Below, piece after piece: positions 1 to 64,000 of a stretch of 64,000 bases of DNA. The stretch is from an uncultured Bacteroidota bacterium (lineage in GTDB: Bacteria > Bacteroidota > Rhodothermia > Rhodothermales > DATKEJ01). Where the stretch lies: contig CAVYJC010000007.1 in assembly GCA_963768715.1 (NCBI GenBank), positions 79,466-143,465 of the forward strand. The letters run 5' to 3'. Both the position numbers and the translations under genes were made by a program. Every line of letters begins with the position of its first letter. The stretch's first letter is position 1. The notes beneath the pieces are model-generated. The model ran no database searches, had not been told where the DNA came from, and saw only the letters and a program-made list of their open reading frames with translations.

Positions 1-2640
1 GGCAGCTCCGCGATCCTGTTGCTCACCCAGAGCCCCGACAACCAAGTAATCCTCGCAAGTCGTAATCACGTGACCAAACAGATCGCCAGCTTGCCTGACG
101 GGCGCTACCAGCTGCTGTAGAAACTCGACGTTGACCCCATTGACCTCATAGACATAGACGGCGCCTCTGCTTTCGTCGTGGTATTCGGCGGCCACAAGAA
201 CGGTATTGTCATGAACGTCCACGACGTTTCCATACGCCATCTGGTCCAACTCACCGAACTGATCCGCGTCGAAGGGCAGTAACTTGCTCACGAAAGTCCA
301 CGATCCCGACGAATGCCCGTACACGTATGCGGCTCCATCGATAGGGCCTGCATCACTGTCACTTCGGTCTCCAACAACCAATAGGTCACCTTCGACTGCT
401 ACGGATCTTCCAAACTCGTCGCTGGGCTGCGTGGGTAGCAACACCTCACCGAAGCTCAACAGACCATTGGTCTCGCTGTACACGACAGCGCGTCCGCTCC
501 ATGTTCCAAAAACAGCTGTGGACCCGTCGTAATCAGCGGCGACACCAAAATGTGAGATACTCTGTCCACTCGGCGGCACGACTTCCTGGAGCTGAACCCA
601 ATTGTCGGATCCCCGAACAAACATGTACGCAGCTCCGTCATCGCCGCGTGCGTGTGCAGTCACTATCAGTTTCCCGCCATTCACGGCCAGCGCTTCCCCA
701 AACTCGTCACCTTGCTCGCCGTCGGCAGCATGGAGTTCCTCCACTTGTTGAAACAGGGGGTTGTCGTCATAGATCACGAGGATCTCGTCAGTGTCGGCGT
801 TCCCGTCCGTGTCAATGGCAGTCACGGTTATCACATTTGCGCCCGGCTGAAGAAGAATATCGTCGACGGTCCAGTCAGTGGTTCCGATCGCGACGCCGGT
901 ACCCCCCTTGTCGTTTGACCAGAAGATTTCTACCACCCCCACGTTATCAGTCGCGAATCCGGCAATGTCGACCGTCGGATCGGTTGTCCAGTATTCCTGG
1001 TAAAAAACGGGCTCGACAATCTGAACGCGCGGTCCCATAAGGCCTGGAGGACGCTCGCTAACCACAAAGGCAAGGACGGAAATTGCGGGATAGTCGGAGT
1101 TCGTCAGGAGTTGGTATCCCTGGCCATCGTCTAATTCGACCCATCCCTGTATCCATCCGTACGAGACGAAGGGGGCAGCCAACGCCTCGCCTTGGTACGT
1201 AACATCATCGAAGCTGTTCAGGCACAGTGGCGGATCGTATCGCTGTTCAGGCCATTCCCGCTGGTACGACTGGCCGGTAGTCGGATGGACAAAATCTCCA
1301 GTAGCCTTGAATCCTCGAATGCATACGTCGTCGGGACCGCCGTTCTCGACTGTAAACACGATTGGTAGATCCTCAGACGTGAAGGTGTTCACAACACCGT
1401 CAAACCGGATGCCATCTTCGATTTCTAGCGGCATGTCTGTCTCGACTTCCAAGACACCCAGATTGCTCGTGGACGACCATTCGCTAGTCCACGCCCGCAC
1501 ACTGTAAACCCCTATATCGCCGATCTGTGCGCTGGGTATCGAAAGAACGGCCTCGTCTTCACCGGGAATGGGCTGGCCCGCGCGGTACCACTGATACTGG
1601 ACGGACTCCTGGTCAGCCTTGCCAAGTTGCGTGGCTTCCGGACCGCTGATATATCCCCAAAGCGTCGAGACAATCTCAATTAGAGTGTCCCAGAACGTTT
1701 TTTGGCGTTCGGGGATTGTGACGTATGGATCGGTCGAAGGCTCGACGGGGACAACATGGTGGCTATCGATGAAATCGGACGGATCGAGAATTCCAATGTC
1801 TTTCATCGCTTGGTGGCTTCCAAAATAGCCTGGGGTGAACACGCCCCCCCAGTCATCTTTCCGGATCTCGAAATGCAGGTGGGGCCATGTATCTGGAAAA
1901 GCATCGGTGCCTTTGATATCTCCGATTCGCGCAATTGCCGTACCTCGACTGATCTGCGACTCGCTGATTACGGGTGGGATAATCTGACCATTCACATTTG
2001 CGGCGCCAGGGCTAGTGTCGAGTGCGGTAACGTGAGCATATATGGAATAGTAGATCTCTCCGTCACGCTCGTGCCTCAGAACAATCTGATATCCCCATGC
2101 GTTCGGATCGGACGAATCCACAACGCGGACCAGCGTACCGTCCGCCACTGCGTAAACACATTCCCCTAGATCGTAGTCTTGAGTACCAAGGTTCCAGTCC
2201 TCGCCACTGTGGTACGTTGAACCGTTTCGTGCACCAACATCCTGTGCGTTCCGCCAGGTACTATTGATGTCCGCTACATCTACTCCCTCTGTATTTGCCT
2301 CTCGCTTGTGCGGACCCTCTTGGTCTGGATACAGTGTGTTCACCTCATAGTCATCGCCAACGTCATAAGTGGTTGGCTTAAGCCCCCAGGGGAACTCAGC
2401 TACCGCTTGATACTCCTGCGCACTCTTCCATCCTCGGTTTCCGATCGGATACTCAAATCCGTCAGGGTTTTCAGACGGGTATTTGGTTGCGTTGGCGCAC
2501 GTCGATTTGTCCATGCTAAAGCTTGAACCCTTTGACAGGGTCGAGTTCGCATTTAGCACCTGTCCGGCAGCGAGCTCGGCTCCGGCTAGAACGATTGCCA
2601 AGACAAGCGGTGCCGTGAATAAACGCCACCTTGGGTCCAT
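1..2640 (-). CDS. Secreted multidomain protein, partial (start ATG at 2640, continues past the left edge): signal peptide, M23/LytM-type metallopeptidase domain, Ig-like/Big-like domains, FG-GAP-like repeats
   Basis: Absent from the ORF track because it is open at the window edge. My translation of the minus strand from 2640 gives MDPRWRLFTAPLVLAIVLAGAELAAGQ (signal). It continues with YHSGEDWN...GYQIVLRHE...YAHV...WPHLHFEIR (M23 zinc-ligand style motifs) and YQWYRAGQPIPGE...GVYSVRAW (Ig-like). It ends with repeated DEFG..(A/V)..G..L(I/V)V.A....GAAY(V/M) units (FG-GAP-like). No stop occurs over 880 codons. Confidence 0.8.
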   Translation of the reverse strand, partial: MDPRWRLFTAPLVLAIVLAGAELAAGQVLNANSTLSKGSSFSMDKSTCANATKYPSENPDGFEYPIGNRGWKSAQEYQAVAEFPWGLKPTTYDVGDDYEVNTLYPDQEGPHKREANTEGVDVADINSTWRNAQDVGARNGSTYHSGEDWNLGTQDYDLGECVYAVADGTLVRVVDSSDPNAWGYQIVLRHERDGEIYYSIYAHVTALDTSPGAANVNGQIIPPVISESQISRGTAIARIGDIKGTDAFPDTWPHLHFEIRKDDWGGVFTPGYFGSHQAMKDIGILDPSDFIDSHHVVPVEPSTDPYVTIPERQKTFWDTLIEIVSTLWGYISGPEATQLGKADQESVQYQWYRAGQPIPGEDEAVLSIPSAQIGDIGVYSVRAWTSEWSSTSNLGVLEVETDMPLEIEDGIRFDGVVNTFTSEDLPIVFTVENGGPDDVCIRGFKATGDFVHPTTGQSYQREWPEQRYDPPLCLNSFDDVTYQGEALAAPFVSYGWIQGWVELDDGQGYQLLTNSDYPAISVLAFVVSERPPGLMGPRVQIVEPVFYQEYWTTDPTVDIAGFATDNVGVVEIFWSNDKGGTGVAIGTTDWTVDDILLQPGANVITVTAIDTDGNADTDEILVIYDDNPLFQQVEELHAADGEQGDEFGEALAVNGGKLIVTAHARGDDGAAYMFVRGSDNWVQLQEVVPPSGQSISHFGVAADYDGSTAVFGTWSGRAVVYSETNGLLSFGEVLLPTQPSDEFGRSVAVEGDLLVVGDRSDSDAGPIDGAAYVYGHSSGSWTFVSKLLPFDADQFGELDQMAYGNVVDVHDNTVLVAAEYHDESRGAVYVYEVNGVNVEFLQQLVAPVRQAGDLFGHVITTCEDYLVVGALGEQQDRGAA

Positions 2641-2853
2641 GACGGGATTAGTACAGTTCGGACTTAACGATGTCCTAAACGTGCTCGGCTGAGTCTCTAA
2701 GGACGCTGAGGCAGGAGAATCATACGCTCTCCGGCTAGTGAGTGAGATGCCTAACGCGAGTGCCTCCAAGCGTTGGTCTCACGATGCACATAGAGGATAC
2801 GAAAAGACAGAATCGAAACACAATAAGAACGCGGAACACCTAGCACCGTGTCG

Positions 2854-3066
2854 CTACGGGCTGACATCCTCCTCATACGTCAGCCCAAACACCGTATCCG
2901 TCAGCCACTTCTTGAACGACTCGTTGTCGCTGAATTGCTTGAACAGCTGGCTGTCATCTTTCATGATAGCCAGCATGACTCGCCCTAAGGCCTTATCGTG
3001 CTCTATCCTGGCGTTTGCCTTGTCTGAGTTCTTTCGGGCGTTTTGATAGGCTGTATCGGCCGCCAC
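2854..3066 (-). pseudogene. Orphan C-terminal fragment of a type I restriction enzyme R subunit (HsdR, COG0610-type tail)
   Basis: The 70-aa ORF reads AYQNARKNSDKANARIEHDKALGRVMLAIMKDDSQLFKQFSDNESFKKWLTDTVFGLTYEE. This matches my memory of the conserved extreme C-terminus of roughly 1000-aa HsdR proteins. No helicase or nuclease part is present upstream, because the next gene ends 44 nt away. Confidence 0.6.
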
Positions 3067-3109
3067 TAATCTTCAAGGACCCTTTGCTTCCGACTCACAG
3101 GAAACGCCC

Positions 3110-3631
3110 TTACTTGTTTTCATCTGGGGAGTTTTCCAAACGAGAGGCATCAAAGTCCTTTTCAACGTTACGGAGAGCCGCCGTCACGTCGTCCAGATCA
3201 GCTTCCCAGATAACCCCATCAGCAAACCTAACTTTACTCACATAGGCAACCCCGGTATGAAAACTGAAGTCAGCGTATGAAGAAGAGACCCAAGTCCCCT
3301 TCCCGGTCTTTCCGGGACTCGTATCACTCATGTCTATTCCACCCGTCCTATCAAGGAATTCGTTGAAGATGCTAAACGAAACGAGGCCGATCTGACAAGC
3401 AACGATCTCTTTGTCGGACACATTCTGATACTCGACTGCATGATGGATTCCGTCCCTCGAATATGTACCCCCCTTTTGATAAGTGGCCACGTACTTAGTG
3501 ATCTTCATCGGCGCATCGGTCTGGCCAATGACGATCGACACAGGTTCTTGGGCTGTTGCCTCTGCGCGTAGATAGAGAATGGCCGACAGGGTGAGGACGG
3601 TTCGAAACATTACAAGCATGAACGTTTTCAT
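3110..3631 (-). CDS. Hypothetical secreted protein (signal peptide, no recognised domain)
   Basis: 173-aa ORF with N-terminus MKTFMLVMFRTVLTLSAILYLRAEATAQ. It is preceded by leader repeat copy A. Confidence 0.6.
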   Translation of the reverse strand: MKTFMLVMFRTVLTLSAILYLRAEATAQEPVSIVIGQTDAPMKITKYVATYQKGGTYSRDGIHHAVEYQNVSDKEIVACQIGLVSFSIFNEFLDRTGGIDMSDTSPGKTGKGTWVSSSYADFSFHTGVAYVSKVRFADGVIWEADLDDVTAALRNVEKDFDASRLENSPDENK

Positions 3632-3637
3632 GATTGA

Positions 3638-3703
3638 TCTCCATGGCTAGTAGAAATGCTTCCCCACTGGTTACGCGGGATTTCGGCGGCGGATTGGATC
3701 AAC
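3638..3703 (-). promoter_or_regulatory. Conserved roughly 65-nt upstream leader, copy A (paralogous to 4625-4688)
   Basis: Roughly 80 percent identical by eye to 4625-4688. Both copies end a few nt before the ATG of the downstream minus-strand gene. Confidence 0.5.
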
Positions 3704-3740
3704 ACGTCGAAACCTGTCACACCTAGTCAATTAACAGGAG

Positions 3741-4091
3741 TCAACGCTTCTTCTTCCGCGCGAGCAATCCGAAAACGATGGCTAGCAGCCCGAATACAAG
3801 CATGGGATCCATCACGTCGAGAACCTCGGGGCTTGGCGGAGCGGAAGGATTGTCGGCAATAACCAGGAGTATTTTCGCCAGAATGTAGATCGATATAAGT
3901 CCGCACGCCCACATCAGAAAGAGAAACACGAGCCGTGCTAGAGATCTGTTGGTCCGATGTTCTGCCTTTTTCCGAAGCGGATACCCGCAGTGCGGGCATG
4001 AATCAGCACGATCGGAAATTTGAGCGCTGCATTCGGGACAGGTTGAAAGAGCCACGGGCCTATTCTCCTTATGGATCATCAGCTCGCACAA
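3741..4091 (-). CDS. Zinc-ribbon membrane protein (N-terminal CxxC...CxxC, C-terminal TM helices)
   Basis: Contains ALSTCPECSAQISDRADSCPHCGYPL followed by two hydrophobic segments. It is a paralogue of the N-terminus of 4696..5328. The start may be the internal Met at 4079. Confidence 0.6.
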   Translation of the reverse strand: MCELMIHKENRPVALSTCPECSAQISDRADSCPHCGYPLRKKAEHRTNRSLARLVFLFLMWACGLISIYILAKILLVIADNPSAPPSPEVLDVMDPMLVFGLLAIVFGLLARKKKR

Positions 4092-4617
4092 GAAGGAACT
4101 CGGCCGGATCCCCTCGTCGATTCATTCCCTCGGCTTTCACAAAAATGGCCCGATGCTGACGACTGTAGGTTATCGTGTGAATACCCCAATCACCCTCCTG
4201 GCCACCGCGAGGTTCGCCCCGAACGGGAGTACCGGACTCAGTATACCGGTACTGCCCAGTGAACTGCAGACTGCCAAATTCTGATACTGGGATCGTACTC
4301 TCCCAACTTCCACGATTTGATTTGGCACGTAGATACAGACGAGGACGCAGTCGAACGATATTCCAAGGTGAAAATTCTACAACGGTGACCGCCTCTTCAT
4401 TCAGTTCACCTGCTAGACTTTGCGGGTGATAGACACCATCGATCCCTTTGAGATCGGAAAAGAACATTCGGACTCGAAATATGAGTCCAATCAGAAGTGC
4501 CGCTAAGATGGTCGCGGCAAGAGAGATTCGGAATTCTTGAGTTTTGGCGCAGACCGCCACAACGACTGGAAGGGCGACGACAATCAACACCGCAGTCGCC
4601 GCGCGAAGGGCCTTCAT
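4069..4617 (-). CDS. Hypothetical membrane protein (two N-terminal TM helices plus a soluble C-terminal domain)
   Basis: 182-aa ORF beginning MKALRAATAVLIVVALPVVVAVCA...ILAALLIGLIF. It is preceded by leader repeat copy B. Confidence 0.55.
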   Translation of the reverse strand: MKALRAATAVLIVVALPVVVAVCAKTQEFRISLAATILAALLIGLIFRVRMFFSDLKGIDGVYHPQSLAGELNEEAVTVVEFSPWNIVRLRPRLYLRAKSNRGSWESTIPVSEFGSLQFTGQYRYTESGTPVRGEPRGGQEGDWGIHTITYSRQHRAIFVKAEGMNRRGDPAEFLLVRADDP

Positions 4618-4624
4618 GGTGGAC

Positions 4625-4688
4625 CTCCAATGGCTAGTGGGAATGCCTCACCGCTCATTACGCGGATTCGGGCGGTGGACTGAATCAA
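4625..4688 (-). promoter_or_regulatory. Conserved roughly 65-nt upstream leader, copy B
   Basis: See 3638-3703. Shared blocks include CTCCA(A)TGGCTAGT, AATGC, TTACGCGG, GGCGG and ATCAA. Confidence 0.5.
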
Positions 4689-4695
4689 AGGATAC

Positions 4696-5328
4696 TCAAT
4701 GCCCACGCGCATATCTCTTGAGAGCTCTAACCTCTGGATCGGCCGAACTCGTAGCGGCTTTCGTAGACGACCCGTTGGGAGCTGCCGAGAACGCCTCCGC
4801 TGTCGCATCAACCGACAATACCATTCCGCTTGGTTCAGTTCGGCTTCCAGAAACCAACCAGACACCGATGGTCTTCTGATCCTCTAATCCTGGACAGTCC
4901 AGATAGGCTGCCACATACTGCGAGTTTGCATGACTGGAAGATTTCAATGACCAACCGCGCGTTGTCTGGCAACCATGGTTAATGTGGCCTCCACCGGATT
5001 CAATCATGTACTGAATATACTCGATCTGCTTTGCTGTTGCTTGGTGGACGTTCAACGGTGGAACGGCCGGCCCCTGAGCGCTCTCGGGCCTCGACGGCTT
5101 CGCGGTCTGTGTTGTCGCCCCCGGAGGCTCCGGTGCTTTTCCCTCATTGCTGTTCTTGGATAAGACTATTACCGCGAGGACCACTCCGATGGCTAATAGG
5201 GCCACTTTGAATTTCCCGGTATTCGGATATTCGGGCTTGGCTGGCTCAAATGGGCAGCCGCAGTGTGGACACTGCACTGCGCGATCAGAAACCTGACTGC
5301 CGCATTCGGGACATTTTGATAAGGCCAT
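4696..5328 (-). CDS. Zinc-ribbon protein with one TM helix and an extracytoplasmic domain
   Basis: Begins MALSKCPECGSQVSDRAVQCPHCGCPF, followed by a TM segment (FKVALLAIGVVLAVIVL) and a 140-aa tail. Confidence 0.6.
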   Translation of the reverse strand: MALSKCPECGSQVSDRAVQCPHCGCPFEPAKPEYPNTGKFKVALLAIGVVLAVIVLSKNSNEGKAPEPPGATTQTAKPSRPESAQGPAVPPLNVHQATAKQIEYIQYMIESGGGHINHGCQTTRGWSLKSSSHANSQYVAAYLDCPGLEDQKTIGVWLVSGSRTEPSGMVLSVDATAEAFSAAPNGSSTKAATSSADPEVRALKRYARGH

Positions 5329-5675
5329 GGTTTCTTTCCTCTAGTGGATTGGCTATTTCAACTTCACCACACCAGCCACCTTCCCCACAATCTTCAGATC
5401 AACCTCCAGGCCAGTGAGGCTTGATTAATACTTGTCGGCGGTGGTCATCCGTCAGCAAAAGATAGGCGAAATGTTGTTGACGACTGGTTCAGACCATGGA
5501 GACTCCCTTGAGCGACCGAAGGACATCGAGTGCGTGGTTGGCCCTCAACACGATTCGAAGATTCAGACAAAGTCAAGTGGCCCAGCCCCGAAACCTCAAC
5601 CAGGACCTTAAACCATATATAAAAGGCAATATCCATAACCAATTATGATTATGGGCCTTATATCGATGCTTCAAG

Positions 5676-5748
<73 letters not shown>

Positions 5749-5800
5749 TCGTAGGAACGAAGAATATAGGGAAGGCAACCGGGTTGCGACCAAGAGGTTT

Positions 5801-5843
5801 CGTGAATGAGGAATGAGAAATAATGAACGAGGAATGGCTTCCG
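5801..5843. repeat. Left inverted arm of heptamer units (GAATGAG GAATGAG AAATAAT GAACGAG GAATGG...) flanking the four-helix-bundle gene
   Basis: Aligned by hand to the reverse complement of 6304-6346 it gives 32/43 matches. The inner 21 nt match 20/21 (GAACGAGGAATGGCT[T/G]CCGC). Confidence 0.8.
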
Positions 5844-5863
5844 CCGGCTACTTTCAATCAGCC

Positions 5864-6235
5864 TCAGCGACCAATCTTCCGACGCTCGTTTCTCTTAGCT
5901 GTGCGTGCCGACGCAGCAAAAACGGCCAGAAGTTCATTTGCCTCGTGAATGAGGCTGTCCGCTGCGTCTCGCTTGGAGCAGCCTGAACTGACAATCAATT
6001 CCACCCAGTAGAGTGATTCCTCGAGCTCCTGAAGTGCCGTTTCAACCTTACTGATGAACTCCTTCCGCGATCGGGCTCGGCACGCCTCACTATAGTTGGC
6101 TCCAACCGAGGTTGCGCTCCTCACCAACTGCTGTCTTGCCGTTCGCATCAGAATGGTATCGGGCTCTGACTGCGCAAAATTGATTACGCCGAGACTGAAT
6201 TTGCGCGTCCTGTTCCGAAGATTCTCTCCCTTCAT
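5864..6235 (-). CDS. Four-helix-bundle protein (23S rRNA intervening-sequence protein family, TIGR02436/PF05635-like)
   Basis: From the Met at 6235 the protein reads MKGENLRNRTRKFSLGVINFAQS...QLVRSATSVGANYSEA...SRKEFISKVETALQELEESLYWVELI. These are the characteristic motifs as I remember the family. The 52-codon upstream extension in the track (to 6391) is translation of the repeat arm. Confidence 0.75.
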   Translation of the reverse strand: MKGENLRNRTRKFSLGVINFAQSEPDTILMRTARQQLVRSATSVGANYSEACRARSRKEFISKVETALQELEESLYWVELIVSSGCSKRDAADSLIHEANELLAVFAASARTAKRNERRKIGR

Positions 6236-6303
6236 GACCACCGGTTTACCACAAAGACACCTGACGGGCGAAATCATAACCTCCGCTTGGCCAAATAAAG
6301 GGA

Positions 6304-6346
6304 CGCGGCAGCCATTCCTCGTTCCGTATTCATTGTTCATCATTTC
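6304..6346. repeat. Right inverted arm of heptamer units flanking the four-helix-bundle gene
   Basis: Reverse complement of the 5801-5843 arm. A third partial copy (TCCTCGTTCCGTATTCA) lies at about 7362-7378. Confidence 0.8.
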
Positions 6347-6480
6347 AGTTCTCGATTGACACCTCTCCTCTTCACCCCCCCCAACAACCACAATAATCCA
6401 CCGCCCGGAACCGTTCTCTTCATAAAACCTTTACAATAGATACGCAAAGCCGCTCGCCCTCCAACTAACCGCGATTTGCC

Positions 6481-7137
6481 ATGGCCCTCCCCAATCGCCC
6501 CAACAAGTTTCGCCGGCTGTACCCGATCCTGATCGAGGTCGGATTCGTAGCATCCCTCCTCCTCGTCATCGGTGCGTTTCGAGCCAATTACCGGACCGAC
6601 ACAGGTCTTGATTTGACCAGTACGCCCATCGAGCCGATCGAGCTCGTCCCGATCGTTCCGACCAACATTACACCAAAACCGCCTCCCCCACCGATGCCGC
6701 CCGTTCCGGTTGAGGTGCCTAACGACGAAGTCCTCGACGACGAACCGATAGATATCGATTCGGAGATTCACATCAATGAAACGCCTCCCGTCCCGCCACC
6801 GCCGCCCCGAGTACCCACCGTGGACAACAGTCCAGGCGAAATCTTCGTCGTCGTCGAAGACTATCCGAAACCAATCGGCGGGATGGAAGGAATCATGCGT
6901 CGCCTCCAGTACCCCGAAATCGCCCGAAAAGCCGGCATCGAAGGACGTGTCACGGTTCAGTTCGTGATCGAGAAGGACGGAACCGTCTCGAATCCGCAGG
7001 TCCTCAAGGGCATCGGCGGCGGATGTGACGAAGCAGCAGTAAAAGCTATCCGCGATACGCGATTCACTCCGGGAATGCAACGAAAGAAACCCGTGAGGGT
7101 GAGGATGTCGATTCCCATCGTCTTTAAAATGAATTAG
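6481..7137 (+). CDS. TonB-family energy transducer (N-terminal anchor, Pro-rich spacer, TonB C-terminal domain)
   Basis: Has a TM segment (YPILIEVGFVASLLLVIGAF) and PKPPPPPMPPVP / PPVPPPPPRVP proline-rich tracts. The C-terminus is YPEIARKAGIEGRVTVQFVIEKDGTVSNPQVLKGIGGGCDEAAVKAI...RFTPG. Confidence 0.9.
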   Translation: MALPNRPNKFRRLYPILIEVGFVASLLLVIGAFRANYRTDTGLDLTSTPIEPIELVPIVPTNITPKPPPPPMPPVPVEVPNDEVLDDEPIDIDSEIHINETPPVPPPPPRVPTVDNSPGEIFVVVEDYPKPIGGMEGIMRRLQYPEIARKAGIEGRVTVQFVIEKDGTVSNPQVLKGIGGGCDEAAVKAIRDTRFTPGMQRKKPVRVRMSIPIVFKMN

Positions 7138-7178
7138 GATTGAGGATTGAGGATTGAGGATTGAGGATTGAGTATTGG
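7137..7178. repeat. (GGATTGA)x5 plus one degenerate unit, starting on the last base of the tonB stop codon
   Basis: Counted directly: perfect units at 7137, 7144, 7151, 7158 and 7165, then GTATTGG. Confidence 0.95.
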
Positions 7179-7231
7179 GGGCATTGCCACTCTTCCTCGC
7201 CTCCGGTCCCGCAGTGAGGGCTCACCCCTGC

Positions 7232-7386
7232 TGTTTGACTGTTTGCTGTTTGCTGTTTGCTGTTTGCTGTTTGGTATTTGCTGTTTGGTATTTGCTGTTT
7301 GGTATTTGGTGTTTGGTATTTGGTGTTTGGTATTTGGTGTTTGGTATTTGGTATTTCCGTTCCTCGTTCCGTATTCAGCATTCATC
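7232..7386. repeat. Heptanucleotide tandem array of about 22 units (T[G/A]TTTG[C/G] core)
   Basis: Sixteen perfectly phased units run from 7240 to 7351. The same 7-nt register continues through TATTTCC GTTCCTC GTTCCGT ATTCAGC ATTCATC to 7386. Confidence 0.95.
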
Positions 7387-7448
7387 GCCCTCCGCTCCGT
7401 ACATTGCTGCCTTGTTGTCATTTCGTCACCAGGTTGTAAGGCATCCCC

Positions 7449-8276
7449 GTGGGTAAGGAGACCAGCAAGAGCCAACGTTTGACGCCCGAGCTGTATCAAC
7501 AGGAATTGATCAAGCTCCAGGAAGAGTTGGTCATGCTGCAGGAGCACATTCGAAGAAAAGGCCTCCGCGTGGCGGTCATCTTCGAAGGACGCGACGCATC
7601 CGGGAAAGGCGGCGTCATTAAGCGGATCACGCAGCGACTCAATCCGCGAGTCGTGAGAGTCGTGGCGCTGGGTGTGCCTACGGAACGCGAGGTCGGAGAG
7701 TGGTACTTCCAGCGATATGCCCCGCACCTGCCGGCTGCAGGGGAAATGGTACTCTTCGACCGCAGTTGGTACAACCGCGCCGGCGTGGAACGCGTGATGG
7801 GATTCTGCACCGACAATCAGTATCGCGAGTTCCTTCGCTCATGCCCAGAATTCGAACGGATGCTGGTCCGGTCGGGCATCACGCTGATCAAGTACTGGTT
7901 CTCGATCAGCGCCGAGGAGCAACAGCGCAGGCTCGAGCAGCGCATGCGGGACCCAAAACGACGCTGGAAGATCAGCGACATTGATCTCGAGTCACGACGC
8001 CGATGGGTCGATTATTCGCGCGCCAAAGACGCCATGATGATGTACACAGACATCGACGTCGCTCCCTGGTACGTTGTCGACGCCGATCACAAGAAGGCGG
8101 CACGATTGAACTGCATGCACCACCTGGTCAGCCAGATTGACTACGATCATCTTGCGCCGGATCCCGTGGAAATTCCTGAGATTCGGGAGGATCCCGGGTA
8201 TCGTCGCCCGCCGATCGACAGCCAGAAGTGGGTGCCGGCTGTTTACGGAAGAAGCAAGAAGCGGAATGAGGAGTGA
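7449..8276 (+). CDS. ppk2: Polyphosphate kinase 2 (PPK2 family)
   Basis: Contains FEGRDASGKGGVIKRITQRLNPR (Walker A) and WYFQRYAPHLPAAGEMVLFDRSWYNRAGVERVMGF, typical of the PPK2 core. It has a GTG start. Confidence 0.9.
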   Translation: MGKETSKSQRLTPELYQQELIKLQEELVMLQEHIRRKGLRVAVIFEGRDASGKGGVIKRITQRLNPRVVRVVALGVPTEREVGEWYFQRYAPHLPAAGEMVLFDRSWYNRAGVERVMGFCTDNQYREFLRSCPEFERMLVRSGITLIKYWFSISAEEQQRRLEQRMRDPKRRWKISDIDLESRRRWVDYSRAKDAMMMYTDIDVAPWYVVDADHKKAARLNCMHHLVSQIDYDHLAPDPVEIPEIREDPGYRRPPIDSQKWVPAVYGRSKKRNEE

Positions 8277-8319
8277 GGAGTGAGAATCGTTAATTCTTTG
8301 CTAATCGCTAATTGCTGAA
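8264..8319. repeat. Heptamer array (GAATGAG GAGTGAG GAGTGAG AATCGTT AATTCTT TGCTAAT CGCTAAT TGCTGAA) beginning inside the last codons of ppk2
   Basis: Counted directly in a 7-nt register. The ppk2 stop TGA (8274-8276) lies inside unit 2. Confidence 0.85.
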
Positions 8320-8411
8320 TGCCACGTTCCACCATGCCGGTCGCCAGTGGCCGGAAGTCGCTCCGCGTTCATCATCCGTCTTCGCTTTCCCATCGTTCGA
8401 GCTTCCCCGCG

Positions 8412-9188
8412 ATGAATTCATCATTCATCGTTCTCCTCGTCCTCATGTCGTACGTGCCCGCCCTGGCGCAGGACGGAAATCGGTTCGTGAGATGGACCTT
8501 CCAGGACGGTTTGAACCTCATCGCCCACAAAACGCCCACCATGCTCCTTCTCGGCGCCGGTGGCGCGGTCATCATCGCCGGAGGGGCACAGGTGGATAAA
8601 GACATCAGCGAGGAGGTCCAGAAGCAGTTCGACGGCCACGAATTCTACCTCTCCGCCGCGAATGCGCTGGGTACGCCGCCCGCCGTGCTCGGACCGGTCG
8701 CTCTCTTCGGTCTGTCCACTGCGATCGGGAACCGGCGCCTGCAGGACGCCGCGTTTACCTCGCTTGAGGCCATCGCGTATGCGGGCACTACCACGCTCGT
8801 CGCGAAAGAGGTGATCGGACGCTATCGACCCGCCGACAGTGAGGGCGCGAAGAAGTTCGATCCTTTCTCCGGCAATACGTCGACTCCCAGCGGACATGCA
8901 ACCATCGTCTTTGCCATGTTCACGCCTTTCGTGTACTACTATCCACATCCTGCGACGTACGCACTCTTTGCTGTGGGAGTCACCACCGATTTGGCCCGCA
9001 TCGCGCTCAACCGGCACTGGTCTTCCGACGTCGTCGTGGGCAGCGGTATCGGTTTCCTCATGGCGCGGTATCTGTCAAGACGGCACTTGTCTGAGGCGGC
9101 CGTCAGTTCGGCGGTCTCGATCACGCCGCTTATTTCGCCGAACGCCGCGGGGGTGCATCTGACCCTGGCGCTCAATCGACCGCAGTAG
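8412..9188 (+). CDS. PAP2-superfamily phosphatase (secreted or membrane-associated)
   Basis: The signal-like start MNSSFIVLLVLMSYVPALAQ is at 8412. PAP2 motifs are present: KEVIGRYRP, PSGHAT and SDVVVGSGIG. The upstream extension to 8319 is unlikely. Confidence 0.8.
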   Translation: MNSSFIVLLVLMSYVPALAQDGNRFVRWTFQDGLNLIAHKTPTMLLLGAGGAVIIAGGAQVDKDISEEVQKQFDGHEFYLSAANALGTPPAVLGPVALFGLSTAIGNRRLQDAAFTSLEAIAYAGTTTLVAKEVIGRYRPADSEGAKKFDPFSGNTSTPSGHATIVFAMFTPFVYYYPHPATYALFAVGVTTDLARIALNRHWSSDVVVGSGIGFLMARYLSRRHLSEAAVSSAVSITPLISPNAAGVHLTLALNRPQ

Positions 9189-9230
9189 GTTCGGGGTTCG
9201 GGGTTCGATGTTCGCGACTTGGGGTTCGGT
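9189..9230. repeat. Heptamer array GTTCGGG GTTCGGG GTTCGAT GTTCGCG ACTTGGG GTTCGGT immediately after the PAP2 stop codon
   Basis: Counted directly. The first unit starts 1 nt after TAG (9186-9188). Confidence 0.9.
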
Positions 9231-9599
9231 AAAACGACAGAGCCGGGCGTGAACCGAGCGACGTACCCGTTTTGAATTTCATGAAACCGTTGAAACGGTT
9301 TCTGAGGTTGGTGCCACGCCTCAACCCCGGGTTGAAACCCGGGGCTACGAAAAGCCCCGAACAAGTTCGGGGCGTCGCGGGCTCCGCGTGGGCAGCCGTG
9401 GCAGCTGGGCCCGCGCGCTTGCTAAAGACTACGCTTGCCAATCCCGAACGCGTGCCGCGAAGCGGCGCACGGAGGAACCTCCGCGGGCGTGACAGATCCG
9501 CAGATAGACCGGCGGGCCGATAGACCGCCCGGGACCTTCCCGCCCCGTGTAACCGTGACATAGGTACGACACAACGTGTTCACCAACGAAAGAGGAAGC

Positions 9600-10187
9600 A
9601 TGGAAGAAATCCGCGCTGCGCTCAACTGGCTCTTGGGGATATCCGGGGGCGTTCAATCGCTCTCACTTATACAGGTAGCCGTGCGGGCGGTGCTCATCTA
9701 TTTCGCCGGCTACATTATGCTCCGCCTTGGAGAGCACCGCTTCCTGGGCAAGAGCACGCCGTTCGATATCGTTTTGGGCTTCATCTTCGGCACAACGCTG
9801 AGTCGCGCCATCAACGGCACGGCTCCGTTTTTCGACACGATCGCAGCGGGGGCCGTCTTGCTGGGGCTTCATTGGTTGTTCGCCAGCCTCGCTTTCCACT
9901 CCGATCGCATCAACACCTGGCTCAACGACCGGGCCGTCCCCCTCATTAAGGACGGAGCGATCCAGACGGCGAACATGCGGCGGAAGCTGATCGATCCCCG
10001 CCTCCTGGAGGAAAACGTGCGGATTGCCGGAAATCTGAACAACGTAGCTGACGTGGAGGAGGCGTATTTCGAACGAAACGGGTCGATCAGCATCGTTCCG
10101 AAAGCCAAACCGCGGGACGTTCGCGTGCTCGACTTCAAGGTGGAGGACGGTGTACAAACAGTCCGAATTGAGCTGAGCGGCTCTTAG
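9600..10187 (+). CDS. DUF421 (YetF-like) membrane protein
   Basis: Has three TM segments followed by IKDG.I...N....(L/I) and a C-terminal domain typical of the YetF/DUF421 family as I recall it. The ATG at 9600 is preceded by AAAGAGGAAG. The track start at 9576 is a GTG. Confidence 0.65.
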   Translation: MEEIRAALNWLLGISGGVQSLSLIQVAVRAVLIYFAGYIMLRLGEHRFLGKSTPFDIVLGFIFGTTLSRAINGTAPFFDTIAAGAVLLGLHWLFASLAFHSDRINTWLNDRAVPLIKDGAIQTANMRRKLIDPRLLEENVRIAGNLNNVADVEEAYFERNGSISIVPKAKPRDVRVLDFKVEDGVQTVRIELSGS

Positions 10188-10191
10188 ACGG

Positions 10192-10251
10192 GCACTCGAC
10201 GTGAAGGTCGAAGATGGCGTCCAGACGGTGCGAATCGAGTTGGCAGCCTAG
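10192..10251 (+). pseudogene. Relic duplicate of the last 20 codons of the DUF421 gene (out of frame with it, has its own TAG)
   Basis: It translates to ALDVKVEDGVQTVRIELAA*, versus VLDFKVEDGVQTVRIELSGS* for the live gene end (10125-10187). Ten of the nucleotide differences are synonymous third-position changes. Confidence 0.7.
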
Positions 10252-10289
10252 TAGGAGCGCAGAGCGGGTTGAGCGCATTACGGTTCAGC

Positions 10290-12950
10290 CTAGGGCGGTG
10301 AATCGCCTGCCTTACGCTCGCTCGCGGCAGGCACTTGGACTTCGGACCCCGGACTTCGGACCTCGGACGCATATACGCGATCCACGCCCCGTTTTGACAA
10401 CCAGGTGAACCAGAACAGCCCGAGCAGGAAGCCGCCCGATCCGATCCACGTCCATTCGCCGCCTCCGCCCACGTACATCATGGCCGCCGCTCCGATGGCG
10501 AGCGCCCCGGCCGCGAGTACGCCCAGCCGGCTGACGCCGGTTTCCAGCTCCTGCTCCTCTTTCTCTTCCTCCTCCGGCTTGAGCATCCCGGCCTTGTCCA
10601 GTCCGGTCTCTTCGGCCGTCGTGAGCATGCCCTTGAGCATTAACAGGAAGCGATGCCAGCTGAAACCGATAACGGTTTCCTTTGGGTGGACGAGTACTAC
10701 GGGACACTCCACATTGCGGGCGATACTGACCGGCCTGTTTGCGAAGAAACGCCGTTTGCGCCTCCAGTAGTTCGACGCCACGTCGAGTATCAGTGCGTCG
10801 TATCCCTCCGCTCCATCGATCACCGCTCGGAACGGCGACTGATTTGCAGTCTGTTTCAGGGACACCCACTCGCTGTCTAGACCATGCTCATCGGCGAACT
10901 CGTCCACGGTCTTTCGGAGATCGTCCATGAACGTCTCGCGGACCTCGTCGTCGACATCGGGATGGAACACGTGCAGGACGTCGATGTCCGAACGGTTGCC
11001 GCCGGCAGCGTATTGCGCGGCGCGAAGAGCGAACGCTACCTCCGAGGGTTCGTCTACCGGTACGAGCATCCGCTTGAACGGCGTCTCGGCGATCTTCTGG
11101 ATCACCAGTACGTCGCCGTTCACTTCCTGAATAATCCGATCGATATTGTGCCCAATAAGGCGTTTCGGATCCCGCGGCTTCCCGCGCCAGCCCATCACCA
11201 AAAGGTCTGCTTTCGTCTCCATTGCCATGTCGACGATTGCCTGGGCCGGCGAGTGGGCAATGCGAATAAAAGCCTCTGCTTCGATGTCCTGAGGAACCTG
11301 TTCGAGTGCCTTGTCGATGAGGGATTTCCAATCTTGCGCTCGGGAACGAGCCGCCGAGAGCGGAAGCTGCTTCGGGACATGAATGACATGGAGGAGCACC
11401 AGCGATCCGTCGTTTCGACGGGCCGCTTCCACGGCCGGCGGAATCAGCGTCTCGACGGATTCGGGTTTGGCAATGGATACCAGCACGGTGTATTCCTTGT
11501 CGGTCTGAAACGGTGCGGCTTGTTTGAGACGAGCAACGAGCGGCGTCCTCTCTTCCTCCGACGCGTGGCCGCGCGCATAAAAGTAGTAGAGCCCGAATCC
11601 GATCCCGATCCATGCCAGCGAGAAGTACCACGCGATCGCCGAATAGTTGAACATGAAGACGGCCAGAAAGAGCTTCGTCACGATGCCGATGATGGGAATG
11701 ATGGGAAAGAAGGGCATCATGTAACCGTAGCGGAGGCGCGTGCCGTACTGTCTGCGCAAACTGATCACGGCGATGTTCACCATCAGAAACAACAGGAGGA
11801 ACATGATGTCGGCGGCCGAGGCGACGTCCTGGATTGGAATGACGACCGCCATAAAAAGGATGAGCGCGCCCGTAAAGAGCAGAGCTTTGTAGGGCGTTTT
11901 TGTGCGATCGTGCACGGCCGCAAAGGCGTCGGGAAGATTCCGGTCTCTCCCCATCGCGAAAGAGACCCGCGTGGATGAATACGTCGTCGCATTGAGCGCA
12001 CTCATCGTCGAGAACAACCCGCCGATCAGGAGCATGACGGTGCCCAGAGGCATGAACTGGCGAGCCGCCTCGACGAGGCCCAACTCCTTGTTCGCCCCAA
12101 GCCAGACATAGGTCGCCTGACCGCCCGGTGGATCGACCGCGCCAATGGCGACAAATGCCACGAGCATGTAGATCGGGACAACAATCGCCAGCGAGTAGAA
12201 GACCGCCTTCGGAATGGTCCGGCGCGGATCACGGGTCTCCTCCCCCGCCTGGACAATAATTTCGTACCCCTCGAACGCGATGAACGTCAATCCCATCGCA
12301 CTCAAAATGCCGGGAAAGCCCTCCGGCGTAAAGTCCTCGAAGTGCTGAAAGTGCGTTGACGGCTCCTTGAAGAGGATCCACATTCCGCTGGCGACAAAGA
12401 GGAGCAGGATCGTCAGTTTGGCGAGCGTGACGATGTTGCCGATCAGACCCGTCTCGGAGGAGCCGCGATAGTTGATGTATAGAAAGGCCAGGATGATCAG
12501 GATGGCGAGCCCCCTCTCCACCACGCCCGTTCCTATACCGAAAAACGATACGTCGAACTCGGACATGACGAGGCGCAGGTAGGAGCCAAAAGCAAGACCA
12601 TAGAGACTCCCCGCAACGGCGTGCGCGAACCAGCTCATCCATCCTGCGAGGAAGGCGCTCGGCCCTGGGAGCCCCTCCTTGACCCAGAGATACCCGCCGC
12701 CGGCCTCCGGAATTGCCGACCCCAATTCGGCGTAGACCATCGCCGTGAAGATGGTGATGATGCCGTTAAGGGAGAACGAGAGGATAAGGGCGGGACCGGC
12801 CGCACCGGCCGCGATCCCGGTCAAAACAAAAATGCCCGCACCGACCATGGCCCCGACGCCGATCATCGTCACGTCCAGGAGTCCCATCGTTCGACTCAGC
12901 CCGACGCGGGCTCCCCGACCATTTTCGGAAGAGGCTGACGACTGCGGCAA
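10290..12950 (-). CDS. APC-superfamily amino acid permease fused to two universal stress protein (USP) domains and a C-terminal two-TM tail
   Basis: The N-terminal 470 aa are a 12-TM permease (GLLDVTMIGVGAMVGAGIFVLTG). Two USP-like blocks follow (VLVSIAKPESVETLIP...LLVMGWRG and MLVPVDEPSEVAFALR...VVLVHP), then GVLAAGALAIGAAAMMYV / GGFLLGLFWFTWL. It has a TTG start. The last 27 codons run through a heptamer array. Confidence 0.8.
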   Translation of the reverse strand: MPQSSASSENGRGARVGLSRTMGLLDVTMIGVGAMVGAGIFVLTGIAAGAAGPALILSFSLNGIITIFTAMVYAELGSAIPEAGGGYLWVKEGLPGPSAFLAGWMSWFAHAVAGSLYGLAFGSYLRLVMSEFDVSFFGIGTGVVERGLAILIILAFLYINYRGSSETGLIGNIVTLAKLTILLLFVASGMWILFKEPSTHFQHFEDFTPEGFPGILSAMGLTFIAFEGYEIIVQAGEETRDPRRTIPKAVFYSLAIVVPIYMLVAFVAIGAVDPPGGQATYVWLGANKELGLVEAARQFMPLGTVMLLIGGLFSTMSALNATTYSSTRVSFAMGRDRNLPDAFAAVHDRTKTPYKALLFTGALILFMAVVIPIQDVASAADIMFLLLFLMVNIAVISLRRQYGTRLRYGYMMPFFPIIPIIGIVTKLFLAVFMFNYSAIAWYFSLAWIGIGFGLYYFYARGHASEEERTPLVARLKQAAPFQTDKEYTVLVSIAKPESVETLIPPAVEAARRNDGSLVLLHVIHVPKQLPLSAARSRAQDWKSLIDKALEQVPQDIEAEAFIRIAHSPAQAIVDMAMETKADLLVMGWRGKPRDPKRLIGHNIDRIIQEVNGDVLVIQKIAETPFKRMLVPVDEPSEVAFALRAAQYAAGGNRSDIDVLHVFHPDVDDEVRETFMDDLRKTVDEFADEHGLDSEWVSLKQTANQSPFRAVIDGAEGYDALILDVASNYWRRKRRFFANRPVSIARNVECPVVLVHPKETVIGFSWHRFLLMLKGMLTTAEETGLDKAGMLKPEEEEKEEQELETGVSRLGVLAAGALAIGAAAMMYVGGGGEWTWIGSGGFLLGLFWFTWLSKRGVDRVYASEVRSPGSEVQVPAASERKAGDSPP

Positions 12951-12994
12951 AACGGGGGTTCTTTAGTGGTGGTGGACTCTACGAAGAACAGCTC

Positions 12995-13071
12995 ACTTCA
13001 AATACCAAACTTCAGACACCGAATATTGGTCCGGGGTTCGCACCCCGCACCCCGCACCCCGCACTTCGCAC
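12995..13071. repeat. Heptamer array of 11 units that changes flavour while keeping register (ACTTCAA ATACCAA ACTTCAG ACACCGA ATATTGG TCCGGGG TTCGCAC CCCGCAC x3 TTCGCAC)
   Basis: Counted directly. The first 20 nt are identical to 21131-21150. Confidence 0.9.
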
Positions 13072-13095
13072 GGACTGGCGCCAGGACCTCGGTTC

Positions 13096-14244
13096 TTAAA
13101 AAAAGTACTGCGCCACCACGAAATACACATTCCCGACCCTCCCGTACTCCGTGTCGCCGGCTCCGAAGAAGATGTACGCGCTGGCAGACAGTTCGAGGTT
13201 CTCCTTGGCCGACCAGAGAATCGCCGGTCCAGCCAGGCCGCTGCCGTCGTTAGCGTTCAGTATCCCGTAAAAGTTGCCCGAGACGAGTGGTGAAATGTTC
13301 TTGGATACCGATGCTGCGGCATAATATCGACCAAGGTTAAGAGTTTGTCCAGTAAGGACTTGTGAGAAGTCGTAGTCCGCACGATTGGTCGTTCCCGCGC
13401 CGTTGTAGTGCAATTCCACGAACGTGTAGTAGTCCCCGGGAAAATTGTAATCGGCGTTTACTACAGCGCGGATGAAATCCTTTCCCATGCTGCTGGTGAA
13501 CGCCGCTTCGCCACGGAAACCCGCGTTCCCGAGGTAGCCTGCATAGTCGCCGCCGAAGACCCAGGCATCCCGGATTCGCCCGCCCATGGCCGAAACGTCG
13601 AATTCGCCGAGATGGGAGCTGAGGCGCCCGGCGACGCTGGATCGTTCGGAATTCCTGGAGGGGGCGAAGGCTGCTTCCAGCCGGCTCATCGGGCCAAGGC
13701 CATACTCGACATAGGCCGCATCGACGCCGGCTTTTTCGTCACGTTCGATGGCGACCGGACTCACGGGATTGAGCACGTCGGTCGGCGTCCATACGAATCC
13801 TGTACCCCAGGCTATGCGCTGTCTTCCGACGACGGCCCGCACCTTTCCCACCGACGCGGTAGCGGTCAGTCGAAAGAGATTCTGGCTGATTCGGTAGTCG
13901 TCGGTTGACTCAATGGTCCAATCCAGATCGGCGAACTCATCGAAGACGACGTTCCGGCTTGCCCGATAGTCGGCGCTTTTCAGGAAGCTGCCGGCCAGCA
14001 CTTCCGTGTCGAGCCAGACCTCAGTCGAGACGTGCGACCCGATACCGACAGAAAACTGGTTACGTGACCGGAGGGTGTTCAGGAAGAAGGCGTCCCCACT
14101 GACGACCGATGAGCCGCGCGTGGCAAGATCCTTGACGTAGCCGTCGAACTGAACGTCCAGCGGTTGTCCCTTCACGGAGGCGAGGCCGTTCAGCAGGATC
14201 GCGAGAGCGACGGCGCTTCTCCTATAAATGACGATGACTTTCAT
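13096..14244 (-). CDS. Outer-membrane beta-barrel protein of the ABC/LolA-like cluster
   Basis: Has the signal MKVIVIYRRSAVALAILLNGLASVKG, alternating beta-strand-like sequence and a C-terminal ...YFVVAQYFF aromatic terminus typical of OMPs. The start at 14244 or 14262 is uncertain. Confidence 0.6.
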   Translation of the reverse strand: MKVIVIYRRSAVALAILLNGLASVKGQPLDVQFDGYVKDLATRGSSVVSGDAFFLNTLRSRNQFSVGIGSHVSTEVWLDTEVLAGSFLKSADYRASRNVVFDEFADLDWTIESTDDYRISQNLFRLTATASVGKVRAVVGRQRIAWGTGFVWTPTDVLNPVSPVAIERDEKAGVDAAYVEYGLGPMSRLEAAFAPSRNSERSSVAGRLSSHLGEFDVSAMGGRIRDAWVFGGDYAGYLGNAGFRGEAAFTSSMGKDFIRAVVNADYNFPGDYYTFVELHYNGAGTTNRADYDFSQVLTGQTLNLGRYYAAASVSKNISPLVSGNFYGILNANDGSGLAGPAILWSAKENLELSASAYIFFGAGDTEYGRVGNVYFVVAQYFF

Positions 14245-14965
14245 GATCGACGATGGCCCCATCGCGCAGCGTAACCACGCGATCCGCCTTCTCCATGACC
14301 ATCCGGTCGTGCGTGGAAAACAGGAAGGTTACCCCCGTTTCCATGTTCATCTGCTTCATCTTGTCGAGCAGCCGATCACCGGTCTTGGAGTCGAGGTTCG
14401 CCGTCGGCTCGTCGGCGAGAATGATCTTCGGCTCCGAAACCAGGGCGCGAGCGACGGCTATCCGCTGCTGCTGGCCTCCGCTGAGCTCACCCGGACGACG
14501 GTCGATGAGCTCTTCCTCGATTCCGAGCGTCGCGAGCTCCTCGATGACACGGCGACGGCGTTCGGCAGCCGAAACGCCCTGCAGAAGGAGTGTGAACTCC
14601 GCATTCTCGAATGCGGATAGGACGGGAATCAAGTTGTATGCCTGGAAGATGAAACCCAGGTTCCAGAGGCGGAAATCCGCCAGCTCCGCGCGATCCAACG
14701 TCGCAAGGTCCTTGCCGGCAACGACCACGGTTCCGGAGGTCGGCTGGTCGAGACCCCCGATCATATTGAGCAGGGTCGTCTTGCCGGAACCGGAGGGTCC
14801 CACCAGCGCCGTAAATTCGCCCGCTTCGATCGTCAGATTCACACTGTTGAGCGCTCGGACCGGCAGGCGCTGCTTCCCCTCGTCGTAGACTTTGACGAGC
14901 TCGCTCACCGAAACGATCGTCCCTGCCGATCGTCCGGCCACGGCTTCCTGTTGCACATCAGACAT
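14222..14965 (-). CDS. ABC transporter ATP-binding protein (LolD/MacB-type)
   Basis: Contains Walker A GPSGSGKTT, signature LSGGQQQRIAVARAL and Walker B ILADEPT. Confidence 0.9.
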   Translation of the reverse strand: MSDVQQEAVAGRSAGTIVSVSELVKVYDEGKQRLPVRALNSVNLTIEAGEFTALVGPSGSGKTTLLNMIGGLDQPTSGTVVVAGKDLATLDRAELADFRLWNLGFIFQAYNLIPVLSAFENAEFTLLLQGVSAAERRRRVIEELATLGIEEELIDRRPGELSGGQQQRIAVARALVSEPKIILADEPTANLDSKTGDRLLDKMKQMNMETGVTFLFSTHDRMVMEKADRVVTLRDGAIVDHESHRHL

Positions 14966-16187
14966 GTCGCAGCGCCTCCACCGGATTGAGCCGGCTCGCC
15001 TTGATCGCCGGATAGGCGGTTGCGAGCAGAACCACGAATAGAATCATACCAAATCCCGTAAGAATGTGACCCCAGTTGAGCTCGAGATACACTGTCGATC
15101 CAATACCGAACGAGGACAGGCCCTCCGAGAAGCCGCTCATATCGAAACCGTGGACGTTCCCATACCAGATCAGCGCAAAGGAAGGAAGGACACCCAGCGC
15201 CGCCCCCATGAGAACGACATAGATCGCTTCCGTGTAGAGCAATATTCGCACCTGGCGGGGCCGCAGACCGTTCGCCATCATCACGCCGAACTCTCGGATC
15301 CGCTCGATGATGACCATCAGGAACGTGTTGACGACGGTGAATGCGATGGCGGCGAAAAGAATGAAGACGAGGATGATACTCGAGTAGTCGTACGCCTGCT
15401 GCATCAACGAGAGCATCGGAAAGCGTTCCTTCCAGGTGAGCACTTCGAGGTCGGGGCGCCTAAGGGCCGCCCTCAGTTGATCCGCCATGGCGGCAGCGTC
15501 TGCGGTGGGACCGAGATAAAGCTGAAAGGCGGTCGCCGAGGACGGCTGGTACGCGAGCAGCGTCTGCGCATCCTGGAAACGGACGAAGACGGTCGTCTTG
15601 TCGAAATCCGAGCTCGTCGTTTTGAAGATACCGGCCACCCGGTAGGCCCCGGCCCCGACGTCATTGTGGACATCGTTCGCCATGAGGACCACTTTCTCAT
15701 CCAGCCGAACGTTCAACCTCTCGGCCAGGGAGGCGCCGATCACGATCTCGTTGGACTCGTCTTCGCCTAGAAACCGTCCCTCGATAAGTGAGGAAGAGAC
15801 GATGCCGACCTTCTGCTCCGCCTTCGGATCCACCCCAATAATGGTCACCCCGGACGCCTGCTCCGTCGTGCTCGCCATCCCACTGGCGCGGATGATCTCC
15901 AGATAGTTCACGTTCGGCATGGAGTCGAGCGTGGCCGCGATTACGCGCGTATCCGTAATTCGCGACTGCACGGTCGGGTTCTTGTTGAATCCTTCGCGGG
16001 CGATAAGGATATGTCCTCCCTGAAGCTGAATGGTGGACTGAATCATGCGCACCGCAAAGCCGTCCATGAACGTAATCGAACCGAGGAAACAGAACACGCC
16101 GGTCGCGACGGACAGCATGAGAACGATCGTCCTTCGACGATTTCTCCAGAGGTTCCTCCAGGCGACTTTGTATAAGATGCTGTTCAT
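14958..16187 (-). CDS. ABC transporter permease, FtsX/LolC-E family
   Basis: 409 aa with an N-terminal TM, a large periplasmic domain and a C-terminal FtsX-like three-TM domain. Its stop overlaps the downstream ATPase start. Confidence 0.85.
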   Translation of the reverse strand: MNSILYKVAWRNLWRNRRRTIVLMLSVATGVFCFLGSITFMDGFAVRMIQSTIQLQGGHILIAREGFNKNPTVQSRITDTRVIAATLDSMPNVNYLEIIRASGMASTTEQASGVTIIGVDPKAEQKVGIVSSSLIEGRFLGEDESNEIVIGASLAERLNVRLDEKVVLMANDVHNDVGAGAYRVAGIFKTTSSDFDKTTVFVRFQDAQTLLAYQPSSATAFQLYLGPTADAAAMADQLRAALRRPDLEVLTWKERFPMLSLMQQAYDYSSIILVFILFAAIAFTVVNTFLMVIIERIREFGVMMANGLRPRQVRILLYTEAIYVVLMGAALGVLPSFALIWYGNVHGFDMSGFSEGLSSFGIGSTVYLELNWGHILTGFGMILFVVLLATAYPAIKASRLNPVEALRHV

Positions 16188-16194
16188 AATCGGA

Positions 16195-17430
16195 TTAGAC
16201 GTGCCGCATCGCTTCGACGGGCAAATACTGCCTGACCTTCCACACCGGATAGATGATCGCGAGAAAAGAAACCACGAGAACCGAGATCAGTGGCTGGAAG
16301 AACACGACGGGTCGCGTCGAGAATCCAAAGCCCTCAACGGTAAATCCGAACGATGCGTACATGTCCCTCAGGCTCTCCGACAACGGAATGGTCAGGTTCG
16401 GAAATGCAAGGGCCAGGGCGATCAGAATTGCCATGCCCGCGCCTACGCCGATCACAATCTTGATCGTGAGTTCCAGGAAGACGAGTATGCTGAGCTGGTT
16501 CGGTCGCAGCCCGATCGACTGAAGGACGCCGAACTCGCGTACGCGCTCCAGTACGGTCATCGTGGCCGTGTTGAAGATCTCGAAGCCGACGAGCAGAATC
16601 AGGAAGAGAAAGAAGATGTTGTTGCCGGCATCGTCGAACGCGCGCGCTTGTTGAAGCTCCGGCATCAGCTCTTCCCAGGTGAGGACGTCGACGTCCAGAC
16701 CGGCGGTCGCTTTGCGCAGGTCGCGGGCGTGACGGCCGGCGCTTCGAAAATCATCGCTTCGGATCACCCATTCGGTGAACCGACCGTCCATGGCAAACAG
16801 CGTTTGCGCATCCGTCATGGTCATGACCAGCATGGCACGATCAACGTCACCGGTTCCCGTAAAAAGGAGTCCCTTAATCCGGTAGACTTCGGCGCCCATC
16901 TCGTTGTGGTATCCCTGTGTGAGGACGACGAGCGTATCCCCCAATCCGACGTGAAGATTTTCGGCGAGCGTCTTTCCGACCAGAATCTCGCCCTCATCGC
17001 CGGCCGACAGGGTATCCCCGGCCACAATCCGTCGCGAAAAGTTGGCGAGTTTCCTCTCGGTTTCCGGCTCGATGCCGATGATGGCGCCGCCGACGCTCGA
17101 TGAGTCCGAGCTGATCAGGCCGAAACCTGTAAGCCGCCTGGATCGCGCCGCCGTCCAATCGACGCTTGCGAACAGGCTGTCCCAGTCCGTTTCGTCTTCC
17201 GTCAACGAATAGGCCATCGTCTGCTCGTCGCGGTAGCCCTTGCGCTGGATTTGCACTTCGCCCGTAAACATGCGCACGGCCTGTCCTTCCATCAGGTCGT
17301 AAGTCCCATACTGGACGGAGTTTGAGAGAGTGATAATCACGAGTGTGAAAATCACTGCGGACATCGTGATAAGACTTCTGCGCCGGTTGCGTCCGACGTT
17401 GCGCCAGGCCAGTTTGAGGAGTCGTTTCAT
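16195..17430 (-). CDS. ABC transporter permease, FtsX/LolC-E family (paralogue)
   Basis: 411 aa with the same architecture. The N-terminus is LAWRNVGRNRRRSLITM. Confidence 0.85.
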   Translation of the reverse strand: MKRLLKLAWRNVGRNRRRSLITMSAVIFTLVIITLSNSVQYGTYDLMEGQAVRMFTGEVQIQRKGYRDEQTMAYSLTEDETDWDSLFASVDWTAARSRRLTGFGLISSDSSSVGGAIIGIEPETERKLANFSRRIVAGDTLSAGDEGEILVGKTLAENLHVGLGDTLVVLTQGYHNEMGAEVYRIKGLLFTGTGDVDRAMLVMTMTDAQTLFAMDGRFTEWVIRSDDFRSAGRHARDLRKATAGLDVDVLTWEELMPELQQARAFDDAGNNIFFLFLILLVGFEIFNTATMTVLERVREFGVLQSIGLRPNQLSILVFLELTIKIVIGVGAGMAILIALALAFPNLTIPLSESLRDMYASFGFTVEGFGFSTRPVVFFQPLISVLVVSFLAIIYPVWKVRQYLPVEAMRHV

Positions 17431-17446
17431 CGAACCAGGCTATGGT

Positions 17447-18205
17447 TCAGTGCCGCCGCAGATTCTGCTGCGTGAACGTTCCGGAATCGATGTCCTGATT
17501 GAACGTCACGTCGCGAATCTGAAGAATTGTCTGGTTCCCCGGCTTCTTCTCTTCGGAAAGGATCATCCGCGCGGGGATCACGCGGCCGCCCATATCCTTG
17601 ATATCCTCGAAGATGAGCGTCCGAATCAGCTCTTCCCGCTCGTTGTAGTACTCGGCCCGCATGGGCACATAGTCACCGACGCGAATCCACTCCACGACGT
17701 GCGACCAGGTGACCGGGGCATCCGGCTTTGCCTTCAGGTCGAGGACCCACGTCGAATCGCCTCGAAGCGTATCGGTTCGAAGCAGGGTGTGCTCGTAGTC
17801 GTGAACGATGCTCGACTCTTTGACCAGATCGTCGTTCGTAAAATCGGAGCCCATCCATGACTGCATCATCATGGACGGCGGGATCTTGATGACGCGATTG
17901 ATGCGCGGCACGAACTGCCACATTTCGCGTCCGATCTTGAGAAAGCTCGTGCCACGATGGCGGGCCGGATCGAGAATCTCGATAAATGACTTCTCCGTTC
18001 CCTCCGACCAGAACTCGAACACCATTTCGCGCTGCCAGTCGGGCCGGACCACTGTCATGGATTCCGTGCCGTGTTGGGTCTTTCCACGCGTCAGTTGGTC
18101 GGCGCGCGTGATGATCTCTGTCGCCGTCGGTTGCGAAAGCACGTCTACGGCCGTAGCGAGAACAAGGGCCAGAAGCAGCCAGAAGATCCTGGGTACCTGA
18201 TCCAT
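17447..18205 (-). CDS. Outer-membrane lipoprotein-sorting (LolA-like) protein
   Basis: Signal peptide plus ...SFLKIGREMWQFVPRINRVIKIPPSMMMQSWMGSDFTNDDL, a motif I associate with the LolA-like family encoded next to such ABC systems. Confidence 0.75.
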   Translation of the reverse strand: MDQVPRIFWLLLALVLATAVDVLSQPTATEIITRADQLTRGKTQHGTESMTVVRPDWQREMVFEFWSEGTEKSFIEILDPARHRGTSFLKIGREMWQFVPRINRVIKIPPSMMMQSWMGSDFTNDDLVKESSIVHDYEHTLLRTDTLRGDSTWVLDLKAKPDAPVTWSHVVEWIRVGDYVPMRAEYYNEREELIRTLIFEDIKDMGGRVIPARMILSEEKKPGNQTILQIRDVTFNQDIDSGTFTQQNLRRH

Positions 18206-18510
18206 TACGATTTGGAGTCGATTTGCAGTTGTACGCCGCGTTGGGCGAGAGCCTGAATCTACGAGGCGCGAGGTCGTCGGTTACCAACTTCGCAGAAGTT
18301 CCATATGAGCGCAGAGCGGCTTGAGCGCAGAGCGCAGAGGGAGAGCGGGTCGCCGCCACGCAATTTGCGTTTTGCATCCGTCTACGCACGATGTCATCTC
18401 GCTTCGCCGGACCGGTGGCTCTCATGATTGAATTGCGCCGAAACTCACGCAAAGTCCGCAAATACCCGGTAGATCCCTTCGAGTCCGGCACGTACCCTTC
18501 AACGGAGGAT

Positions 18511-18566
18511 CATTCTGCATTCTGAACTCTGAATTAATTCTTAATTCTTAATTATTAATTACTTGC
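18511..18566. repeat. AT-rich heptamer array (CATTCTG CATTCTG AACTCTG AATTAAT TCTTAAT TCTTAAT TATTAAT TACTTGC) abutting the HPS-like gene start
   Basis: Counted directly in a 7-nt register. Confidence 0.85.
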
Positions 18567-19261
18567 ATGCGTCCAGATCGTCCAAATATCCCTCGACGTC
18601 ACCTCCATCGACGAAGCGCTCGAAACGGCCGAAATGGCGCTGCGGGCGGGAGTTGACTGGCTCGAGGCCGGCACCCCGTTAATTATTGCGGAAGGCATGC
18701 ACGGTGTACGAGCGCTCAGAGACCGGTTCCCTGAAACTCCGATCGTTGCCGATCTGAAAACGATGGACGGCGGCTGGCTCGAGGCCGAAATCATGGCGAA
18801 AGCCGGCGCGACCCAGGTGGTAGTTATGGCCAGGGCTCATGAGGAGACCATCCGTTGCGTCGTACAGGCGGGCAAGGACCTCGGCGTGGAGGTCATGGGC
18901 GACAATCTCGGCTCTGAAGACATGATCGCCGGCGCCAAGCGTCTGGAAGATTTCGGGATGCGACTACGTGATTCATCACATCGGATACGACGAGCGTCGC
19001 GGCATCGCTAAACGAGGCGAGCCGGCCCCGAATCCCCTCGACCAGCTTCGCGAGATCGTCGAAGCAGTCTCCGTGCCCGTACAGGCCGTGGGTGGATTGT
19101 CGATCGAGCAGGCGGTTGCGACCCCCTCCTACGGCGCCCCGCTCGTAGTGCTCGGCGCCCCACTGGTCATCGATGCCGATGCATTTCGAACGGCTTCCGG
19201 CAACGTCGAAGACTCCCTCCGACTGATTTGTCAGAAAGTCCACGCGTACGGAGACGTTTGA
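18567..19261 (+). pseudogene. 3-hexulose-6-phosphate synthase / 3-keto-L-gulonate-6-P decarboxylase family gene, disrupted by two apparent 1-nt frameshifts (or sequence errors)
   Basis: The conserved N-terminus VQIVQISLDVTSIDEALETAEMALRAGVDWLEAGTPLI is in the frame of ORF 18634..19011. It has no in-frame start after the stop at 18556, and the ATG at 18567 is one base out of frame. The C-terminal half (DYVIHHIGYDERR...) is in the frame of ORF 18968..19261. The switch is near 18956-18962. Confidence 0.6.
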
Positions 19262-19309
19262 AACCCTCCGCTTGCCTATTCTCAGAGATTCACACCTTTG
19301 AGGGAAGCC

Positions 19310-20338
19310 ATGCAGATGCCAGCGGTCGTCAACTTCGCCCCTGAGCCCGGCAGCGTCGACATCCGGGAAATCGATCGCCCCGCGATCGGCGAACACGACG
19401 TACTTCTCGAAGTCGGCAACGTGTCCGTTTGCGGCTCAGATCTTCATCAGTGGACCGGCACGCACAGTTGGCCGGTAAACTATCCCGTCGTGCTGGGCCA
19501 TGAGTTCGCCGGCACAATCGCCGAACTCGGTCCGAGCGTTCGCGGATTCAGAGAGGGAGATCGCGTCGTGAGCGAAACGGCAGCGGTGATCGATCCGAAC
19601 TCTCCCATGAGCCGGCGGGGACTCTACAACCTGGATCCATCCCGGAAAGGGTTCGGTTACGGCGTCAATGGCGCCATGACTCGATACGTTCGAGTCCCCG
19701 CAAGATGCCTGCACCATCTTCCCGACACCCTCGAATTCCAGCGCGCCGCCCTTACAGAACCGTGCTGCGTCGCTTACAACGCCGTCGTGACCAACGGCGA
19801 CGTGAAGCCGGGAGACCGGGTACTGGTCCTTGGACCGGGTCCGATCGGCATGCTCTGCGCGCTCATGGCGCAGCTCCATGGAGCCGACGTCGCCATCGTC
19901 GGACTGGAGCGGGATCGAACCAGGCTCGAAGTGGCATCCGGGTATGGACTTACGACGATCATCGGAAGTCCGTCATCCTGGGCAATGGAAGGCGACGGAC
20001 TCGGCGTTGACGGTGTCGTCGATGCCGCCGGAGCCTCCGCAGCCCTCAAGATCGCCCTTGATGTGGTGAGACCGGCGGGCTGGATCTCAAAAGTGGGATG
20101 GGGACCCGATCCGCTGGGTTTCTCCCTCGACCCACTGGTCCAGAAAAACGTGACGCTGCGCGGCAGTTTCAGCCACAACTGGCCCATCTGGGAGGCAGTC
20201 ATTAACCTGTTGGCTACCGAGCGTCTGGACGTGAAGCCTCTTATCGGTGGTATTTGGCCGCTCGAAAAGTGGCACGAAGCCTTCGACGAAATGCACGAAG
20301 GCCGGATCGTAAAGGCCGTGCTGGCCCCCGGGCAATAG
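19310..20338 (+). CDS. Zinc-dependent alcohol/polyol dehydrogenase (MDR family)
   Basis: Contains VCGSDLHQW, GHEFAGTI and LGPGPIGM (Rossmann fold). The ATG at 19310 follows GAGGGAAGCC. Confidence 0.85.
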   Translation: MQMPAVVNFAPEPGSVDIREIDRPAIGEHDVLLEVGNVSVCGSDLHQWTGTHSWPVNYPVVLGHEFAGTIAELGPSVRGFREGDRVVSETAAVIDPNSPMSRRGLYNLDPSRKGFGYGVNGAMTRYVRVPARCLHHLPDTLEFQRAALTEPCCVAYNAVVTNGDVKPGDRVLVLGPGPIGMLCALMAQLHGADVAIVGLERDRTRLEVASGYGLTTIIGSPSSWAMEGDGLGVDGVVDAAGASAALKIALDVVRPAGWISKVGWGPDPLGFSLDPLVQKNVTLRGSFSHNWPIWEAVINLLATERLDVKPLIGGIWPLEKWHEAFDEMHEGRIVKAVLAPGQ

Positions 20339-20351
20339 CGACTTACTGACC

Positions 20352-21131
20352 ATGGAGCTCAAGGACAAGGCAATTATCGTAACGGGAAGTACGACGGGTA
20401 TTGGCCGGGCCATCGCTCGACGGTGCGTGACGGAAGGCGCCAATGTGCTGATCCACGGACGAAACGAAAAGGCCGCCCGGGAGCTGGAGGCCGAACTCGC
20501 CCCGCACGCGATGGTCCACATCGATGACCTGGCTGATCCGCAGGCGCCGGGTCGCATCGTAGCTGCCGCCCAGCGGGCCTTTGGAAAGCTCGACTGCATC
20601 GTGAACAATGCGGCATTTATCGTTCGAGGGGACATCAGGACGACCGACGCGGCGCTCTTCGATCGCCTGATGGCGACCAATGTGCGGGCCCCTTTACTCC
20701 TGATCCAGGCCGGTCTCGACCTGCTGGCGGCCTCGAAAGGCTGCGTGCTGAACATCGGCTCGATCAACGCCTACTGCGGCGAGTCGGCGATGCTGCCGTA
20801 CAGCGTTTCGAAGGGAGCGCTGATGACGCTGTCGAGAAATCTTGGCGATGCGCTGCATTTGGAGTATGGCGTGCGCGTGAACCACTTTAACGTCGGGTGG
20901 GTGCTAACCGAAAACGAGCACCGTTATAAGATCGAGGACGGTTTGCCGGAGGACTGGCCTTCGCGCCTGCCTCACGAGGTCAATCCATCGGGAACGCTAA
21001 TCAGCCCGGAAACGATCGCTACGGCCGCCGTCTTCTGGTTGAGCGATGCTTCGCGTCCCATCAGCAGCTCGGTGGTGGAGCTGGAGCAGTGGCCGCTTAT
21101 TGGGAGGAATCTGCCAAAAGATGTCGAATAA
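20352..21131 (+). CDS. Short-chain dehydrogenase/reductase (SDR)
   Basis: Contains TGSTTGIGRAIA, NNAA and YSVSKGAL (YxxxK). Confidence 0.9.
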   Translation: MELKDKAIIVTGSTTGIGRAIARRCVTEGANVLIHGRNEKAARELEAELAPHAMVHIDDLADPQAPGRIVAAAQRAFGKLDCIVNNAAFIVRGDIRTTDAALFDRLMATNVRAPLLLIQAGLDLLAASKGCVLNIGSINAYCGESAMLPYSVSKGALMTLSRNLGDALHLEYGVRVNHFNVGWVLTENEHRYKIEDGLPEDWPSRLPHEVNPSGTLISPETIATAAVFWLSDASRPISSSVVELEQWPLIGRNLPKDVE

Positions 21132-21405
21132 CTTCAAATACCAAACTTCAAATACCAAATATGGCGGCAGGCATGTTCAATGGGTTAGCCTTGGCGATAT
21201 CTGAAAATCCCCTCTCGCCGGGACTGATCGTTATCGGCAAAGGAGAAGTTCGGTGTTTGAAGTTTGGTGTTTGGTGTTGGCCGTTGCACGTTCAAGTCTG
21301 GCGTTTGCAGTTTGACGTTTGCAGTTTCCCAGTCCCGTGCGGGTATACCGCTACTGATATTTGCTGCTACTGATATTTGCTGTTTGATATTTGATATTTG
21401 AAGTG
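21131..21405. repeat. Composite heptamer-repeat spacer with dyad symmetry
   Basis: (ACTTCAAATACCAA)x2 lies at 21131-21158 and its approximate complement GGTGTTTGAAGTTTGGTGTTTGGTGTTGG at 21252-21280. GTTTGCA/GTTTGAC units lie at 21303-21327. CTACTGATATTTGCTG x2 plus TTTGATATTTGATATTTGAAGTG lies at 21351-21405. Confidence 0.85.
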
Positions 21406-21412
21406 TGAGGCT

Positions 21413-22295
21413 ATGCCGAAGTTAGCTGCCTTCCCGAAAGCCTATCATGGACGCGCTCTGCGTCGACGGTTCGATGGATCTCGACGAATGGATCGAACTG
21501 GCGGCAACGCTGGACATCGACGGCCTCGAGTTCTATTCCGGCTTCCTCGATCTGGAGGATGAGTCCAAGTGGCTGCACTATCGGAGCATGGTCGAGCGCG
21601 CCGGACTCGAAATGCCCATGCTCTGCTGCTCACCGGACTTTTGCCACGAGGATCGCGACTTCCGTGCATCCGAAATCGAGAAGGAGAAACGCTGGATCCG
21701 GATGACGGCTGAACTCGGAGGCTCGTACTGCCGCGTACTCTCTGGCCAGCGGCGGCCCGAAATCGCCGTTTCAGACGGCATCGACTACGTCGTGGAATCG
21801 ATCAAGGCCTGTCTTTCGACCGCCAGGGCTCACGGCGTCACGCTGATCATCGAGAACCACTACAAGGACAATTACTGGACCTATCCGGAATTCGCGCAGC
21901 GGATGGACGTGTTCTGCGCCATCGTGGACAGGATCGACGATCCGAACTTTGGCGTGAATTACGACCCGTCGAATACGCTCCTCGCGGGTGAGGATCCTCT
22001 CGAACTGTTGGAAAGGGTAAAGCACCGCGTCGTTACGATGCATGCTTCCGACCGCTTTCTCAAGTACGGGACCCTGGAGGACCTGCGTAAGGAGGAGGAC
22101 GTCACCGGATACGCGGCGCGTCTCAGTCATGGTGAAATCGGGCAGGGCCTCAATGATTACGACGCGATCTTCTCAACCTTGAAGGGCGTAGGCTTCGACG
22201 GCTGGATCAGCATCGAGGACGGCGTCGAGGGAATGGATCAACTCGAGCGCAGCGTCTCCTTTTTGCGGTCACAAATGGCCCAGCACTTCGTCTGA
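21413..22295 (+). CDS. Sugar phosphate isomerase/epimerase (xylose-isomerase-like TIM barrel), apparent 1-nt frameshift after codon 11
   Basis: The main ORF 21447..22295 has GLEFY, RVLSGQ, LIIENH and NYDPSN motifs. The ATG at 21413 encodes MPKLAAFPKAY in another frame. From memory, homologues begin M(P)KLAAFPK.(Y/F)MD.LCV, so the reading frames join at about 21444-21447. Confidence 0.75.
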
Positions 22296-22441
22296 ACGCC
22301 GTTGCGACCCGGGAATTGGCCGCTTTCAAAAAGTCTTCGAGTGAACGACTGGCACCGAGACTTGCACCGTCCCTGTGAGCGCAATATTATCGCATCGGCG
22401 ACAAGCCAAATCGTTACGAACACGAAAAAGGAAGCAGCATC

Positions 22442-22786
22442 ATGACGAACCCGAAGTTTCAGATCTACCAGACCAAGACCGGTAAATTCCGGTTCAAACT
22501 CAATGCCGTGAACGGACAATGCATCCTGACGAGCCAGAGCTACGCCAGCAAGGCATCGACTAAAGCGGGGATTGCATCGGTCCAGAAGAACTCCGCCAGC
22601 GAGGCACAGTTCGTCAAGGACGTCGCCAAGAACGGTCAGTTCTACTTCAATCTCATCGCTGCGAACAAGCAGGTCGTTGGAACGAGCGAGATGTACACGA
22701 CCAAGGCCGCGTGCACGAATGGCGTGAAGGCGGTGATGCGGGATGCGCCGAAGGCCGGCGTGGAAGACACTACTGTAAAGTCGTAG
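22442..22786 (+). CDS. yegP: YegP-family protein (two DUF1508 repeats)
   Basis: Contains FQIYQTKTGKFRFKLNAVNGQCILTSQSYASKASTKAGIASVQKN and a second repeat, GQFYFNLIAANKQVVGTSEMYTTKAACTNGVKAV. Confidence 0.85.
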   Translation: MTNPKFQIYQTKTGKFRFKLNAVNGQCILTSQSYASKASTKAGIASVQKNSASEAQFVKDVAKNGQFYFNLIAANKQVVGTSEMYTTKAACTNGVKAVMRDAPKAGVEDTTVKS

Positions 22787-23047
22787 GTCCGGGAGCTGCC
22801 CCGAACAGGCGAGCACGGGTTCTGAGATACCAGCAGGCGTGTCTGTCGCCCGGAGGGGTCCGTGGTCCGTGGTCCGGTAGCCCGAATTGCTGCCAGGCAG
22901 TGATCACGGACCATTCCAGTTTTTGCAATAACGGAATACACCGTTGGCATGCCTCCAGAACCACTTCGCTCGTGAATCCCGACTTCGGTCAGTTCGTCTG
23001 AAAACTGCAGTGGGCCCGGCATCCGAAACACCGGGAGTCTCAAACCA

Positions 23048-23629
23048 CTATTGCTCCTGCTTCTCGTTGGGAGTCTCCTCCTCCACATCGGCCGTCTGCG
23101 GTTCGGGCGCCGGGGGGGCCATTGCCGCATTCATGCTCAGATAGGCATCGATAAACTGATCAACCTGACCGACGACTTCGGAAGGAAGTGTGGGAAGACG
23201 GAATTTCCCGGCCTTGTCGACTCTGCTCGTTTGCCACGTCGACGCACTCGCATAGGACGGAAGCTCACCTTCACCAACATCTACCGTAACATTCTGAAAA
23301 AACTGCACCTCTGAGTTGTAGAAATAGACCGGATCGGCTGCCACGAAATCGAGTTTGATGAGCAGCGTAGGGCCGCGCGGATCCATCGTGAGCTCACCCA
23401 GGCCAAGCACCGGCACGCCTTTCTTGACGAGTCGGTCCTCGACGGCGCTTTTGATCCCAGTGGACGTAAGCCCGGCCTGTCGGACGGCCGGATTCAGCTC
23501 TTCGACGACAACGTGCACGCCGTGCAGACCGCGCAGCGACTCAGCCGTACTTCTAGCGGCAATTCCTTGAGATCGAACAACGCTTGCTGTCGACAGCAAC
23601 GCCAGCAATGCAAACAGAAATCGGTGCAT
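23048..23629 (-). CDS. Hypothetical secreted protein
   Basis: 193-aa ORF with signal MHRFLFALLALLSTASVVRSQG and an acidic, Pro-rich tail. Confidence 0.55.
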   Translation of the reverse strand: MHRFLFALLALLSTASVVRSQGIAARSTAESLRGLHGVHVVVEELNPAVRQAGLTSTGIKSAVEDRLVKKGVPVLGLGELTMDPRGPTLLIKLDFVAADPVYFYNSEVQFFQNVTVDVGEGELPSYASASTWQTSRVDKAGKFRLPTLPSEVVGQVDQFIDAYLSMNAAMAPPAPEPQTADVEEETPNEKQEQ

Positions 23630-23798
23630 CTTACTCCCTCTCGTGGTATCCCTACTGCTTCAAGGTTACTCCAGACACCCGGTCAGGTGCAAATGTACGG
23701 AATTTGACGGCGTCCTCGCATACGGCGTGACCCTACGACCCCGCGCCGTACATCAGCGGTCGACGAACGGCGCCGTAAATAGCTCGCCTGGCGTGACC

Positions 23799-26117
23799 CT
23801 ACTTCGGCACACGCTCCTCCCAGTACCTCAGTTTTCCGACGCCCGGCTTGTCGGGACTCCCATCGAACGCGAGTCCGAATTCCGCGGGGAACTGCTCATG
23901 GAGAACGCGATCGCCTTTCTTGATTTTCACGACGCCCGACACGGCGTAGTCGATCGAATCGGCGTCCTCAACGACGAACAGATTATAGGCATCGGTCTCA
24001 TAGTCATCGTAACGGGCTTTCCCCGATTCGTAGTCGTACATCGGGCGGCGCCAGTCGCGGAAGAGTTCTTTCTCCATGTCGAGCTTGGCTCCGACGAGGT
24101 ACTTCTTGCCGCCCCAATTGATAGAAACGCCGACTGCCTCAGGATAGGACGGAACGTCCGCCATCTTTACTGCCTCGCGCAGCGCCGCAACATCTGCGTT
24201 CTGATCATGCGGAATAAGGACAGTAACGAACGCCTGCAAGTCATTTCTGTAGCCGTGGCGCCCAATCATCTGGTATACGAACTGCTCCTGCTGCCAGTAC
24301 CGTGGCTCCGAGCCTGTCCCCTCCTCCAGATGCTCCCGCTCCGGAAACAGCACCAGGAGGCGCTCATTCCCCGACACGTCGGTGTTTTGCAGGGAATCAT
24401 ATGCCGTGACATACCACCCGTCACCCTGATCAAGAATCATCCGCGTGTGCCACATATCGGCCATCGTCAGGTAGCCCGGCTCCGTAAACCGTAGGACGTC
24501 GAAAACGACGAACCAGTCGAGGTCCTTTACGTAGTTGATGATGCGGTCGGCTTCGTAGCCCAGCCGGCGATCGATCACTCTGGTCCGACTCATGTCGAAA
24601 TGCTTCAGTTTGAGGAAATCGATCTTCCGCGTCTCGACCTGCTCATGGGCGCCCGAGTTACGTAGGAAGTCGAGGAGCGACTGACCCGGCACCGCGCCGA
24701 AGTCGGGCGATGCATATCGATATTCACCAGCCTTCTGGCCCAGGGCGATCTTGCCGTTGCGAACTACGAGCCGGTTGTGGTAATAATCTGCTCGGTAGGC
24801 CCCGTACGGCCCGCTCGGCATATAGTCGCGGTAACCGCCGTCATGAAGAAGGATCGAGTTGTTCTTCATCAGCAGGGCGATGCTGTTTTCGTCCGAGTGG
24901 CCGTGAGTCGCCTTCTCCTCCTCGATCGGGATGGTCGTGCGGAGGTACTCCCTGAAGAGCCAGCCGCCATCCCCTTCGTCCCGATAATTGTAGAGCATGT
25001 AGGTGCTGTTCGCGTCCCACCCGTCCCTGAACACGACTTTCTTGCCTACGATGTCATCCAGGACCTCCTGGCTTCCGGAAACGGGCGCCTCGGCCCCGAC
25101 GCTGAAATCGGTCCACCGGTAGGCATCCGACAGGCAGAGCGCCGCGAACATGCTGTGCCGCTCCGTCTTGAGGTCGACGAATTTTCTGAAATACTTTGCG
25201 GCGGCCCAGCGATACCGGGGATCTTTGTAGACCGCGCCTCCCTTCTCGAAGAAGGGAATCATGCGGATCCATTCCTGCCCCCATCCCGCATCACCGAAAT
25301 CCGGTATGATTCCGGCCGGACTGATCAATTTCAAAAAGTAGTTGAAGTAGTAATTCATGACCGGCGTGCGATAGAGGCTTTCATCCTCACGCACGTAGCT
25401 GGCGTATCCCAGGAGAGAGTACAGCCAGACGGAGTGATAGCCGGTGGCATCCTCGATTTCCCACTTCCCCCAGTTGTCGGCGGCAATCGCTTCACCGGCC
25501 ATGGCCCAGCGGTCGCTTCCAGGATGACCCTTCAGCACTTTGGCCACGTACGTCATCGCCTCGGCACGCAGCATGCCGCGATTCATCGGACCCCACTCCT
25601 GGAAATTGACGAGAAAGTCCGCACTCTTGCTCATCGCATCGACGAGGACGGCATCCTCTTTATCCGTGAGCCAATTGTGCCGCTTCAAGGCATCGTAGGC
25701 GTGAACGTATTTGCCGAATGAGAAGATGTTCGGGATGATGGGAAGTCCGGCGCTATACTCCGCCTTGGACTTGTAGAAATCCTCCGGGTAGGCATCCCTG
25801 TAGTTCCCGTAGTAAAGGAGCAGATCCTTGGCGTGATCGAGATACTTGCTGTCGCCCGTAATCTCGTAGAGGTTGGCGTCGAGGGCCGCCAGATAGAGGT
25901 CGTTGGGGGGCGGGTTGTATCCGAACACGTAGTCCAGATCAATGCTTTCCTTCCAGCGTTCCCGTGACGCCTGGAGGTTCTGCCAGCCTTCCTCGGCCGC
26001 CGCCACGATATAGGCCATGTACTCATTCTTGGATACGGCTTCCGTCTGGCCGTAGGCAACGTTGCCGATGGTCGTCCACGCGAAAACGATCGCGGTTATC
26101 TTGAGTAAGCGTGTCAT
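23799..26117 (-). CDS. Heparinase II/III-family protein (polysaccharide lyase-like), secreted
   Basis: Signal MTRLLKITAIVFAWTTIGNVAYGQ starts at 26117. The family motif HGHSDENSIALLMKNNSILLHDGGY is present, and the size of about 770 aa fits. Confidence 0.7.
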   Translation of the reverse strand: MTRLLKITAIVFAWTTIGNVAYGQTEAVSKNEYMAYIVAAAEEGWQNLQASRERWKESIDLDYVFGYNPPPNDLYLAALDANLYEITGDSKYLDHAKDLLLYYGNYRDAYPEDFYKSKAEYSAGLPIIPNIFSFGKYVHAYDALKRHNWLTDKEDAVLVDAMSKSADFLVNFQEWGPMNRGMLRAEAMTYVAKVLKGHPGSDRWAMAGEAIAADNWGKWEIEDATGYHSVWLYSLLGYASYVREDESLYRTPVMNYYFNYFLKLISPAGIIPDFGDAGWGQEWIRMIPFFEKGGAVYKDPRYRWAAAKYFRKFVDLKTERHSMFAALCLSDAYRWTDFSVGAEAPVSGSQEVLDDIVGKKVVFRDGWDANSTYMLYNYRDEGDGGWLFREYLRTTIPIEEEKATHGHSDENSIALLMKNNSILLHDGGYRDYMPSGPYGAYRADYYHNRLVVRNGKIALGQKAGEYRYASPDFGAVPGQSLLDFLRNSGAHEQVETRKIDFLKLKHFDMSRTRVIDRRLGYEADRIINYVKDLDWFVVFDVLRFTEPGYLTMADMWHTRMILDQGDGWYVTAYDSLQNTDVSGNERLLVLFPEREHLEEGTGSEPRYWQQEQFVYQMIGRHGYRNDLQAFVTVLIPHDQNADVAALREAVKMADVPSYPEAVGVSINWGGKKYLVGAKLDMEKELFRDWRRPMYDYESGKARYDDYETDAYNLFVVEDADSIDYAVSGVVKIKKGDRVLHEQFPAEFGLAFDGSPDKPGVGKLRYWEERVPK

Positions 26118-26297
26118 TCGAACAATGTTTGGTTCAGCAACCGGCATCACGGTCAGAGTCTCGTTTCGCTCGGAGCGAAGCGAATCAGGTTAGGACGTTC
26201 GGCTTGGTGAATCAAATGGAATACGTGCCGATTTGACGAAATAACGGCTCAGGGCGTTAACTTCGCCGCCGTCACAAAGAACGAGTGCAGGTCGAAT

Positions 26298-26732
26298 TTG
26301 GCTAAGACGAGCATCTTCAGGCAGTCGGGAGTCATTCCCTACAGGATCAAGAAAGGACGGGTGGAGATATTGCTGGTGACTTCACGCAGCGGTAAACGTT
26401 GGGTCATTCCAAAGGGTATCGTCGAGCCTCACCTGTCGTCACGCCGCTCCGCCGCAAAGGAAGCGCTGGAGGAGGCCGGCATCGAGGGTAAGCTGTCGCG
26501 GAAGTCCATCGGCTCGTACGTCTACAAGAAATGGTCGGGAACGTGCGAGGTCGAGGTGTTCACCATGAAGGTCGAGCAGCAGCGGAAGAAGTGGCAGGAA
26601 CAGGTGCGGACACGTCGTTGGTTTTCACCTGCCAAGGCAGCCACGCGTGTGGACGAGAAGAAGTTGACGCAACTCATCCGCATGGTCGGCGAGAGATTGG
26701 CGGCGGACTCGAACAAGCCTTCGCGAAAATGA
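26298..26732 (+). CDS. NUDIX hydrolase
   Basis: Nudix box GK.WVIPKGIVEPHLSSRRSAAKEALEEAGIEG. It has a TTG start, and its stop overlaps the next start (ATGA at 26729-26732). Confidence 0.8.
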   Translation: MAKTSIFRQSGVIPYRIKKGRVEILLVTSRSGKRWVIPKGIVEPHLSSRRSAAKEALEEAGIEGKLSRKSIGSYVYKKWSGTCEVEVFTMKVEQQRKKWQEQVRTRRWFSPAKAATRVDEKKLTQLIRMVGERLAADSNKPSRK

Positions 26733-27439
26733 CGCTCACGGCGCATCAACCCGGATATCTTCCCTGGCTCGGGCTCTTCCACAAAATGGGGCTCGCGAAC
26801 GAATTCGTCTTGTTCGACGGCGTGCAATACGAGCCGAAGGGATTCGACAACCGAAATCGTATTCGGTCCGGCGAGGGATGGATGTGGCTGACCGTGCCGG
26901 TCCTGCGCAAGGGCCATCGTAACATCCCGATCGAAGAAATTGAGGTCAATGAAACGCTTCCCTGGCGAAGGAAGCACTGGAAGGCGATTTCGTCCACCTA
27001 TGCGGGCGCGCCTTTCTTTTCGCGATACGCAGATTTCCTGGAGGCCGCCTATGCCCGGGAATGGAAGACGCTCGTCGAATTGAACGAACACCTCTTGCGA
27101 TGGCTCGTCGGAGAGCTTGGCCTGCAGGTCACACTACGGCGCGCTTCGTCGCTTGGCCTGGAGGGATCCGGGTCGGAGCGAGTTCTCGACATGTGCGTTA
27201 AGACCGGCGCTCAGGCGTACATTTTCGGGAAGCACGGTCGATCCTACGCCGATCTGGACGCTTTCATCGATGCCGGTGTCGAGGTATTCTTCCAGGACTA
27301 CAACCATCCAAAATATGCGCAGGTACACGGCGAGCCGTTCGTGGCGGATCTTTCTGTAATCGATCTCCTTTTCAACCACGGAGAAAGCTCGCTCGACATT
27401 ATCATGAGCGGGAATCTCCGAAGCCTGTACCCAAAGTAG
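26729..27439 (+). CDS. WbqC-family protein
   Basis: MTLTAHQPGYLPWLGLFHKM...FVLFDGVQY...NRNRI...GWMWLTVPV matches my memory of the WbqC N-terminus. Confidence 0.7.
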   Translation: MTLTAHQPGYLPWLGLFHKMGLANEFVLFDGVQYEPKGFDNRNRIRSGEGWMWLTVPVLRKGHRNIPIEEIEVNETLPWRRKHWKAISSTYAGAPFFSRYADFLEAAYAREWKTLVELNEHLLRWLVGELGLQVTLRRASSLGLEGSGSERVLDMCVKTGAQAYIFGKHGRSYADLDAFIDAGVEVFFQDYNHPKYAQVHGEPFVADLSVIDLLFNHGESSLDIIMSGNLRSLYPK

Positions 27440-27451
27440 ATTTATACCAAT

Positions 27452-28120
27452 ATGTCCATTTCAAGAGCCGAGATCGTCCAACAAGTCATTGAAGAGGGGG
27501 TCGTTGCCGTCATTCGCCTGCCGGATCCCGGCATGCTCCCTTCGGTCATCGAAGCGATTGCCGCCGGAGGCGTACGAGCCATTGAAATAACCCTCACCGT
27601 TCCGGGTGCGATCGAGCAGATCGCGATGGCCCGCGACCGCTTTGGCGACCGGATACTCCTGGGCGTGGGGAGCGTTCTCGATCGAGAAGCAACCACCGCG
27701 GCCGTTCAGGCCGGCGCTCGTTTTGTCGTGAGTCCGATTTTCAGGGATGAAGTCGTATCGACAGCCCACGAGCTGGGCGTACCGGCCTTCCCCGGCGCCT
27801 TTACGCCGACAGAGATTGCCACGGCCGTCCGCGCCGGCGCCGACATCGTCAAGGTTTTCCCCGCCGACATCGTCGGAATGCCGTTTTTCAAGGCCGTTCG
27901 CGCCCCAATGCCTGATTTGAAGCTGATGCCCACCGGCGGAGTGAGCCTGACGAATGCCGGGGAATGGCTGGCAGCCGGCGCCTGCGCCGTCGGCATCGGC
28001 AGCGCCCTCGTAACGAAGAAAGCGGTCGCCGAATCCGATTTCGCCCAATTGGAAGAGAACGCTCGCATCGTTCGCGAAAACATCGATTCGTACCGCGCGG
28101 GCAAGAAGGCGGGTTCATGA
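27452..28120 (+). CDS. eda: 2-dehydro-3-deoxy-phosphogluconate / 4-hydroxy-2-oxoglutarate aldolase
   Basis: Contains VVAVIRL, GGVRAIEITLTVPGA, GVGSVL, VSP, PG..TPTEI, VKVFPA and KLMPTGGV motifs. Confidence 0.88.
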   Translation: MSISRAEIVQQVIEEGVVAVIRLPDPGMLPSVIEAIAAGGVRAIEITLTVPGAIEQIAMARDRFGDRILLGVGSVLDREATTAAVQAGARFVVSPIFRDEVVSTAHELGVPAFPGAFTPTEIATAVRAGADIVKVFPADIVGMPFFKAVRAPMPDLKLMPTGGVSLTNAGEWLAAGACAVGIGSALVTKKAVAESDFAQLEENARIVRENIDSYRAGKKAGS

Positions 28121-30471
28121 GAATCATACTGCTCGCCGGTATTACGCTGTTCGGACTTCTCCCTCGTCCCGCAAACGCCCAGCCGGACGCGCCCTGGCTC
28201 CCCCGCTTCGTCCAGGCCCTCGACTCGACAAGCGTCGTTGCGGAACGGATCAGGGAACTGGGACCTGACGCCTCCGACGAAGCCATCATTGCCACGGCGG
28301 CAGCCTATTTCCGAACCCGCAACGACCCGATCGACCTGTGGGTGATACCCATGTCGGAACCGGCCACTGCGGAGGACATCGAGCGAGCGGACAAGGCGGT
28401 CGATCACGTCATTACCGATCGTTCCGGATCGGTGCAATTCGGAGACCACCTGCCGTGGTTTGACGCGCCTGTGAAGATGGGCACCCTCTCTCGGTTCCCA
28501 CACTTCGACTACCTCGCCCGGGCCTACACGTCGACGCGCGACGAGCGGTACGCAGAGGCTATGGTGCGCGACATGCTCGACTTCGTGGAACACGTGCCCC
28601 TCGCGAAATCGGAGGCATACCACGTACAGATCGCTCCGAACGTGAATCCTTGGAACTGGGTGCTGCTCCAGTGGCGCGTGAAACGATGGATCGACGCGCT
28701 GGCGCATCTGCGCGACTCGCCGTCCCTTTCCGACGCCGACCTGCTTCGAATTCTTCTTTACATGTGGGATGAGGTGGACTGGCTCGAGCCGCGGAAAGTG
28801 CTGGGACTTCATAACGGAACCCTGGGCAACATCTCGGCGATTCTCTACGCATCGCTTCACTATCCGGAAGCAGCGAGTGCCGCCGGATGGCAGCGAGACG
28901 CCACGGCTTTCTTCGAGGCTTTCCTGGACTTCGCCTTCTACCCCAAGGAGTTCTCAATCGAGCTTACACTGGGCTACTCGGAGGGAACGCTGCTGATGTG
29001 TCTTTCCATGTTCGAAGCGATGCCCGATTCACCCGCGAAGCGCCGGATCTCGAGCAAGCTCGAAGCAATCGTGGATGCTCATGTCGGCGTTATGAAACCC
29101 GACAGGGGCCTTCCGCGATATGGAGATAACGGCGTCTACGACATCTCAGATCGGGTCCTCCGCCGGAGCGCGAGACTGTTCGGGCGCGATGATCTCGAAC
29201 GGCTCGCAGACGAACCTTACAATCCTGAAGGCCTGAACGGACGGCTATCCTTCCCCTTCCATTCCAATCCGTACTACCTGAGCGGTTACTACGCCATGCG
29301 CGACGGTTGGGACGTCGACGCGCAGTACCTCTCGATGGATGCCGGACCCTTTGGAACGAACCACCACCACGGCGACAAACTGAGCATCACCCTTTCGGCG
29401 GATGGAGCACCGTTCATCGTCGACCCGGGGACCTCTCTCTACACTTCACTGGAGCCGGGACCTCGGATCGACCTCCGCCCGGGATACCTCCACAACGTGA
29501 TCACAATCGACGGCGTCGATCCGAATACAGGTTGGGACCGGCACTACGGATTCGACGTCCTCGACAACCGATGGGTGACAAATCCGACCTACGATTTCCT
29601 CGAGGGCATCTACGAGTACAGAAACAACCTCCTGGAAATCATCTGGAGGCGGAGTGTCGTCTTCATCAAGGGGGATTACTGGATCATGCTCGACGCGCTG
29701 TACGGCAGCGGTGAACACCGTGTCGAGAGCAACATGCAGTTCATGGTAGGGAACGACGTATCCATCGAAAGCGATCGGGTCGAAGCGACGGCTCCGAACG
29801 GCGCATCACTGGATATCGTCGAGGCGCTTGGCACCGGCCTCGCGCCGCAAGTCGTCATCGGCGATACCACGTTCCCAGGGACCACATTTCTGATTCAATA
29901 CCCGACGTTCGTCGACTGGACGCTCGGCGGTCGTGGGTGGGTCGGCACGTTTGGAAACGAATCGCCGCTCGATCCGGTCCGGAGTTATCCCGCACCGGCC
30001 TTGCTGCGCGCCGGAACGGTCCAGCTTCCGTTCCGATCGGTGGCGGTCATGACTCCCTCCATCGACAGGAAGGCCCGAAAGGCGCAGGTCGAGGTGCTCG
30101 ACAATACCCCGGGCGGATTCACGCTCCGGATCTCGAGCGACTCATCGACGGTCGACTGCTTCCATTGGGCGCCGTCGCCGTGGCAGAATCATCTAAAGAA
30201 ACTTCCGAAGGACTCGGGATGGTGGTCCAGAACCGTCGACGACCACATCACGCGCGTCATCGTGATGAACGAAGACTCGGTCTCGGTCACATCACCGAGC
30301 GAGACCCTGACACTTTCGTTCGACGGCCCGTTCGAAGGCGTCCTCGACAGGGATGGGGATACCTGGATCGTGAAGCCGGATTCGTACAATGCCGTCCCGC
30401 CAAAAATTGTGAGGTTTGAAATGCGATCGGGTGGGAAAGCGCGGCCGGTCGAGGTGATTCGGAAGGACTGA
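28117..30471 (+). CDS. Heparinase II/III-family protein, secreted
   Basis: Signal MRIILLAGITLFGLLPRPANAQ. The motif HHHGDKLSITLSADGAPFIVDPGTSLY...LHNVITIDG is present. The start overlaps the eda stop (ATGA). Confidence 0.7.
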   Translation: MRIILLAGITLFGLLPRPANAQPDAPWLPRFVQALDSTSVVAERIRELGPDASDEAIIATAAAYFRTRNDPIDLWVIPMSEPATAEDIERADKAVDHVITDRSGSVQFGDHLPWFDAPVKMGTLSRFPHFDYLARAYTSTRDERYAEAMVRDMLDFVEHVPLAKSEAYHVQIAPNVNPWNWVLLQWRVKRWIDALAHLRDSPSLSDADLLRILLYMWDEVDWLEPRKVLGLHNGTLGNISAILYASLHYPEAASAAGWQRDATAFFEAFLDFAFYPKEFSIELTLGYSEGTLLMCLSMFEAMPDSPAKRRISSKLEAIVDAHVGVMKPDRGLPRYGDNGVYDISDRVLRRSARLFGRDDLERLADEPYNPEGLNGRLSFPFHSNPYYLSGYYAMRDGWDVDAQYLSMDAGPFGTNHHHGDKLSITLSADGAPFIVDPGTSLYTSLEPGPRIDLRPGYLHNVITIDGVDPNTGWDRHYGFDVLDNRWVTNPTYDFLEGIYEYRNNLLEIIWRRSVVFIKGDYWIMLDALYGSGEHRVESNMQFMVGNDVSIESDRVEATAPNGASLDIVEALGTGLAPQVVIGDTTFPGTTFLIQYPTFVDWTLGGRGWVGTFGNESPLDPVRSYPAPALLRAGTVQLPFRSVAVMTPSIDRKARKAQVEVLDNTPGGFTLRISSDSSTVDCFHWAPSPWQNHLKKLPKDSGWWSRTVDDHITRVIVMNEDSVSVTSPSETLTLSFDGPFEGVLDRDGDTWIVKPDSYNAVPPKIVRFEMRSGGKARPVEVIRKD

Positions 30472-30903
30472 GATATGCGGCGGACGTCACGGTCCCGTCG
30501 TCGCGCGGGCAGCGACAGCAGCCGGGGCCGAGGTGCTCGCGCGCATTGTTACAAAACGGCCCTGTCATCCCGACGGAGCTTCGTGTCGGCGAAGCGGAGC
30601 GGAGTCGCCACGAAGCGACGAGGGACCTCTCCGGGCCTGGCATAACCGCCAATCCACGAGGCGAAACCCTCGCACGGGAATAAATCCCCGTGCTACACGG
30701 TGACCCGCTGCTGAAGCAGGCTCAGATGTGCACGATGCACACGGCAGGACCTGTGGGCCGCACCATCACTCAGCCCTGCGGAAGCAGGGCGAGATCTCGC
30801 TGTAGCACGGCTGTTTACGGCCGTGCAGGCCGATTTGCGGGTGCACCGAACCTCCACCTCGAACGTTCGTATTCGCTAGGTTCCTGCACGCAACCCCCAA
30901 ATC

Positions 30904-31743
30904 ATGACCACTGGCCCCCGCATCATCCTCAATACCATCGCCCTCGAGCCGAACCGCTGGACGGCCGACAAAGTCCCCTATTTCCGGCTTATCGATCTGC
31001 TGCCGGCGATTGCCCGGCATGGATTCGAGGCTTTGGAAATCTGGCAGTACCACGTTGACCGTCTGTCTGAATCGGAATTGGACGATCTCCGTTCCGCTAT
31101 GGAATCACTCGGAATCGAGGCGCCGGTACTCGGCATCTACCCACGACTCGACCTAGACGAGGACCAACGTCTTAAAGAGCTCTCGAACATCGAGCGGCTT
31201 CTCGACACGGCCCAGTTTCTGGGCGCCGGAATGGTCAAACTGTTCGTCGGCGCGGTGGCGAGCGGGCGTCTGGACACGAAGGGTACGGACCGATCCATCG
31301 CCTTTCTGGAAGAAATGAGCAATCTCGCCAGTGAGAGGGATATCAGGCTGACGGGCGAGACACACGCCAATACACTTTTCGACACGGTCGCATCGACCCT
31401 CCGAACTCTGGAGCGTCTCGACGCCACTCATTTTGGCGTGTGCTTCCAGCCGTATGATGCCAATCTCCCCGGAGCCATAGGAGCCTTCACAGCACTGCGC
31501 GAACGGATCTGGCACCTGCACTTTCAGGGACGAAAAGACGGCGCCATCAGTCTGCTGGAGGAAGCCGATCTGGACTACGGCAGCTACACGCGATTCGTCG
31601 CTGAGTCAGGATTCGAGGGCAACCTTTGCATCGAGTTCGTCAAAGATTGCGTCGTGGCATCACCTGAACTGCTGGATGTTGAACGGGTGCTGGCGAATGC
31701 TGTCGAGGACAGGCAATTCGTTGAGACACATCTTGGGAGATAA
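30904..31743 (+). CDS. Sugar phosphate isomerase/epimerase (xylose-isomerase-like TIM barrel)
   Basis: 279 aa containing GFEALEIW, VKLFVG, GETHANTLFD and CIEF. Confidence 0.75.
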   Translation: MTTGPRIILNTIALEPNRWTADKVPYFRLIDLLPAIARHGFEALEIWQYHVDRLSESELDDLRSAMESLGIEAPVLGIYPRLDLDEDQRLKELSNIERLLDTAQFLGAGMVKLFVGAVASGRLDTKGTDRSIAFLEEMSNLASERDIRLTGETHANTLFDTVASTLRTLERLDATHFGVCFQPYDANLPGAIGAFTALRERIWHLHFQGRKDGAISLLEEADLDYGSYTRFVAESGFEGNLCIEFVKDCVVASPELLDVERVLANAVEDRQFVETHLGR

Positions 31744-31962
31744 CAGCAAACACCAAACATCAAATACCAAACTTCTGGTGGTCGGCAGCACTGAGGTCGG
31801 GCGCTGCATCACATCTAGATACTTGCGGACATCAGAACCAATCGTTTTGGTTAACTAGAACGATCGGTTCCGTCGTCCCGCACGATAAAGATGAATTCGG
31901 TGCCTGACCCAGTGACAATGCCGACCACCCGATATTTGGTATTTGATGTTTGGTGTTTGCTG
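31744..31962. repeat. Hairpin element filling the convergent spacer: perfect 28-bp terminal inverted repeats built of heptamer units
   Basis: CAGCAAACACCAAACATCAAATACCAAA lies at 31744-31771. Its exact reverse complement, TTTGGTATTTGATGTTTGGTGTTTGCTG, lies at 31935-31962. The partly complementary inner segments are GGTGGTCGGC and GCCGACCACC. Confidence 0.95.
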
Positions 31963-31969
31963 TTGGACG

Positions 31970-33088
31970 CTACCTGATCGACTGATATCCTCCGACCACT
32001 CCTTTCTTCGACATCACGACCTGCCAGAGCTGGTTGGATCGCGCTCGGAAAGAGCCGGCGAAAGAGAGGAGGTAGTATTTCCACATCCGGTAGAACCGAT
32101 CACCGTAGGCTGCACGGAGTGACGGCCAGTTCTTATCGAAGTTCGCGAACCAGGCCAGCAGCGTCTTCTCGTAGTAAGCGGAGAAATTGTGCCAGTCCTC
32201 CATGACGAAAAGCCCTTCAATCGATCGACCGATCTCGGCGATCGTAGGGAGGTAGCCGTTGGGGAAGATGTATTTGTCCGTCCAGGCGTCGGGATCCTTA
32301 TTCGGCTTGTTTGCCCCAATAGTGTGAAGGAGGAATAGCCCATCGTCCTTAAGGCAGCGATCGACGACTTCCATGTACTTCCGGAAGTTCTTGGCGCCGA
32401 CCGCTTCGAACATCCCTATCGAAACGATCCGATCGTAGGATCCTTGCGTATCGCGATAGTCCTCGAAACGGATCTCAACCGGAAGCCCCTTGCACAGCTC
32501 GCTTCCGAGATCGATCTGCTCGTGCGCGTTCCCGATCCCGACGACGGACACCCCGTAGCGCTCCGCCGCAAACTTTGCAAAGCTGCCGAAGCCGCAGCCG
32601 ATGTCCAGTACACGCATCCCTCGCTCGAAACCGAGCTTCCGGCAAATCAGGTCCATCTTCGCCTCCTGCGCCTCAGCCAGGGTCGTCGCTTCCTTCCAGT
32701 AGGCGCACGTGTATACCATGCGCGGATCGAGCATGACGCGAAAGATATCGTTGCCCAGATTGTAGTGTGTGTCTGCAACCTCGACGGCGCGGTCCTTCTT
32801 CTGGCGATTGAAAAACTTTTCAGCCAGCAGCAGACGCAGACTTTTGAACGACCTCGGGACGTACTGACGCACATCCGACACGAGAATTCGATGGATGAAT
32901 TCGTCTATGTGTTCAGCGTCCCACCACCCATCCATGTAGCTCTCGCCCAATCCGAGCGAGCCCTCACGAAGGATCCGGGAGTAGAATCCCGGGTTGTGGA
33001 CGCGAATGTCCCACGACCGGTCGCCATCGACGCGGATATCCACTTTGGCCAGGACGTCGCGTACTAATTGTTCTGTATTACTTGCCAT
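31970..33088 (-). CDS. cfa: Cyclopropane-fatty-acyl-phospholipid synthase
   Basis: Contains HYNLGNDIF...DPRMVYTCAYW, the SAM motif VLDIGCGFG and ...YYLLSFAGSFRAR. Confidence 0.9.
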   Translation of the reverse strand: MASNTEQLVRDVLAKVDIRVDGDRSWDIRVHNPGFYSRILREGSLGLGESYMDGWWDAEHIDEFIHRILVSDVRQYVPRSFKSLRLLLAEKFFNRQKKDRAVEVADTHYNLGNDIFRVMLDPRMVYTCAYWKEATTLAEAQEAKMDLICRKLGFERGMRVLDIGCGFGSFAKFAAERYGVSVVGIGNAHEQIDLGSELCKGLPVEIRFEDYRDTQGSYDRIVSIGMFEAVGAKNFRKYMEVVDRCLKDDGLFLLHTIGANKPNKDPDAWTDKYIFPNGYLPTIAEIGRSIEGLFVMEDWHNFSAYYEKTLLAWFANFDKNWPSLRAAYGDRFYRMWKYYLLSFAGSFRARSNQLWQVVMSKKGVVGGYQSIR

Positions 33089-33147
33089 GATTCCTCAGGG
33101 AACGTCGGCCGCGAAGACGAGGCAGCTGAAAACGCGCACGACGGGGA

Positions 33148-34380
33148 TTAGTTGTGCTCTTGCATTTGCTTGGCGACCGCCTGTACCTCCGACCAAACGC
33201 GGAGAAGGTTCTCTCCCATGACCTTTCGCACGTCGTCGTCGGAATATCCTCGTTTGAGGAGCTGGTAGATGAGGTTCGGATAGGCGGACACGTCTTTCAA
33301 ACCCGTTGGAAGCGTGTCGCCGACGCCGTCGAAGTCGGATCCGATGCCGACGTGGTCGATACTCGTGAGCTTGACGGCGTGATCGATGTGATCTGCCACA
33401 TCCGAAACGTCGGCGAGCGGCGCGGGGTGATCCTTTCGATACTGCTCGATATACGCCTGGGCCTCATCACTCCCCTGATCGATATTGTTTTCCTTGAAAT
33501 ACTTCCGGATCTCGGCGTAGGCGTTGAATCCCGACTTGTTCGCCGCTTCCGTGAGGAAGCTGGAGCCGAAGGTGATCTGGATGACGCCGCCGTGATCTGC
33601 AAGCATCTGGATCATCTCGTCCGTCATGTTCCGCTCGAAGCCGGGCGTGAAGTATCGCGCCGAAGAATGCGATGCAATGGGAGGCGCCTCGGTAATAGCC
33701 ATGACGTCGTAGAACGCCGAGTCGGACACGTGCGAAATGTCGACCATGATGCCAAGTCGGTTCATCTCGTGGACGACCTGTTCTCCGAATGGACTCAATC
33801 CGTTCCATTTCCGCTCCTCATCGTAGGACGAGTCGGAGATTTGATTCACCTTGCTGTGCGTAAGCGTGATGTAGCTGATTCCTCGATCGTGAAAATGCGT
33901 CAGCTTGGCGAGATCGACGATTGGCGCGCCGTTTTCCATCCCCATCGGGAGTGAGATCAGGCCCTTCTGAAACTGACTCCGAACGTCGGCGGGCGACTTC
34001 GCGATGGCGAATTTGTCCGGCGCATGCGTGACGAATCCCTCAACCATGTCGATCAGCGAATCGGCAAACTCCGGCGCGCCGCCGGTCTCCTGGTATTCGG
34101 CCGGTATGTAGATGGACATGAAGGGGGCATTCAGTCCTCCTTTGACCGCACGCGGATAATCAAAATTCCCACCCTCGGCAGATTGCGAGACATCCTCCCA
34201 CTTTTCTGTCATCCGATACGGCACGTCGATGTGCGTATCGACGAGAATGGCCTGGTGAGCCAGTTCTCGGGCATGCGCCATCATCGCCGCGTCGTCGGAG
34301 TTGCCGTCTTGCGCCCGTGTGGCTGTCGGCAGGAAAATGGTCGCGAGAAATAGCGTCGAGAGGAGTACGGATCGTAGCAT
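33148..34380 (-). CDS. Membrane dipeptidase (peptidase M19 family), secreted or lipoprotein
   Basis: Signal MLRSVLLSTLFLATIFLPTATRAQ. Also contains VDTHIDVPYR, ITLTHSKVN, MVDISHVSD, SHSSAR and GIGSDFDG. Confidence 0.85.
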   Translation of the reverse strand: MLRSVLLSTLFLATIFLPTATRAQDGNSDDAAMMAHARELAHQAILVDTHIDVPYRMTEKWEDVSQSAEGGNFDYPRAVKGGLNAPFMSIYIPAEYQETGGAPEFADSLIDMVEGFVTHAPDKFAIAKSPADVRSQFQKGLISLPMGMENGAPIVDLAKLTHFHDRGISYITLTHSKVNQISDSSYDEERKWNGLSPFGEQVVHEMNRLGIMVDISHVSDSAFYDVMAITEAPPIASHSSARYFTPGFERNMTDEMIQMLADHGGVIQITFGSSFLTEAANKSGFNAYAEIRKYFKENNIDQGSDEAQAYIEQYRKDHPAPLADVSDVADHIDHAVKLTSIDHVGIGSDFDGVGDTLPTGLKDVSAYPNLIYQLLKRGYSDDDVRKVMGENLLRVWSEVQAVAKQMQEHN

Positions 34381-34489
34381 TAGATTCACGTTGCTTAGGA
34401 GGTGCGCGAGGATCGTACCCAATGTAAGAAGCTCAGGCGATTTACGCCGCCCCTGTCAGCTTGCCACGCCGCCGAACTATCGCCGATGC

Positions 34490-36307
34490 CTAACGATCGA
34501 CCCACTCCCTCACGGAGAGGTTGTTGAAATCGAGAACGCGGTGTGTCTTGCCGTAGCGGAGCTCCAGTTTCTTGCTTCCGCGATCCGCATGCATGTACGG
34601 TCCGTCGAACAGTGGCCAGTGTTCGTAATCCAGCTTCAGGCCGTCGACGGTGGGAACCTGGCCATAGGTGAACGACATTCGGTGACCCTGCAGCGACGTG
34701 TAGTCGACGGACGGAACCGAGTCCATCGACACCATCAGGGGGAGACTCACGATCGCTCGCTTGAAGCCGTTGATGCCCTCGAACTCGGACACCGGCGCAA
34801 CCTGCACCACAGCGCCATTCTTGAGTGACGCGCTGTGCAGACGCGACGATCCGTCTTCTTCAGCTTCCCAGACATACGGTGCGAGCGGATAGTAGGCTAT
34901 GTACGCGTCGCCCCCGCGTGCGAAAATCCATCCCGACTCATCTTCGAATCGCTCCTTCAGGTCACGCGAAAAGAAACCGTTGATATGAGGGTATCGCGTG
35001 CCTTCCGGGATATTGTAAAGCACGATCAGTGCATCCTCGTGCTGAAATACTTTCTCGTAGGGCGATCCGCCGGTCCACTTATCCGGCGAGTCGTAGGTCG
35101 TCTTCGACCGGACAACCCCTTCGGTGAGCCACCCTGTAATCCAGGAGAAATACATACCCAGCTCCTTGTAGGACGAGTACGGATGGATGGTGAACAGGGT
35201 GTTCTCGGCATCCTGGGGATGAGGGACAGCCCACGTTACGTCCCACGTATGCTGCTGGATCGGCTGGAGCAGCCCCCCTTGGAGAGATCCGATGGCATAC
35301 TCCTTCCGCATGTAAGTCGTCTTGTAGACCGGCGCATTCTTGACGTCGCTGAATCGCATTCTGTGCCTTGTCCGCTTCAACTCACGGTGCTCGTAGGCGA
35401 CATGCCGATCGGTCGCAATGTGATAAATGATCTCCGGCGGCTCGAATCCGCTCAGAGCCAGAATGAGGTTTTCTCCACGCGGATAGAAGGTCGTGTTGCC
35501 GAACATGAGCCAGGATATGCCGGTCGACGCCGTATGCCATTGGTTTTTCACAGGATCCGGATAGGTTCGGCTGTGTCCTCCCGTGTATAGACCGTCGAGA
35601 TCCTCTGCGGCAAAATCGGAAAGAAGCCACTCCAGCATCATTCCGGCCCGGATCTTCATTTCCGGATCCTTGGCCCAGGTATACAACTGCGACATGGGGA
35701 TGATGTAAACGCCGTAGTAATCGGGCGAGTCGAACTCACCCTGACCGATGGTCGTCGTGAGATCCATCCAGGAGATGAGGTACTCTTCGGCCTCGTCGAA
35801 ATTCTCCGTCGAGCTCTTTCCATTGAACCACTCGGTCCCCGGTTCATTGGGATACATCTGCGTGATGAGATACATCGCCGTGTAGTACATCGCCCAGTGG
35901 TTCTCCGTATCGCCCCGGTACGGGTGATACGTCTTCCACAACGAGCGCATGCGAGCCTGCGTGTCCGCCGGAAGGTTGTCCTTTCCGGCATACGTGACCT
36001 CGATGAACGGGTACATCCAGAACATGTCGCCGCGAGGGTCGGCCATGAGCGTATCGAGGCGTGCAACGCACCAGTCTATGTCCTTGCCACGGAAAAGCTT
36101 CGCCGCGATGTCGATGAAGCCTCCGTGCGAATAGTCATCCGCCGGCACTTGGTCGGCGAAATAGTCGATCAGACTGTCGCGCCTCGCCTGAAGGGCCTTG
36201 TGGAGGTCGTATTGCATGGACTGCGCCGGCAACTCGCCCGCGCAGAGTAACATCAGCAGCGGCAGGGCCGCCCAGAAAGTTTTCTTTGACATATCAGTCG
36301 CTCTCAT
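34490..36307 (-). CDS. Hypothetical secreted protein (about 600 aa, no domain recognised)
   Basis: Long clean ORF with signal MSKKTFWAALPLLMLLCAGELPAQS. The ATG at 36307 overlaps the upstream stop (ATGA); an alternative start is at 36292. Confidence 0.6.
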   Translation of the reverse strand: MRATDMSKKTFWAALPLLMLLCAGELPAQSMQYDLHKALQARRDSLIDYFADQVPADDYSHGGFIDIAAKLFRGKDIDWCVARLDTLMADPRGDMFWMYPFIEVTYAGKDNLPADTQARMRSLWKTYHPYRGDTENHWAMYYTAMYLITQMYPNEPGTEWFNGKSSTENFDEAEEYLISWMDLTTTIGQGEFDSPDYYGVYIIPMSQLYTWAKDPEMKIRAGMMLEWLLSDFAAEDLDGLYTGGHSRTYPDPVKNQWHTASTGISWLMFGNTTFYPRGENLILALSGFEPPEIIYHIATDRHVAYEHRELKRTRHRMRFSDVKNAPVYKTTYMRKEYAIGSLQGGLLQPIQQHTWDVTWAVPHPQDAENTLFTIHPYSSYKELGMYFSWITGWLTEGVVRSKTTYDSPDKWTGGSPYEKVFQHEDALIVLYNIPEGTRYPHINGFFSRDLKERFEDESGWIFARGGDAYIAYYPLAPYVWEAEEDGSSRLHSASLKNGAVVQVAPVSEFEGINGFKRAIVSLPLMVSMDSVPSVDYTSLQGHRMSFTYGQVPTVDGLKLDYEHWPLFDGPYMHADRGSKKLELRYGKTHRVLDFNNLSVREWVDR

Positions 36308-37278
36308 TGGTCCACAAAGACCATGTCGTAAACCATCGTGCCGTTCATGCCGGCATAGGTCCAGGTGGCTCCGCTGTCATCGCTATGGAAAATTCCGGCT
36401 TCTTTCGTTCCGATCCACAAACGGCCCGGCGCGTTCGGATCGAAAACCAGCTCGTCCAAATACGGGGTCGGTAGCCCGTCCCCTATTTGGCGCCACGACT
36501 GGCCGGCGTCCTCCGTCAGAAATGCACCGCTGCCATAGGTGACGAACGCGAATCGGTCAGCGCTCGTCGGATCGGCCGCAACCCCGGTGACCTCCGAGTC
36601 GGCATCTTTAGACAGGTTCCAGGTGACTCCACCGTCCTTAGAGAGATAGGCGCTCCCAGCCCGCGATCCGGTGATCCAGCGGTCGGGGTTGGCTGCACTC
36701 TGGGCAATGTCGATCATGGGCGCAACCGGACCGACAAGCGCCCAATGTGCGCTCGCATCCGACGTGACGTAAACGCCCCCCTCGGTGGCAGCCAGCGCGC
36801 GTCGGGGCGTCTTGCGATCTGCCACGATTGCCTGGGTGTAATGCTCCTTCATCCCCTCACTCGATTCGTACCAAGTCATTCCGTCATCCACCGAGTGCCA
36901 GACTCCATAGGAGGTGGCGAGATAGATCAGATGTTCGTCGAAGTGATCAATGGCGATATGTTGCGCCTCGGTGACGCGCCAATCCGTCGTGATCTTCCAG
37001 GTTTTGCCGCCGTCCGCGGACCGAAATTCGCCGTTCCCGGTTGCCAAGTGCCACGTACCCGTCGTTTTGCCGTACGCGATACCGCTGACGAAAGGATGGT
37101 TCCAACCCATGTGCGCCCAGGTCGTGTCCTGGACGTATCGGAACAAACCACTTTCCTGGAGCTTCGCGCCGACCACGTAACCTTTGGAATTACCTAAGCC
37201 TACGTATAGTGTCGACTGTGCAACGACAGTCGATCCGATCGCGGCGACTAATGCCGAAGTCAGAATGAGCTTGCGCAT
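36304..37278 (-). CDS. BNR/Asp-box repeat beta-propeller protein (sialidase-like or Ycf48-like fold), secreted
   Basis: Has five S/T-x-D-x-G-x-T/S-W boxes: SADGGKTW, SVDDGMTW, SKDGGVTW, TEDAGQSW and SDDSGATW. The signal is MRKLILTSALVAAIGSTVVAQ. Confidence 0.75.
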   Translation of the reverse strand: MRKLILTSALVAAIGSTVVAQSTLYVGLGNSKGYVVGAKLQESGLFRYVQDTTWAHMGWNHPFVSGIAYGKTTGTWHLATGNGEFRSADGGKTWKITTDWRVTEAQHIAIDHFDEHLIYLATSYGVWHSVDDGMTWYESSEGMKEHYTQAIVADRKTPRRALAATEGGVYVTSDASAHWALVGPVAPMIDIAQSAANPDRWITGSRAGSAYLSKDGGVTWNLSKDADSEVTGVAADPTSADRFAFVTYGSGAFLTEDAGQSWRQIGDGLPTPYLDELVFDPNAPGRLWIGTKEAGIFHSDDSGATWTYAGMNGTMVYDMVFVDQ

Positions 37279-37382
37279 GAGGAGATTCGTGTTCTTCAAA
37301 GATGCCGGACGAAAGTACGAACCTTCTCGATCCCCGTTGCGACAAGCAGTGGTTCTACGCAGCCAATTCAAACGCACAGCGC

Positions 37383-38204
37383 TCAGCCTACCTCAACGAC
37401 CGACTTGCCGTCGACGGTAACCCACTTCCCGCACGGCCCTCCTTCAGGACTCTCGTCGAGCTCGACGACGCTTCCATCCATCCTGAGAACGGGATGGTAG
37501 TAGTCGGCCACGCGTTCAGCATCGCCGTCGATGTAGTGCCCGATCAGACTTGCTCGAAAGCGATCTCGGCTGACATTGGGCAGACTGCCGTGGATCAGAA
37601 GACCGTCGAAAAAAAGGACATCTCCAGCCTCCATCGGTATCGGGATGGACTCGAGTTCGGGCGGCAGCTCTGATCCTACGCCCGTAAAGCTCACGGAAGT
37701 GTCTGCTTCGGCGCTGCAAAGCAGCGGGAGCTTGTGCGAACCGGGGACGACACGCAGGCAGCCGTTTTCTTCGTCGATCGTCTCGAGTGCCATCCAGGCC
37801 GCCATGCACACACCCGGCTTGACGCGAAGGAAGAGCTGGTCCTGATGAAGCGCCTGGCCGCGTGCGCCGGCAGGCTTGAAGTAAAGCATGGTTTGCACAG
37901 CGTACGGAGTGCGACCGCAGAGGCGCTCCAACCAGTCCCTGATGCGCGCGTCGAGAAGCCAGTCGAGGCTCGTCTCGTCCCAACGGTGCATATGGATCAT
38001 GCGCGGATACGCCTTCAACGGGTCGTCGTCGCCCGCCGCCTCGCCAGACCAATCGTCCTTATAGGACTTATTAGCCCTCAAATCGAAATAATGGGCACGG
38101 TACGCCGCCGCCTCTTCCGGAGAAAAGAGACCTTTCGCGACTACGAATCCACTCTCCGCGTAAACCGAAACATCCGACTGTTTCGCCTCGATCCAACCGT
38201 CCAT
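37383..38204 (-). CDS. Phytanoyl-CoA dioxygenase (PhyH) family Fe(II)/2-oxoglutarate oxygenase
   Basis: Contains GFVVAKGLFS, ALHQDQ (HxD), VVPGSHK and LIHGSLPN. Confidence 0.75.
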   Translation of the reverse strand: MDGWIEAKQSDVSVYAESGFVVAKGLFSPEEAAAYRAHYFDLRANKSYKDDWSGEAAGDDDPLKAYPRMIHMHRWDETSLDWLLDARIRDWLERLCGRTPYAVQTMLYFKPAGARGQALHQDQLFLRVKPGVCMAAWMALETIDEENGCLRVVPGSHKLPLLCSAEADTSVSFTGVGSELPPELESIPIPMEAGDVLFFDGLLIHGSLPNVSRDRFRASLIGHYIDGDAERVADYYHPVLRMDGSVVELDESPEGGPCGKWVTVDGKSVVEVG

Positions 38205-38427
38205 GCACCTCCAAATTTTGACTACCGAGTCAGGCCGCAAACTATAACGCTACGACCCATTTGAACGTCGGTTCCGACGTTTTGATGCCACCTATAGCTG
38301 TAGGGAACGACCCTACGTTGAGGAAGCCGCAACCCCCTCTTAGCAGACACGGCCCGACCTGTCGCTGCAGCGCCCGTAAGCAACGAATTTGCGGATAGCC
38401 AATGGTCCTGACCAAATGGAGGGCACG

Positions 38428-38946
38428 ATGCTTACCGCGACTTCTCCAGCTACGCAATTGACCGCCAAAGATCTGATGACGACACGGATCCTTGCCGTTC
38501 CGACCGACATGCCGGTCGAGCAACTTGCCGAGTTCCTTGTCAGTCACAACATATCGGGAGCTCCGGTAGTGAACGAGGAGGAAGCGCTCGTCGGCGTCGT
38601 CTCGTTGACGGACCTTGCGCGTCATGAAGGAATCCCGCTTCATCGAAATTCGAGCGATGACCGCCATGACTTCTACCTTCGCCTCGAGATCGACTCCCTG
38701 AGTGATTTCGGCATCGAAGACGTCGAGTCATTCAGGATCGGAGGATCGCCGGACATCACGGTAGCCGACATAATGACTCCGACGATTTTCAATGTTCACG
38801 AGGGTACTCCCATTCAAACGGTTGCCGACTACATGCTCCGCGGGAGGATCCACCGGCAGTTTGTCACCCGTGGGGATCAAGTCGTCGGCGTGATCACCGC
38901 GATGGACCTCTTGAGGGTCATCCGCGACCTGCCGCTGGAACTCTAA
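38428..38946 (+). CDS. CBS domain pair protein
   Basis: Two CBS modules are present (AKDLMTTRILAV...ISGAPVVNEEEALVGVVSLTDL and VADIMTPTIFNV...RIHRQFVTRGDQVVGVITAMDLL). The ATG at 38428 follows GGAGGG. Confidence 0.8.
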   Translation: MLTATSPATQLTAKDLMTTRILAVPTDMPVEQLAEFLVSHNISGAPVVNEEEALVGVVSLTDLARHEGIPLHRNSSDDRHDFYLRLEIDSLSDFGIEDVESFRIGGSPDITVADIMTPTIFNVHEGTPIQTVADYMLRGRIHRQFVTRGDQVVGVITAMDLLRVIRDLPLEL

Positions 38947-38984
38947 CGCTGACCGGCGTACGGCGCGTTACGTCCACCAGGGAC

Positions 38985-39012
38985 GTGCGTCGCACTTATA
39001 GGTGCGTCGCAC
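38985..39012. promoter_or_regulatory. Two direct copies of the 11-bp palindrome GTGCGTCGCAC separated by 6 nt, about 100 nt upstream of the D-aminoacylase gene
   Basis: Read directly at 38985-38995 and 39002-39012. An operator role is inference. Confidence 0.35.
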
Positions 39013-39106
39013 TCCGATGCGCGTCAGCAACCAATTCTTCAGGCGCTCCAACTCGCGCATGTGTAGATTTGAGTCGTTTGCCCCTTGAGGTTCCTCCTGT
39101 CTCCCC

Positions 39107-40786
39107 ATGAAACGACGTGAGTTCCTGCAGGTCGGCGTTGCCGCCGTCCCCGCACTCTTCTCCTTTCCGAACATAATTACCCCTCGAAACGTGAAGTCGA
39201 CCCGGATCCTCTTCAAGGGTGGACTCCTTTTCGACGGCCTCGGATCACCGCCCGTCGAGGCAGACGTGCTCGTCGAAGACGATCGTATCCATTCCTTCGG
39301 ACCTGACCTGGATGGCGGTGATGCCTTCGTTTTCTCCATTAAGGGCATGGCGATCGCCCCGGGATTCATCGACATACACGGCCACACCGATCTCTCGCTC
39401 CTCGTCGATTCGAGAGCGGTCAGCAAAGTGCACCAGGGCGTCACGACGGAAGTGGTCGGGCAGGATGGCGATTCGATGGGTCCGCTCCGGGAGGACGTTT
39501 TCGAGGAGTTGCGCGATGCGTATATGAATCAGTACGGCGTGGTCATCGATTTTCGGTATCTGCCCGAATTCTTCTCGCGTATCGAGCAGTCGGGTACATC
39601 GATGAACCTCGCCTCAATGGTCGGGGCGGGCACGATTCGTCAGTTCGTCGTGGGCGACGAAGACCGGGAGGCCACGCCTCGTGAGATGGAGGAAATGAGA
39701 GCGATGGTGAGGGCGGCGCTGGCAAGCGGAGCCTGCGGACTTTCATCGGGTCTGGAGTACCTGCCTGGGGCATTCGCATCGGCGGACGAACTGATCGCGC
39801 TCGCGTCGGAGCTGCGCGGATCGGGGCTTCCATACGCCACGCACATGCGGAACGAGGACGACCGCGGGCTGGGTGCCATCGAGGAAGCTCTGCACATCGG
39901 CCGCATGGCAGACGTCCCCGTACAGCTTTCGCACCTGAAGGCGCTCGGCCAACGCAACTGGTGGAAGGCTCCCATTGCGCTCGAAATGATTGACTCAGTG
40001 CACGCGGAGGGACGCGACGTTACGGCGGATCGATATCCCTACGTCGCGTACAGTACCACGCTGGCCGCTCTTTTTCCGGTATGGGTCAGGGAAGGTGGGG
40101 CCGAGGCGTTCATTGCACGCCTGTCCGATCCAGATCAGGAGCCTCGGATCAAGGAGGCGGTTGCATCGAAAATTGCCAGGCTCGGCGACTGGAATGCGGC
40201 CCAGATCACCATGACGGTGGATCCCGCTCTGTCATGGGCCAATGGGCGGCGACTCGGCGATCTGTCGGCTGAACGGAACGAGCCCCCATATCAGGTCCTT
40301 CGGAATTTGATTATCGGCGACAGGAGTAGAACCGGGATGGTGGGCTTCGGGATGAGCGAGGAGAATACGGTGTTGATCCTGTCGCACCCCTCGACCATGA
40401 TCTGCTCCGACGGTGGTGCACGGGCGCCGTCGGGACCGCTGGCCAAAGGATCACCGCATCCGCGCTGCTATGGGACTTTCCCGCGGGTGCTGGGCCGTTA
40501 TGTGCGGGAGCTGCACGCCTTCTCCCTTGAAACCGCCATCCGGAAAATGACGAGCATGCCCGCCGACCGAATCGGTCTCAATGGGCGCGGACGAATCGAG
40601 CCGGGAGCCTTCGCCGATCTCGTCGTTTTCGATCCTGATCATGTAGTTGACCGGGCCACGTTTGAAAATCCACACCAGTTGCCGCTCGGTATCCCCCACG
40701 TCATGGTGAATGGCGAGTTCGTGGTGAGAAACGGTGAGCATACGTCGCAAACTCCCGGACGAATCGTTCGCCCCTCTACTCCGTAG
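39107..40786 (+). CDS. N-acyl-D-amino-acid deacylase (D-aminoacylase, amidohydrolase superfamily), Tat-type signal
   Basis: Begins MKRREFLQVGVAAV. Also contains PGFIDIHGHTD, GVTTEV, SGLEY.PG and ATHMRNE... Confidence 0.8.
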   Translation: MKRREFLQVGVAAVPALFSFPNIITPRNVKSTRILFKGGLLFDGLGSPPVEADVLVEDDRIHSFGPDLDGGDAFVFSIKGMAIAPGFIDIHGHTDLSLLVDSRAVSKVHQGVTTEVVGQDGDSMGPLREDVFEELRDAYMNQYGVVIDFRYLPEFFSRIEQSGTSMNLASMVGAGTIRQFVVGDEDREATPREMEEMRAMVRAALASGACGLSSGLEYLPGAFASADELIALASELRGSGLPYATHMRNEDDRGLGAIEEALHIGRMADVPVQLSHLKALGQRNWWKAPIALEMIDSVHAEGRDVTADRYPYVAYSTTLAALFPVWVREGGAEAFIARLSDPDQEPRIKEAVASKIARLGDWNAAQITMTVDPALSWANGRRLGDLSAERNEPPYQVLRNLIIGDRSRTGMVGFGMSEENTVLILSHPSTMICSDGGARAPSGPLAKGSPHPRCYGTFPRVLGRYVRELHAFSLETAIRKMTSMPADRIGLNGRGRIEPGAFADLVVFDPDHVVDRATFENPHQLPLGIPHVMVNGEFVVRNGEHTSQTPGRIVRPSTP

Positions 40787-40826
40787 CGCAACGGCCTCGC
40801 GAACCGCAAGCCTAGATCGAGCCCGC

Positions 40827-41639
40827 ATGCACCACATCTTTATTGTTTCAGACGGAACGGGCCAGACAGCCGAACGAACCCTGAAAGCGGCGCTTACGCA
40901 GTTTACCGCAACCGATGTCGAAATCTCGCGTCGTGCCGAAGTTCGCACTCACGAACAGGCCCTCTACATCATCGAGGAAGCGGCGGCCGTAGACGGCATC
41001 GTCGTGCACACCCTGGTCTCCGACGATCTCCGTAGATCGCTTCGACGCTTCGGCAGACTGCGCGACGTGGAAACGATCGACCTCTTTGGCCCCCTGCTCG
41101 CCCGCCTGTCCGAATACTTCGCCTACACACCCGCCGAGAAGCCGGGACTCTTCCACAAACTCAACGAAGAATATTTCCGGCGGATCGAGTCGATGGAATT
41201 CGCCATCGCACACGACGACGGCATGCGATCGGCCGATCTCCCGAAGGCCGAGATCGTGCTGACCGGGGTCTCCCGTACGTTCAAAACACCACTGAGTATC
41301 TACCTCGCGTTCAAAGGATGGTTTGTTGCTAACATTCCTATAATAATGGACATACCGCCTCCTCCGATCCTGTTCAAATTGAAGCCGGGACGCGTCTTCT
41401 GCCTCACAACCTCTCCGCGCCGGCTGGCCGATCTTAGGAGTATCAGGGACGAGTATCTCGGGAGACGGACGGGCTCCTACGCCGATCCCGATTTTATCCG
41501 CCGTGAACTGGCATACGCCAAACGACTGTTTCGGAAGCGCCCCGACTGGCCGCTGATCGACGTGACGAACAAGCCCATCGAAGAGATTTCGTCTGAGATC
41601 CTTTCCATCGTTCGGAAAGGGGTTGAGGATCCCGGCTGA
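40827..41639 (+). CDS. Pyruvate,phosphate dikinase / PEP synthase regulatory kinase-phosphorylase (DUF299, PpsR/PdrP family)
   Basis: Contains HIFIVSDGTGQTAE, the P-loop-like GVSRTFKTPLS, and IDVTNKPIEE. Confidence 0.8.
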   Translation: MHHIFIVSDGTGQTAERTLKAALTQFTATDVEISRRAEVRTHEQALYIIEEAAAVDGIVVHTLVSDDLRRSLRRFGRLRDVETIDLFGPLLARLSEYFAYTPAEKPGLFHKLNEEYFRRIESMEFAIAHDDGMRSADLPKAEIVLTGVSRTFKTPLSIYLAFKGWFVANIPIIMDIPPPPILFKLKPGRVFCLTTSPRRLADLRSIRDEYLGRRTGSYADPDFIRRELAYAKRLFRKRPDWPLIDVTNKPIEEISSEILSIVRKGVEDPG

Positions 41640-41780
41640 TCGACTCAGAAAGCATCGAACGCCGGATGGTACGTCACCATGCCCGAGGCGAATTTGAGGA
41701 GCCCGTCCGCGAGCTCGAGAGCGAAGAAGAACGGAGCATAGCGCGTTGAATGAGCCGCACGATCCACTTACATTAACCAG

Positions 41781-42413
41781 ATGGTTGACAGCTCCCATGA
41801 ACAGACCGGACATCGCTCGTCTGAAGCGGCGGTTCTCGCCGCGGCGGAGCGCGTTTTCGTCGAGCGCGGCTACAATGGAGCGCGGATGCAGGAGATCGCC
41901 GATGCCGCAGGAATCAACAAGGCGATGCTCCACTACTATTTCCGGTCAAAGGAGAAGCTCTTCCGTACCGTTTTCGGTGGGATTCTCAACCGAACGCTGC
42001 CGCCGCTCGTTGAGGCTCTGGGGTCGGAGCTTCCGCTCGGATTGAAGATTCGACGGTTTATTGAGTCGTACATCGATGCCCTTGAGCGGACGCCCACGCT
42101 GCCGGCCTTCATTCTCGGAGAACTGAACCGGGACGCGTCTTATTTCGACGAGGTCATTCGGGAGGCGGCGGCGCCGATTATACCCGTCCTGGAGCGTCAG
42201 ATCCAGGAAGCGGCGAGTGCTGGCCGGATCAAGTTTGTTGCGGCGCACGACCTGTTGACGACGCTTCTGTCTCTATGCATATTTCCCTTTGTGGCCAGGC
42301 CGTTCCTGTCTGCTGTTTTCGGGATGGATGACGACAGTTACAGAAAGTTCTTGGATTCGCGGAAGGCGACGGTGACGTCGTTCGTGTTCTCGTCGCTCCA
42401 GCCGGAATCGTAA
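41781..42413 (+). CDS. TetR/AcrR-family transcriptional regulator
   Basis: HTH region FVERGYNGARMQEIADAAGINKAMLHYYFRSKEKLF. The short palindrome AACCAGATGGTT overlaps the start codon. Confidence 0.88.
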   Translation: MVDSSHEQTGHRSSEAAVLAAAERVFVERGYNGARMQEIADAAGINKAMLHYYFRSKEKLFRTVFGGILNRTLPPLVEALGSELPLGLKIRRFIESYIDALERTPTLPAFILGELNRDASYFDEVIREAAAPIIPVLERQIQEAASAGRIKFVAAHDLLTTLLSLCIFPFVARPFLSAVFGMDDDSYRKFLDSRKATVTSFVFSSLQPES

Positions 42414-42453
42414 CCGCCAGGTCCCGCATCGTCACGGATTCGCAGTGCAACCG

Positions 42454-43485
42454 TCAGAGATCTGGGACGATGATGCTGCGAATGGTCGAGGTGCCGTTTT
42501 CGAGATCATCCAGAACGGTGTTGATCGATCCGGCCTCGAGAGGAACCGAACGTGAGACGAATGGCGTGAGGTCCAGCATGCCTTGCGCGGCCCATCCGAG
42601 AATACTTTCGAGCTCCGACAAAAGATGGTCGGACACGCCGATAACCTCGGCCTCGCGATTGATCAAATCCGGATAGGGCTGCACGGAAATCCGGTCGTTC
42701 GAAATCCCCGCCAGGGCTGCCCTGCCCTTCGGCGCCAGGACCTTCACGGCCAGCTCGAAAGTCTCCTTCTTGCCAATCAGCTCTACCGCAGTGTCGACTC
42801 CCCGGCCCGAGGTCAATTCACGGATCGCTTCGGCCGGCTGACTGAGACCGTCGATTGCCTCTGCACCCAAATCACGCGCGATCTCGAGCTTTCGCGTATC
42901 GACGTCGACGGCAAAGATCCGATCCGCACCCATGATCCGAGCGAGAAGAATCGCCGACATGCCCAAACCACCGCAACCGACGACGGCGACAGTTTCGCCC
43001 GGGACGAGTCGCGCCTGGCGCAGCGCATGGTACGACGTGGCCGTCGAGCACATCATGATCGCTGCGTGCAGATCCGAAACGCCGTCGGGAACAGCCACGG
43101 CGTTCCGAACCGGCACCACTACAAACTCCGCATAGCCCCCGTCTCGGTGCTTCCCAATCATCTGCCCGCTTCGACAGAATTGCTCCTGCCCGGCGAGACA
43201 GAACGAACACTGACCGCAAGTTACGAGGTAGTGAAGGCACACCCTGCGGCCGAGGAGATGGTCGTCAGTCTGGCTGCCCACCTCCTCTACAATTCCCGCG
43301 ACCTCGTGACCAGGCGTTATGGGAAGGCGGCCCACCGGCGAAGTGCCGGATCTATAGTGCGCGTCGGAGTGGCAAATCCCAGCCGCTGATACCCGGACGA
43401 GAATCTCACCGGAATTCGGCGACGGCCTTTCGATTTCGCGGCCTTCGAGCGGGGCGCCAATCTTGAGAATTTGAACCGCTTTCAT
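42454..43485 (-). CDS. Zinc-dependent alcohol dehydrogenase (MDR family)
   Basis: MKAVQILKIG starts at 43485. Also contains GICHSD, GHEVAGIV, C..C..C..G and VVGCGGLG. The 10-codon upstream extension in the track (MKTCQVSLTT) is translation of the palindromic element. Confidence 0.88.
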   Translation of the reverse strand: MKAVQILKIGAPLEGREIERPSPNSGEILVRVSAAGICHSDAHYRSGTSPVGRLPITPGHEVAGIVEEVGSQTDDHLLGRRVCLHYLVTCGQCSFCLAGQEQFCRSGQMIGKHRDGGYAEFVVVPVRNAVAVPDGVSDLHAAIMMCSTATSYHALRQARLVPGETVAVVGCGGLGMSAILLARIMGADRIFAVDVDTRKLEIARDLGAEAIDGLSQPAEAIRELTSGRGVDTAVELIGKKETFELAVKVLAPKGRAALAGISNDRISVQPYPDLINREAEVIGVSDHLLSELESILGWAAQGMLDLTPFVSRSVPLEAGSINTVLDDLENGTSTIRSIIVPDL

Positions 43486-43498
43486 GGTCGTTAGGGAG

Positions 43499-43527
43499 AC
43501 CTGACAGGTTTTCAAAACCTGTCAGGT
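43499..43527. repeat. ACCTGWCAGGT element, cluster A (two 11-mers, 7-nt spacer TTTCAAA)
   Basis: ACCTGACAGGT lies at 43499-43509 and ACCTGTCAGGT at 43517-43527. With flanks it forms a 14-bp-stem hairpin, 43497-43529. Confidence 0.9.
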
Positions 43528-43686
43528 CTAGTTAGGTCATTCACACACTTCAGACAACCGTTCGTGGATCAATTGCCACGGTTCAACGGAAACTCAAATC
43601 TCTTCGAATGGCCTCCCGTAATGGAATGAAAGGTCGAGTCAAGAGAACCCGGCTAACTCACGAACTAACCACTTCTCGAGCACGTC

Positions 43687-44166
43687 ATGACTAAATCAGT
43701 TGTAACTGGGGCGCTGGCGCTGTCTTGCGTTTTGTTCTTGTCTGCGACCGTAAAGGCCCAGAATCAGACAAACTGGCAGCTGTTCAGCAAGGGCCTCATT
43801 CAAGCGGTCGATTCCGACAATTACGGAGCGAAACTGGGCGCCATCCAGCAGATTGCAATCTACGGATCAAACCTTCACGTGAACCCGGCGGTTTTTGATG
43901 TCGTCCGCGTTTATCGCAACTCGAAGAATGAGAACGAGCGGATACTCGCACTGAGTGCATTGGCCAAGATGCGCAATGCCTGGGCGATGGACTTCCTCGC
44001 TCGAAGCGTGCCGTTCGAGAAATCGGCGCGCGTCCGGCGGCATACGATCGACGTCGTGAATGCCTACCGGCTCGGAAAGAATCTGCCGGTGGGGGTGACC
44101 GCATGGGAATCTCACTTGGTTCCACCAAGTCCAGCGAAAGTTGACGAGCTCCTCGCCTTGAAGTAG
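43687..44166 (+). CDS. Secreted HEAT/PBS-lyase-like repeat protein
   Basis: Signal MTKSVVTGALALSCVLFLSATVKAQ. The repeats GAKLGAIQQIAIYG / ERILALSALAKMRN / ARVRRHTIDVV look HEAT-like. This is a weak call. Confidence 0.5.
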   Translation: MTKSVVTGALALSCVLFLSATVKAQNQTNWQLFSKGLIQAVDSDNYGAKLGAIQQIAIYGSNLHVNPAVFDVVRVYRNSKNENERILALSALAKMRNAWAMDFLARSVPFEKSARVRRHTIDVVNAYRLGKNLPVGVTAWESHLVPPSPAKVDELLALK

Positions 44167-44245
44167 ACGATCTGCGTTGGTGCAGGTCAGGTGACGCGAG
44201 GGCGGCAGCCGGGAAACCGGGGCCGCCCTTGTCGTTTGTTGAAAA

Positions 44246-44274
44246 ACCTGACAGGTTTTCAAAACCCGTCAGGT
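44246..44274. repeat. ACCTGWCAGGT element, cluster B (two 11-mers, spacer TTTCAAA, one mismatch)
   Basis: ACCTGACAGGT lies at 44246-44256 and ACCCGTCAGGT at 44264-44274. Confidence 0.9.
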
Positions 44275-44354
44275 TTGCCAAGTTGTGGCTTCCGGACGTA
44301 ACGTGTCGCCGCCAGTCGTAACAAACGCGGCGCCGGTTGGTCGTCGCCAATGCG

Positions 44355-45923
44355 ATGGAATCTGAATCCGCCCAAACTGACGGCACGAACGAGACGGGAA
44401 ACCAGACGATCGTCATCGATCATCTCTTCGGGTTCCATCGCGGATCCCGGCAGCTCGTGGCCGGAGACCGGATCACTATCGGATCGTCATCAAACGCTAC
44501 GATCCACTTCCCGGCCGCCCATGAGCCGGCCGTCGCACCCCACCACGCTGCGATTGTCCGCCACGACGGCGTCTGCGAGCTCATAGTCGCGGACGGCGAG
44601 CATGCCCAAGTCAACGGAATCGAGACGACTCGGCACCTCCTGAGTTCTGGCGACGTCATCGTCGTCGGTGCGCACGGCCCGGTGCTGAGATTCCGCGTGT
44701 ATGATGGTATCCGAAATAAATACAAGACTATACCTGAAGCCATTGCCGATTGTCGGGACAGTGCAAGGCATCAGAAGAACTCCGTTGTCGGACGAGCAAT
44801 CGCCTTCATCAGGGCGATGCCTCATGAGATGCTTCGCCAGACAGCCCCGTGGACCAGAAAGATGTCCTTCGCCCTGACCACGCTGCTCGTCTTCAGTACG
44901 ATCTATCTCGTCGTTCGAAGCTTCCAATTGGCAGGGGAGCTAGACGAGCAGGCGGAGCAGGTCCTTTCGCTCATCCAAGCCAACGACGAATCGATGACCA
45001 ACGATGAGCTGCGAGTCCTCCAGAGTGAGCTGGAGTCGAAGCTCTCGACTACCCTTGAGCGTGTCGAGGCGCTCGAGGCACTGACGGCGGCAGGCAGGAA
45101 GGTCGTGGCCTCATCTGCCGAATCGGTGATGCTCCTCCAGGGTGAATACGGATTCGTCGGACCCGAAGGGCGGGAGCTCAGATTCGTTATCACCCCGGGC
45201 GGACAGCCGCTGATGGATCGCAAGGGGTATCCCGTCGTTCGCCCTGACGGCACGGGCGAACCGTACCGAAGTCAGTTTACCGGAACCGGGTTTCTGGTAA
45301 GCTCCGGAGGTCTGGTGATAACCAACCGGCACGTGGCCGCCCCGTGGGAATTCGAGCCCAGCGCCGTCGCCGTACTCAGCATGGGATACCAGCCGGTGAT
45401 GAACCGAATGATCGGATATTTCCCCAACGTCTCGAAAGCATTCGACATCAAGCTCGTCCTGGGTAGCTCTACCGAGGATCTGGCACTCCTGCGTTGCGAG
45501 GGCGACCCGAAAGACATCCCACCGCTCCAACTCGCTGACGCGTCCGTCTCCCCCGGCGACGAGGTCATCGTCCTTGGCTATCCGACCGGCATTCGGGCCC
45601 TCCTCGCTCGAACCGACCTGCACTTTGTGAATCAACTTCTCGAGGAGAGCAAGCGAGACTTCTGGTACATCGCAAGGCGTCTGTCTGAGGAGGGGCGCAT
45701 CGCACCGCTAGCCACGAGGGGAATTGTCGGCCAGGTAACCCCAACCGCCGTCGTTTACGATGCGGAAACGACACACGGAGGCAGCGGAGGACCCGTGATG
45801 TCCCTGAGCGGAGAGGTCGTGGCCATCAACACAGCGATCCTGACAGATTTCGGCGGTTCGAACCTGGGCGTCCCAGTCGACGCCGCCCGCCGCCTCCTCG
45901 ATCTGGCAACGCGGCCGGAGTGA
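44355..45923 (+). CDS. FHA domain - TM helix - coiled coil - trypsin-like (S1C/DegP-type) serine protease
   Basis: FHA region: ITIGSSSNATIHFPA...HAAIVRHDGVCELIVADGEHAQVNGIE...LSSGDVIVVG. TM helix: MSFALTTLLVFSTIYLVVRSF. The stretch ELDEQAEQVLSL...LESKLSTTLERVEALEAL is heptad-like. Protease triad contexts: TNRHVA, DLALLR and THGGSGGPV. Confidence 0.8.
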   Translation: MESESAQTDGTNETGNQTIVIDHLFGFHRGSRQLVAGDRITIGSSSNATIHFPAAHEPAVAPHHAAIVRHDGVCELIVADGEHAQVNGIETTRHLLSSGDVIVVGAHGPVLRFRVYDGIRNKYKTIPEAIADCRDSARHQKNSVVGRAIAFIRAMPHEMLRQTAPWTRKMSFALTTLLVFSTIYLVVRSFQLAGELDEQAEQVLSLIQANDESMTNDELRVLQSELESKLSTTLERVEALEALTAAGRKVVASSAESVMLLQGEYGFVGPEGRELRFVITPGGQPLMDRKGYPVVRPDGTGEPYRSQFTGTGFLVSSGGLVITNRHVAAPWEFEPSAVAVLSMGYQPVMNRMIGYFPNVSKAFDIKLVLGSSTEDLALLRCEGDPKDIPPLQLADASVSPGDEVIVLGYPTGIRALLARTDLHFVNQLLEESKRDFWYIARRLSEEGRIAPLATRGIVGQVTPTAVVYDAETTHGGSGGPVMSLSGEVVAINTAILTDFGGSNLGVPVDAARRLLDLATRPE

Positions 45924-45928
45924 AAGAA

Positions 45929-45975
45929 ACCTGACAGGTTTTGAAAACCTGTCAGGTCTTGAAGCCCTGTCTGGT
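45929..45975. repeat. ACCTGWCAGGT element, cluster C (three 11-mers at 18-nt period)
   Basis: ACCTGACAGGT lies at 45929, ACCTGTCAGGT at 45947 and the degenerate CCCTGTCTGGT (9/11) at 45965. Spacers are TTTGAAA and CTTGAAG. Confidence 0.85.
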
Positions 45976-46833
45976 TTACGGCAGCGACTTCACCCGGTCC
46001 CGGAGTCGCTCCCATTCGGCCAGATAGCGCAACAGGTGCGCACCGTTCTGGCGAGCGCCCATCTCTCGCAGCAGCCTGCGGACGTTCTCCTGCTCCTCTT
46101 CGTACTCCTCCTCATCGAAGAACCCTCCGAAGTGCGCGAACCTGAGCCAAAGGAGATATGTGGTGACCGCATCGCACTCATTGTAGGCGACGATGTCGCC
46201 GAGTTTGCCCTCAAGCCAGCGATCGGCTACCTGCTGCCCATCGATCTCGAACTTGCCAGGGATACCCGACAGGGTCGTGAATTGATTGAGCGACGGTGCG
46301 CCGCGTCCCCAACCGCTGACAATGTCCATCAGATCGACGCTGCTTTCTGAGACCCGTGAAAAATAGTCGGGGCCCTCCCAGGGCTTGTCCGGTCGCTTTG
46401 CAAACGAGCCCGCCTCGATGCCATTCACAATCGCCCGCTGGATCAGAATCTTGATGTCCGCATTCATCGAGTTGAAACCGACTAGTTGCGGCTTCTTCTG
46501 ACCGACCGCATCGAGGAACCGCGAGATAATCTCCGCTTCCGATGCATTCTCGGGATCGGTGGGATCGTGCGGCAGCGAGACAAGAGTAAGTCCGACGCTC
46601 TTGTCGTCTCGTACGCGACGCTCAATCGCGGCGATGGAGACGATGCGACACAGCACCATCTTGAGAAACGGCCTGGGCTCCTCTTCGGTGCCCCCGCCCA
46701 TCGCCCACATATGCTCCATCACGGAGCGATCATCGAGATTGTCGTCGAGACCGTAAATCAGCTTGCCGGCTGTAGGATCGGGAACCCATTCGATATCGAA
46801 AGCCCAAACAGTCGGCTGTATCGTTTTAAACAT
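45976..46833 (-). CDS. DEDDy 3'-5' exonuclease related to the PolB exonuclease domain (COG3298 / DNA_pol_B_exo2-like)
   Basis: Exo I is WAFDIEWVPD, Exo II is VGFNSMNADIKIL and Exo III is YNECDAVTTYLLW. The start overlaps the upstream ATPase gene by 8 nt. Confidence 0.75.
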   Translation of the reverse strand: MFKTIQPTVWAFDIEWVPDPTAGKLIYGLDDNLDDRSVMEHMWAMGGGTEEEPRPFLKMVLCRIVSIAAIERRVRDDKSVGLTLVSLPHDPTDPENASEAEIISRFLDAVGQKKPQLVGFNSMNADIKILIQRAIVNGIEAGSFAKRPDKPWEGPDYFSRVSESSVDLMDIVSGWGRGAPSLNQFTTLSGIPGKFEIDGQQVADRWLEGKLGDIVAYNECDAVTTYLLWLRFAHFGGFFDEEEYEEEQENVRRLLREMGARQNGAHLLRYLAEWERLRDRVKSLP

Positions 46834-49525
46834 CTTCTTTCACTGTGGAGGTATCGTTAGCAAGTTCAATGAGTTGCGCCTCCACTACGGACTGAATTTC
46901 AGCGGCCAGCCACGGATGGCAGGTAAATACAAAGACCTGCCTGCGCGCCGCCAGGTCCTTGAGAATCTGATATCCGAGCATTCTGCGCTCCTGATCCCAG
47001 TTGACGAACACCTCGTCGAGAAATGCCGGAAGCCGCTCCTGATTTTCGTCGAGATGATCCATCAGGGCGAATCGGATGGAGAGGTAGATCTGGTCCCGCG
47101 TCCCCTGACTTAGAGACTCGTCAACGGTAATGGGAAAATGCGAAGCCTGCTCGAAAACCATGAGGTCGCCCGAGTCGTCCTGCAGCATGAGACGGACGTA
47201 GCGTCCGGCGGTAATCTTCGAGAGGTATCCGCTCGCTATGCGGATTACGTCGGGCTGGTGTCGAAATCTGAACTGCTGATCGGCGCGCCGGATGACGTTC
47301 GCAAGGAGCACGAGTTCGTCGCGTCGTCTCCGCGCATCGTCCATCTTCTCGTCGATAAGCGCAATCTCGCTTTCGACGTCCGCCACGGTCCGGTGCTTCT
47401 GCAGCTGTTGCAGCTGTGCGCGCTTTCGGGCGTGGCGAATGGATTCGAAATCGATCTTCTTGAGGATCTCGTCACGCTTCGCATCCCGTTCCATGCGCGC
47501 CGCCTCAGTGTACGAATTAAGTTCGTCGTCGGAGAGCTTGTCGATGTCGCTCACATAGTCTCGCCAGGTTGGATGATCCTGATCCAGCAAACTCATGTGG
47601 TGGTCAGCCATGATCTTGGACCTCCGCATCTCTTCGAGCTTCGCGGCGCCCTCCTCCTTGTCGCCGTCCCCAAGTTTTCGCAGAACGGCCTCAATCTGAG
47701 CGATTTGATCCTGCAGCGCCTGCTGATCGGATCGAATCCGTTCGCGGTCTCTGCGGAGCTTGAAAAGCCGCTGGCGCGCGTCCTCGGATTTTTGAATCCG
47801 ATCGTCTGCCTCCTCGAGACGATTCTCGAGCGCACTGACCGTCGTAAGCACGTCGAAATCATAGGGGACATCGACGGACTTCAGCAGCTGACGCATCTCC
47901 CGACGATTTGTATCGAGCAGATTGACGATCGTCCCAGCCCGTTTCGTGCGTTCACGCCGACGCTCGAAGAGCTGGTACAGCTGCAGCAATCGTGCGACGA
48001 GATCGCGGCCCGGTGTCTTCAGCTGGTCCTCTTTGACATGCAGCGGTGCGAGGAGTCGCGCGACCTCTTCGCGGTGCTCGGAGCAGCTCTGCTCTAGTCG
48101 GTCCAAGCCTAGAATAATCCTAGACTTACGCAGTCGACGCTGTTGACTGAGTGTCATTGCAAGCCAGATCACGCCTCCTATCGCGATGGCCACACCGGCG
48201 GCAATCATGAGATTTTGGGGCTGCATGATCCCGAAGGCTGCGACGACAATGCCTGCGAGCACGATCAGAATCGGAAATATGAACTTGCGGGAGCCCAATT
48301 GCGTTGCGAGATGCTGATCGCGAGCGCGTGCCGAGGCCAGTTTCTCCTCCGCATCCTCGAGCCGGAGAACATGGCTCCTGAGCTTTTCGGCTTCCATCGT
48401 CGGGATTTGCCTGAGCAGATCCATTTTGCCTTCAGGCGTGGCCAAGCTCTCAACGATGACGTTCATCCTGTAGCGGATCTCGCAAAGCTCGATTCCCACA
48501 CCTCTCAGGTTGGCGAGGTTGGCTTCATGCGCCCCGGCCCTTCTCGACCACGCGTGAATCTCGTCAGCATGCGTGAGGATGAGGTGGTCGTGGTCCTGTG
48601 CCGCTCCGCGTTCAAGCTCCCGCTCGTCCTCTTCTTCGGCGATATCGTCGATCTGCTTGCTGTACTCTTCGTCTCGTCGATGCCACTCGTCGAGAATCGC
48701 CACGGGATTCTCGGGGATACTGGAAAAGGACTCGACATTGTCGGATGCGCTCATCAGCCCTTTGATCTTACTCCAGCGCACGGCGATTGGCCCGATCCGA
48801 TCGTGATGCCGCATTACAGCCTGGAGTTGGACCTGTTCGTCTCGAAGCAGTCGAAGCTGTTCGGCATGCTGACGAACTTCGTCATTGAGCGTTTGGAGCT
48901 CCGACTCCCGTTCTCGGGATTGCGCGAGCTTTTCGACCCACTCGTCTCGCTCCTCACGAAGACGTTTCGACAACGGCCTGCCGCGTCGATCGTCGCGCCA
49001 TAGATCATTCGCCTCACGATCGAGCTCATCCAGCACCGATCGAGCGGATCTCAGAAAATCGAGATTGAAACCGGCGAGCAGCCGATCCTGCACGTCCGCC
49101 CAAGCACGATCCTTGAGGGCCGTCATATCGTGGAGATCGAGGGCATAGATAGCGTCGAAAACGCGGTGCGAAACAAACTCCGCCGCGGGAACGGGCTTGT
49201 TTCTCAGATCCATGTCCAGATCGCTCCCGTTCTGCAACCGCCCCTGGGGCGTTCGAGTCAGTCGTCGGGTGACCGACACCGTCTGGCCCGCGCCGAGTAC
49301 GAGATCCGCCGAACCTTCCAACGACGTACCGTCTCTCGGAGCGTAGCGGTGTGATTCAGGACTGGTAGGATAGATGCCGAACAGCATCGTCTGGAGAAAC
49401 TGGAAGAAGGTCGATTTTCCAGCTTCGTTTGGTCCGAGAATGACAACGAGGGCATTATCAATGTCCCGAATTTCTCGATCACGAAAGTGACCAAACGCCA
49501 TCAGTTTGCAGTCCCGGAAATACAT
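46826..49525 (-). CDS. SMC/Rad50-like AAA ATPase of the YhaN (SbcE, COG4717) type with two central TM helices
   Basis: Walker A is GPNEAGKSTFFQF. Long coiled-coil stretches flank the central FIFPILIVLAGIVVAAFGI / MIAAGVAIAIGGVIWLAMTL. The signature is LSQGTRDQIYLSIRFAL and Walker B is PAFLDEVFVNWD. Confidence 0.8.
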   Translation of the reverse strand: MYFRDCKLMAFGHFRDREIRDIDNALVVILGPNEAGKSTFFQFLQTMLFGIYPTSPESHRYAPRDGTSLEGSADLVLGAGQTVSVTRRLTRTPQGRLQNGSDLDMDLRNKPVPAAEFVSHRVFDAIYALDLHDMTALKDRAWADVQDRLLAGFNLDFLRSARSVLDELDREANDLWRDDRRGRPLSKRLREERDEWVEKLAQSRERESELQTLNDEVRQHAEQLRLLRDEQVQLQAVMRHHDRIGPIAVRWSKIKGLMSASDNVESFSSIPENPVAILDEWHRRDEEYSKQIDDIAEEEDERELERGAAQDHDHLILTHADEIHAWSRRAGAHEANLANLRGVGIELCEIRYRMNVIVESLATPEGKMDLLRQIPTMEAEKLRSHVLRLEDAEEKLASARARDQHLATQLGSRKFIFPILIVLAGIVVAAFGIMQPQNLMIAAGVAIAIGGVIWLAMTLSQQRRLRKSRIILGLDRLEQSCSEHREEVARLLAPLHVKEDQLKTPGRDLVARLLQLYQLFERRRERTKRAGTIVNLLDTNRREMRQLLKSVDVPYDFDVLTTVSALENRLEEADDRIQKSEDARQRLFKLRRDRERIRSDQQALQDQIAQIEAVLRKLGDGDKEEGAAKLEEMRRSKIMADHHMSLLDQDHPTWRDYVSDIDKLSDDELNSYTEAARMERDAKRDEILKKIDFESIRHARKRAQLQQLQKHRTVADVESEIALIDEKMDDARRRRDELVLLANVIRRADQQFRFRHQPDVIRIASGYLSKITAGRYVRLMLQDDSGDLMVFEQASHFPITVDESLSQGTRDQIYLSIRFALMDHLDENQERLPAFLDEVFVNWDQERRMLGYQILKDLAARRQVFVFTCHPWLAAEIQSVVEAQLIELANDTSTVKEDV

Positions 49526-49669
49526 GCTCCTCAGTGATCCTCCGCAAGTAATCGGGCTGCAGCCTCGGGGGCCAGGTGGGTGACGAGCTCCCTGAGGTAC
49601 AAATCGGTGTCGCTCGGCGTCGCTTCTGCGGCAGCTACCGGGACAGGCGCCAATTCCTGGAGCAACTCG

Positions 49670-50767
49670 TCATTCTTCTGCTAGCTCGTCGATCAGTTGG
49701 AGAACCTCTCCGAGTACGTGCTGCTGGTTTCTGTACTGGTCGAGGTTGACCGGCGGCATGATGTCGCGGCATACGACGGACAAATCGAGCACGCCGAGTC
49801 GCACACGAAGATCGGCGGCCAACTCCGACACATACTCCTCTCGAATAAGTTCAGATGCCATGGGGGTCGCACCCGACAGCACGATTCGGACCATCCGCTG
49901 GTCCGTTACGGCTGATCCGGCAACTGCCGAGTTGTACGCATCGACGACCCGACGCTCGAGCGACGATGCATCTCCGATCTCACTGAGGTCGTCGACGATA
50001 ACGTCTATCCATTCGACCTTATGAAACGGCATGAAAGTCGCGTGGACCTGGTCGTTGTCGATCACCACCAAGTATCCGCCGCGCGGTCCGCCTTCTTTCG
50101 GTGTCCTGCCTTGGATATTCCCCGAGTACTGGATGCTTCGGTCATCATCGACGCGCTGTCGTTCATGGATGTGGCCGAGCGCCCAGTAAGCGTATCCCTT
50201 CTTTTTCAGATCACCGGCCGTACAAGCCGCGTATCGATCGTGCGCGTCCACCCCGGAAGCCGTCGTAACCATGGCGTGCAGAACACCGACGGTAGGGAGG
50301 CTCATGTGCGCATCAGGAAAACGATCGGTCAGGTTGCGATCTTCGCGCTCGGACTCGTGGCCGGCACCTACAATGGCGGCAATCTCCTCGCCGTCGGACC
50401 TCAAAATGATCGACTCCGGCACGGCCGAACCGAAGTAGTGAAAAGACTCCGGCAAATCCATTCTCGACAACCTGGCGTTCGAACCACCTGGATCATGATT
50501 GCCGGCAGCATAGAACGTCGATATACCCGCTCTGTCGAGCCGCTCGATTTCCTGGATCAGGAATCGCTCCGTCGCGAAACTGAGCCGGCGTCCATCGAAC
50601 AGATCTCCCGCTATCAGCACGGCATTGACCTGTTCCTCGATGGCACAGGTCACCGCCTTCTGAAACGCAGCGCGTATTGCCTCCCTTAGCTGCCTCCGAA
50701 CCTCCTCCGATCGACAAAGGAAGGTCGTGTCCAGGTGAACGTCGGCTATGTGCAGCAGCTTGATCAT
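49670..50767 (-). CDS. SbcD/Mre11-like metallophosphoesterase (YhaO/SbcF type DNA repair exonuclease)
   Basis: MIKLLHIADVHLD starts at 50767. Also contains LIAGDLFD, AAGNHD, GVLH and ALGHIH. The C-terminus may continue to 49531 in another frame (see findings). Confidence 0.8.
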   Translation of the reverse strand: MIKLLHIADVHLDTTFLCRSEEVRRQLREAIRAAFQKAVTCAIEEQVNAVLIAGDLFDGRRLSFATERFLIQEIERLDRAGISTFYAAGNHDPGGSNARLSRMDLPESFHYFGSAVPESIILRSDGEEIAAIVGAGHESEREDRNLTDRFPDAHMSLPTVGVLHAMVTTASGVDAHDRYAACTAGDLKKKGYAYWALGHIHERQRVDDDRSIQYSGNIQGRTPKEGGPRGGYLVVIDNDQVHATFMPFHKVEWIDVIVDDLSEIGDASSLERRVVDAYNSAVAGSAVTDQRMVRIVLSGATPMASELIREEYVSELAADLRVRLGVLDLSVVCRDIMPPVNLDQYRNQQHVLGEVLQLIDELAEE

Positions 50768-50833
50768 GAACCTCCTCCCGTTCGGAAGAAAGGCCAAAAC
50801 AGGTGTTTCCGCAAACAATATTGTAGCGTCACC

Positions 50834-53077
50834 CTATCCATCTTGAAGAAGCTTTGCTGCTCGCTGAATCGAGTCCTTCGCGCGGTCGAGCGTTGCAGCC
50901 GCCACCACGACCTGGGCCTCCGCCTCAGACCACTGTCGTTGCTCAACGGCTTCCCTGACGCCAGGGATCGTCTTTACTCCGTATCCGGTGTAAAATCCGG
51001 GCGCATAAATCATGTGATGGAACCACGGCCGCCGCGGAAGTCCCTCCTCAATAAGCAAGTCCTGTTCGAGGTGCAGCAGAATGGCGTTCACGTCTTTGAT
51101 CGACCCGTCGTCCGATCGCTCGGCCCATTGCTGATACGTCTTATCGTATTCGACTGCCGCATCGTTCAGCCGGCGCAACGCATTTTCGAGGGGAGCGAAG
51201 TTGATGTGCGGCACGGGATCCTCCACTTTGGGCGGCACGCTCACTTTCGTCGGATCTGAAGTCAGCGTGTACACCCCATCCCGAATGAGGTCGTTCGTTC
51301 TGTCGGTCTCGGTTCTCATCTCCTCCGCTTCGTCTCTGATCTCCGTCAGATACGTGTCGACCTTGCCTGCCAGGGGTGAAAACGCCATGGGCAACAGGTC
51401 GGCCTGCGCGAGCCGCAACGTTGCCTTGCCTGCCAGATCGGCAAGAGTAGCTGTGTATTTGAATCCCGGATCGCCGTTCCGCTCGTAATGGGTGTAGGTA
51501 TCGTAGGCGGAATGATATGCACCCCATTCCGCCTCACCGGAAAAACCGAAATCCAGCGACGCTATGCCTGAATGCTGCAGGAAAGGCGAGTAATCGGATC
51601 CCGCTCCCAACGCGCCTATCGAGAAGCCTTCGGAAGGATCAAAATCCGTCGAGTTCATCCGCCTGAGGGCGAGCAATCGCTCGGCAACCGAGGCGTCGGT
51701 TTCCGGGTCGTCGACATCGCCCGCCAGTTCGGCGACGAACGCCTCGAGGGTGTGAGATCCTCCCGCGTTCAGATAGCCCCGGCTATTGCTGTCGGTGTTG
51801 ATGTACACCGCCACATGCTGCTTTAGCTCGGCTTCGTGCTGTTCGACCCACTCAGTAGAACCGATGAGTCCGGGTTCTTCTCCGTCCCATGCTGCATAGA
51901 CGATGCTGCGCTTCGGCCTCCAGCCGTCCTTGTAGAGGGACCCGACGACCCTCGCCTCTTCGAGAAGTGAAATGAGTCCCGAGATTGGATCGCGTGCTCC
52001 GAAAACCCAACCGTCGTGATGGTTTCCGCGCATGATCCATTGATCCGGATTCGTCGCTCCATCCAGCTGGGCAATCACGTCGTAGACAGGTTTTAACGAC
52101 CAGTCGAAGGCGAGTTTTAAGTGAACCACCGCCGGTCCCGGACCGACATGGTATGTGATGGGAAGACTCCCACGCCAATTCACCGGCGCTACCGGTCCCT
52201 CGAGCGCCTGGAGAAGAGGGAGCGCGTCGGCGTACGCAACCGGCAGCACAGGAATCTTCATGACGACGGGCGAAGTATCGACGGTAAGTCGCTCGGCGTC
52301 CTCCGTCGCGGCAACGTTCGGAGTGAGAGGATCACCCATGTACAACGGCATGTCGGCCACCGAGCCGCGTTGCGCGCCGTAATCACTTCGCATCGGACCT
52401 TTCGGATACGGGTCGCCCACGAAATACCCGTCGTCGTGAGGATCGGAGTACAGAATGCAACCCACCGCACCGTGCTCCGCAGCGACCTTCGGCTTGATTC
52501 CCCGCCACGAGCCACCGTAACGGGCGATTACGATCTTGCCCTTCACATCGACCCCCATTCTTTCCAGGTCTTCGTAATCTTTTGGTATTCCTTGATTTAC
52601 GTACACAAGACCGGCCGTCACGTCTCCGTCTGCAGAGTAGGCGTTGTACGTCGGAAGAGCCTCGTCGAGATATCGCGTTGAGGGGTCCTCTTTCAGCGGA
52701 GGCTCTTCGAGTTTCGCCGTGAATTTGGTCGGACTCACAAGGCGGAGCGATCGCTCGATCGGGACCGGAAAGAGCACCTGATAAGTGGCGATTTTCGTGT
52801 CGAAGCCCCACGAATCGAAGAGACTCTTCAGGTATTCGGCATTCTCCTTGTCGTAGGGCGAGCCGACGTGGTGAGGGCGTGCCGCAAGGTGTCGCAGCCA
52901 CTTTGCCGGCCCGTCTGTGGAGATCCGGTTTGAGAATTTTGTTTCGAGTGCCCGCTGATCCGCAACGCTCGCTGAACGAAAACCGATCAGGTGATCATCA
53001 TGCGTAACGGTCTTCGCCGAAGCGGCTGTCAGAAGGAACGCGATAAGCAATGCTCCGGAAGTCCTGTTCATCATCAT
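50834..53077 (-). CDS. M28-family metallopeptidase with PA and transferrin-receptor-like dimerisation domains (glutamate carboxypeptidase II-like), secreted
   Basis: Signal MMMNRTSGALLIAFLLTAASA. Also contains PA-domain-like GKIVIARYGG, RGNHHDGWVFGA, AAWDGEEPGLIGSTEW, GAGSDYSPF and YHSAYDT. Confidence 0.8.
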   Translation of the reverse strand: MMMNRTSGALLIAFLLTAASAKTVTHDDHLIGFRSASVADQRALETKFSNRISTDGPAKWLRHLAARPHHVGSPYDKENAEYLKSLFDSWGFDTKIATYQVLFPVPIERSLRLVSPTKFTAKLEEPPLKEDPSTRYLDEALPTYNAYSADGDVTAGLVYVNQGIPKDYEDLERMGVDVKGKIVIARYGGSWRGIKPKVAAEHGAVGCILYSDPHDDGYFVGDPYPKGPMRSDYGAQRGSVADMPLYMGDPLTPNVAATEDAERLTVDTSPVVMKIPVLPVAYADALPLLQALEGPVAPVNWRGSLPITYHVGPGPAVVHLKLAFDWSLKPVYDVIAQLDGATNPDQWIMRGNHHDGWVFGARDPISGLISLLEEARVVGSLYKDGWRPKRSIVYAAWDGEEPGLIGSTEWVEQHEAELKQHVAVYINTDSNSRGYLNAGGSHTLEAFVAELAGDVDDPETDASVAERLLALRRMNSTDFDPSEGFSIGALGAGSDYSPFLQHSGIASLDFGFSGEAEWGAYHSAYDTYTHYERNGDPGFKYTATLADLAGKATLRLAQADLLPMAFSPLAGKVDTYLTEIRDEAEEMRTETDRTNDLIRDGVYTLTSDPTKVSVPPKVEDPVPHINFAPLENALRRLNDAAVEYDKTYQQWAERSDDGSIKDVNAILLHLEQDLLIEEGLPRRPWFHHMIYAPGFYTGYGVKTIPGVREAVEQRQWSEAEAQVVVAAATLDRAKDSIQRAAKLLQDG

Positions 53078-53200
53078 GTATCGGTGGGTCTGGTTAGCAA
53101 ATGGAAGATATCACCTGTCGCGATCGTGTGCCGCTCGGATAAAGCCGGGAACGCGCTCCAATCGTACGAATAGAACCGGCACCCAAGCCGGAAGCCTCGC

Positions 53201-53560
53201 ATGTCTCGAGATAAAGCCCAAACTCCAACCCGCGTAACCGTCAATAATGCGGAACAGCAGCTCACGATCGACTGGGCGGATGGACACGTGTCGACCTACT
53301 CGCTCGACGGTCTGCGGCGGGCTTGTCCCTGTGCAGGATGTCAGGGTGGACATGAGCAGATGGGCAAGCTCCCCGATCCCGAAGTCTTTCTGGTTCCCCC
53401 GCTGATGCGCTGGGAATCGCTCAAGCTGTTGCCGGTCGGCAATTACGCGATTCGGTTCGTTTGGGATGATGGTCACGACGCCGGCATCTACAGTTGGGAA
53501 CGTCTGCGCAGGATGTGCCCATGTCCTTCTTGCCTCGAGTACTGGCGAATTCACGGTTAG
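53201..53560 (+). CDS. DUF971 protein (gamma-butyrobetaine hydroxylase N-terminal-like, zinc-binding)
   Basis: Contains L.IDWADGHVSTYSLDGLRRACPCAGC...NYAIRFVWDDGHDAGIYSWERLR..CPC..C. Confidence 0.7.
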   Translation: MSRDKAQTPTRVTVNNAEQQLTIDWADGHVSTYSLDGLRRACPCAGCQGGHEQMGKLPDPEVFLVPPLMRWESLKLLPVGNYAIRFVWDDGHDAGIYSWERLRRMCPCPSCLEYWRIHG

Positions 53561-53627
53561 TGAGAAGAAGGGAATCGAGGGCAGCAAATCCACGTTGGCG
53601 GGTCCTATTTGAGAAGCGGGCTTGAAA

Positions 53628-56600
53628 TCAGTCGATGGGTACGTACCGGCCGAGGTGCGTGAGCCAGAGCCCTTTCGCAGCAACCGGTTCGCCCGTAATT
53701 CTCGACCAGTGGTCTGCGTACGCGGCCACCTGTTCGCGGTAGCGATCTTTCACGCGCTCCACCTCGTTTTCGTTTTCTGCAGCGTCGGTCTTGAAGTCGA
53801 TGATTTTCCACCCTGCGGCCGTCCGGAAAAGAAGATCGATCCGACCGCGAACGATCGAAACCGGTTCGAGCGCACTGACGGCGGCGAAAGGCGCCTCAGT
53901 AAAGACTTCGCCCGATGACCGGAGCTCTCGAAACACCGCAGAGGAAGTAAATCCGACGACTGCCTCCTTCAGTGGCGCCCGGAACTCCTGGGGGATACTC
54001 ACTGCTGCGTATTGATCGAACATCGACATGTCACCGCCGAAAACATCGCGAATCACCAAATCCAGCGCTTCGTGAACAAACGTTCCGTAGTCCGCTCCGC
54101 GGCGTTCACCGCTCAACGGAATGAACTCTTCCTCTTCGGCGGTTGAAACCGTCTCGAGACCCCAACTCGATCGACGGATCGACTCGAATCGGAGTCGCCT
54201 CGTCTCACCGTCGGGCACTAGATGCGTGGCATCAGGCTCAGGCTGCGGCGCCGGAGGATCCTCGAACTCGGGAAGCTCCTCGACACGGCGCAGGTAGTCA
54301 TCGAGTTCCGACCATGAGCCGTGTCCTTTCTCTGAGACGGATACGACAAGCAGGTTTCGTGCGCGCGTGGCGGCGACGTACCGGAGACGCGTCTCCTCCG
54401 CATCCAGGAATCGCCGTTCTTCCGCCTCGTCGTCATCCCATCCTACCGGCTCAGCGATCGTCTTGGCCGAACGGCTGCCCTCGCGCCATTCGGAAACGGT
54501 CATGGAGAGGTATCGCGTCTCACCAAAACGATGGACGTGGAAGTCGGGTGCGATATTTCCGTAAGTCGAGTCGTAGGGATCGGCCAGAAAGACGACGTCT
54601 GCCTGTAGCCCTTTCGCCTGATGGAGATTCATCACGCGTACAGCGTCCGGCTCACCTGCCTCGAGGGTCATGCCGGCAATCTGGTAATCATCCTCATCCG
54701 TCAGCGCCCGCATCTCGCCCACGATCTCCACCCAGTGCATGCCTTGTCGCTCCCAGCGCCGGACGTTCGCCAGCAGCCGGACGAGGGCTCCGGCACGAGA
54801 CGAGCCTGCATCGTTCGCGGCAGCCGCAAACCACGGAATCACACCGAGTTCGTCAGCAAGCGTCTCCATCGCTGATGACGAAGTTCTCGTCTTGAATAGT
54901 TCCGCAGCACGGGCCAGTCGGTCAAAAGCACCGCCGACCTTTGCTCTCACATCTGGAGCCAGCCCGCTGGGAGGCCCGAGCGAAAAGTTGAAGCGGGCGC
55001 CCGCGTTGCGAAGTGCAAGCAGTTCGGGGTCAGAGCACCCGACTAACGGTCCACGCAAGTATCCGACGAGCGCCACGGGGTTCTCCGGATCCGCCGCAGC
55101 CTCCAGCATCTGAGTCAGGGCTGCGACCTCCTCCGACTGGCCCAAGTTGTTGCCACCCACCAGATCGTAAGGAATTCCTCTCGCTTCGAGCGCCCTGGCG
55201 TAGTCGTTTAAGTGCTTCTTGTTTCTCGTCAGGACCATAAAGCGGCCGTACGACACCCCGTCGTCGAGAAGTGCATCGTCGGATCCCGTAAACGCCGTCT
55301 TCCCGGAAACGATCGCCGCGATGCAGTTTGCGATGCGACGCGCGTCCTGCTCGACAACCAGCTCCCGACGCCCGAGATCCTTGGGGAATGAAATGCTGCG
55401 AACGCACAGTTCATCCGCCCCGTCTGGACGATACTGGAGGAGTCGCTCATACTCCGCCTGATATCGAGTCGGCTGCTCGCTGAAGATCGGATCGAACGTC
55501 TGATTTAACCAGTGACAGAGTTTGCCCAGTGAACGAAAACTGGTATTGAGTCGAACGATCGTTCCACCGGTCGCCTCGATACGATTCCGCACGAATCGAA
55601 ACGTGTCGACGTCTGCCCGTCGAAAGCGATAGATGGATTGCTTTTCGTCCCCTACGACGAAAAGACTTCCCGACCTGGGAGTGGCCAGTTGCCAGTCTGT
55701 CTCCTCCAGATCGTCGGCGGTGAGAAACATCAGCACTTCCGCCTGAATCGGATCCGTGTCCTGGAACTCGTCTACCAGAATCACTCGGTACTTGCTTTGG
55801 AAATAACCCCTGACCTCAGGAAAGTCACGCAGGATGTCGCGCGCCTTGATCAGCAGATCCTCGAACGTGACCGCGCCGGACAGACGTCTGCTTTCGGCGT
55901 AGTGCGTCATGGCATCATCCACAATGCCCGCCAGGAGTGTGAACAGGTATTGCTTCCAGCGTTTCAGGGAGGGTATGATGACGCTTTGCCGGAGCCCCGG
56001 TACCAACTCGCTCTTCAGGCGCCGGGCGAGCGTCGCATCCCTCCAGCCGTTCAGCGTGATGCCTCCTTTGTCGAGCGTGGTACTGTCAAAGAAACTCAGG
56101 TAGGCCGCCTGTTCGTCGACAGAATCCAGGCTGCGGTTCTCACGATACCGCTCAGCAAGCTGCGCGCACGATGTGAACTTGTCCCATTTCTCTCTCCCCT
56201 TGTCGTTGAGGAACGGAAGCACGGAGGTCACCAACTCCACAACCTGCCTGACGGCTTCCGCCAGATCGGGCTCCGGCACATCCGTCGGCTTGAGCTGCAG
56301 TTCGGGGAAACTGCATCTCCGTGAGTAGAATCCGTAGATCTTTTCCGTATTCAGCCGAATCTCCAGCAGGCGCTTCAGCCGAGCATCCCCCGCTCGGTGC
56401 CTGTCGTTCAAAAACGAGTTCCAAGCCTGCCGGCGTGCACGCGGCTCGTCTCGCTCATCGAGTTCCTTGAAATCGAAGGGCAGGCCTGCTTCGAGTGGAC
56501 GCTCCCTGAGGAGGCGGCTGCAGAAAGCGTGAATGGTGCCGATGAAGCACTGATCGATACGATCTGCGGCATTGCGAAGCAGCGTGGCACGCGGTCCCTC

Positions 56601-56891
56601 CGCCTGCACGGACTCTTCCTGCAGGCGCTCGTAGAAGCGACTTCGGAGCTCACCCGCCGCTTTTCGCGTGAAGGTAATCGCGACGATATTCCGGATGTCG
56701 AGGTCACTGCGCCCCAGCAGTCCGACCATTCGCTCGACCAACTCATGCGTCTTGCCGGCGCCCGCACCCGCGAGAACCATCATGTTTGCGTCGAGACGCT
56801 CTCGGATAATCAGTCGTTGGTCCTGATCCTCCGGGACCCTTGTATCCTGGAATAGAGGCAGCTGCATCTGTCCGTTCTGATCCGACATCAA
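53628..56891 (-). CDS. addA: UvrD/Rep-type helicase with C-terminal PD-(D/E)XK nuclease (AddA/RecB-like)
   Basis: Walker A is LAGAGAGKTHELV. Also contains VDEFQDTDP, SFRS and LHQAKGLQADVVFL. The C-terminal nuclease motif is GRIDLLF...WKIIDFKTD. Confidence 0.75.
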   Translation of the reverse strand: MMSDQNGQMQLPLFQDTRVPEDQDQRLIIRERLDANMMVLAGAGAGKTHELVERMVGLLGRSDLDIRNIVAITFTRKAAGELRSRFYERLQEESVQAEGPRATLLRNAADRIDQCFIGTIHAFCSRLLRERPLEAGLPFDFKELDERDEPRARRQAWNSFLNDRHRAGDARLKRLLEIRLNTEKIYGFYSRRCSFPELQLKPTDVPEPDLAEAVRQVVELVTSVLPFLNDKGREKWDKFTSCAQLAERYRENRSLDSVDEQAAYLSFFDSTTLDKGGITLNGWRDATLARRLKSELVPGLRQSVIIPSLKRWKQYLFTLLAGIVDDAMTHYAESRRLSGAVTFEDLLIKARDILRDFPEVRGYFQSKYRVILVDEFQDTDPIQAEVLMFLTADDLEETDWQLATPRSGSLFVVGDEKQSIYRFRRADVDTFRFVRNRIEATGGTIVRLNTSFRSLGKLCHWLNQTFDPIFSEQPTRYQAEYERLLQYRPDGADELCVRSISFPKDLGRRELVVEQDARRIANCIAAIVSGKTAFTGSDDALLDDGVSYGRFMVLTRNKKHLNDYARALEARGIPYDLVGGNNLGQSEEVAALTQMLEAAADPENPVALVGYLRGPLVGCSDPELLALRNAGARFNFSLGPPSGLAPDVRAKVGGAFDRLARAAELFKTRTSSSAMETLADELGVIPWFAAAANDAGSSRAGALVRLLANVRRWERQGMHWVEIVGEMRALTDEDDYQIAGMTLEAGEPDAVRVMNLHQAKGLQADVVFLADPYDSTYGNIAPDFHVHRFGETRYLSMTVSEWREGSRSAKTIAEPVGWDDDEAEERRFLDAEETRLRYVAATRARNLLVVSVSEKGHGSWSELDDYLRRVEELPEFEDPPAPQPEPDATHLVPDGETRRLRFESIRRSSWGLETVSTAEEEEFIPLSGERRGADYGTFVHEALDLVIRDVFGGDMSMFDQYAAVSIPQEFRAPLKEAVVGFTSSAVFRELRSSGEVFTEAPFAAVSALEPVSIVRGRIDLLFRTAAGWKIIDFKTDAAENENEVERVKDRYREQVAAYADHWSRITGEPVAAKGLWLTHLGRYVPID

Positions 56892-59800
56892 CCCTCCTCC
56901 ATCCAGTGTGCCAGTGCATCCATGAAATCAAGCTCGGCGTTGGGCACCCACATCTCAGAAAGATCCCGTTTTGTTTTCGACTCGGTTCCGCATACGGCCT
57001 TGAAATCACAGAACTTGCACTCGCCTCCCTTCTTGGTCACGTGGAGAAACGCACCTTTGCGGACAAGGCTGAATAGCGGCGCCAGAACATGGTTCATCTC
57101 AGCGCGATCCGGGGGTCTCTCAGCAATTCGCCTGCCGTTTTCGCGGTCACTGGCGAAATAGTAGCCGGAGCGCGTCACGCGCCCCGACAAACCCAGAGAG
57201 GACGCGAGCTCTTCCAGCGCGTAGGCGTAGAGCACCCACTGAAGATTCAGCCCGCCCCGGAGCAGCGATCCCTGATCAAAATCGTAACTGCTTCCGGTCT
57301 TGTAATCCCAGATGACCAGCGAGTCGTCGGGAAGTACGTCGACGCGGTCGACGCGCCCGCGGAGAAGGAAGTCGAGATCCTCACTCAATCGAATCCTCAC
57401 CGGCTCGACAAGTCGCTCACTTCCGGCATACTCCGACCCGAATACGAACTCGAAAAGAATCGGCCGGGTATCCGGATCGAGTGCCTCCGTTCTGAGAAAT
57501 GCCAGCGCCGACTCTTCGAGCCTCTTGCGCTCATACTCGTAGGCCGCCTGGTTATCGGGAGGAAATTGCTTGACGTACTGATCAACGAGTACGCCGAGCT
57601 GATCGAGGATCGGGCCACGGTGTCGTTCAAGATCGGGACGTTCGCCGCGCTCACTCAGATCCTTCAAGAAGTCGTGATAGAGATCGTGCAGGAGCGTTCC
57701 GAAATCACGCGGATCGAGCCAGCGCGTCGGGTTGGGCTGGTAATAGTCAGGCTTACGGATCCCCAGTTCATAATGCAGGAAATAGCGATAGGGACACGCC
57801 GCGAGTTTCTCCATCCGGTTGGGAGAGAACACGGTACCCCCGTTCAGACGCTCGATGGATACTCGGGACAAATCGAGCCGGCCGTCGAAATGTGAGAATA
57901 CCGGACTTCGTCTCGAATCGGCCGCAATACTTCCCTCCAGGAGCCAAGGGAAACGGGACGCAACGAAGTCCCGATAATCGCTTCTCCTGCGCTGTGGGAG
58001 CAGCACGCCCGTGTCTTCGATGTGAAAGGGGTGGGACGACAGCGCCGGAGGGCTCAGATAATCGGCGCCAAGGTTCTTTGCGACAGATTGAAAGAAGGGA
58101 GAGGGGTAAACAACCGTCTCTTCTCGTTCGGCATTGAACACACTGGTCCCAAAATAGACGTTTCCCGGCGCCATCCCGAGAGCTCGGACCAGGTGCCAGA
58201 TACGATCGGTCGCCTGCGACGACTTGAGGTCGAGGTTGGCGGAAAGCTTCGTGCGCTCCACATCGAGCAGGATGGGGTCTTCGGCCGCTCGTCCAGGAAA
58301 GTTGTCCACGTCCAGCCCGACGACAAACAGGTGCCTGCGGCCGCTGTAGGCCGCTCGCTCAATTGAAACAGCATGAAGTGAACCGGGACGCGCGGTGGAT
58401 GCCTGAACCGAGTGCCGCTCCACCATGTCGGCGGCAATCTGCAGCGCGAGACGCCTCGGCAATCGCGTGCCTCCTTCCCTGCCGTACTGGACGAAACGAT
58501 CGTTGAGCGACTCTACTGCACGCTCGTCACGTTCGCCGTGAACGACGGCGAATCTGGTCAGATAGTCGGCGCACAAGCCGGCCGTCTCCTCCGAACTGAG
58601 TGTGGATGCCGTCGGCACGATGTCGACCAACAACTGGATGCATCGCTGCAGCAAACGGGATCGTTTCTGGAATGGCGTCTCACCCGACTCCACGCCAGAC
58701 TGCTGTGACCGGGAACCCGCCAGCCGTTCCACGGCGGGAACGTAGCGCTCGATTCCTTCGTCGAGCACGGCGTGACGAAAATGAGCGGCGAGCGCCGGCA
58801 TGTCAGCAATCCGAACACCCTCCACCTCCCGATGAAAGCTCAGGATGCCCGCGTCCATCAGGGCGGCCAATTGCGGGGCCGGACAGCTCGCACCGATCCA
58901 TTCGAGGAAACCTTTCAGTCCAGCCCCGGGGCGCGTTAGTGTGGCGGCTACACCCTCGGCGAAACTGACGTCAAACTGAAATCGATCGGCAAGGTTGACT
59001 AGAGCTGGGACGTATATCGGTCCGCTCGAGTAGGCAATTTCGACGTCGTCGAGCGGAAGATCGCATTCAAGGCAGAATCGTATTACGTCTCCCACTTCCG
59101 CTTCCGGTCCCCTGGCGCCGAACACGCGTACAAGATCCTTCTCTTGTTGCTCGATGCCGCGGTTCTTCACAAAAGCGGCGGCGCCGATTCGCCCACCCGC
59201 GGGCGGCGCCGAATCGAGGAAAGATGCGCCCACGGTCGCCGGTATTGGGACGCCATAGTCGGCCCTGCCAATTCGGATCAGCCTTTCGCCAAAAGTTTCC
59301 CCCAAGTATCGAAGGCTGCGGCGCGTCATCGGCATCTCGTCCAACACCGCGGCTACGCCATCGACCTGGTGCGACGTGGAGGCTCGGATGGCATAGTCGA
59401 GGACATACGCAGAGTCGTACAGTCCTCGTTCACTCATCACTGAATCGAGTCTGCCGAGGAGGTAGGCCAACGCTTTTGTCTTCTCCGTCCGAACGGGACC
59501 GGTCTTCAGGTCCTTCATCGTGATGCCCGCCATTCGAAGGGCTTGGAGCGTCTCCCAAACGGATCGTGCCAGCGAAGGCGTAACTCCAACCGGCTCGAAG
59601 TAACTGCTGGCATCACGTTCCTTCAGCTCTCGCAGCAGATCGGCTGTCACGGCGACCGCAACGTCGTTGTGCAACGGCCGGAGGCCTTCGGCCCGAAGCC
59701 TTGGTTCGAATCGCCGCTCGGCATGCTCCCGAGCCGACAGCGCCTCAAAATTGACCCAGTCGACGCCTTCCCTGGTGAGCGCCGTCAGGAGGTTGTATCC

Positions 59801-59908
59801 AACCTGACCGCTAGCCACGAACAGGTATTTCGGCGCCGTCGGGTGTTCCCCGCAGAGCGTCGCAAGTTGCGAAAGGTGATAGGGCAGCGGATTCGTCGGG
59901 TCAATCAT
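56888..59908 (-). CDS. addB: AddB-like helicase-nuclease subunit (degenerate N-terminal ATPase, C-terminal PD-(D/E)XK nuclease with 4-Cys Fe-S cluster)
   Basis: The nuclease motif is GRVDRVDVL...LVIWDYKTGS. Cysteines lie in ACPYRYF and CKFCDFKAVC. There is a 4-nt ATGA overlap with the downstream addA-like gene. Confidence 0.7.
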   Translation of the reverse strand: MIDPTNPLPYHLSQLATLCGEHPTAPKYLFVASGQVGYNLLTALTREGVDWVNFEALSAREHAERRFEPRLRAEGLRPLHNDVAVAVTADLLRELKERDASSYFEPVGVTPSLARSVWETLQALRMAGITMKDLKTGPVRTEKTKALAYLLGRLDSVMSERGLYDSAYVLDYAIRASTSHQVDGVAAVLDEMPMTRRSLRYLGETFGERLIRIGRADYGVPIPATVGASFLDSAPPAGGRIGAAAFVKNRGIEQQEKDLVRVFGARGPEAEVGDVIRFCLECDLPLDDVEIAYSSGPIYVPALVNLADRFQFDVSFAEGVAATLTRPGAGLKGFLEWIGASCPAPQLAALMDAGILSFHREVEGVRIADMPALAAHFRHAVLDEGIERYVPAVERLAGSRSQQSGVESGETPFQKRSRLLQRCIQLLVDIVPTASTLSSEETAGLCADYLTRFAVVHGERDERAVESLNDRFVQYGREGGTRLPRRLALQIAADMVERHSVQASTARPGSLHAVSIERAAYSGRRHLFVVGLDVDNFPGRAAEDPILLDVERTKLSANLDLKSSQATDRIWHLVRALGMAPGNVYFGTSVFNAEREETVVYPSPFFQSVAKNLGADYLSPPALSSHPFHIEDTGVLLPQRRRSDYRDFVASRFPWLLEGSIAADSRRSPVFSHFDGRLDLSRVSIERLNGGTVFSPNRMEKLAACPYRYFLHYELGIRKPDYYQPNPTRWLDPRDFGTLLHDLYHDFLKDLSERGERPDLERHRGPILDQLGVLVDQYVKQFPPDNQAAYEYERKRLEESALAFLRTEALDPDTRPILFEFVFGSEYAGSERLVEPVRIRLSEDLDFLLRGRVDRVDVLPDDSLVIWDYKTGSSYDFDQGSLLRGGLNLQWVLYAYALEELASSLGLSGRVTRSGYYFASDRENGRRIAERPPDRAEMNHVLAPLFSLVRKGAFLHVTKKGGECKFCDFKAVCGTESKTKRDLSEMWVPNAELDFMDALAHWMEEG

Positions 59909-59998
59909 CCGGAAGAATCCTCATCTGGCCCCTCGCCTCGTGCGGGGACGGATGCATGTTTCGACGAAATGACCTTCCCCTCCCACGCCGTGAACAAA

Positions 59999-60571
59999 TC
60001 AAGCATTGGCGCCATCATATGTCTCCATCCTTCGTACGAGGGCCTCCTTCACTTCCGGCCATTCATCCGCCAAAATGCTGTAGTACACGGTATCGCGCAC
60101 ACGTCCATCGTGGGCGATCATGTGGCTTCGCAATATGCCTTCTTCTTTCGCTCCGAGACGCAAGATGGCCCGTCGAGATGTTTCATTCATGGCATCCGTC
60201 TTCAGTTCGAGTCGACGACAACGGAGTTCCTCAAAAGCACGTGTCATCAGAAGTAGCTTGCACTCGGAGTTGACTCTTGTCCGCTGCCACGGGGTTCCGA
60301 TCCACGTCCATCCAATTTCCAAACGCCGGTGCTCCCGGCTGATGGCGCCGTAGCGAGTCGATCCGATCGCTCGACCCGAATCCTTAAGCACGATCGCGAA
60401 GGGAATGGAATCCCCGCGGTCCCGTTCGGCGATTGCCTCCTCTACGTACCGCCTCATGTCGTCGCCTGTCACCATCCGGCGCGTGTTCCATCTCCAGGTC
60501 GACGGCTCCAGCCCCACCTCGACGAGATCCGGCACGTGTTCCGGCGTCAGCGGCTCGAGACGTACGAGCAA
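59999..60571 (-). CDS. GNAT-family N-acetyltransferase (RimJ/RimL-like)
   Basis: Contains LEIGWTWIGTPWQRTRVNSECKLLLMTRAFEEL...RLELKTDAMNETSRRAILRLGAKEEG. Confidence 0.85.
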   Translation of the reverse strand: MLVRLEPLTPEHVPDLVEVGLEPSTWRWNTRRMVTGDDMRRYVEEAIAERDRGDSIPFAIVLKDSGRAIGSTRYGAISREHRRLEIGWTWIGTPWQRTRVNSECKLLLMTRAFEELRCRRLELKTDAMNETSRRAILRLGAKEEGILRSHMIAHDGRVRDTVYYSILADEWPEVKEALVRRMETYDGANA

Positions 60572-60620
60572 GCCTTCAAGGGTTGGAGGGAGGGGATGAC
60601 ATTGGCACTAAGTCTCTGAT

Positions 60621-60711
60621 AATTAATAATTAAGGATTAAGGATTAAGAATTAAGAATTAAGAATTAAGAATTAAGAATGAGTAGTCATTAGTGATTAAT
60701 GGGGATTGCTG
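60621..60711. repeat. AT-rich heptamer array (AATTAAT AATTAAG GATTAAG x2 AATTAAG x4, then degenerate units)
   Basis: Eight well-phased units run from 60621 to 60676. The register continues through AATGAGT AGTCATT AGTGATT AATGGGG ATTGCTG. Confidence 0.9.
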
Positions 60712-60725
60712 GTGTAGCGCAGCGG

Positions 60726-61901
60726 TTAGCCGACGAGGATTGGTTCGGTCTGGAGTTCTGTGGTAACAGTCGGGCCTTCGACTTCGTCGATATACACATC
60801 GACTTCGGACCGGACACCGAATTCAGGCAGGTAGATGCCAGGTTCTATCGAGAAACCGACGCCGGCGATGAGGCGTCTCGTATCATGCGTCTCGAGGTTG
60901 TCGATGTTTGCACCCAGTGCGTGCGGGCTCGGCGCCGGACCCATGCTGTGGCCCGTCCGGTGCCGGAAATATTCACCGTATCCGGCGTCCGAAATGTGCT
61001 TCCGGCAGGCATCGTCGACCTGCCATCCTTGCAATACGGTTCCTTCTACCCACGCATCCTTGAGCACCTCGATGGCCCTGTCTCGCGCACCGGTAACCAG
61101 ATCGAAAATTTTCCGAAAACGATCGGGCACGTCGCTTCCGGCGAATCCCGTGAAGGTGATGTCACAGTAGACGGCCTCGGGATCGGGATACTTGGCCCAG
61201 AGGTCGATCAGGATCCAGTCGCCGTCGCGGATAGGCGCGTAGTTCTCGGCATCGGGCTCGTAGTGGGGATCCCCGGCATGGCTGTTGACACCCACGATCG
61301 GTCCGTGATCGGTGACCAGCCCTCGTCGGTCGAACTCACCTCGGATGAACTGTTGGACCTCATACTCATTCAGATCTTCCCGTCCAAGATGCTCGCGGAT
61401 GTAGTCGAAAGCGGCATCCTTGACCGCCAAGACCTCTATACAGGCTTTTCGATGCAGGTCGACAGACTTCTTTGACCATCGGGCGGCCGCAACCTGAAAA
61501 AGGTCCGCCGACGAGACGACTTCCAAACCGAAGGACTGAATCAGTTCGACTGTCCCGGCATCCACGAAGGCATGCATTGGTAGCGCGCCATTCGGGCTGT
61601 ACTCCATCGCGACGCGTTCGCAGCCGGCCAAAAGATCCTGCAAGGCTTCGTGCATTTCTTGCCATGTCAGGTACTCCCGTTTCGGAAAAGGCGCACCTTC
61701 GAATAAGAGGCGATCGATCACGTGGATGAGGCAGACGGCCTCGTCTCGAGCCGGAACCCAGACGTAGTTTCTTCGACTCGTCGACTGTGTCCCGCCCAGA
61801 ACTTGCCAAAGTACCGGGTTATTCGCCCGGAAGTCGTACATCAGCCAGCCATCGATATCGTGGGACTGCATATAGTCCCGGGCAGCATTCAGATCTATCA
61901 T
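60726..61901 (-). CDS. M24-family Xaa-Pro aminopeptidase/dipeptidase
   Basis: Contains DGDWILIDL, FRHRTGHSMG, GFSIEPGIY and the pita-bread metal-ligand context. Confidence 0.85.
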   Translation of the reverse strand: MIDLNAARDYMQSHDIDGWLMYDFRANNPVLWQVLGGTQSTSRRNYVWVPARDEAVCLIHVIDRLLFEGAPFPKREYLTWQEMHEALQDLLAGCERVAMEYSPNGALPMHAFVDAGTVELIQSFGLEVVSSADLFQVAAARWSKKSVDLHRKACIEVLAVKDAAFDYIREHLGREDLNEYEVQQFIRGEFDRRGLVTDHGPIVGVNSHAGDPHYEPDAENYAPIRDGDWILIDLWAKYPDPEAVYCDITFTGFAGSDVPDRFRKIFDLVTGARDRAIEVLKDAWVEGTVLQGWQVDDACRKHISDAGYGEYFRHRTGHSMGPAPSPHALGANIDNLETHDTRRLIAGVGFSIEPGIYLPEFGVRSEVDVYIDEVEGPTVTTELQTEPILVG

Positions 61902-61926
61902 TGTCAGTCGCTCCTAACGGAATCCC

Positions 61927-62202
61927 GTGGTAAAAAGGTTAGGCTGCAAACTGGTCTGTATGCGCCCGAAAGTCAACACGTTTTGGGATTCAGTTCCTCA
62001 TTCCTCCTCTGATGTCGTCACGCTGAAACAAAGCACGCCCGCCGGATGTGTATCTATCGTCCCTCCAAATGGACAAACCACCTATACCTTGACTTGGATC
62101 ATCGTCGCCGCCTTCCTCGGATTCGCCTTGCTGGCCTTCCTGCTGCTCTATCCCATCTATCGATTCCTGAAGAAAGAGGCAGCCCGCAACAACGACGAAT
62201 GA
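61927..62202 (+). CDS. Possible small membrane protein (only the C-terminal 35-40 aa look genuine)
   Basis: The TM segment is WIIVAAFLGFALLAFLLLYPIY, followed by the basic tail RFLKKEAARNNDE. The start codon is uncertain (an in-frame TTG lies near 62090). Confidence 0.3.
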   Translation: MVKRLGCKLVCMRPKVNTFWDSVPHSSSDVVTLKQSTPAGCVSIVPPNGQTTYTLTWIIVAAFLGFALLAFLLLYPIYRFLKKEAARNNDE

Positions 62203-62219
62203 GCACGAGGGCCTGCGCG

Positions 62220-62684
62220 TCATTGTGCCGTGACCAACCGGCTGATCCGTTCGAGCTTTGCTGGACCGATTCCTTTGACCTTAATGAGATCCTCGATTCT
62301 GGAAAACGGCCCGGCTCGTTCTCTGTACTCAATAATTCTAGTTGCGAGCGCTGGACCAATTCCGGGTAGGGATATCAATTCCCTCAGACTGGCGTGATTT
62401 ACGTCCAGGAGTCCGTCGACGATGCTACCGAGCGTATCGGCACCGAGCGAGTCCAATTCGCCGGAGTGTTTATTCGGCTTCGGAAACGTATCCAGAGGCG
62501 TCAATCCGCCCGAAGCAATGAGTGAATCGAGCCCGGCATATATCTGGGGATCGAAGGGAGCCGTGTTTTGCTGCACGTAACGCCACGTAAACCCGACGAG
62601 GTAGAGTGAAGCAATAACAACGAGCGCCGCAGATTCAGTTCGCGTAAATGCCAGCCGTTCGGCCAGCCGCTTGAGTCTCTTCAT
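62220..62684 (-). CDS. comEA: ComEA-family DNA-binding protein (N-terminal anchor, tandem helix-hairpin-helix)
   Basis: Contains LDVNHASLRELISLPGIGPALATRIIEYRERAGPFSRIEDLIKVKGIGPAKLERI. Confidence 0.85.
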   Translation of the reverse strand: MKRLKRLAERLAFTRTESAALVVIASLYLVGFTWRYVQQNTAPFDPQIYAGLDSLIASGGLTPLDTFPKPNKHSGELDSLGADTLGSIVDGLLDVNHASLRELISLPGIGPALATRIIEYRERAGPFSRIEDLIKVKGIGPAKLERISRLVTAQ

Positions 62685-62750
62685 GGCATGCTATGGTGAG
62701 GTTCAGTAATCTCTCTATAGACACCTGAGCGCCTCGATTCATAACCTCCC

Positions 62751-63509
62751 ATGATCGTTCGAACAGAAGCCGTTGCCTTGCGAAGCGTCGACTACGGAGA
62801 GACGAGCCAGATCGTGACGCTGTACACGAGGCGTCTCGGAACGGTCGCGGTAATGGCACGCGGCGCCCGCGGCGCAAAGAGTCGCTTCGGCTCAGCGCTT
62901 CAGCCAATGTCGCACCTGCAGGCCGTCTTTTATCACAAGCCATCTCGCGAAGTGCATTCCCTGAGCGAGGCGACGCACCTCACGGTGTTCAGGCAGATCC
63001 CGAGAGAAATCGATCGCCTCTCGCTCGGACTCCGCATCGTCGAAACAGTCAATTCGCTCATGCCCAGACCGGAGGCAAACGACGAGGCTTTCGACGTCAT
63101 TCTAGGAGTTCTTCGGCGACTCGACACTGAATCCGGACACTGGAAGAATCTACTCCCCTACTTTGAGCTTCAAGTCTCTGCATTTATGGGATTTGCCCCC
63201 CTCCTTGACAAGCCGCAAATCGAGGAGATTTCGGCGTCTGGCGGCTACCTGCGACTGGATGACGGGTGCGCGACAACGTCCAAACCGAACACACCCGCCG
63301 TGCCGGCCACCCGCCAGGCGATCCGCGCCCTCGGCGTCATGCTTCATACCGACATCGATACGATCATGCGCATGAACGTCCCGACGAACGTGCTCGACGA
63401 AGTGATCACGATCGTCGAAAGCTACCTCACCTACCACGTCGTCGATTTCCGGCAATCGAGGAGCAAGCGCGTCTTCGAAACCATGCGATCCGGCCTCGCC
63501 CGCGGCTAA
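62751..63509 (+). CDS. recO: DNA repair protein RecO
   Basis: The OB-fold N-terminus is TEAVALRSVDYGETSQIVTLYTRRLGTVAVMARGARGAKSRFGSALQP. The size of 252 aa fits. Confidence 0.85.
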   Translation: MIVRTEAVALRSVDYGETSQIVTLYTRRLGTVAVMARGARGAKSRFGSALQPMSHLQAVFYHKPSREVHSLSEATHLTVFRQIPREIDRLSLGLRIVETVNSLMPRPEANDEAFDVILGVLRRLDTESGHWKNLLPYFELQVSAFMGFAPLLDKPQIEEISASGGYLRLDDGCATTSKPNTPAVPATRQAIRALGVMLHTDIDTIMRMNVPTNVLDEVITIVESYLTYHVVDFRQSRSKRVFETMRSGLARG

Positions 63510-63568
63510 GCCCAGCGATCGCTCCCAATCCTGCTTTCACTCGATTCGGAACCTTCATGCATTCTTAA

Positions 63569-63586
63569 CAATACGAACACGTATTG
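63569..63586. promoter_or_regulatory. Perfect palindrome CAATACG-N4-CGTATTG upstream of lexA (candidate LexA operator)
   Basis: CAATACGAACACGTATTG was read directly. It is centred about 54 nt upstream of the lexA ATG and overlaps a TTGACA hexamer at 63584-63589. Confidence 0.4.
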
Positions 63587-63630
63587 ACACATATGTTAGG
63601 CGAAGTAAAACGCATGTATGAGGGACAACA

Positions 63631-64000
63631 ATGAGCAGACGACAGCTGACCAAAAAGCAGAAGGACTTTCTTCAGTTCCTGCGCGATTTCGTCATGGACT
63701 CGGGTGGGGTCTGGCCAACGTATCGCGAGATTGTCGACAGTTTCGACTACAGATCGCCGAATAGTGTTACGCAGAATCTGCAGGCCTTACTGAAGAAGGG
63801 TTTCCTCAAGCGCGACAATGACGGATATCGTTTCGCCGAGCGCCCACGCTTCAAGAACGGTTTTGCGAGCATTCCGATCGTTGGGATCATTACGGCCGGG
63901 CATCTTCAGGAGGCAGTTGAGGCTAATCTGGGCTCCATCACGCTGGAGACGCTCTTTCCGAATCTCGACAGGATGTTCGCCATCCGCGTCTCGGGCCAGT
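63631..64000 (+). CDS. lexA: LexA-like repressor, partial (runs off the right edge)
   Basis: My translation gives MSRRQLTKKQKDFLQFLRDFVMDSGGVWPTYREIVDSFDYRSPNSVTQNLQALLKKGFLKR (winged HTH). It continues ...IPIVGIITAGHLQEAVE...FAIRVSGQ, which is the start of the S24 peptidase G.SM motif at the edge. Confidence 0.8.
   Translation, partial: MSRRQLTKKQKDFLQFLRDFVMDSGGVWPTYREIVDSFDYRSPNSVTQNLQALLKKGFLKRDNDGYRFAERPRFKNGFASIPIVGIITAGHLQEAVEANLGSITLETLFPNLDRMFAIRVSGQ

Follow-up and report, generated by a model that had tools for sequence, protein, structure and literature searches.

Inverted Heptanucleotide Arms Flank a Four-Helix-Bundle Gene Family in at Least 12 Bacterial Phyla

A small four-helix-bundle gene in the 64-kb stretch of DNA analyzed here (hereafter, the window) is enclosed by inverted arms of heptanucleotide units, and our comparison of homologous loci indicates that gene and repeats are one conserved unit, since the protein family (PF05635/TIGR02436) is packaged alike in at least 12 phyla. 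A sequence-only reading of the window had anticipated that the gene and its arms belong together and tie the family to the repeats, and the occurrence of inverted flanks at 69% of 72 family loci bears this out. We consider it an even bet (probability roughly 0.5) that the cassette is an extra-ribosomal intervening-sequence (IVS) element of the S23p type, whose arms would pair in the transcript and may be bound by its probably pentameric protein.

Results

A single gene lies between two inverted heptad arms

The cassette occupies 546 bp (5801-6346) between genes for tRNA-Phe and a TonB_C protein. A repeat search placed its arms at 5805-5844 and 6305-6344, each 40 nt long, 460 nt apart and complementary at 32 of 40 positions (80%), and Tandem Repeats Finder detected a period of 7 at 5804-5836. 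The inverted arms are genuine and greatly exceed chance expectation, with a flank-to-flank inverted-repeat score of 20 (z = 18.8 relative to 30 shuffles). In the sense of the gene, the right arm (6305..6344; AATGATG AACAATG AATACGG AACGAGG AATGGCTGCCGC) is the 5' arm and reads GAATGAT GAACAAT GAATACG GAACGAG GAATGGC. The left arm (5805..5844), which is the 3' arm, consists of GAATGAG-type heptads on the plus strand and ends with the inner block GGCTTCCGC. This inner block of the arms, GAACGAGGAATGGCT(T/G)CCGC, is not heptad-like and matches at 19 of 20 positions. The sequence-only reading had recognized both the heptamer arms and the near-perfect inner block, although its arm coordinates were shifted by 1-2 nt and the block had been counted as 20/21; taken literally, 5801-5843 and 6304-6346 match at 6 of 43 positions because the register is off by 2 nt.

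The four-helix-bundle gene (5864..6235, minus strand; 123 aa plus stop codon) is the sole ORF between the arms, as had been claimed, and the cassette contains no transposase or recombinase. A 69-nt leader (6236..6304, minus strand) separates the 5' arm from the ATG, and a 19-nt spacer (5845..5863, minus strand) separates the stop codon from the 3' arm. Common to Rhodothermales relatives is a leader motif, GGTTAYG...GTGTCT...AAAC, whose copy in the window is GCCCGTCAGGTGTCT (6254-6269). The leader also includes CCCGTCAGGT, shared with ACCTGACAGGT palindromes at 43.5-46 kb; we treat this as coincidence because relatives conserve GTGTCT and not the palindrome. When the sense transcript was folded, the arms paired in both the minimum-free-energy and centroid structures (z = -3.15). 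Since the upstream neighbor is divergent, transcription of the 5' arm would require a start site more than 110 nt ahead of the ATG; scanning the cassette region for sigma-70 promoters located none.

Downstream, the tRNA-Phe(GAA) gene (5675..5748, minus strand) is co-directional with the cassette gene and begins 116 nt past its stop codon. A tRNA-Phe gene also flanks the cassette site in two relatives (L001 and L002), but tRNA genes adjoin cassettes at 2 of 60 loci, which is unconvincing as enrichment. The tRNA is the only match to Rfam 15 at the window locus, with none at the gathering score in 20 cassette loci, and no rRNA is present in 5500-7600. Profile-scanned neighbors within about 3 kb encode zinc-ribbon, TonB_C and PPK2 proteins, with no reverse transcriptase of the kind that marks a diversity-generating retroelement among them. 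PADLOC returned no anti-phage defense match for the cassette, and the repeat search found no long direct repeats in 5600-6500.

The encoded protein is a predicted four-helix bundle

Proteins of the PF05635/TIGR02436 family were first noted within IVSs of 23S rRNA and are related to Avd of diversity-generating retroelements. They occur in most bacterial phyla and have been represented by solved structures since 2006-2007; we know of no function assigned to them outside retroelements. The family is large, with 8,438 clusters (50% identity) matched at E <= 1e-3. Profile searches assigned the window protein to PF05635 (E = 3.4e-16, 59.8 bits, cutoff 33.8) and TIGR02436 (79.1 bits, cutoff 24), and a sequence search against the PDB recovered 2RLD (E = 9e-14). 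Its AlphaFold2 model (pLDDT 94.8) is an up-down bundle with helices at residues 3-23, 28-52, 57-84 and 89-122. Foldseek matched this predicted fold to 2RLD (E = 1.8e-5, TM 0.83), 2GSC (TM 0.85) and Avd (4DWL, TM 0.81), with TM scores to the three of 0.80-0.86 overall. Each of these depositions contains five chains, and the window protein is probably pentameric as well, judging from this structural kinship. Its composition is basic, with 22 K+R vs. 15 D+E.

Family members share the arms across phyla

We fetched 80 homologous loci, of which 72, from at least 12 phyla, were usable. Inverted flanks, called at a score of 13 or more, were present at 69% of these loci; the rate was 0.6% in 499 shifted control positions (p = 2e-25) and 2.6% in a set of 152 other real genes. 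Heptad arrays occurred in at least one flank at 88% of loci (7% of controls) and in both flanks at 53% (0.2% of controls). The density of period-7 arrays in the 200-nt flanks was approximately 19 times that in the rest of the same loci, and the background for heptad arrays in the surveyed genomes was 0.045 per kb. About 30% of loci had one arm alone, or direct instead of inverted arrays.

The best arm period was 7 in 51 of 54 cases. The consensus of the arm units, A(46/51) W T(44/51) K N N G(45/51), defines a G-A-W-T-K-N-N core that reads inward on both strands, and the 5' arm is richer in G than in C in 51 of 54 cassettes, such that the G-rich arm comes first. Five units per 5' arm is the most frequent number (24/72), followed by four (16/72). 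Neighboring genes are mostly co-directional with the cassette gene, both upstream (62/70, median gap 59 nt) and downstream (54/67, median gap 52 nt), and the arms occupy these gaps of about 55 nt between the cassette gene and host genes.

Protein similarity and heptad similarity are correlated (Mantel r = 0.49, p <= 5e-4). When cross-phylum pairs alone are considered, protein identity declines with the number of heptad differences (r = -0.37, p = 3e-4), from 60% at identical heptads to 49% at four to five differences. These comparisons indicate that gene and arms have a common history, across phyla too.

The cassette varies in presence and can be replaced at orthologous sites

Comparison of orthologous sites, a check suggested alongside the sequence-only reading, revealed both presence/absence variation and replacement of the cassette between near-identical strains. 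In Flavobacterium, the cassette lies between murD and ftsW in five genomes and the gene is absent from three, a polymorphism of the kind displayed by transposable elements. Two of the three genomes without the gene keep hairpins of one to three similar heptad-like units, and the third has just a degenerate trace; at its loop, a heptad hairpin can either carry the gene or lack it. No target-site duplication was evident between occupied and empty murD-ftsW sites, and the cassette follows host divergence. It looks vertically inherited with losses, and gene deletion is a better reading of the pattern than transposition. Among the Flavobacterium orthologs we found no clear signal of concerted or compensatory arm evolution (24.8 within cassettes vs. 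23.5-23.9 between species).

In the near-identical strains L001 and L002, flanks that are 96-100% identical surround a cassette that is flipped and just 71% identical. For the window cassette itself, the orthologous TonB loci found in metagenomes come from relatives too distant to serve for a presence/absence comparison (<=42-48% identity).

A solo arm and gene-less arrays occur nearby

About 1 kb from the cassette lies a solo arm (7352..7383), a paralogous copy of the cassette 5' arm that matches it at about 26 of 32 positions by eye. An exact 17-mer is present at both 6316-6332 and 7361-7377 (7362-7378 in the sequence-only reading, which had noted this copy), and the full exact match spans 18 nt, TTCCTCGTTCCGTATTCA (7360-7377). 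Relatives have a second cassette at this place, beside PAP2; the window ORF at 8319-9188 is a likely PAP2 gene, being syntenic with that of L001. The window gene groups with the relatives' copy at the other site (69% identity vs. 52%). Between the TonB gene and the solo arm are two arrays. The first, (GATTGAG)x6 (7136..7177, plus strand), starts at the stop codon of the TonB gene and conforms to the G-A-W-T-K-N-N core; it may mark the opposite end of a cassette site that has been emptied. The second, (TTTGCTGTTTGGTA)x8 (7234..7356, plus strand), is gene-less, has units of the RTTTGNT type and abuts the solo arm.

Two ORF-less inverted pairs exist elsewhere in the window, as had been reported, at 21130-21159/21249-21278 (25/30) and 31742-31787/31919-31964 (43/46). 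They are probably not derivatives of the cassette because their polarity is opposite, with the C-rich arm first, and their unit is different (RTTTGNT vs. GAAYRNN). Both abut the stop codons of ordinary genes, resembling terminator-type hairpins, and searches within and next to them detected no gene remnants (all E > 0.09). A 35-aa fragment (18201-18305) beside an array was entertained as a family remnant and dropped (7.4 bits, E = 0.45; 0.098 upon rescanning). Across the 64-kb window there are no further PF05635 genes or remnants; as for the multiple copies that characterize mobile elements, it contains a single family gene and one 18-nt solo arm.

Discussion

Our preferred explanation begins with transcription of the host operon or of the cassette, upon which the two arms would pair into a stem of 30-40 bp that seals off the ORF and is probably cleaved by RNase III. 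Because the paired arms would close off the ORF, insertion would be tolerable in operons, beside tRNAs and inside rRNA. The basic, probably pentameric protein would bind the heptad arms, with about five heptads available for five protomers. In other words, the cassette protein may recognize its own repeats, and the predicted binding would serve autoregulation, processing or propagation. Recombination at arm homology, not a transposase, would probably drive spread and turnover.

A tentative alternative, to which we give limited credence, places the function of the arms at the level of DNA. They would be arrays of duplex-DNA binding sites for the four-helix-bundle protein or a host factor, with roles in recombination, inversion, transposition or transcriptional autoregulation resembling those of iterated sites at transposon ends or of heptad operators, and pairing in RNA would be incidental. 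Mismatches in the arms lend this alternative some weight: 54 are of the G:U type and 56 of the A:C type, with no bias that would point to selection on base pairing in the sense RNA. The conservation of the GAWTK core exceeds what pairing alone requires, the symmetric inward polarity at 51 of 54 loci recalls transposon ends, and a shared gene and arm history across phyla also speaks for sites on DNA. So do the flipped, replaced cassette of the near-identical strains and, in the window, the solo arm 1 kb away together with the grouping of the gene with its relatives' other-site copy. Against these points stand the lack of a transposase or recombinase in the cassette, the lack of evident target-site duplication in Flavobacterium, and the apparently vertical descent there. 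Moreover, the strongly co-directional placement in operons is expected under a transcript-level constraint, and the experiments on homologs all concern RNA, namely RNase III cutting of IVS stems and binding of Avd to an RNA stem-loop.

The sequence-only reading had gone further, proposing that the gene and arms are an autonomous mobile element and that the pairs at 21130-21405 and 31742-31964 are its miniature, MITE-like derivatives. We regard this full model as unlikely. Gene-less hairpins of similar heptad-like units do occur exactly at the cassette site of sister Flavobacterium species, compact hairpins (G-arm, loop, C-arm) accompany cassettes at five surveyed loci (L001, L026, L058, L164 and L165), and 70 pairs of GGGAATC arrays in Xanthomonas are convergent and gene-less (PMC4692102). 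However, the window pairs run opposite in polarity to 51 of 54 cassettes, differ in their unit, yielded no gene remnant and sit at stop codons in the manner of terminators, and so are probably not derivatives. As for autonomy, the cassette has no transposase and showed no target-site duplication, the Flavobacterium pattern reads better as deletion from an apparently vertically inherited locus, and a helical bundle of 120 aa has no known catalytic role in mobility.

Coincidence, whereby two of the slippage-made intergenic heptamer microsatellites in which the genome is rich flank a small gene by chance, is very improbable: although the window contains at least 15 heptad arrays in 64 kb, nearly all without a family gene, and heptamer over-representation in bacteria is documented (Mrazek 2007, as cited in PMC4679880 and PMC4692102), the complementarity of the arms is specific and extends to the inner block that is not heptad-like, the architecture recurs at 69% of family loci against a sparse array background, and arm type follows protein lineage.

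A broader proposal goes further still, and we advance it as speculative and as one joint claim. TIGR02436 proteins would be pentameric, sequence-reading binders of G-A-W-T-K-N-N arrays, and the gene with its inverted five-heptad arms would be an unrecognized, cross-phylum class of operon-embedded protein-nucleic-acid cassette. Such a cassette would also be the progenitor of S23p-type 23S rRNA IVSs, the partner or source of heptanucleotide arrays (GGGAATC of Xanthomonas, STRR/GGGGAYT of cyanobacteria and those of this genome), and the free-living ancestor that gave rise, by recruitment, to the retroelement protein Avd.

The heptad arms provide the first directly testable binding hypothesis for PF05635/TIGR02436 proteins, as they constitute a candidate nucleic-acid partner, inverted heptad arrays of about five units built on a common core, that adjoins the gene in at least 12 phyla. 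They also offer an origin for ORF-bearing 23S rRNA IVSs in a general cassette that could occupy any transcript because its ends pair, and suggest a reason why the cassette is tolerated in essential operons, such as murD-ftsW of Flavobacterium. Two separate literatures, on heptanucleotide repeats and on S23p/Avd-like proteins, are thereby joined. On a practical level, heptad arms are open to confusion with other classes of repeat and may break assemblies.

Comparison with known systems

Among established elements, the Correia elements of Neisseria are also short inserts with inverted ends that are co-transcribed with host genes and form RNase III substrates when paired; they differ in having no ORF, ends that are not tandem repeats, and many near-identical copies with target duplications. 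The Omega repressor of pSM19035 exemplifies a small protein that reads consecutive 7-bp units, direct or inverted, on duplex DNA. Omega is, however, an unrelated ribbon-helix-helix protein, its heptad is WATCACW, and its sites lie in a promoter-operator context.

Bacterial heptanucleotide repeats include the GGGAATC unit of Xanthomonas and the GGGGA(T/C)T unit of Nostoc (PMC4692102), the cyanobacterial STRR, and TAACTGA of Beggiatoaceae (PMC4679880). Once rotated, the Xanthomonas and Nostoc units fit the cassette core (GAATCGG and ATTGGGG). Like the cassette arms, these repeats are intergenic tandem heptamers that often abut start or stop codons, and cassette arms likewise differ in copy number, as between L164 and L165. 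Most of these arrays lack an adjoining family gene, whereas cassette arrays form a matched pair around one gene family. In X. campestris, the 70 array pairs are inverted, and XCC0516, a crystallized family member, has its start codon overlapped by a GGGAATC array (PMC4692102, supplement). Studies of heptanucleotide repeats have viewed them as sequences that form G-quadruplexes or may act as translational signals, and drew no tie to PF05635/TIGR02436 (PMC4692102, PMC4679880), and our literature search found no paper joining these proteins with heptamer arms, nor heptad arms on free-standing family members.

Avd (4DWL, 8UB7; PMC10053308) belongs to a related family and has the same fold (TM 0.81). 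It is a basic pentameric barrel that binds a structured RNA stem-loop by repeated contacts, with all five protomers touching an 11-bp stem-loop (bioRxiv 10.1101/2023.10.23.563531), and the RNA of its retroelements contains a duplex between sequences on either side of the template. In contrast, the window gene has neither a reverse transcriptase nor template and variable repeats nearby, sequence identity between the two proteins is just 12-14%, and the RNA ligand of Avd is not a heptad array.

The closest counterpart is the S23p IVS of Leptospira and Coxiella burnetii (PMC4990558, and Ralph & McClelland 1993 as cited there), regarded as a selfish insert that the host transcript tolerates. It, too, is an element of about 430-760 nt with the same protein family inside and a stem formed by its terminal inverted repeats. 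In Coxiella, the 23S IVS carries an S23p ORF, its terminal inverted repeats make a 28-bp stem that RNase III cuts, and two to three tandem GACAGAT heptamers, variable in copy number among strains, precede the ORF (PMC4990558); the IVS-like link drawn in the earlier reading fits this literature. RNase III excision is known for both Coxiella and Leptospira (PMC4990558), whereas for the window cassette such cutting would be expected by analogy. S23p IVSs insert in rRNA, at helix 9, 25 or 45 of 23S, and the window cassette instead sits between tRNA-Phe and a TonB-like gene; unlike theirs, both of its arms are wholly heptads, with a core common across phyla. The two share an S23p-family ORF and terminal inverted repeats, here 40 nt at 80% and paired in predicted folds.

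A four-helix-bundle gene within inverted heptad arms

The 123-aa gene at 5864-6235 (minus strand) belongs to the four-helix-bundle family (PF05635, E 3.4e-16, above cutoff; TIGR02436, 79 bits against a cutoff of 24). Its product is confidently predicted to form a four-helix bundle (pLDDT 94.8), and the solved structures nearest to the model, each with five chains in the deposited entry, are BT_0352 (2RLD), Xcc0516 (2GSC), and the diversity-generating-retroelement protein Avd (4DWL, 8UB7), with TM scores of 0.80-0.86. Inverted arms of tandem heptamers (heptads) at 5805-5844 and 6305-6344 bracket the gene (40 nt, 80% complementary; z 18.8 against shuffled sequence), confirming the arrangement described in the sequence-only reading, whose match counts were right and whose coordinates were 2 nt off register. 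In gene sense the 5' arm reads GAATGAT, GAACAAT, GAATACG, GAACGAG, GAATGGC, and then TGCCGC, and the 3' arm is its complement. We refer to gene plus arms as a cassette.

The flanking neighbors are a tRNA-Phe gene on the same strand (5675-5748) and a divergent TonB_C gene (6481-7137). Co-directional tRNA genes (Asn, Arg, Phe) lie 25-120 nt downstream of several cassettes, namely the window cassette and those of the homologous loci L010 (2812-2885), L049 (3398-3472), L001, and L002; among 60 scanned loci, two had a tRNA beside the cassette, too few for enrichment. Rhodothermales cassettes also share a lineage-specific leader motif upstream of the ATG, GGTTAYG...(A/G)GTGTCT...AAAC (window 6236-6304; L001 3905-4000 and 5211-5270; L003 3907-4000; L165 287-383), which may serve as a promoter or as an RNA element. 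Residues 67-99 of the four-helix-bundle protein are matched 14 times, in separate stretches, by the 1,759-aa protein P0241, an odd repeat protein made from one helix-pair segment.

Gene and arms are paired across bacteria

Because the window holds many other heptamer arrays, we tested the gene-arm pairing across the whole family. Sampling one genome per species, we took 80 loci from among the matches listed, encoding relatives 39-51% identical, of which 72 were usable. They derive from Acidobacteriota, Chloroflexota, Bacteroidota, Planctomycetota, Desulfobacterota, Verrucomicrobiota (including Kiritimatiellae and Lentisphaerae), Patescibacteria, Nitrospirota, Nitrospinota, Methylomirabilota, Armatimonadota, Cyanobacteriota, Bacillota, and Calditrichota. 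Inverted repeats between the 150-nt flanks (score at least 13) were present in 69% of the usable loci, compared with 0.6% of 499 shifted pseudo-genes in the same loci (p 2e-25) and 2.6% of 152 other real genes. At least one flanking heptad array accompanied 88% of family loci versus 7% of controls, and arrays on both flanks 53% versus 0.2%. Period-7 arrays occurred at 0.87 per kb in flanks and 0.045 per kb elsewhere; arrays of other periods were essentially absent. The proposal that gene and heptamer arms form a unit, linking the protein family to the repeats, is thus strongly supported and generalizes across bacteria.

The cassettes share a detailed anatomy. A period of seven fitted best in 51 of 54 arms, the remainder being two octamers and one nonamer. 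Phase-aligned 5'-arm units follow A (46/51) W T (44/51) K N N G (45/51), that is, G-A-W-T-K-N-N, as exemplified by GATTGCA, GATTTTA, GAATGAT, GGAGTGC, and GAAGGAT. These 5' arrays are G-rich and C-poor (29.5% G, 10% C), with G exceeding C in 51/54 loci, and because the arms are inverted, a G-rich array points inward to the gene on both strands. The median arm length is 31.5 nt, and five units (24/72) is the commonest count, followed by four (16/72). Between the 5' arm and the ATG the median distance is 29 nt, with 0-10 nt often seen, and between the stop and the 3' arm it is 15.5 nt. Neighboring genes are mostly co-directional (62/70 upstream, 54/67 downstream) across gaps of only about 55 nt, which the arms typically occupy entirely, implying co-transcription. 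In some variants an extra G-type array follows the stop and folds with the C-type array into a compact hairpin (L001, L164/165, L042, L020); in others the gene has a hairpin module on each side (L026, L058) or a single arm, and cassettes can also occur in tandem (L070). On metagenome contigs L164 (560-640) and L165 (790-870) the same cassette has about 8 and about 11 ATTACTC units, respectively, in its 3' array and shows no other difference, an instance of slippage in copy number between close strains.

Cassettes with more distant proteins also have more distant heptads (Mantel r 0.49, p <= 5e-4), equally so after partialling out G+C. The correlation persists in cross-phylum pairs alone (r -0.37, p 3e-4), where protein identity declines from 60% with identical heptads to 49% at 4-5 differences. 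Arm type therefore goes with the cassette lineage, not with host or site. Either co-inheritance or co-transfer, or else co-adaptation of protein and heptads, would produce this correlation.

Turnover of cassettes and gene-less arrays

In five Flavobacterium genomes (L012, L025, L056, L075, L082), murD and ftsW of the essential cell-division cluster enclose a cassette (about 2900-3420) whose arms reach the stop codon of murD on one side and the start of ftsW on the other. Three other Flavobacterium species lack the gene there: in F. hydatis about three GTTTAAG units form a hairpin with no gene, F. crassostreae carries TTTTAGATT-tgt-AATCTAAA, and F. lacustre retains a degenerate trace only. Occupied species fall on both sides of the deepest divergence sampled (FtsW 75% identical), with 75-86% identity among their cassette proteins. 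Most simply read, the cassette is an old resident that later lost its gene, with the hairpin left behind; heptad hairpins without a gene can thus be derivatives.

In the Rhodothermales loci L001 (3870-5690) and L002 (700-2400), two cassettes lie one on either side of a single TonB gene. Between these loci the first cassette gene is 100% identical, TonB 95.7%, and the flanks 96-100%, whereas the second cassette, on the tRNA-Phe side, is in opposite orientation and 71% identical (62% in protein). The window gene occupies the tRNA-Phe site, yet groups with the PAP2-side copy of these relatives (69% versus 52%); the window's PAP2-side site holds arrays only, including a solo copy of the cassette's own 5' arm (18 nt exact). 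As read from these alignments, the pattern points to replacement or relocation of cassettes via their arms. No transposase or target duplication was found with the cassettes in this comparison, and autonomous mobility, as the sequence-only reading had proposed, is not supported. Between an unannotated gene and PAP2, L001 also carries an octamer array (AGTCTGCA) of 23.5 copies at 96% identity (2914-3101).

The same reading had suggested that two gene-less inverted pairs in the window may be miniatures of the cassette. Both pairs are real: one (31742/31934, spanning 31742-31964) matches at 43/46 positions over 46 nt and encloses about 130 nt between two convergent genes, and the other (21130/21245) matches at 25/30. 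Their derivation from the window cassette by deletion finds no support, since their polarity, with the C-rich arm leading, is opposite to that of 51/54 cassettes, the unit is RTTTGNT, the pairs start at stop codons of ordinary genes, and no remnant of the four-helix-bundle gene was detectable within them. They are part of a broader heptad-array population in this unusually array-rich genome.

At least 15 intergenic heptamer arrays in the window lack the gene, and many begin at a stop codon or finish near a start codon (among them 7136-7177, 7234-7356, 8263-8284, 9188-9229, 13037-13071, 18307-18561, 21130-21401, 22857-22876, 31742-31964, and 60621-60679). Their units include GATTGAG, RTTTGNT, AATTAAG, GGAGTGA, and others. 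Distinct from heptads is the perfect palindrome ACCTGACAGGT, which forms three doublets with 18-nt spacing (43499-43527, 44243-44276, and 45927-45975) and matches 17 times against 3.2 expected. Copies of 34 nt (94%) flank the gene for an FHA plus trypsin-like protease protein (44337-45923), and the doublets look like putative operator sites of a local regulon.

RNA stem or sequence-read DNA

The arms may act as an RNA stem. Homologous rRNA elements have such a stem, which is cut by RNase III (PMC4990558); cassettes are embedded co-directionally with host genes; the arms are paired in both the minimum-free-energy and centroid structures predicted for the window's sense RNA; and Avd contacts an RNA stem-loop through all five protomers (bioRxiv 10.1101/2023.10.23.563531). 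Against this, or neutral to it, G:U is no more frequent than A:C among the arm mismatches (54 versus 56), and concerted change is not clearly seen in the Flavobacterium arms. The conserved GAWTK core exceeds what pairing needs, which argues for a factor that reads sequence. The encoded four-helix-bundle protein would be the obvious candidate reader, and about five heptads may correspond to a five-fold protein, a correspondence that is no more than suggestive.

Relation to known elements

Heptamer repeats are a known yet unexplained trait of some genomes (PMC4679880, PMC4692102). In X. campestris, 70 convergent pairs of GGGAATC arrays are reported (PMC4692102), and repeat #15 in supplementary file 2 of that study, a four-unit array, overlaps the start codon of XCC0516, the crystallized family member (PDB 2GSC), 6 nt from bccP; its authors made no connection between the repeats and this protein family. 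Family genes have also been found wedged into cas operons (PMC3936711). We found no Rfam family for the cassette and, in the open-access literature, no report that free-standing family genes lie between inverted heptad arrays that have a core in common. What is established is the ORF-bearing 23S rRNA intervening sequence, with terminal inverted repeats and RNase III cleavage, and the tandem GACAGAT heptamers noted ahead of its ORF in Coxiella in 2016 (PMC4990558). What is new here is the conserved heptad code of cassettes outside rRNA genes, and we rate the cassette as the extra-ribosomal, general form of the S23p intervening-sequence element.

Follow-up and report, generated by a model that had tools for sequence, protein, structure and literature searches.

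STRR heptamers have served as fingerprinting markers of cyanobacteria for decades, since about 1990. Heptamers are also the commonest long simple repeat (LSSR) in many bacteria, for which polymerase slippage over a 7-nt contact has been proposed (Mrazek et al., 2007, as reported in PMC4679880 and PMC4692102). Intergenic heptamer arrays have been reported in five Bacteroidetes (MacGregor, 2015; PMC4679880), and no function has been found for the GGGAATC-type repeats of Xanthomonas and Nostoc (Rehm et al., 2015; PMC4692102). For STRR hairpins located between hupS and hupL, a role in stabilising or ending transcripts has been suggested (PMC2670836). In the 23S IVS of Coxiella burnetii, terminal inverted repeats build a long stem whose loop contains a PF05635 ORF, the stem region includes tandem GACAGAT heptamers, the copy number of which varies between strains, and RNase III cuts at the first heptamer repeat (PMC4990558). 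Heptamer predominance, the slippage idea, Bacteroidetes cases and STRR hairpins are thus already covered by the literature.

The present analysis concerns a 64-kb stretch of DNA (hereinafter, the window) from a Rhodothermales MAG, the proteins of which carry the NCBI name 'Rhodothermales bacterium', and, in particular, the spacer between tonB and ppk2 at positions 7137-7386. The roughly 58% GC content and the Bacteroidota-type affiliation of the host agree with the high-GC, Bacteroidota-like genome predicted in the initial annotation, which had been made from the sequence of the window. The flagged stretch is non-coding and belongs to the known bacterial class of heptanucleotide long simple repeats, of the cyanobacterial STRR type. 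The STRR-like nature of the arrays had been recognized in the initial annotation, which also knew of no equivalent description for a high-GC, Bacteroidota-like genome; the latter statement is not supported, given the repeats reported by MacGregor (2015; PMC4679880) and the Mrazek-type heptamers as outlined in PMC4679880 and PMC4692102, as well as the control loci of gut Bacteroidales, which are dominated by period 7, too. The window extends heptamer repeats to Rhodothermales as a new member of the STRR/LSSR class. We consider it probable, with some reservation, that the arrays combine membership in the STRR-type class, an origin by slippage or template switching, a role as RNA stems and, in the flagged spacer, arms of the S23p-cassette family.

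Period-7 arrays and their change among relatives

The sample comprises one 64-kb window and short contigs of relatives. A period scan of the window (score of at least 10) detected 15 arrays of period 7 that cover 529 nt, a single array of period 9, and none of periods 3-6, 8 or 10-13; period 7 accordingly exceeds periods 6 and 8 (15 vs 0 and 0), as the initial annotation implied. Markov shuffles of the window yield about 0.2 period-7 arrays. TRF scores for the window arrays reach 176, and for the other 7-nt arrays named in the initial annotation, TRF independently lists arrays at the same or overlapping positions (Table 1). The background, estimated from 79 loci of diverse phyla (PPK2 matches from a scan of a genome collection, 60-72%, none from relatives, PPK2 being too conserved and too widely scattered to single these out), is approximately 0.3 period-7 arrays per 64 kb, so that the window is about 50 times denser. 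Period 7 is also dominant in control loci of gut Bacteroidales (58 arrays vs 0 of period 5 and 3 of period 8), which were obtained in a metagenome scan with TonB, the best among the matches listed being 39% identical, and in an Acidobacteriaceae MAG (L053).

None of the 22 array segments is located inside an ORF interior in a window of which 85% is coding. The arrays are all situated in spacers or on stop codons, as expected of a repeat whose unit length is not a multiple of three. Their starting points coincide with a stop codon or adjoin one, as originally noticed, and the arrays are found in 13 of the 42 spacers (31%), 12 of these 13 between 5.8 and 32 kb; the earlier description of arrays at most gene boundaries was an overstatement. 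The possibility that the arrays provide stop codons in all three frames was rejected, this being true of only 3 of the 9 stop-adjacent arrays.

Several unit families recur at separate loci. TTTG-type units are present at 4 loci (32 matches vs 0.17 expected) and GGAWTGA-type units at 5 loci, and the CGCACCC unit is common to the window and to another region of a sister assembly (L174), which contains (CGCACCC)x3 and a second array. In view of this recurrence, the proposal that, given the variable units, no motif is recognized is correct only in part.

Table 1. Coordinates of the tonB-ppk2 spacer, the S23p cassette and the other heptamer arrays in the window
Feature	Coordinates	Strand	Remarks
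S23p (four-helix-bundle, 'IVS protein') cassette	5805-6344		ORF 5864-6235, minus strand; PF05635, TIGR02436, PDB 2RLD
tonB ORF	6481-7137		Pfam TonB_C; stop TAG at 7135-7137
(GGATTGA)x5 and degenerate unit GTATTGG	7137-7178	+	First base is the last base of the tonB stop TAG
237-nt segment	7140-7376		Missing from the orthologous tonB-ppk2 spacer of a congeneric species
Unique core, 53 nt	7179-7231		Between both arrays of the tonB-ppk2 spacer
TTTG-type array	7232-7351	+	16 in-phase T[G/A]TTTG[C/G] units at 7240-7351
Units TATTTCC GTTCCTC GTTCCGT ATTCAGC ATTCATC	7352-7386	+	Same register as the TTTG array
GAATGAG GAGTGAG GAGTGAG, then TGCTAAT CGCTAAT TGCTGAA	8264-8319	+	ppk2 stop TGA inside the second unit
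(GGTTCGG)-type array	9188-9229	+	Begins on the PAP2 stop codon
(GGACYYC)x5	10337-10371	-	Covers the ancestral permease-Usp stop codon
CAAA-type array (12995-13022) and (CGCACCC)x4 (13039-13071)	12995-13071		Between two minus-strand genes
Three arrays (GAGCGCA; ATTCTGA; TTAATTC)	18307-18566		Divergent 428-nt spacer; without significant fold
CAAA-type left arm, TTTG-type right arms, two cores, 16-nt repeat	21131-21405	+	Left arm starts at the SDR stop codon
(GGTCCGT)x3	22857-22877		Convergent spacer
Near-perfect palindrome, 223 nt	31742-31964		Between convergent stop codons
(AATTAAG)-type array	60619-60711	-	Follows the M24 peptidase stop at a distance of about 14 nt; sense strand TTCTTAA

Four independent assemblies from different samples (L082, L165, L163 and L173) carry arrays of the same or unit-shifted lengths, so the arrays are real and, considering also L174, are not confined to the window. 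An artefact of MAG assembly, which could be suspected from the origin of the sequence and from a short-read contig that stops at the edge of the palindrome, is already refuted by these assemblies and has next to no probability.

The arrays change by whole units and are gained and lost at the 3' ends of genes. The length polymorphism between strains and species that was anticipated in the initial annotation takes the form of whole-unit steps of 7 and 14 nt. For example, at the 21131-21405 locus, L165 shows a 14-nt deletion that corresponds to two units and a 16-nt deletion that corresponds to one unit of the 16-nt repeat, whereas L163 retains the arms and has the core replaced. Similarly, in the palindrome of L173, a 99.6%-identical strain, the outer arms are retained and about 70 nt inside are replaced. 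The array at the PAP2 stop codon consists of 6 units in the window and of 5 in the related species L166, a 7-nt difference. The arrays at 8264-8319 fill the 42-nt ppk2-PAP2 spacer, where L166 has only a two-unit proto-array. The array over the permease stop codon is missing in L166; in the window, it extends the tail of the permease-Usp ORF past the conserved VDRV from 3 to 27 residues (...VDRVAER* in L166 vs ...VDRVYASEVRSPGSEVQVPAASERKAGDSPP*). Short-range evolution of heptamer arrays is documented here in the form of stop-codon anchoring, whole-unit change, replacement of interiors between retained arms, and one overwritten stop codon. For genome annotation, this implies that such array-encoded C-terminal tails, as well as the ORFs called across the arrays, which had been suspected from the start, are artefacts, the arrays being non-coding.

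The sizes of the indels point to slippage as the probable source of the length changes. Replication slippage, together with template switching inside hairpins, would create the arrays and alter their length at the point where the DNA is first released from coding constraint. Phase variation, whereby copy number would switch the neighboring genes via promoter spacing or reading frame, is compatible with the differences in copy number among strains, with the one array that changed a C-terminus and with the location of some arrays upstream of start codons (7240-7386; 18511-18566). Nevertheless, most arrays follow stop codons, the neighbors are housekeeping rather than surface genes, no array lies within a 5' coding region, and array lengths are identical in assemblies that are 99% identical to each other, making this explanation highly improbable.

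Inverted pairs and hairpins

Many of the arrays occur in pairs of opposite orientation, the variable units of both partners corresponding to each other, and such pairs fold into long hairpins next to stop codons; independent slippage would not give such pairs. The most prominent case is the palindrome at 31742-31964, with 46-nt arms that are 93% complementary (MFE -141 kcal/mol, z = -16) and with the outer 31 bp of each arm consisting of AACAGCA AACACCA AACATCA AATACCA and the complement thereof. The inverted arms at 21131-21405 are 83-84% complementary, with a fold z of -3.6 for 21125-21415. Among the relatives, fold z is -4.2 in L163, -7.4 in L173 and -10.4 in L169, and the Acidobacteriaceae MAG contains five hairpins with z = -5 to -9. 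No significant fold was detected for the spacers 12951-13095 and 18206-18633 or for the arrays 9186-9232, 13035-13075 and 10296-10375.

Known element types were considered for these structures. No stem-plus-U-tract terminators or sigma-70 promoters coincide with the arrays in the 64-kb window, where the total of predicted terminator sites is at the level of shuffled sequences, and canonical elements of both types were accordingly dismissed. Known RNA families were discarded as well, only tRNA-Phe having reached an Rfam threshold in the window, and no rRNA is present there. An integron attC site, considered by eye for 31742-31964, has a right end that fits GTTRRRY; this reading was dropped because the left end misfits RYYYAAC and there is no integrase or cassette array. 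A search for exact protein matches retrieved none for tonB and none for the gene at 31970-33088.

The most likely role of the arrays would be played in RNA, where they would provide stems within the spacers of operons and within 3' UTRs. Such stems would resemble either the stems of the 23S IVS that are cut by RNase III or the STRR hairpins for which an effect on the end or the stability of transcripts has been proposed. The arrays are probably not mere filler, considering that unit families recur and that inverted pairs form hairpins at stop codons.

Alternatively, the arrays could be neutral debris, without function, of a replication machinery that slips preferentially by 7 nt, leaving loops too large for mismatch repair, with the hairpins and the recurring units as by-products. 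The slippage idea, attributed to Mrazek et al. (2007) in PMC4679880 and PMC4692102, fits this explanation, as do the whole-unit indels with rapid gain and loss among close relatives, the many unrelated unit sequences, the absence of a fold in half of the arrays and the dominance of period 7 in unrelated Bacteroidales and in the Acidobacteriaceae MAG. It is rather unlikely, however, in view of the inverted arms, 93% complementary, in which variable units appear in mirror order, the conservation of outer arms around interiors that turn over, the unit families shared by separate loci, and the tight bracketing of S23p genes in six phyla that is described below.

The tonB-ppk2 spacer and the S23p cassettes

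The sequence of the flagged spacer (Table 1) agrees with the initial annotation in that (GGATTGA)x5 shares its first base with the end of the tonB stop codon and in that 16 units at 7240-7351, all matching T[GA]TTTG[CG] in one register, are followed by 5 further units up to 7386. A unique core between the arrays is present as described, with a length of 53 nt rather than 50 nt. The term phase-locked is appropriate for the TTTG array and the 5 units, which share a register, but not for the GGATTGA array, which is out of register (offset 103 nt). An out-of-register TGTTTGA (7232-7238) lies ahead of the 16-unit array, and TRF assigns to 7232-7351 a higher-order period of 14 nt with 96% matches.

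Both ends of the spacer are related to a neighboring cassette that encodes an S23p protein. The segment 7352-7386 duplicates the cassette's right arm, with 26 of 30 nt identical to 6313-6344 and an 18-nt exact match, and is complementary to 5808-5837. The (GGATTGA)x5 array at 7137-7178 is built of units of the GGAWTGA family, like the arrays at 5804-5843 and 8264-8284. The contigs L166, L167 and L168 align to 6405-7139 and 7377-8284 of the window with nothing between, so that 237 nt are absent. Folding of the flagged spacer itself is not significant (z = 0.15), and the core has neither a second copy in the window and all fetched loci nor an Rfam match. The spacer is thus a lineage-specific 237-nt composite that is not itself a stable hairpin. 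Judging from the sequence matches, it appears to be bounded by the arm family that serves the adjacent S23p cassette as terminal inverted repeat; the composite would consist of left and right arms of the S23p-cassette family, which enclose the unique core and the (TGTTTGS)16 array, the latter being a recent expansion. Two other candidates were rejected, namely, a MITE or dispersed element, the cores lacking a second copy in the window and the fetched loci, and a decayed S23p gene, of which tblastn and a 17-sequence HMM found no trace in the flagged or other spacers of the window (best E-value 0.15).

For the TTTG array, a protein with a 7-nt footprint has to be considered: cold-shock-domain proteins could load in many copies on the 16 units in the ppk2 leader and prevent the RNA from folding. 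In 6 of 7 positions, the unit (G/C)T(G/A)TTTG matches the preferred CspB site of Bacillus subtilis, GTCTTTG/T (PMC1904285), the binding of a single CspB to each heptamer and a possible binding of Csp proteins to heptamer repeats have been discussed (PMC4679880), and at both co-directional loci with unpaired arrays (7240 and 12995), TTTG is read on the sense strand upstream of the next gene. Against such a platform, there is no cold-shock gene in the window, the other unit families are unlike the CspB site, most arrays form duplex arms or are located at 3' ends, loci of this kind number only two to three, and the specificity of CspB is weak (PMC4679880); we regard it as very unlikely. The Bacteroidetes promoter motif TAnnTTTG was excluded by eye, the TTTG units being without the TAnn spacing.

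The S23p cassette of the window is located between tRNA-Phe and tonB and is flanked by inverted 40-nt arms (5805-5844 and 6305-6344) that are built of heptamer units and are 80% complementary. The association is widespread: all 18 S23p genes checked, from six phyla, show a period-7 signal on both flanks (weak in 3), compared with at most 0.6% of random windows, and in 15 of the 18 the flanks are inverted beyond every shuffle. All 18 examined cassettes are located outside 23S rRNA, between protein genes. In a Planktothrix plasmid, 5 of 7 arrays lie within 300 nt of a single S23p gene, and the same holds for 4 of 9 arrays in a Nostoc plasmid stretch. The unit families of the arms track S23p subfamilies; in particular, the spacer upstream of tonB contains one S23p subfamily in the window and another in L166, each with arms of its own. 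Directly downstream of tonB, L169 has an S23p cassette. An S23p gene is flanked by only 2 of the window's 22 array segments, and no S23p gene is present in 2.2 Mb of other fetched loci, including those of gut Bacteroidales and the heptamer-rich Acidobacteriaceae MAG, where none was found near heptamer arrays.

These observations bear on the possibility that the arrays are terminal inverted repeats of a mobile, IVS-like selfish hairpin, the S23p gene being carried by its autonomous form, with ORF-less copies that are empty, decayed or mobilised in trans. The bracketing and inversion of the flanks of S23p genes, the clustering of arrays around S23p on the two plasmids, the correspondence between arm families and subfamilies, the cassette next to tonB in L169, the match of the ends of the flagged spacer to cassette arms and the heptamers in the Coxiella IVS stem are all compatible with mobility. 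Yet no other spacer of the window retains an S23p remnant, the cores are unique rather than dispersed, the other loci are free of S23p, and TTTG-type and GC-rich arrays have no counterpart in a cassette. To our knowledge, there is no known transposition mechanism for S23p, either. Overall, this explanation is unlikely.

A broader proposal, which we put forward only tentatively and consider possible though doubtful, is that STRR-type arrays are stems of widespread IVS-like cassettes rather than a generic product of slippage. The autonomous form would carry an S23p (Avd-like) gene, the ORF-less hairpins and 7137-7386 would be empty or decayed forms, and S23p would be the long-sought partner of the heptamers. 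The cassette family may then be found both in 23S rRNA and between ordinary or defence operon genes in Cyanobacteriota, Bacteroidota, Chloroflexota, Spirochaetota, Bacillota and, from the literature, Pseudomonadota. If the link to S23p is causal, it offers a concrete protein and an RNase III processing step with which the function of the repeats could be tested.

Comparison with described repeat systems

Simple repeats that mediate phase variation sit in the 5' coding region of a surface gene or between its promoter elements, which is not the case here. REP/BIME elements and MITEs share with the window arrays the extragenic location, often after stop codons, the hairpins and the large number of copies, but consist of one conserved dispersed sequence, whereas recurrence in the window is limited to the 7-nt period and the unit family, each core being unique.

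Closer similarity is seen with other heptamer repeats. Those described by MacGregor (2015) in Beggiatoaceae, Cyanobacteria and five Bacteroidetes are also intergenic, with indel steps of 7 nt between strains and mixed heptamers in a spacer, but have units such as TAACTGA and are mostly located just upstream of start codons, where they replace the Shine-Dalgarno sequence (PMC4679880); TAACTGA does not occur in the window, where most arrays follow stops. In Xanthomonas and Nostoc, the repeats with the units GGGAATC and GGGGA(C/T)T likewise lie in non-coding DNA near ORF ends, include some inverted pairs and vary in length between close species; they are G-rich and quadruplex-forming, with a preferred length of four units, whereas most of the window units cannot form quadruplexes (PMC4692102). 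The LSSR of Mrazek et al. (2007), as portrayed in PMC4679880 and PMC4692102, resemble the window arrays in the preference for period 7 over periods 5-11, the intergenic bias, the scattered lineages, the whole-unit changes and the proposed slippage; correspondingly, the window contains tandem 7-mers over chance, with an excess of this period, a non-coding location and whole-unit polymorphism. As far as these two accounts convey it, the LSSR work is statistical and does not include the stop-codon anchoring, the paired inverted arms or the S23p link that are seen here.

The Coxiella IVS and the window cassette have the same layout, the latter being located between genes rather than in helix 25 or 45 of 23S rRNA; compared with an IVS cassette, the flagged spacer has the arms without the ORF. 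Finally, STRR differ from the window arrays in phylum and GC content, being hosted by heterocystous or filamentous cyanobacteria rather than Rhodothermales, and in that the window arrays typically abut stop codons; none of the canonical STRR units CCCCAGT, TTGGTCA, CAACAGT and GGGGATT is found in tandem in the window. Shared by both are tandem 7-nt units of several families, the non-coding location and inverted copies that form hairpins.

Period-7 arrays in the window and in control loci

A period scan of the 64-kb window (score of at least 10) detected 15 period-7 arrays with a total length of 529 nt, one array of period 9, and none of periods 3-6, 8 or 10-13, compared with about 0.2 arrays in Markov shuffles of the window. 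With TRF, period-7 arrays coincide with or overlap all the other coordinates given in the initial annotation. The description of the tonB-ppk2 spacer given there also matches the sequence with minor corrections: the unique core is 53 nt long, and the first array is not in register with the second, which has a 14-nt higher-order period. The claim that arrays recur at most gene boundaries was overstated, given that they occur in 13 of the 42 spacers (31%), 12 of which lie between window positions 5.8 and 32 kb. None of the 22 array segments is located in the interior of an ORF, in a window that is 85% coding.

Coordinates of the tonB-ppk2 spacer, its neighbors and the S23p genes (window positions unless a contig is named)
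Feature	Position	Strand	Remarks
S23p gene, 123 aa	5864-6235	minus	PF05635 / TIGR02436; about 800 nt upstream of the tonB-ppk2 spacer
tonB	6481-7137		Pfam TonB_C; stop TAG at 7135-7137
(GGATTGA)x5	from 7137		first base is the G of the tonB TAG; followed by 1 degenerate unit
Unique core, 53 nt	7179-7231
16 units T[GA]TTTG[CG]	7240-7351		all matching, single register
5 further units	up to 7386		continue the register of the 7240-7351 array
ppk2	start 7449		Pfam PPK2, E = 1e-103
Other S23p cassettes	L166 101-598; L169 245-739 and 1463-2020; plasmid loci L176-L191

The heptamer units of the window are not arbitrary: TTTG recurs at 7-nt spacing in four loci (32 matches versus 0.17 expected), and GGAWTGA-type units are found in five. 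The cores between arrays are unique and the array elements therefore are not MITEs, a candidate that was ruled out. In the window, neither the canonical STRR units nor TAACTGA occur in tandem. The arrays might form a binding platform for a protein with a 7-nt footprint, such as a cold-shock protein; the sole basis for this rather improbable reading is that the (G/C)T(G/A)TTTG unit (7240-7351 and other TTTG-type arrays) fits, at 6 of 7 positions, the heptanucleotide site preferred by Bacillus subtilis CspB, GTCTTTG/T (PMC1904285).

Control loci differ strongly in their period-7 array counts; heptamer preference is therefore widespread, yet very uneven among lineages. A set of 80 loci from diverse phyla (1.3 Mb) contains 17 such arrays, 11 of them in one 20-kb locus of an Acidobacteriaceae MAG (L053), a lineage not related to that of the window; without this extremely array-dense locus, the set (about 1.3 Mb) has about 0.3 arrays per 64 kb. 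Among mostly gut Bacteroidales loci (L083-L162, 842 kb), period 7 is the commonest tandem period, with 58 arrays or about 4.4 per 64 kb (none of period 5 and three of period 8), and the units are AT-rich, e.g., AATTGAA, AATCTAA and ATTTTCA. No period-7 arrays were found in 20 kb of a family-level relative (L170-L172) whose TonB is 50% identical.

Variation among assemblies, strains and species

The proteins of the window's contig carry the NCBI name "Rhodothermales bacterium". The arrays are present in independent assemblies. The L082 contig (GCA_049579085.1) matches the window at 98.9% identity over 19678-22129 and has arrays of the same lengths there, and other array loci are covered by L173 (JGI 3300036925), L165 (JGI 3300004004) and L163 (Logan SRR22807978). 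In addition, a 14.6-kb sister-assembly region outside the window (L174) carries (CGCACCC)x3, a unit shared with window 13039-13071, and a second array. Together with the excess of period 7 (15 arrays versus 0 each for periods 6 and 8), these data therefore dispose of three outcomes that the initial annotation had named as counting against its reading, namely assembly error, confinement to the window and a frequency of period 7 no greater than that of neighboring periods. That the arrays are an assembly artefact is hardly conceivable.

In a congeneric species (L166, L167 and L168), the gene order S23p-tonB-ppk2-PAP2-DUF421 is conserved at about 80% nucleotide identity, and the tonB-ppk2 spacer is an array-free stretch of about 75 nt. 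The alignments break cleanly at 7140-7376, and these 237 nt are therefore extra in the window. The junctions of this segment resemble heptamer units, GGATTAG at the stop codon and, at the right-hand end, GCATTCA TGATTCG, which suggests that the flanking arrays of the spacer grew from native proto-repeats. GGTTCGG-type units at the PAP2 stop codon number six in the window and five in L166, and at the ppk2 stop codon L166 has two units only. The permease-Usp gene of L166 ends in ...VDRVAER*; in the window (10290-10375), (GGACYYC)x5 covers this ancestral stop codon, so that the annotated tail, 27 residues versus three in L166, is encoded by repeat and 3'-UTR sequence. Closer strains differ at spacer 21131-21405: L165 is shorter by exactly two units (14 nt) plus a single copy of a 16-nt repeat, and L163 retains the outer arms around a different core. 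Arrays thus differ by whole units, and come and go at the 3' ends of genes. A role of the arrays in phase variation is very improbable.

The non-coding block 9233-9379 is 95% identical to that of the congeneric species (about 80% for the flanking genes), contains a canonical minus-strand terminator (9373-9354), has no Rfam match and is a candidate small RNA or small minus-strand gene. The ppk2 gene (7449-8276), whose best PPK2 matches are from Chloroflexia (72%), is missing between tonB and PAP2 in the related contig L169. Inverted CATTC / GAATG-type heptamers lie on either side of it in both the window and L166, and therefore ppk2 itself may be an inserted gene.

Inverted pairs and S23p cassettes

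Inverted pairs are common among the arrays of the window. In particular, one gap between convergent stop codons is filled by a 223-nt near-perfect palindrome (31742-31964; MFE -141 kcal/mol, z = -16). Its outer arms consist of differing heptamers (AACAGCA AACACCA AACATCA AATACCA) that are exactly mirrored on the other side and therefore cannot be the product of independent slippage. The 99.6%-identical strain L173 has the same arms and the same right half, with other sequence in place of about 70 nt in the left interior. Spacer 21131-21405 combines a CAAA-type arm that begins at the stop codon with TTTG-type partner arms, and L169 has a paired-arm hairpin of like design (z = -10.4). All five array pairs checked in L053 (5-140, 2634-2712, 4255-4358, 13045-13157 and 13486-13566) form hairpins (z between -5 and -9.4) that begin within a few nucleotides of stop codons and often carry a single mismatch per 7 bp. 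The tonB-ppk2 spacer itself shows no significant fold (z = 0.15), nor do several other array-bearing spacers and arrays. That the arrays are purely neutral debris is possible but unlikely.

We also observe SbcC-like (AAA_23 / SMC_N) and SbcD-like (Metallophos, from L081) genes at 46826-50818, which are of note given the long perfect palindromes tolerated by this genome. Furthermore, an 18-nt tandem repeat, AAACCTGTCAGGTCTTGA (2.7 copies, 45927-45975), with a small palindrome in every unit, makes up exactly the whole spacer between a pair of convergent stop codons.

The S23p protein, for which the closest solved structure is PDB 2RLD, belongs to the family known as "23S rRNA IVS protein" or four-helix-bundle protein, which shares homology with Avd, an accessory protein of DGRs (PMC10053308). 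Its gene is enclosed by 40-nt inverted arms of heptamer units (cassette 5805-6344). The right end of the tonB-ppk2 spacer is identical to the right arm of this cassette at 26 of 30 nt, and the left array belongs to the same family as the left arm. L169 carries an S23p gene directly downstream of tonB, likewise with hairpin arms of heptamers. Heptamer arrays occur on both flanks of all four S23p genes on Rhodothermales contigs, and a period-7 signal lies beside the start and stop codons of all 14 S23p genes examined among the tblastn matches on plasmids (Nostoc, Planktothrix, Dolichospermum, Aulosira, Gloeocapsa, Pseudanabaena, Ca. Chlorohelix, Bernardetia, Treponema and Monoglobus). Altogether, the signal is present on both flanks in 18/18 genes from six phyla, although weak in three (among plasmid genes, weakest in Bernardetia), and in 15/18 the flanks exceed all shuffles as inverted repeats. 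When 360-nt windows were drawn at random from these plasmids, at most 0.6% of trials gave arrays on both sides; in a Planktothrix plasmid, five of the seven arrays lie within 300 nt of its single S23p gene. The arm unit family tracks the S23p subfamily.

As a pattern, the S23p-heptamer association is well supported; as a cause, it is unproven. The arrays might belong, as arms, to a family of mobile, IVS-like S23p cassettes, but there are far more arrays than S23p genes, neither the other window spacers nor the other heptamer-rich loci yielded an S23p gene or a remnant of one, and L053 has no S23p gene within its 20 kb. We know of no mobility mechanism for these cassettes, and consider this reading to be of low probability.

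A DDE transposase takes the place of the S23p cassette upstream of tonB in L167. Window 1-6400, with a lower GC content (52-55%) and mostly unannotatable ORFs, ends at tRNA-Phe (5675-5748) and may be an integrated island. XisH/XisI genes directly follow an S23p cassette in L187 (N. punctiforme pNPUN01) and are located elsewhere on the Nostoc plasmid of L183 (7363-8090); MacGregor (2015, PMC4679880) noted a similar range of taxa for TAACTGA repeats and for XisH/XisI.

Relation to known heptamer repeats

We favor, as probable, the reading that these are STRR-class repeats of slippage and template-switching origin, some of which are arms of RNA stems, and that the tonB-ppk2 spacer is a composite with S23p-type arms. 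Slippage and template switching would make and resize arrays in unconstrained DNA beside stop codons, and some of these arrays would persist as the paired arms of stem elements in RNA. The composite in the tonB-ppk2 spacer would be specific to its lineage, with arms of the S23p-cassette type at its ends and a recently expanded TTTG array inside. The rival readings are not mutually exclusive.

The idea of a process that measures 7 nt has a precedent: as cited in PMC4679880 and PMC4692102, Mrazek et al. (2007) described a widespread heptamer preference, uneven by lineage, and proposed slippage tied to a 7-nt polymerase contact. The initial annotation went too far in knowing of no equivalent in a Bacteroidota-like genome, as intergenic heptamer arrays have been described in five Bacteroidetes (MacGregor 2015, PMC4679880). 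Our literature search found no mention of heptamer arrays in Rhodothermales or Acidobacteria, and no paper generalising the S23p-heptamer link. The kind of repeat is already known, and the arrays therefore are a new member in a new lineage; what is added is a short-range evolutionary picture of heptamer arrays and their association with S23p. In the cyanobacterial hupS-hupL spacer, STRR units form hairpins proposed to stabilise or end transcripts (PMC2670836). The stem of the Coxiella 23S rRNA IVS contains tandem GACAGAT heptamers that differ in copy number between strains, with an RNase III cut at the first repeat (PMC4990558), so that heptamers are common to this rRNA IVS and the S23p cassettes analyzed here.

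Follow-up and report, generated by a model that had tools for sequence, protein, structure and literature searches.

REP elements are small parasitic DNAs that, in other genomes, flank the gene of their own transposase (RAYT), and a given REP sequence is generally regarded as tied to that RAYT within one species or genus. To our knowledge, recognition and cutting of a REP have been demonstrated biochemically only for E. coli TnpA-REP. For the REPINs of Pseudomonas, Bertels and Rainey reportedly described in 2011 that two inverted palindromic units make up one hairpin, and singlets are said to be remnants. RAYT subclasses occur in Bacteroidetes, Cyanobacteria, and further phyla, where REPs both flank the gene and lie in frame inside it (Quentin et al. 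2018, PMC6006769). Bertels group 4 is common in Caldilineae (PMC5581495), and untagged REP-like families have been acknowledged (PMC3733652).

In the window (the whole 64-kb stretch of DNA analyzed), three sites around a HEAT-like gene and an FHA-protease gene are very probably copies of one 33-nt REP-type element. As with E. coli REP/BIME, copies of the element are short extragenic palindromes found mostly past gene 3′ ends, as singles, inverted doublets, and clusters; as with E. coli REP/TnpA-REP, a lone HUH/Tyr (Y1) transposase gene has copies on either side. Unlike E. coli REP, the 33-mer has no 5′ GTAG foot, its stem is perfect and bulge-free, and its core is shared unchanged by several phyla instead of being species-specific. 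With Pseudomonas REPINs it shares the build of two inverted palindromic units in one hairpin, singlets as remnants, a sequence population of its own in each genome, and a single-copy transposase. However, it is 33 nt long with a 3-nt loop, about one REP, whereas a REPIN is a doublet of ∼70 to 110 nt with a spacer, and its sequence is conserved far beyond the genus. By analogy, it would also resemble the subterminal hairpins of IS200/IS605, in which a single-stranded DNA hairpin is recognized by a Y1 HUH transposase and no target-site duplication arises; in contrast to IS200/IS605, the hairpin alone is the whole dispersed unit, and the transposase gene is not carried.

Three palindromic sites in the window

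The element stands as a separate palindromic unit, 33 nt long, with the consensus A-N-A-CCTGACAGG-TTT-NNN-AAA-CCTGTCAGG-T-N'-T, which folds into a 15-bp stem and a 3-nt loop. A scan of the 64 kb with this consensus returned only sites A, B, and C (0, 1, and 0 mismatches, respectively; Table 1), in agreement with the earlier note, which had seen the motif nowhere else in the window. That note had counted seven copies of an 11-mer in three clusters. All seven lie where it placed them, but five are exact (43499, 43517, 44246, 45929, and 45947) and two are mismatched (ACCCGTCAGGT at 44264, with 1 mismatch, and CCCTGTCTGGT at 45965, with 2), so the count was slightly generous. The distance of 18 nt was confirmed, as were the spacer sequences TTTCAAA, TTTGAAA, and CTTGAAG. 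Gene calls, taken from a contig 99.2% identical to the window, likewise bore out that the 11-mer of cluster A lies 13 nt upstream of the alcohol dehydrogenase (ADH) start and that cluster C abuts the exonuclease stop. With up to one mismatch allowed, the 11-mer matched 7 times in the 64 kb against 0.56 expected, a number reached in 0 of 100 shuffles; the match at 48500 within this set is intragenic and looks like chance. The earlier note had left unremarked that each 11-mer pair is one palindrome.

Table 1. Genes, terminator, and REP-type sites at the locus (window coordinates)
Feature	Coordinates	Strand	Description
Zn-dependent alcohol dehydrogenase (ADH), 343 aa	42454..43485	-	Pfam ADH_N + ADH_zinc_N
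REP copy A	43497..43529	.	AGACCTGACAGGTTTT-C-AAAACCTGTCAGGTCT, perfect 33-nt palindrome; divergent ADH / 159-aa-gene spacer
159-aa gene	43687..44166	+	Pfam HEAT_2 weak, E 1.3e-3, under curated cut-off
Intrinsic terminator of the 159-aa gene	44201..44245	+	GGGCGGCAGCCGGGAAACCGGGGCCGCCC then TTGTCGTTTGTTG; separate from the repeat
REP copy B	44244..44276	.	AAACCTGACAGGTTTT-C-AAAACCCGTCAGGTTT
FHA + trypsin-like protease, 522 aa	44355..45923	+	Pfam Trypsin_2 + FHA
REP cluster C	45927..45977	.	Perfect 33-mer 45927-45959 + degenerate third unit 45965-45975
PolB-like 3′-5′ exonuclease	45976..46833	-	Pfam DNA_pol_B_exo2, E 9e-59

The 159-aa gene had no Pfam match at the default threshold. The ADH start (43485) is 11 nt from site A, which lies upstream of it and has arms of 16 nt around one central base; as single-stranded DNA, copy A folds at -16.4 kcal/mol (z, -7.0). 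Site B begins 77 nt past the stop of the 159-aa gene, immediately behind that gene's terminator; its single departure from the 33-mer consensus, a T>C change, breaks one stem pair, and its folding energy is -12.2 kcal/mol. Cluster C (-14.5 kcal/mol) occupies the 52-nt spacer of the convergent FHA-protease and exonuclease genes, beginning 3 nt past the protease stop and touching the exonuclease stop codon (45976-45978). No Rfam family matched, either across the whole window with the gathering threshold applied or across positions 43300 to 46200 with E values of ≤1 allowed.

Pairing outside the core defined the boundary of the unit. Across 128 copies, pairing outside the core extended for exactly 3 bp (97%, 92%, and 91% paired) and then fell to background level. 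The second flanking pair covaries (GC 72, AT 34, CG 8, and TA 4) and is paired in 92% of copies, against 44% expected. Since this covarying pair links the outermost ends of the 33-mer, a fold into two mini-hairpins per doublet was rejected. The center bases of the 18-nt-spaced units were complementary in all doublets seen, with no A..A or T..T, although the search pattern itself accounts for most of the doublets with A..T centers. No 5′ GT[AG]G (or CGTC) foot was found; the feet are A-N-A and T-N'-T, with no conservation farther out. Among the 127 copies with enough flank, no target-site duplication was detected above chance, with flanking direct repeats at the shuffled expectation. A GTTAGG direct repeat around copy A had been a candidate duplication and was set aside, as these 127 copies gave no such signal.

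Distribution across genomes and the adjoining RAYT gene

In a scan of one genome per species, exact matches to the core were found at at least 119 loci. Carriers among the matches listed belong to Bacteroidota, Rhodothermales/Balneolaceae, Chloroflexota, and Gamma- and Betaproteobacteria, with several loci in some assemblies (7 in CSMAG_1672 and 5 in Parabeggiatoa B5_G6). The 24-base core is identical across phyla among the matches listed, and the genes beside these loci are unrelated to one another. The element was also found on 6 IMG/VR contigs. By crude ORF calling, 88 of the 110 classifiable copies are intergenic. The median distance of copies is 20 nt to a gene 3′ end versus 107 nt to a 5′ end, and spacers between convergent genes are enriched for copies.

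Clustering of the ORFs beside the element yielded one recurrent family, present at 8 loci among the matches listed; by estimate, a single-copy gene would be expected there by chance at about 0.2 of 119 loci. Members are HUH/Tyr proteins of ∼190 to 230 aa with invariant NHFH and YIHNNP motifs, and JGI labels them "REP element-mobilizing transposase RayT." The family matched NCBIfam NF047646 ("REP-associated tyrosine transposase") with E values of 1e-14 to 4e-16, below the 80-bit cut-off, and Pfam Y1_Tnp weakly, under the curated cut-off. A family profile matched E. coli TnpA-REP (PDB 4ER8; E 9.5e-7); the profile was needed for this match, as a single sequence searched against solved structures returned noise only. 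The structure predicted from a 20-sequence alignment had a pLDDT of 48.9, too low to judge the fold by. Hairpin doublets stand on both sides of the RAYT-type gene at no fewer than five loci (L003, L004, L065, L074, and L109). At L114, the one side that can be read also carries a doublet. Judged from sequence, a RAYT-type gene flanked by hairpins in this way is the classic REPtron layout. In other genomes, the element also sits in frame within the RAYT-type gene.

Among the matches listed, all RAYT genes that adjoin the element belong to Bacteroidota or Balneolaceae, and none was seen at the Chloroflexota or Beggiatoaceae loci. A tblastn search detected no RAYT homologue in the 64-kb window, and the top RAYT matches come from Flavobacterium and Balneolaceae, none being labeled Rhodothermales. 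In the mechanism that we propose, the element would be a non-autonomous DNA whose single-stranded hairpin, by analogy, would be recognized, cut, and rejoined in trans by RAYT.

Empty sites in relatives and alternative explanations

Two relatives whose FHA-protease is 71 to 77% identical to that of the window (L203 and L204; the comparison spans 23 to 29% protein divergence) keep the full gene order; all three sites are empty in both. At site B, L204 reads TTGAAA|TTGGCCA, against TTGAAAAA[REP]TTTGCCA in the window. Copy A is missing from the ADH/159-aa-gene spacer in both relatives; the conserved part of this spacer is an AACCGTT... motif different from the REP. More distant protease homologues have neither the element nor the neighboring genes. 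Among close strains, cluster C is rearranged in L123 (contig 94.9% identical) and differs by a 1-nt indel in L120 and L122. The window copies thus appear, from these alignments, to be recent insertions between genes and to carry no control or cassette signal for them. They would have arrived after the split from the 71 to 77% relatives and before the 95%-identity strains diverged.

The best surviving alternative, itself unlikely, is that the hairpin is mainly an RNA element, a bidirectional terminator or 3′-end mRNA stabilizer, and is kept for that function. In its favor, the median copy lies 20 nt past a stop codon, copies are overrepresented between convergent genes, either strand of the palindrome folds into the same hairpin, and E. 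coli REPs offer a precedent, being reported to stabilize mRNA and terminate transcription in work cited by PMC6006769. However, the REP copies have no U-tract, as the earlier note had observed (their tails read TCTAG, TTTGCC, and TCTTGA), and a terminator scan made a call at 44218-44231 and passed over all three copies. That call falls in the 159-aa gene's own terminator, which stands ahead of copy B and is kept in both L203 and L204, each without a REP. Copy A sits in a divergent promoter region, Rfam holds no match, relatives manage without the element, and an exact 24-base core across phyla exceeds what a generic terminator needs. Any effects of the insertions on transcripts, such as those of a hairpin placed 11 nt ahead of the ADH start or of one between convergent genes, would be by-products. 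The earlier note had listed REP-like RNA stability elements among its options: it was right as to kind, given the RAYT link and the insertion behavior, but RNA stabilization is not what the evidence shows.

It is quite improbable that a genome-wide repeat has left three copies here by chance, with no meaning in their position beyond that. REPs are dispersed, and nothing ties the copies to the function of the two genes. Yet three random copies in 64 kb would fall within 2.5 kb in about 0.5% of cases (an estimate), and all three share the T-C/G-A loop class, which accounts for about 19% of copies elsewhere. The shared loop class and the tight clustering therefore point to local copying rather than independent arrivals; the grouping would reflect local spread, not a role for the two genes.

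An arrangement of operators, in which iterated sites for a dimeric regulator coordinate the HEAT-like and FHA-protease genes, is highly improbable. Each 11-mer is itself near-palindromic and the sites occupy three spacers around two genes, as such a scheme would have it. Against it, the element is absent from all three sites in the syntenic relatives with 71 to 77% identical proteases, the distant protease homologues lack both site and neighbors, and the spacer motif that is conserved is not the REP. Moreover, the same 33-mer adjoins unrelated genes in several phyla, and its outer pair covaries, which is unexpected for a protein-contacted base. The earlier note, which had proposed this arrangement, had itself named as contrary evidence the scattering of copies at gene ends regardless of function and the absence of the element from relatives that keep the genes; we found the former at at least 119 loci in several phyla with unrelated neighbors and the latter in L203 and L204.

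The last proposal, attC-like recombination sites delimiting mobile gene cassettes, is just as hard to credit: two single genes are bracketed in the window and paired copies elsewhere bracket one small gene, but that small gene is always a RAYT, no integrase was found among the window neighbors of the three sites, GC content is not anomalous, and both window genes stay put among the same neighbors in element-free relatives, so the element does not mark units of gene gain or loss. GC content is flat over 38 to 52 kb, and a foreign island was rejected. Under the REP reading, the palindromes are uninformative about how the HEAT-like and FHA-protease genes are regulated and whether they behave as a module, which removes a false lead.

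Relation to described REP-RAYT subclasses

The RAYT family resembles TnpA-Y1 subclasses 2.4 (Bertels group 4) and 2.6 (group 5) in its motifs (NH[IFV]H and YIxNNP), in length (∼190 to 210 aa), and in hosts (Bacteroidetes and scattered phyla). The hairpin resembles either the symmetric "double-foot"-like hairpins of 2.4 or the "atypical secondary structures" of 2.6, a comparison made by description. In contrast, GT[AG]G feet belong to the published description of subclass 2.4 REPs (PMC6006769) and are absent from the 33-mer, and the W motif of the present family is FE rather than WQ. In the supplementary material of Quentin 2018, no taxon list that would place the family in a subclass was found. 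Full-text literature searches with the element's 9-mer and 12-mer strings returned primers and unrelated matches only, and Nunvar 2010 does not mention Bacteroidetes, Flavobacter*, Salinibacter, or Chloroflexi.

In E. coli TnpA-REP, GTAG is bound by W94, Q95, W99, E100, H101, and R104 (PMC6006769 Fig. S11); these six positions align to F, E, K, R, K, and E/N in the present family. The absence of a GTAG foot thus matches the loss of the residues that bind it. We tentatively suggest that the pair may form a distinct "untagged" REP-RAYT lineage, with neither the foot nor its binding residues and with a 24-base core identical across phyla. Transposases of the family differ down to about 44% identity, against an identical 24-base stem core. 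If such a lineage exists, it would imply either unusually strong constraint on the REP or repeated horizontal spread of the REP-transposase pair. One REP core shared across phyla would offer a convenient system for studying hairpin reading by a Y1 transposase that has no GTAG guide and for asking whether REP-RAYT pairs are passed on horizontally.

At 33 nt, the element spans exactly 11 codons and has no stop codon in two of three frames on each strand, and it accordingly inserts in frame into ordinary proteins as well. In-frame copies are tolerated inside proteins, its own transposase included.

A single 33-nt palindrome at three sites

The earlier note had described seven copies of a palindromic 11-mer, ACCTGWCAGGT, within 43497-45977. 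Recounting the motif in this interval recovered five exact copies at the places reported; the other two carry one mismatch (44264) and two mismatches (45965). The feature as such is real and correctly described: with up to one mismatch allowed, 7 11-mers were found in the window versus 0.56 expected, and no shuffle reached 7. An additional 11-mer within this tolerance, at 48500, is intragenic. The neighboring genes named in that note were recovered by a domain scan (see the table). At site A, two 16-nt arms are 100% complementary around a single central base, and each 11-mer pair is better described as a single palindrome. Scanning the 64 kb with the 33-mer consensus returned sites A, B, and C only (0, 1, and 0 mismatches). 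Folded as single-stranded DNA, the three copies gave −16.4, −12.2, and −14.5 kcal/mol (z-scores, −7.0 to −3.9).

Across 128 element copies, Watson-Crick pairing at the three positions outward from the core was 97%, 92%, and 91%, whereas the fourth was at background (24% paired versus 30% expected). Because pairing continues for exactly three base pairs beyond the core, the unit is 33 nt, A-N-A-CCTGACAGG-TTT-NNN-AAA-CCTGTCAGG-T-N'-T, with a freely variable loop triplet. The second outer pair covaries (GC 72, AT 34, CG 8, TA 4; 92% paired versus 44% by shuffling). In 18-spaced doublets, the center bases of the 9-mers were always complementary (A..T 141, T..A 5, A..A 0, T..T 0), the A..T doublets being mostly preselected by the search pattern used. 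Since the covarying pair links the outermost ends of the 33-mer, the covariation favors a single long hairpin, formed in single-stranded nucleic acid, over two protein half-sites or two mini-hairpins. No target-site duplication was found around element copies. A rarer mirror variant with the center bases swapped (CCTGTCAGG...CCTGACAGG) is also self-complementary.

Locations of element copies, related repeats, and neighboring genes (L handles denote loci and contigs retrieved in the analysis)
Feature	Location	Strand or ORF	Remarks
Site A	window 43497-43529
Site B	window 44244-44276
Site C	window 45927-45977
Zn-ADH gene	beside window sites	−	domain scan
159-aa protein gene	beside window sites		weak HEAT_2 match, E 1.3e-3
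FHA + trypsin-like protease gene	beside window sites		domain scan
PolB-like exonuclease gene	beside window sites	−	domain scan
In-frame hairpin in RAYT	L109:1180-1206	810-1505(−)	between HuH and Tyr motifs
In-frame hairpin in RAYT	L074:5300-5328	4961-5596(−)	between HuH and Tyr motifs
In-frame copies, other ORFs	L091:2306 and 4976; L084:1908; L052:2486; L069:1984; L107:5450
Mirror variant	L028:2309; L040:1237 and 1291; L209:6300; L212:8168
Larger Beggiatoaceae repeat, first type	L010:3627; L016:1240; L043:7495; L093:3828; L037:6156
Larger Beggiatoaceae repeat, second type	L071:4345; L086:6846; L038:3657
Tandem arrays	L026:3012-3132; L061:15-97; L209:12951-13079		L209 array on IMG/VR 'viral' contig

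The window sites in strains and relatives

In same-species contigs (L122, L120, and L121 at 99.2 to 99.7%; L123 at 94.9%; L127 similar to L123), the sites were retained wherever spanned. Variation consisted of a C/G flip in the loop of A, two substitutions in B, and a 1-nt indel or full rearrangement in C. At L123:2905-2960, cluster C comprised three same-orientation units, ACCAGACAGGT twice and then ACCTGACAGGT, between collinear flanks, which looks like inversion or conversion inside the palindrome cluster.

The closest other relatives, L203 and L204 (protease identity, 77% and 71%), keep the order amidohydrolase, kinase/PPase, TetR, ADH(−), 160-aa gene, and FHA-protease; L204 further keeps exonuclease(−), SMC-like(−), and metallophosphatase(−) genes. 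None of the three corresponding spacers in either contig contains the element. At site B, the upstream gene's terminator is conserved in the window, L203, and L204, and the empty version reads TTGAAA/TTGGCCA in L204 (slash at the junction) versus TTGAAAAA-REP-TTTGCCA in the window. Judged from these alignments, sites A, B, and C are insertions. In 78 contigs with 35 to 51% identical proteases, both the element and the neighboring genes were absent.

The element is a REP-type mobile hairpin, in kind like the REP-like option raised earlier: its copies are scattered, its sites are empty in relatives, and elsewhere it flanks a RAYT (REP-associated tyrosine transposase) gene. It has no demonstrated tie to what either bracketed gene does. 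Three random copies in 64 kb would fall within 2.5 kb in an estimated ∼0.5% of cases, and all three window copies have loop class T-C/G-A, found in ∼1/5 of copies elsewhere among the matches listed. Given this rarity and the common loop, we infer that the three neighboring copies arose by local copying.

The earlier note had also considered operators coordinating these genes. This reading is excluded for the 159-aa and FHA-protease genes, since L203 and L204 keep both with all three spacers empty. A better candidate operator or promoter element than the REP is an AACCGTT motif in the ADH/159-aa-gene spacer (window 43566-43600; matching stretches, L203:5178-5408 and L204:9130-9298): the motif is kept in the syntenic relatives but the REP is not. 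A TetR gene adjoins the ADH gene. The third option, recombination sites delimiting cassettes, is ruled out by the unchanged gene order in L203 and L204, where the genes stay in place rather than being gained or lost as element-bounded units.

At L203:7693-8006, 3' of the protease gene, at the place of cluster C in the window, we observed a different palindromic repeat (two copies of CCCCGCAATKMATTGCGGGG enclosing AACCGTTTCAACGGTT-type palindromes). Elements of this type may have a hot spot in the spacer downstream of this gene.

Spread and genomic context

Extending the search beyond the window, with CCTGACAGGTTTNNNAAACCTGTCAGG as the query and one genome per species, returned at least 119 loci; genes flanking the element at the matches listed were unrelated to one another. 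Hosts among these matches included, on the Bacteroidota side, Flavobacteriales, Bacteroidales, Cytophagales, Chitinophagales, and Saprospiraceae; Rhodothermales and Balneolaceae; Anaerolineae, Caldilineae, Ardenticatenaceae, and Chloroflexia; and Beggiatoaceae/Thiotrichaceae, Methylococcaceae, and one Betaproteobacteria MAG. Six IMG/VR contigs also carried the element. By crude ORF calling, 88 copies lay in classifiable intergenic regions: 30% in convergent-gene spacers (background, 17%), 58% in tandem-gene spacers (66%), and 12.5% in divergent-gene spacers (17% by number, 22% by length). Median distance was 20 nt to the 3' end of a gene versus 107 nt to the 5' end. This preference for 3' ends and convergent spacers is the classical REP pattern.

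The 33-mer spans exactly 11 codons, with two of three frames open on either strand (RPDRFSKPVRS, DLTGFQNLSG). In-frame copies were seen within long ordinary-looking ORFs, judged by eye to be PKS/NRPS-like megasynthase (twice), restriction-modification-like, dihydroorotase-like, MurD-like, and membrane glycosyltransferase-like; at these five loci the frame was always DLTGFxNLSGL. In Beggiatoaceae, the hairpin is centered in a larger inverted repeat, seen within 40 nt per side, whose arms include GGAATGAGRATTTAATAA or GGAACGTGCATGAAATAA; the whole resembles a composite MITE with the REP as its core. Single 11-mers or whole hairpins also form tandem arrays with periods of 24 to 27 nt or 51 nt.

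A RAYT-like partner protein

When ORFs from the loci listed (at least 119) were clustered all against all, one recurrent small protein family emerged, present at 8. It carries the HUH motif NHFH and the tyrosine motif YIHNNP, matches the NCBIfam 'REP-associated tyrosine transposase' (E 1e-14 to 4e-16, under the equivalog cut-off), and matches Pfam Y1_Tnp weakly; its profile matched E. coli TnpA-REP (PDB 4ER8) at E 9.5e-7. Database relatives number in the thousands, under the JGI name 'REP element-mobilizing transposase RayT'. Structure prediction gave a pLDDT of 48.9. Hairpins lie ∼10 to 70 nt away on both sides of the RAYT gene at L003, L004, L065, L074, and L109, which is the REPtron arrangement, and beside it on the readable side at L114. 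Among the matches listed, RAYT adjacency was seen at Bacteroidota and Balneolaceae loci only; no RAYT gene was found within the 64-kb window. By E. coli precedent, the RAYT would mobilize the 33-nt hairpin.

The RAYT locus has a common position in four Flavobacterium species, downstream of a cluster of two genes, the larger product of which we take to be methylmalonyl-CoA mutase. L004 has an intact RAYT gene, L065 a frameshifted one, and L008 a remnant of 49 aa; in L081, none was detected. The shared position with graded loss suggests vertical inheritance and decay.

An extra hairpin copy, encoding ...DLTGFQNLSGL..., lies in frame inside the RAYT gene at L109, L074, L003, L001, and L066. The Balneolaceae RAYT consensus retains the degenerate form PxLxGFxxLxG at this insertion, which therefore looks old there. 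An in-frame REP inside the transposase gene is a trait of TnpA-Y1 subclass 2.4, equivalent to Bertels group 4 (Quentin et al. 2018, PMC6006769). Subclass 2.4 has NH[IFV]H, YIxNNP, ∼194 aa, and hosts in Cyanobacteria, Bacteroidetes, and various phyla, and subclass 2.6 occurs in Bacteroidetes with atypical hairpins (PMC6006769); group 4 members are frequent among Caldilineae (Bertels et al. 2017, PMC5581495). The recurrent family may belong to either subclass 2.4 or subclass 2.6.

In sequence, the element departs from canonical REPs in its absent GTAG foot and unusually widely conserved core. RAYT-linked REPs usually have a 5' GT[AG]G foot, and another superfamily has a CGTC tag (PMC3733652), whereas the 33-nt element has neither. 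The GTAG-contacting residues listed for E. coli, W94, Q95, W99, E100, H101, and R104 (PMC6006769 Fig. S11), correspond in the alignment to F, E, K, R, K, and E/N of the RAYT family, and replacement of all six fits an element with no GTAG foot.
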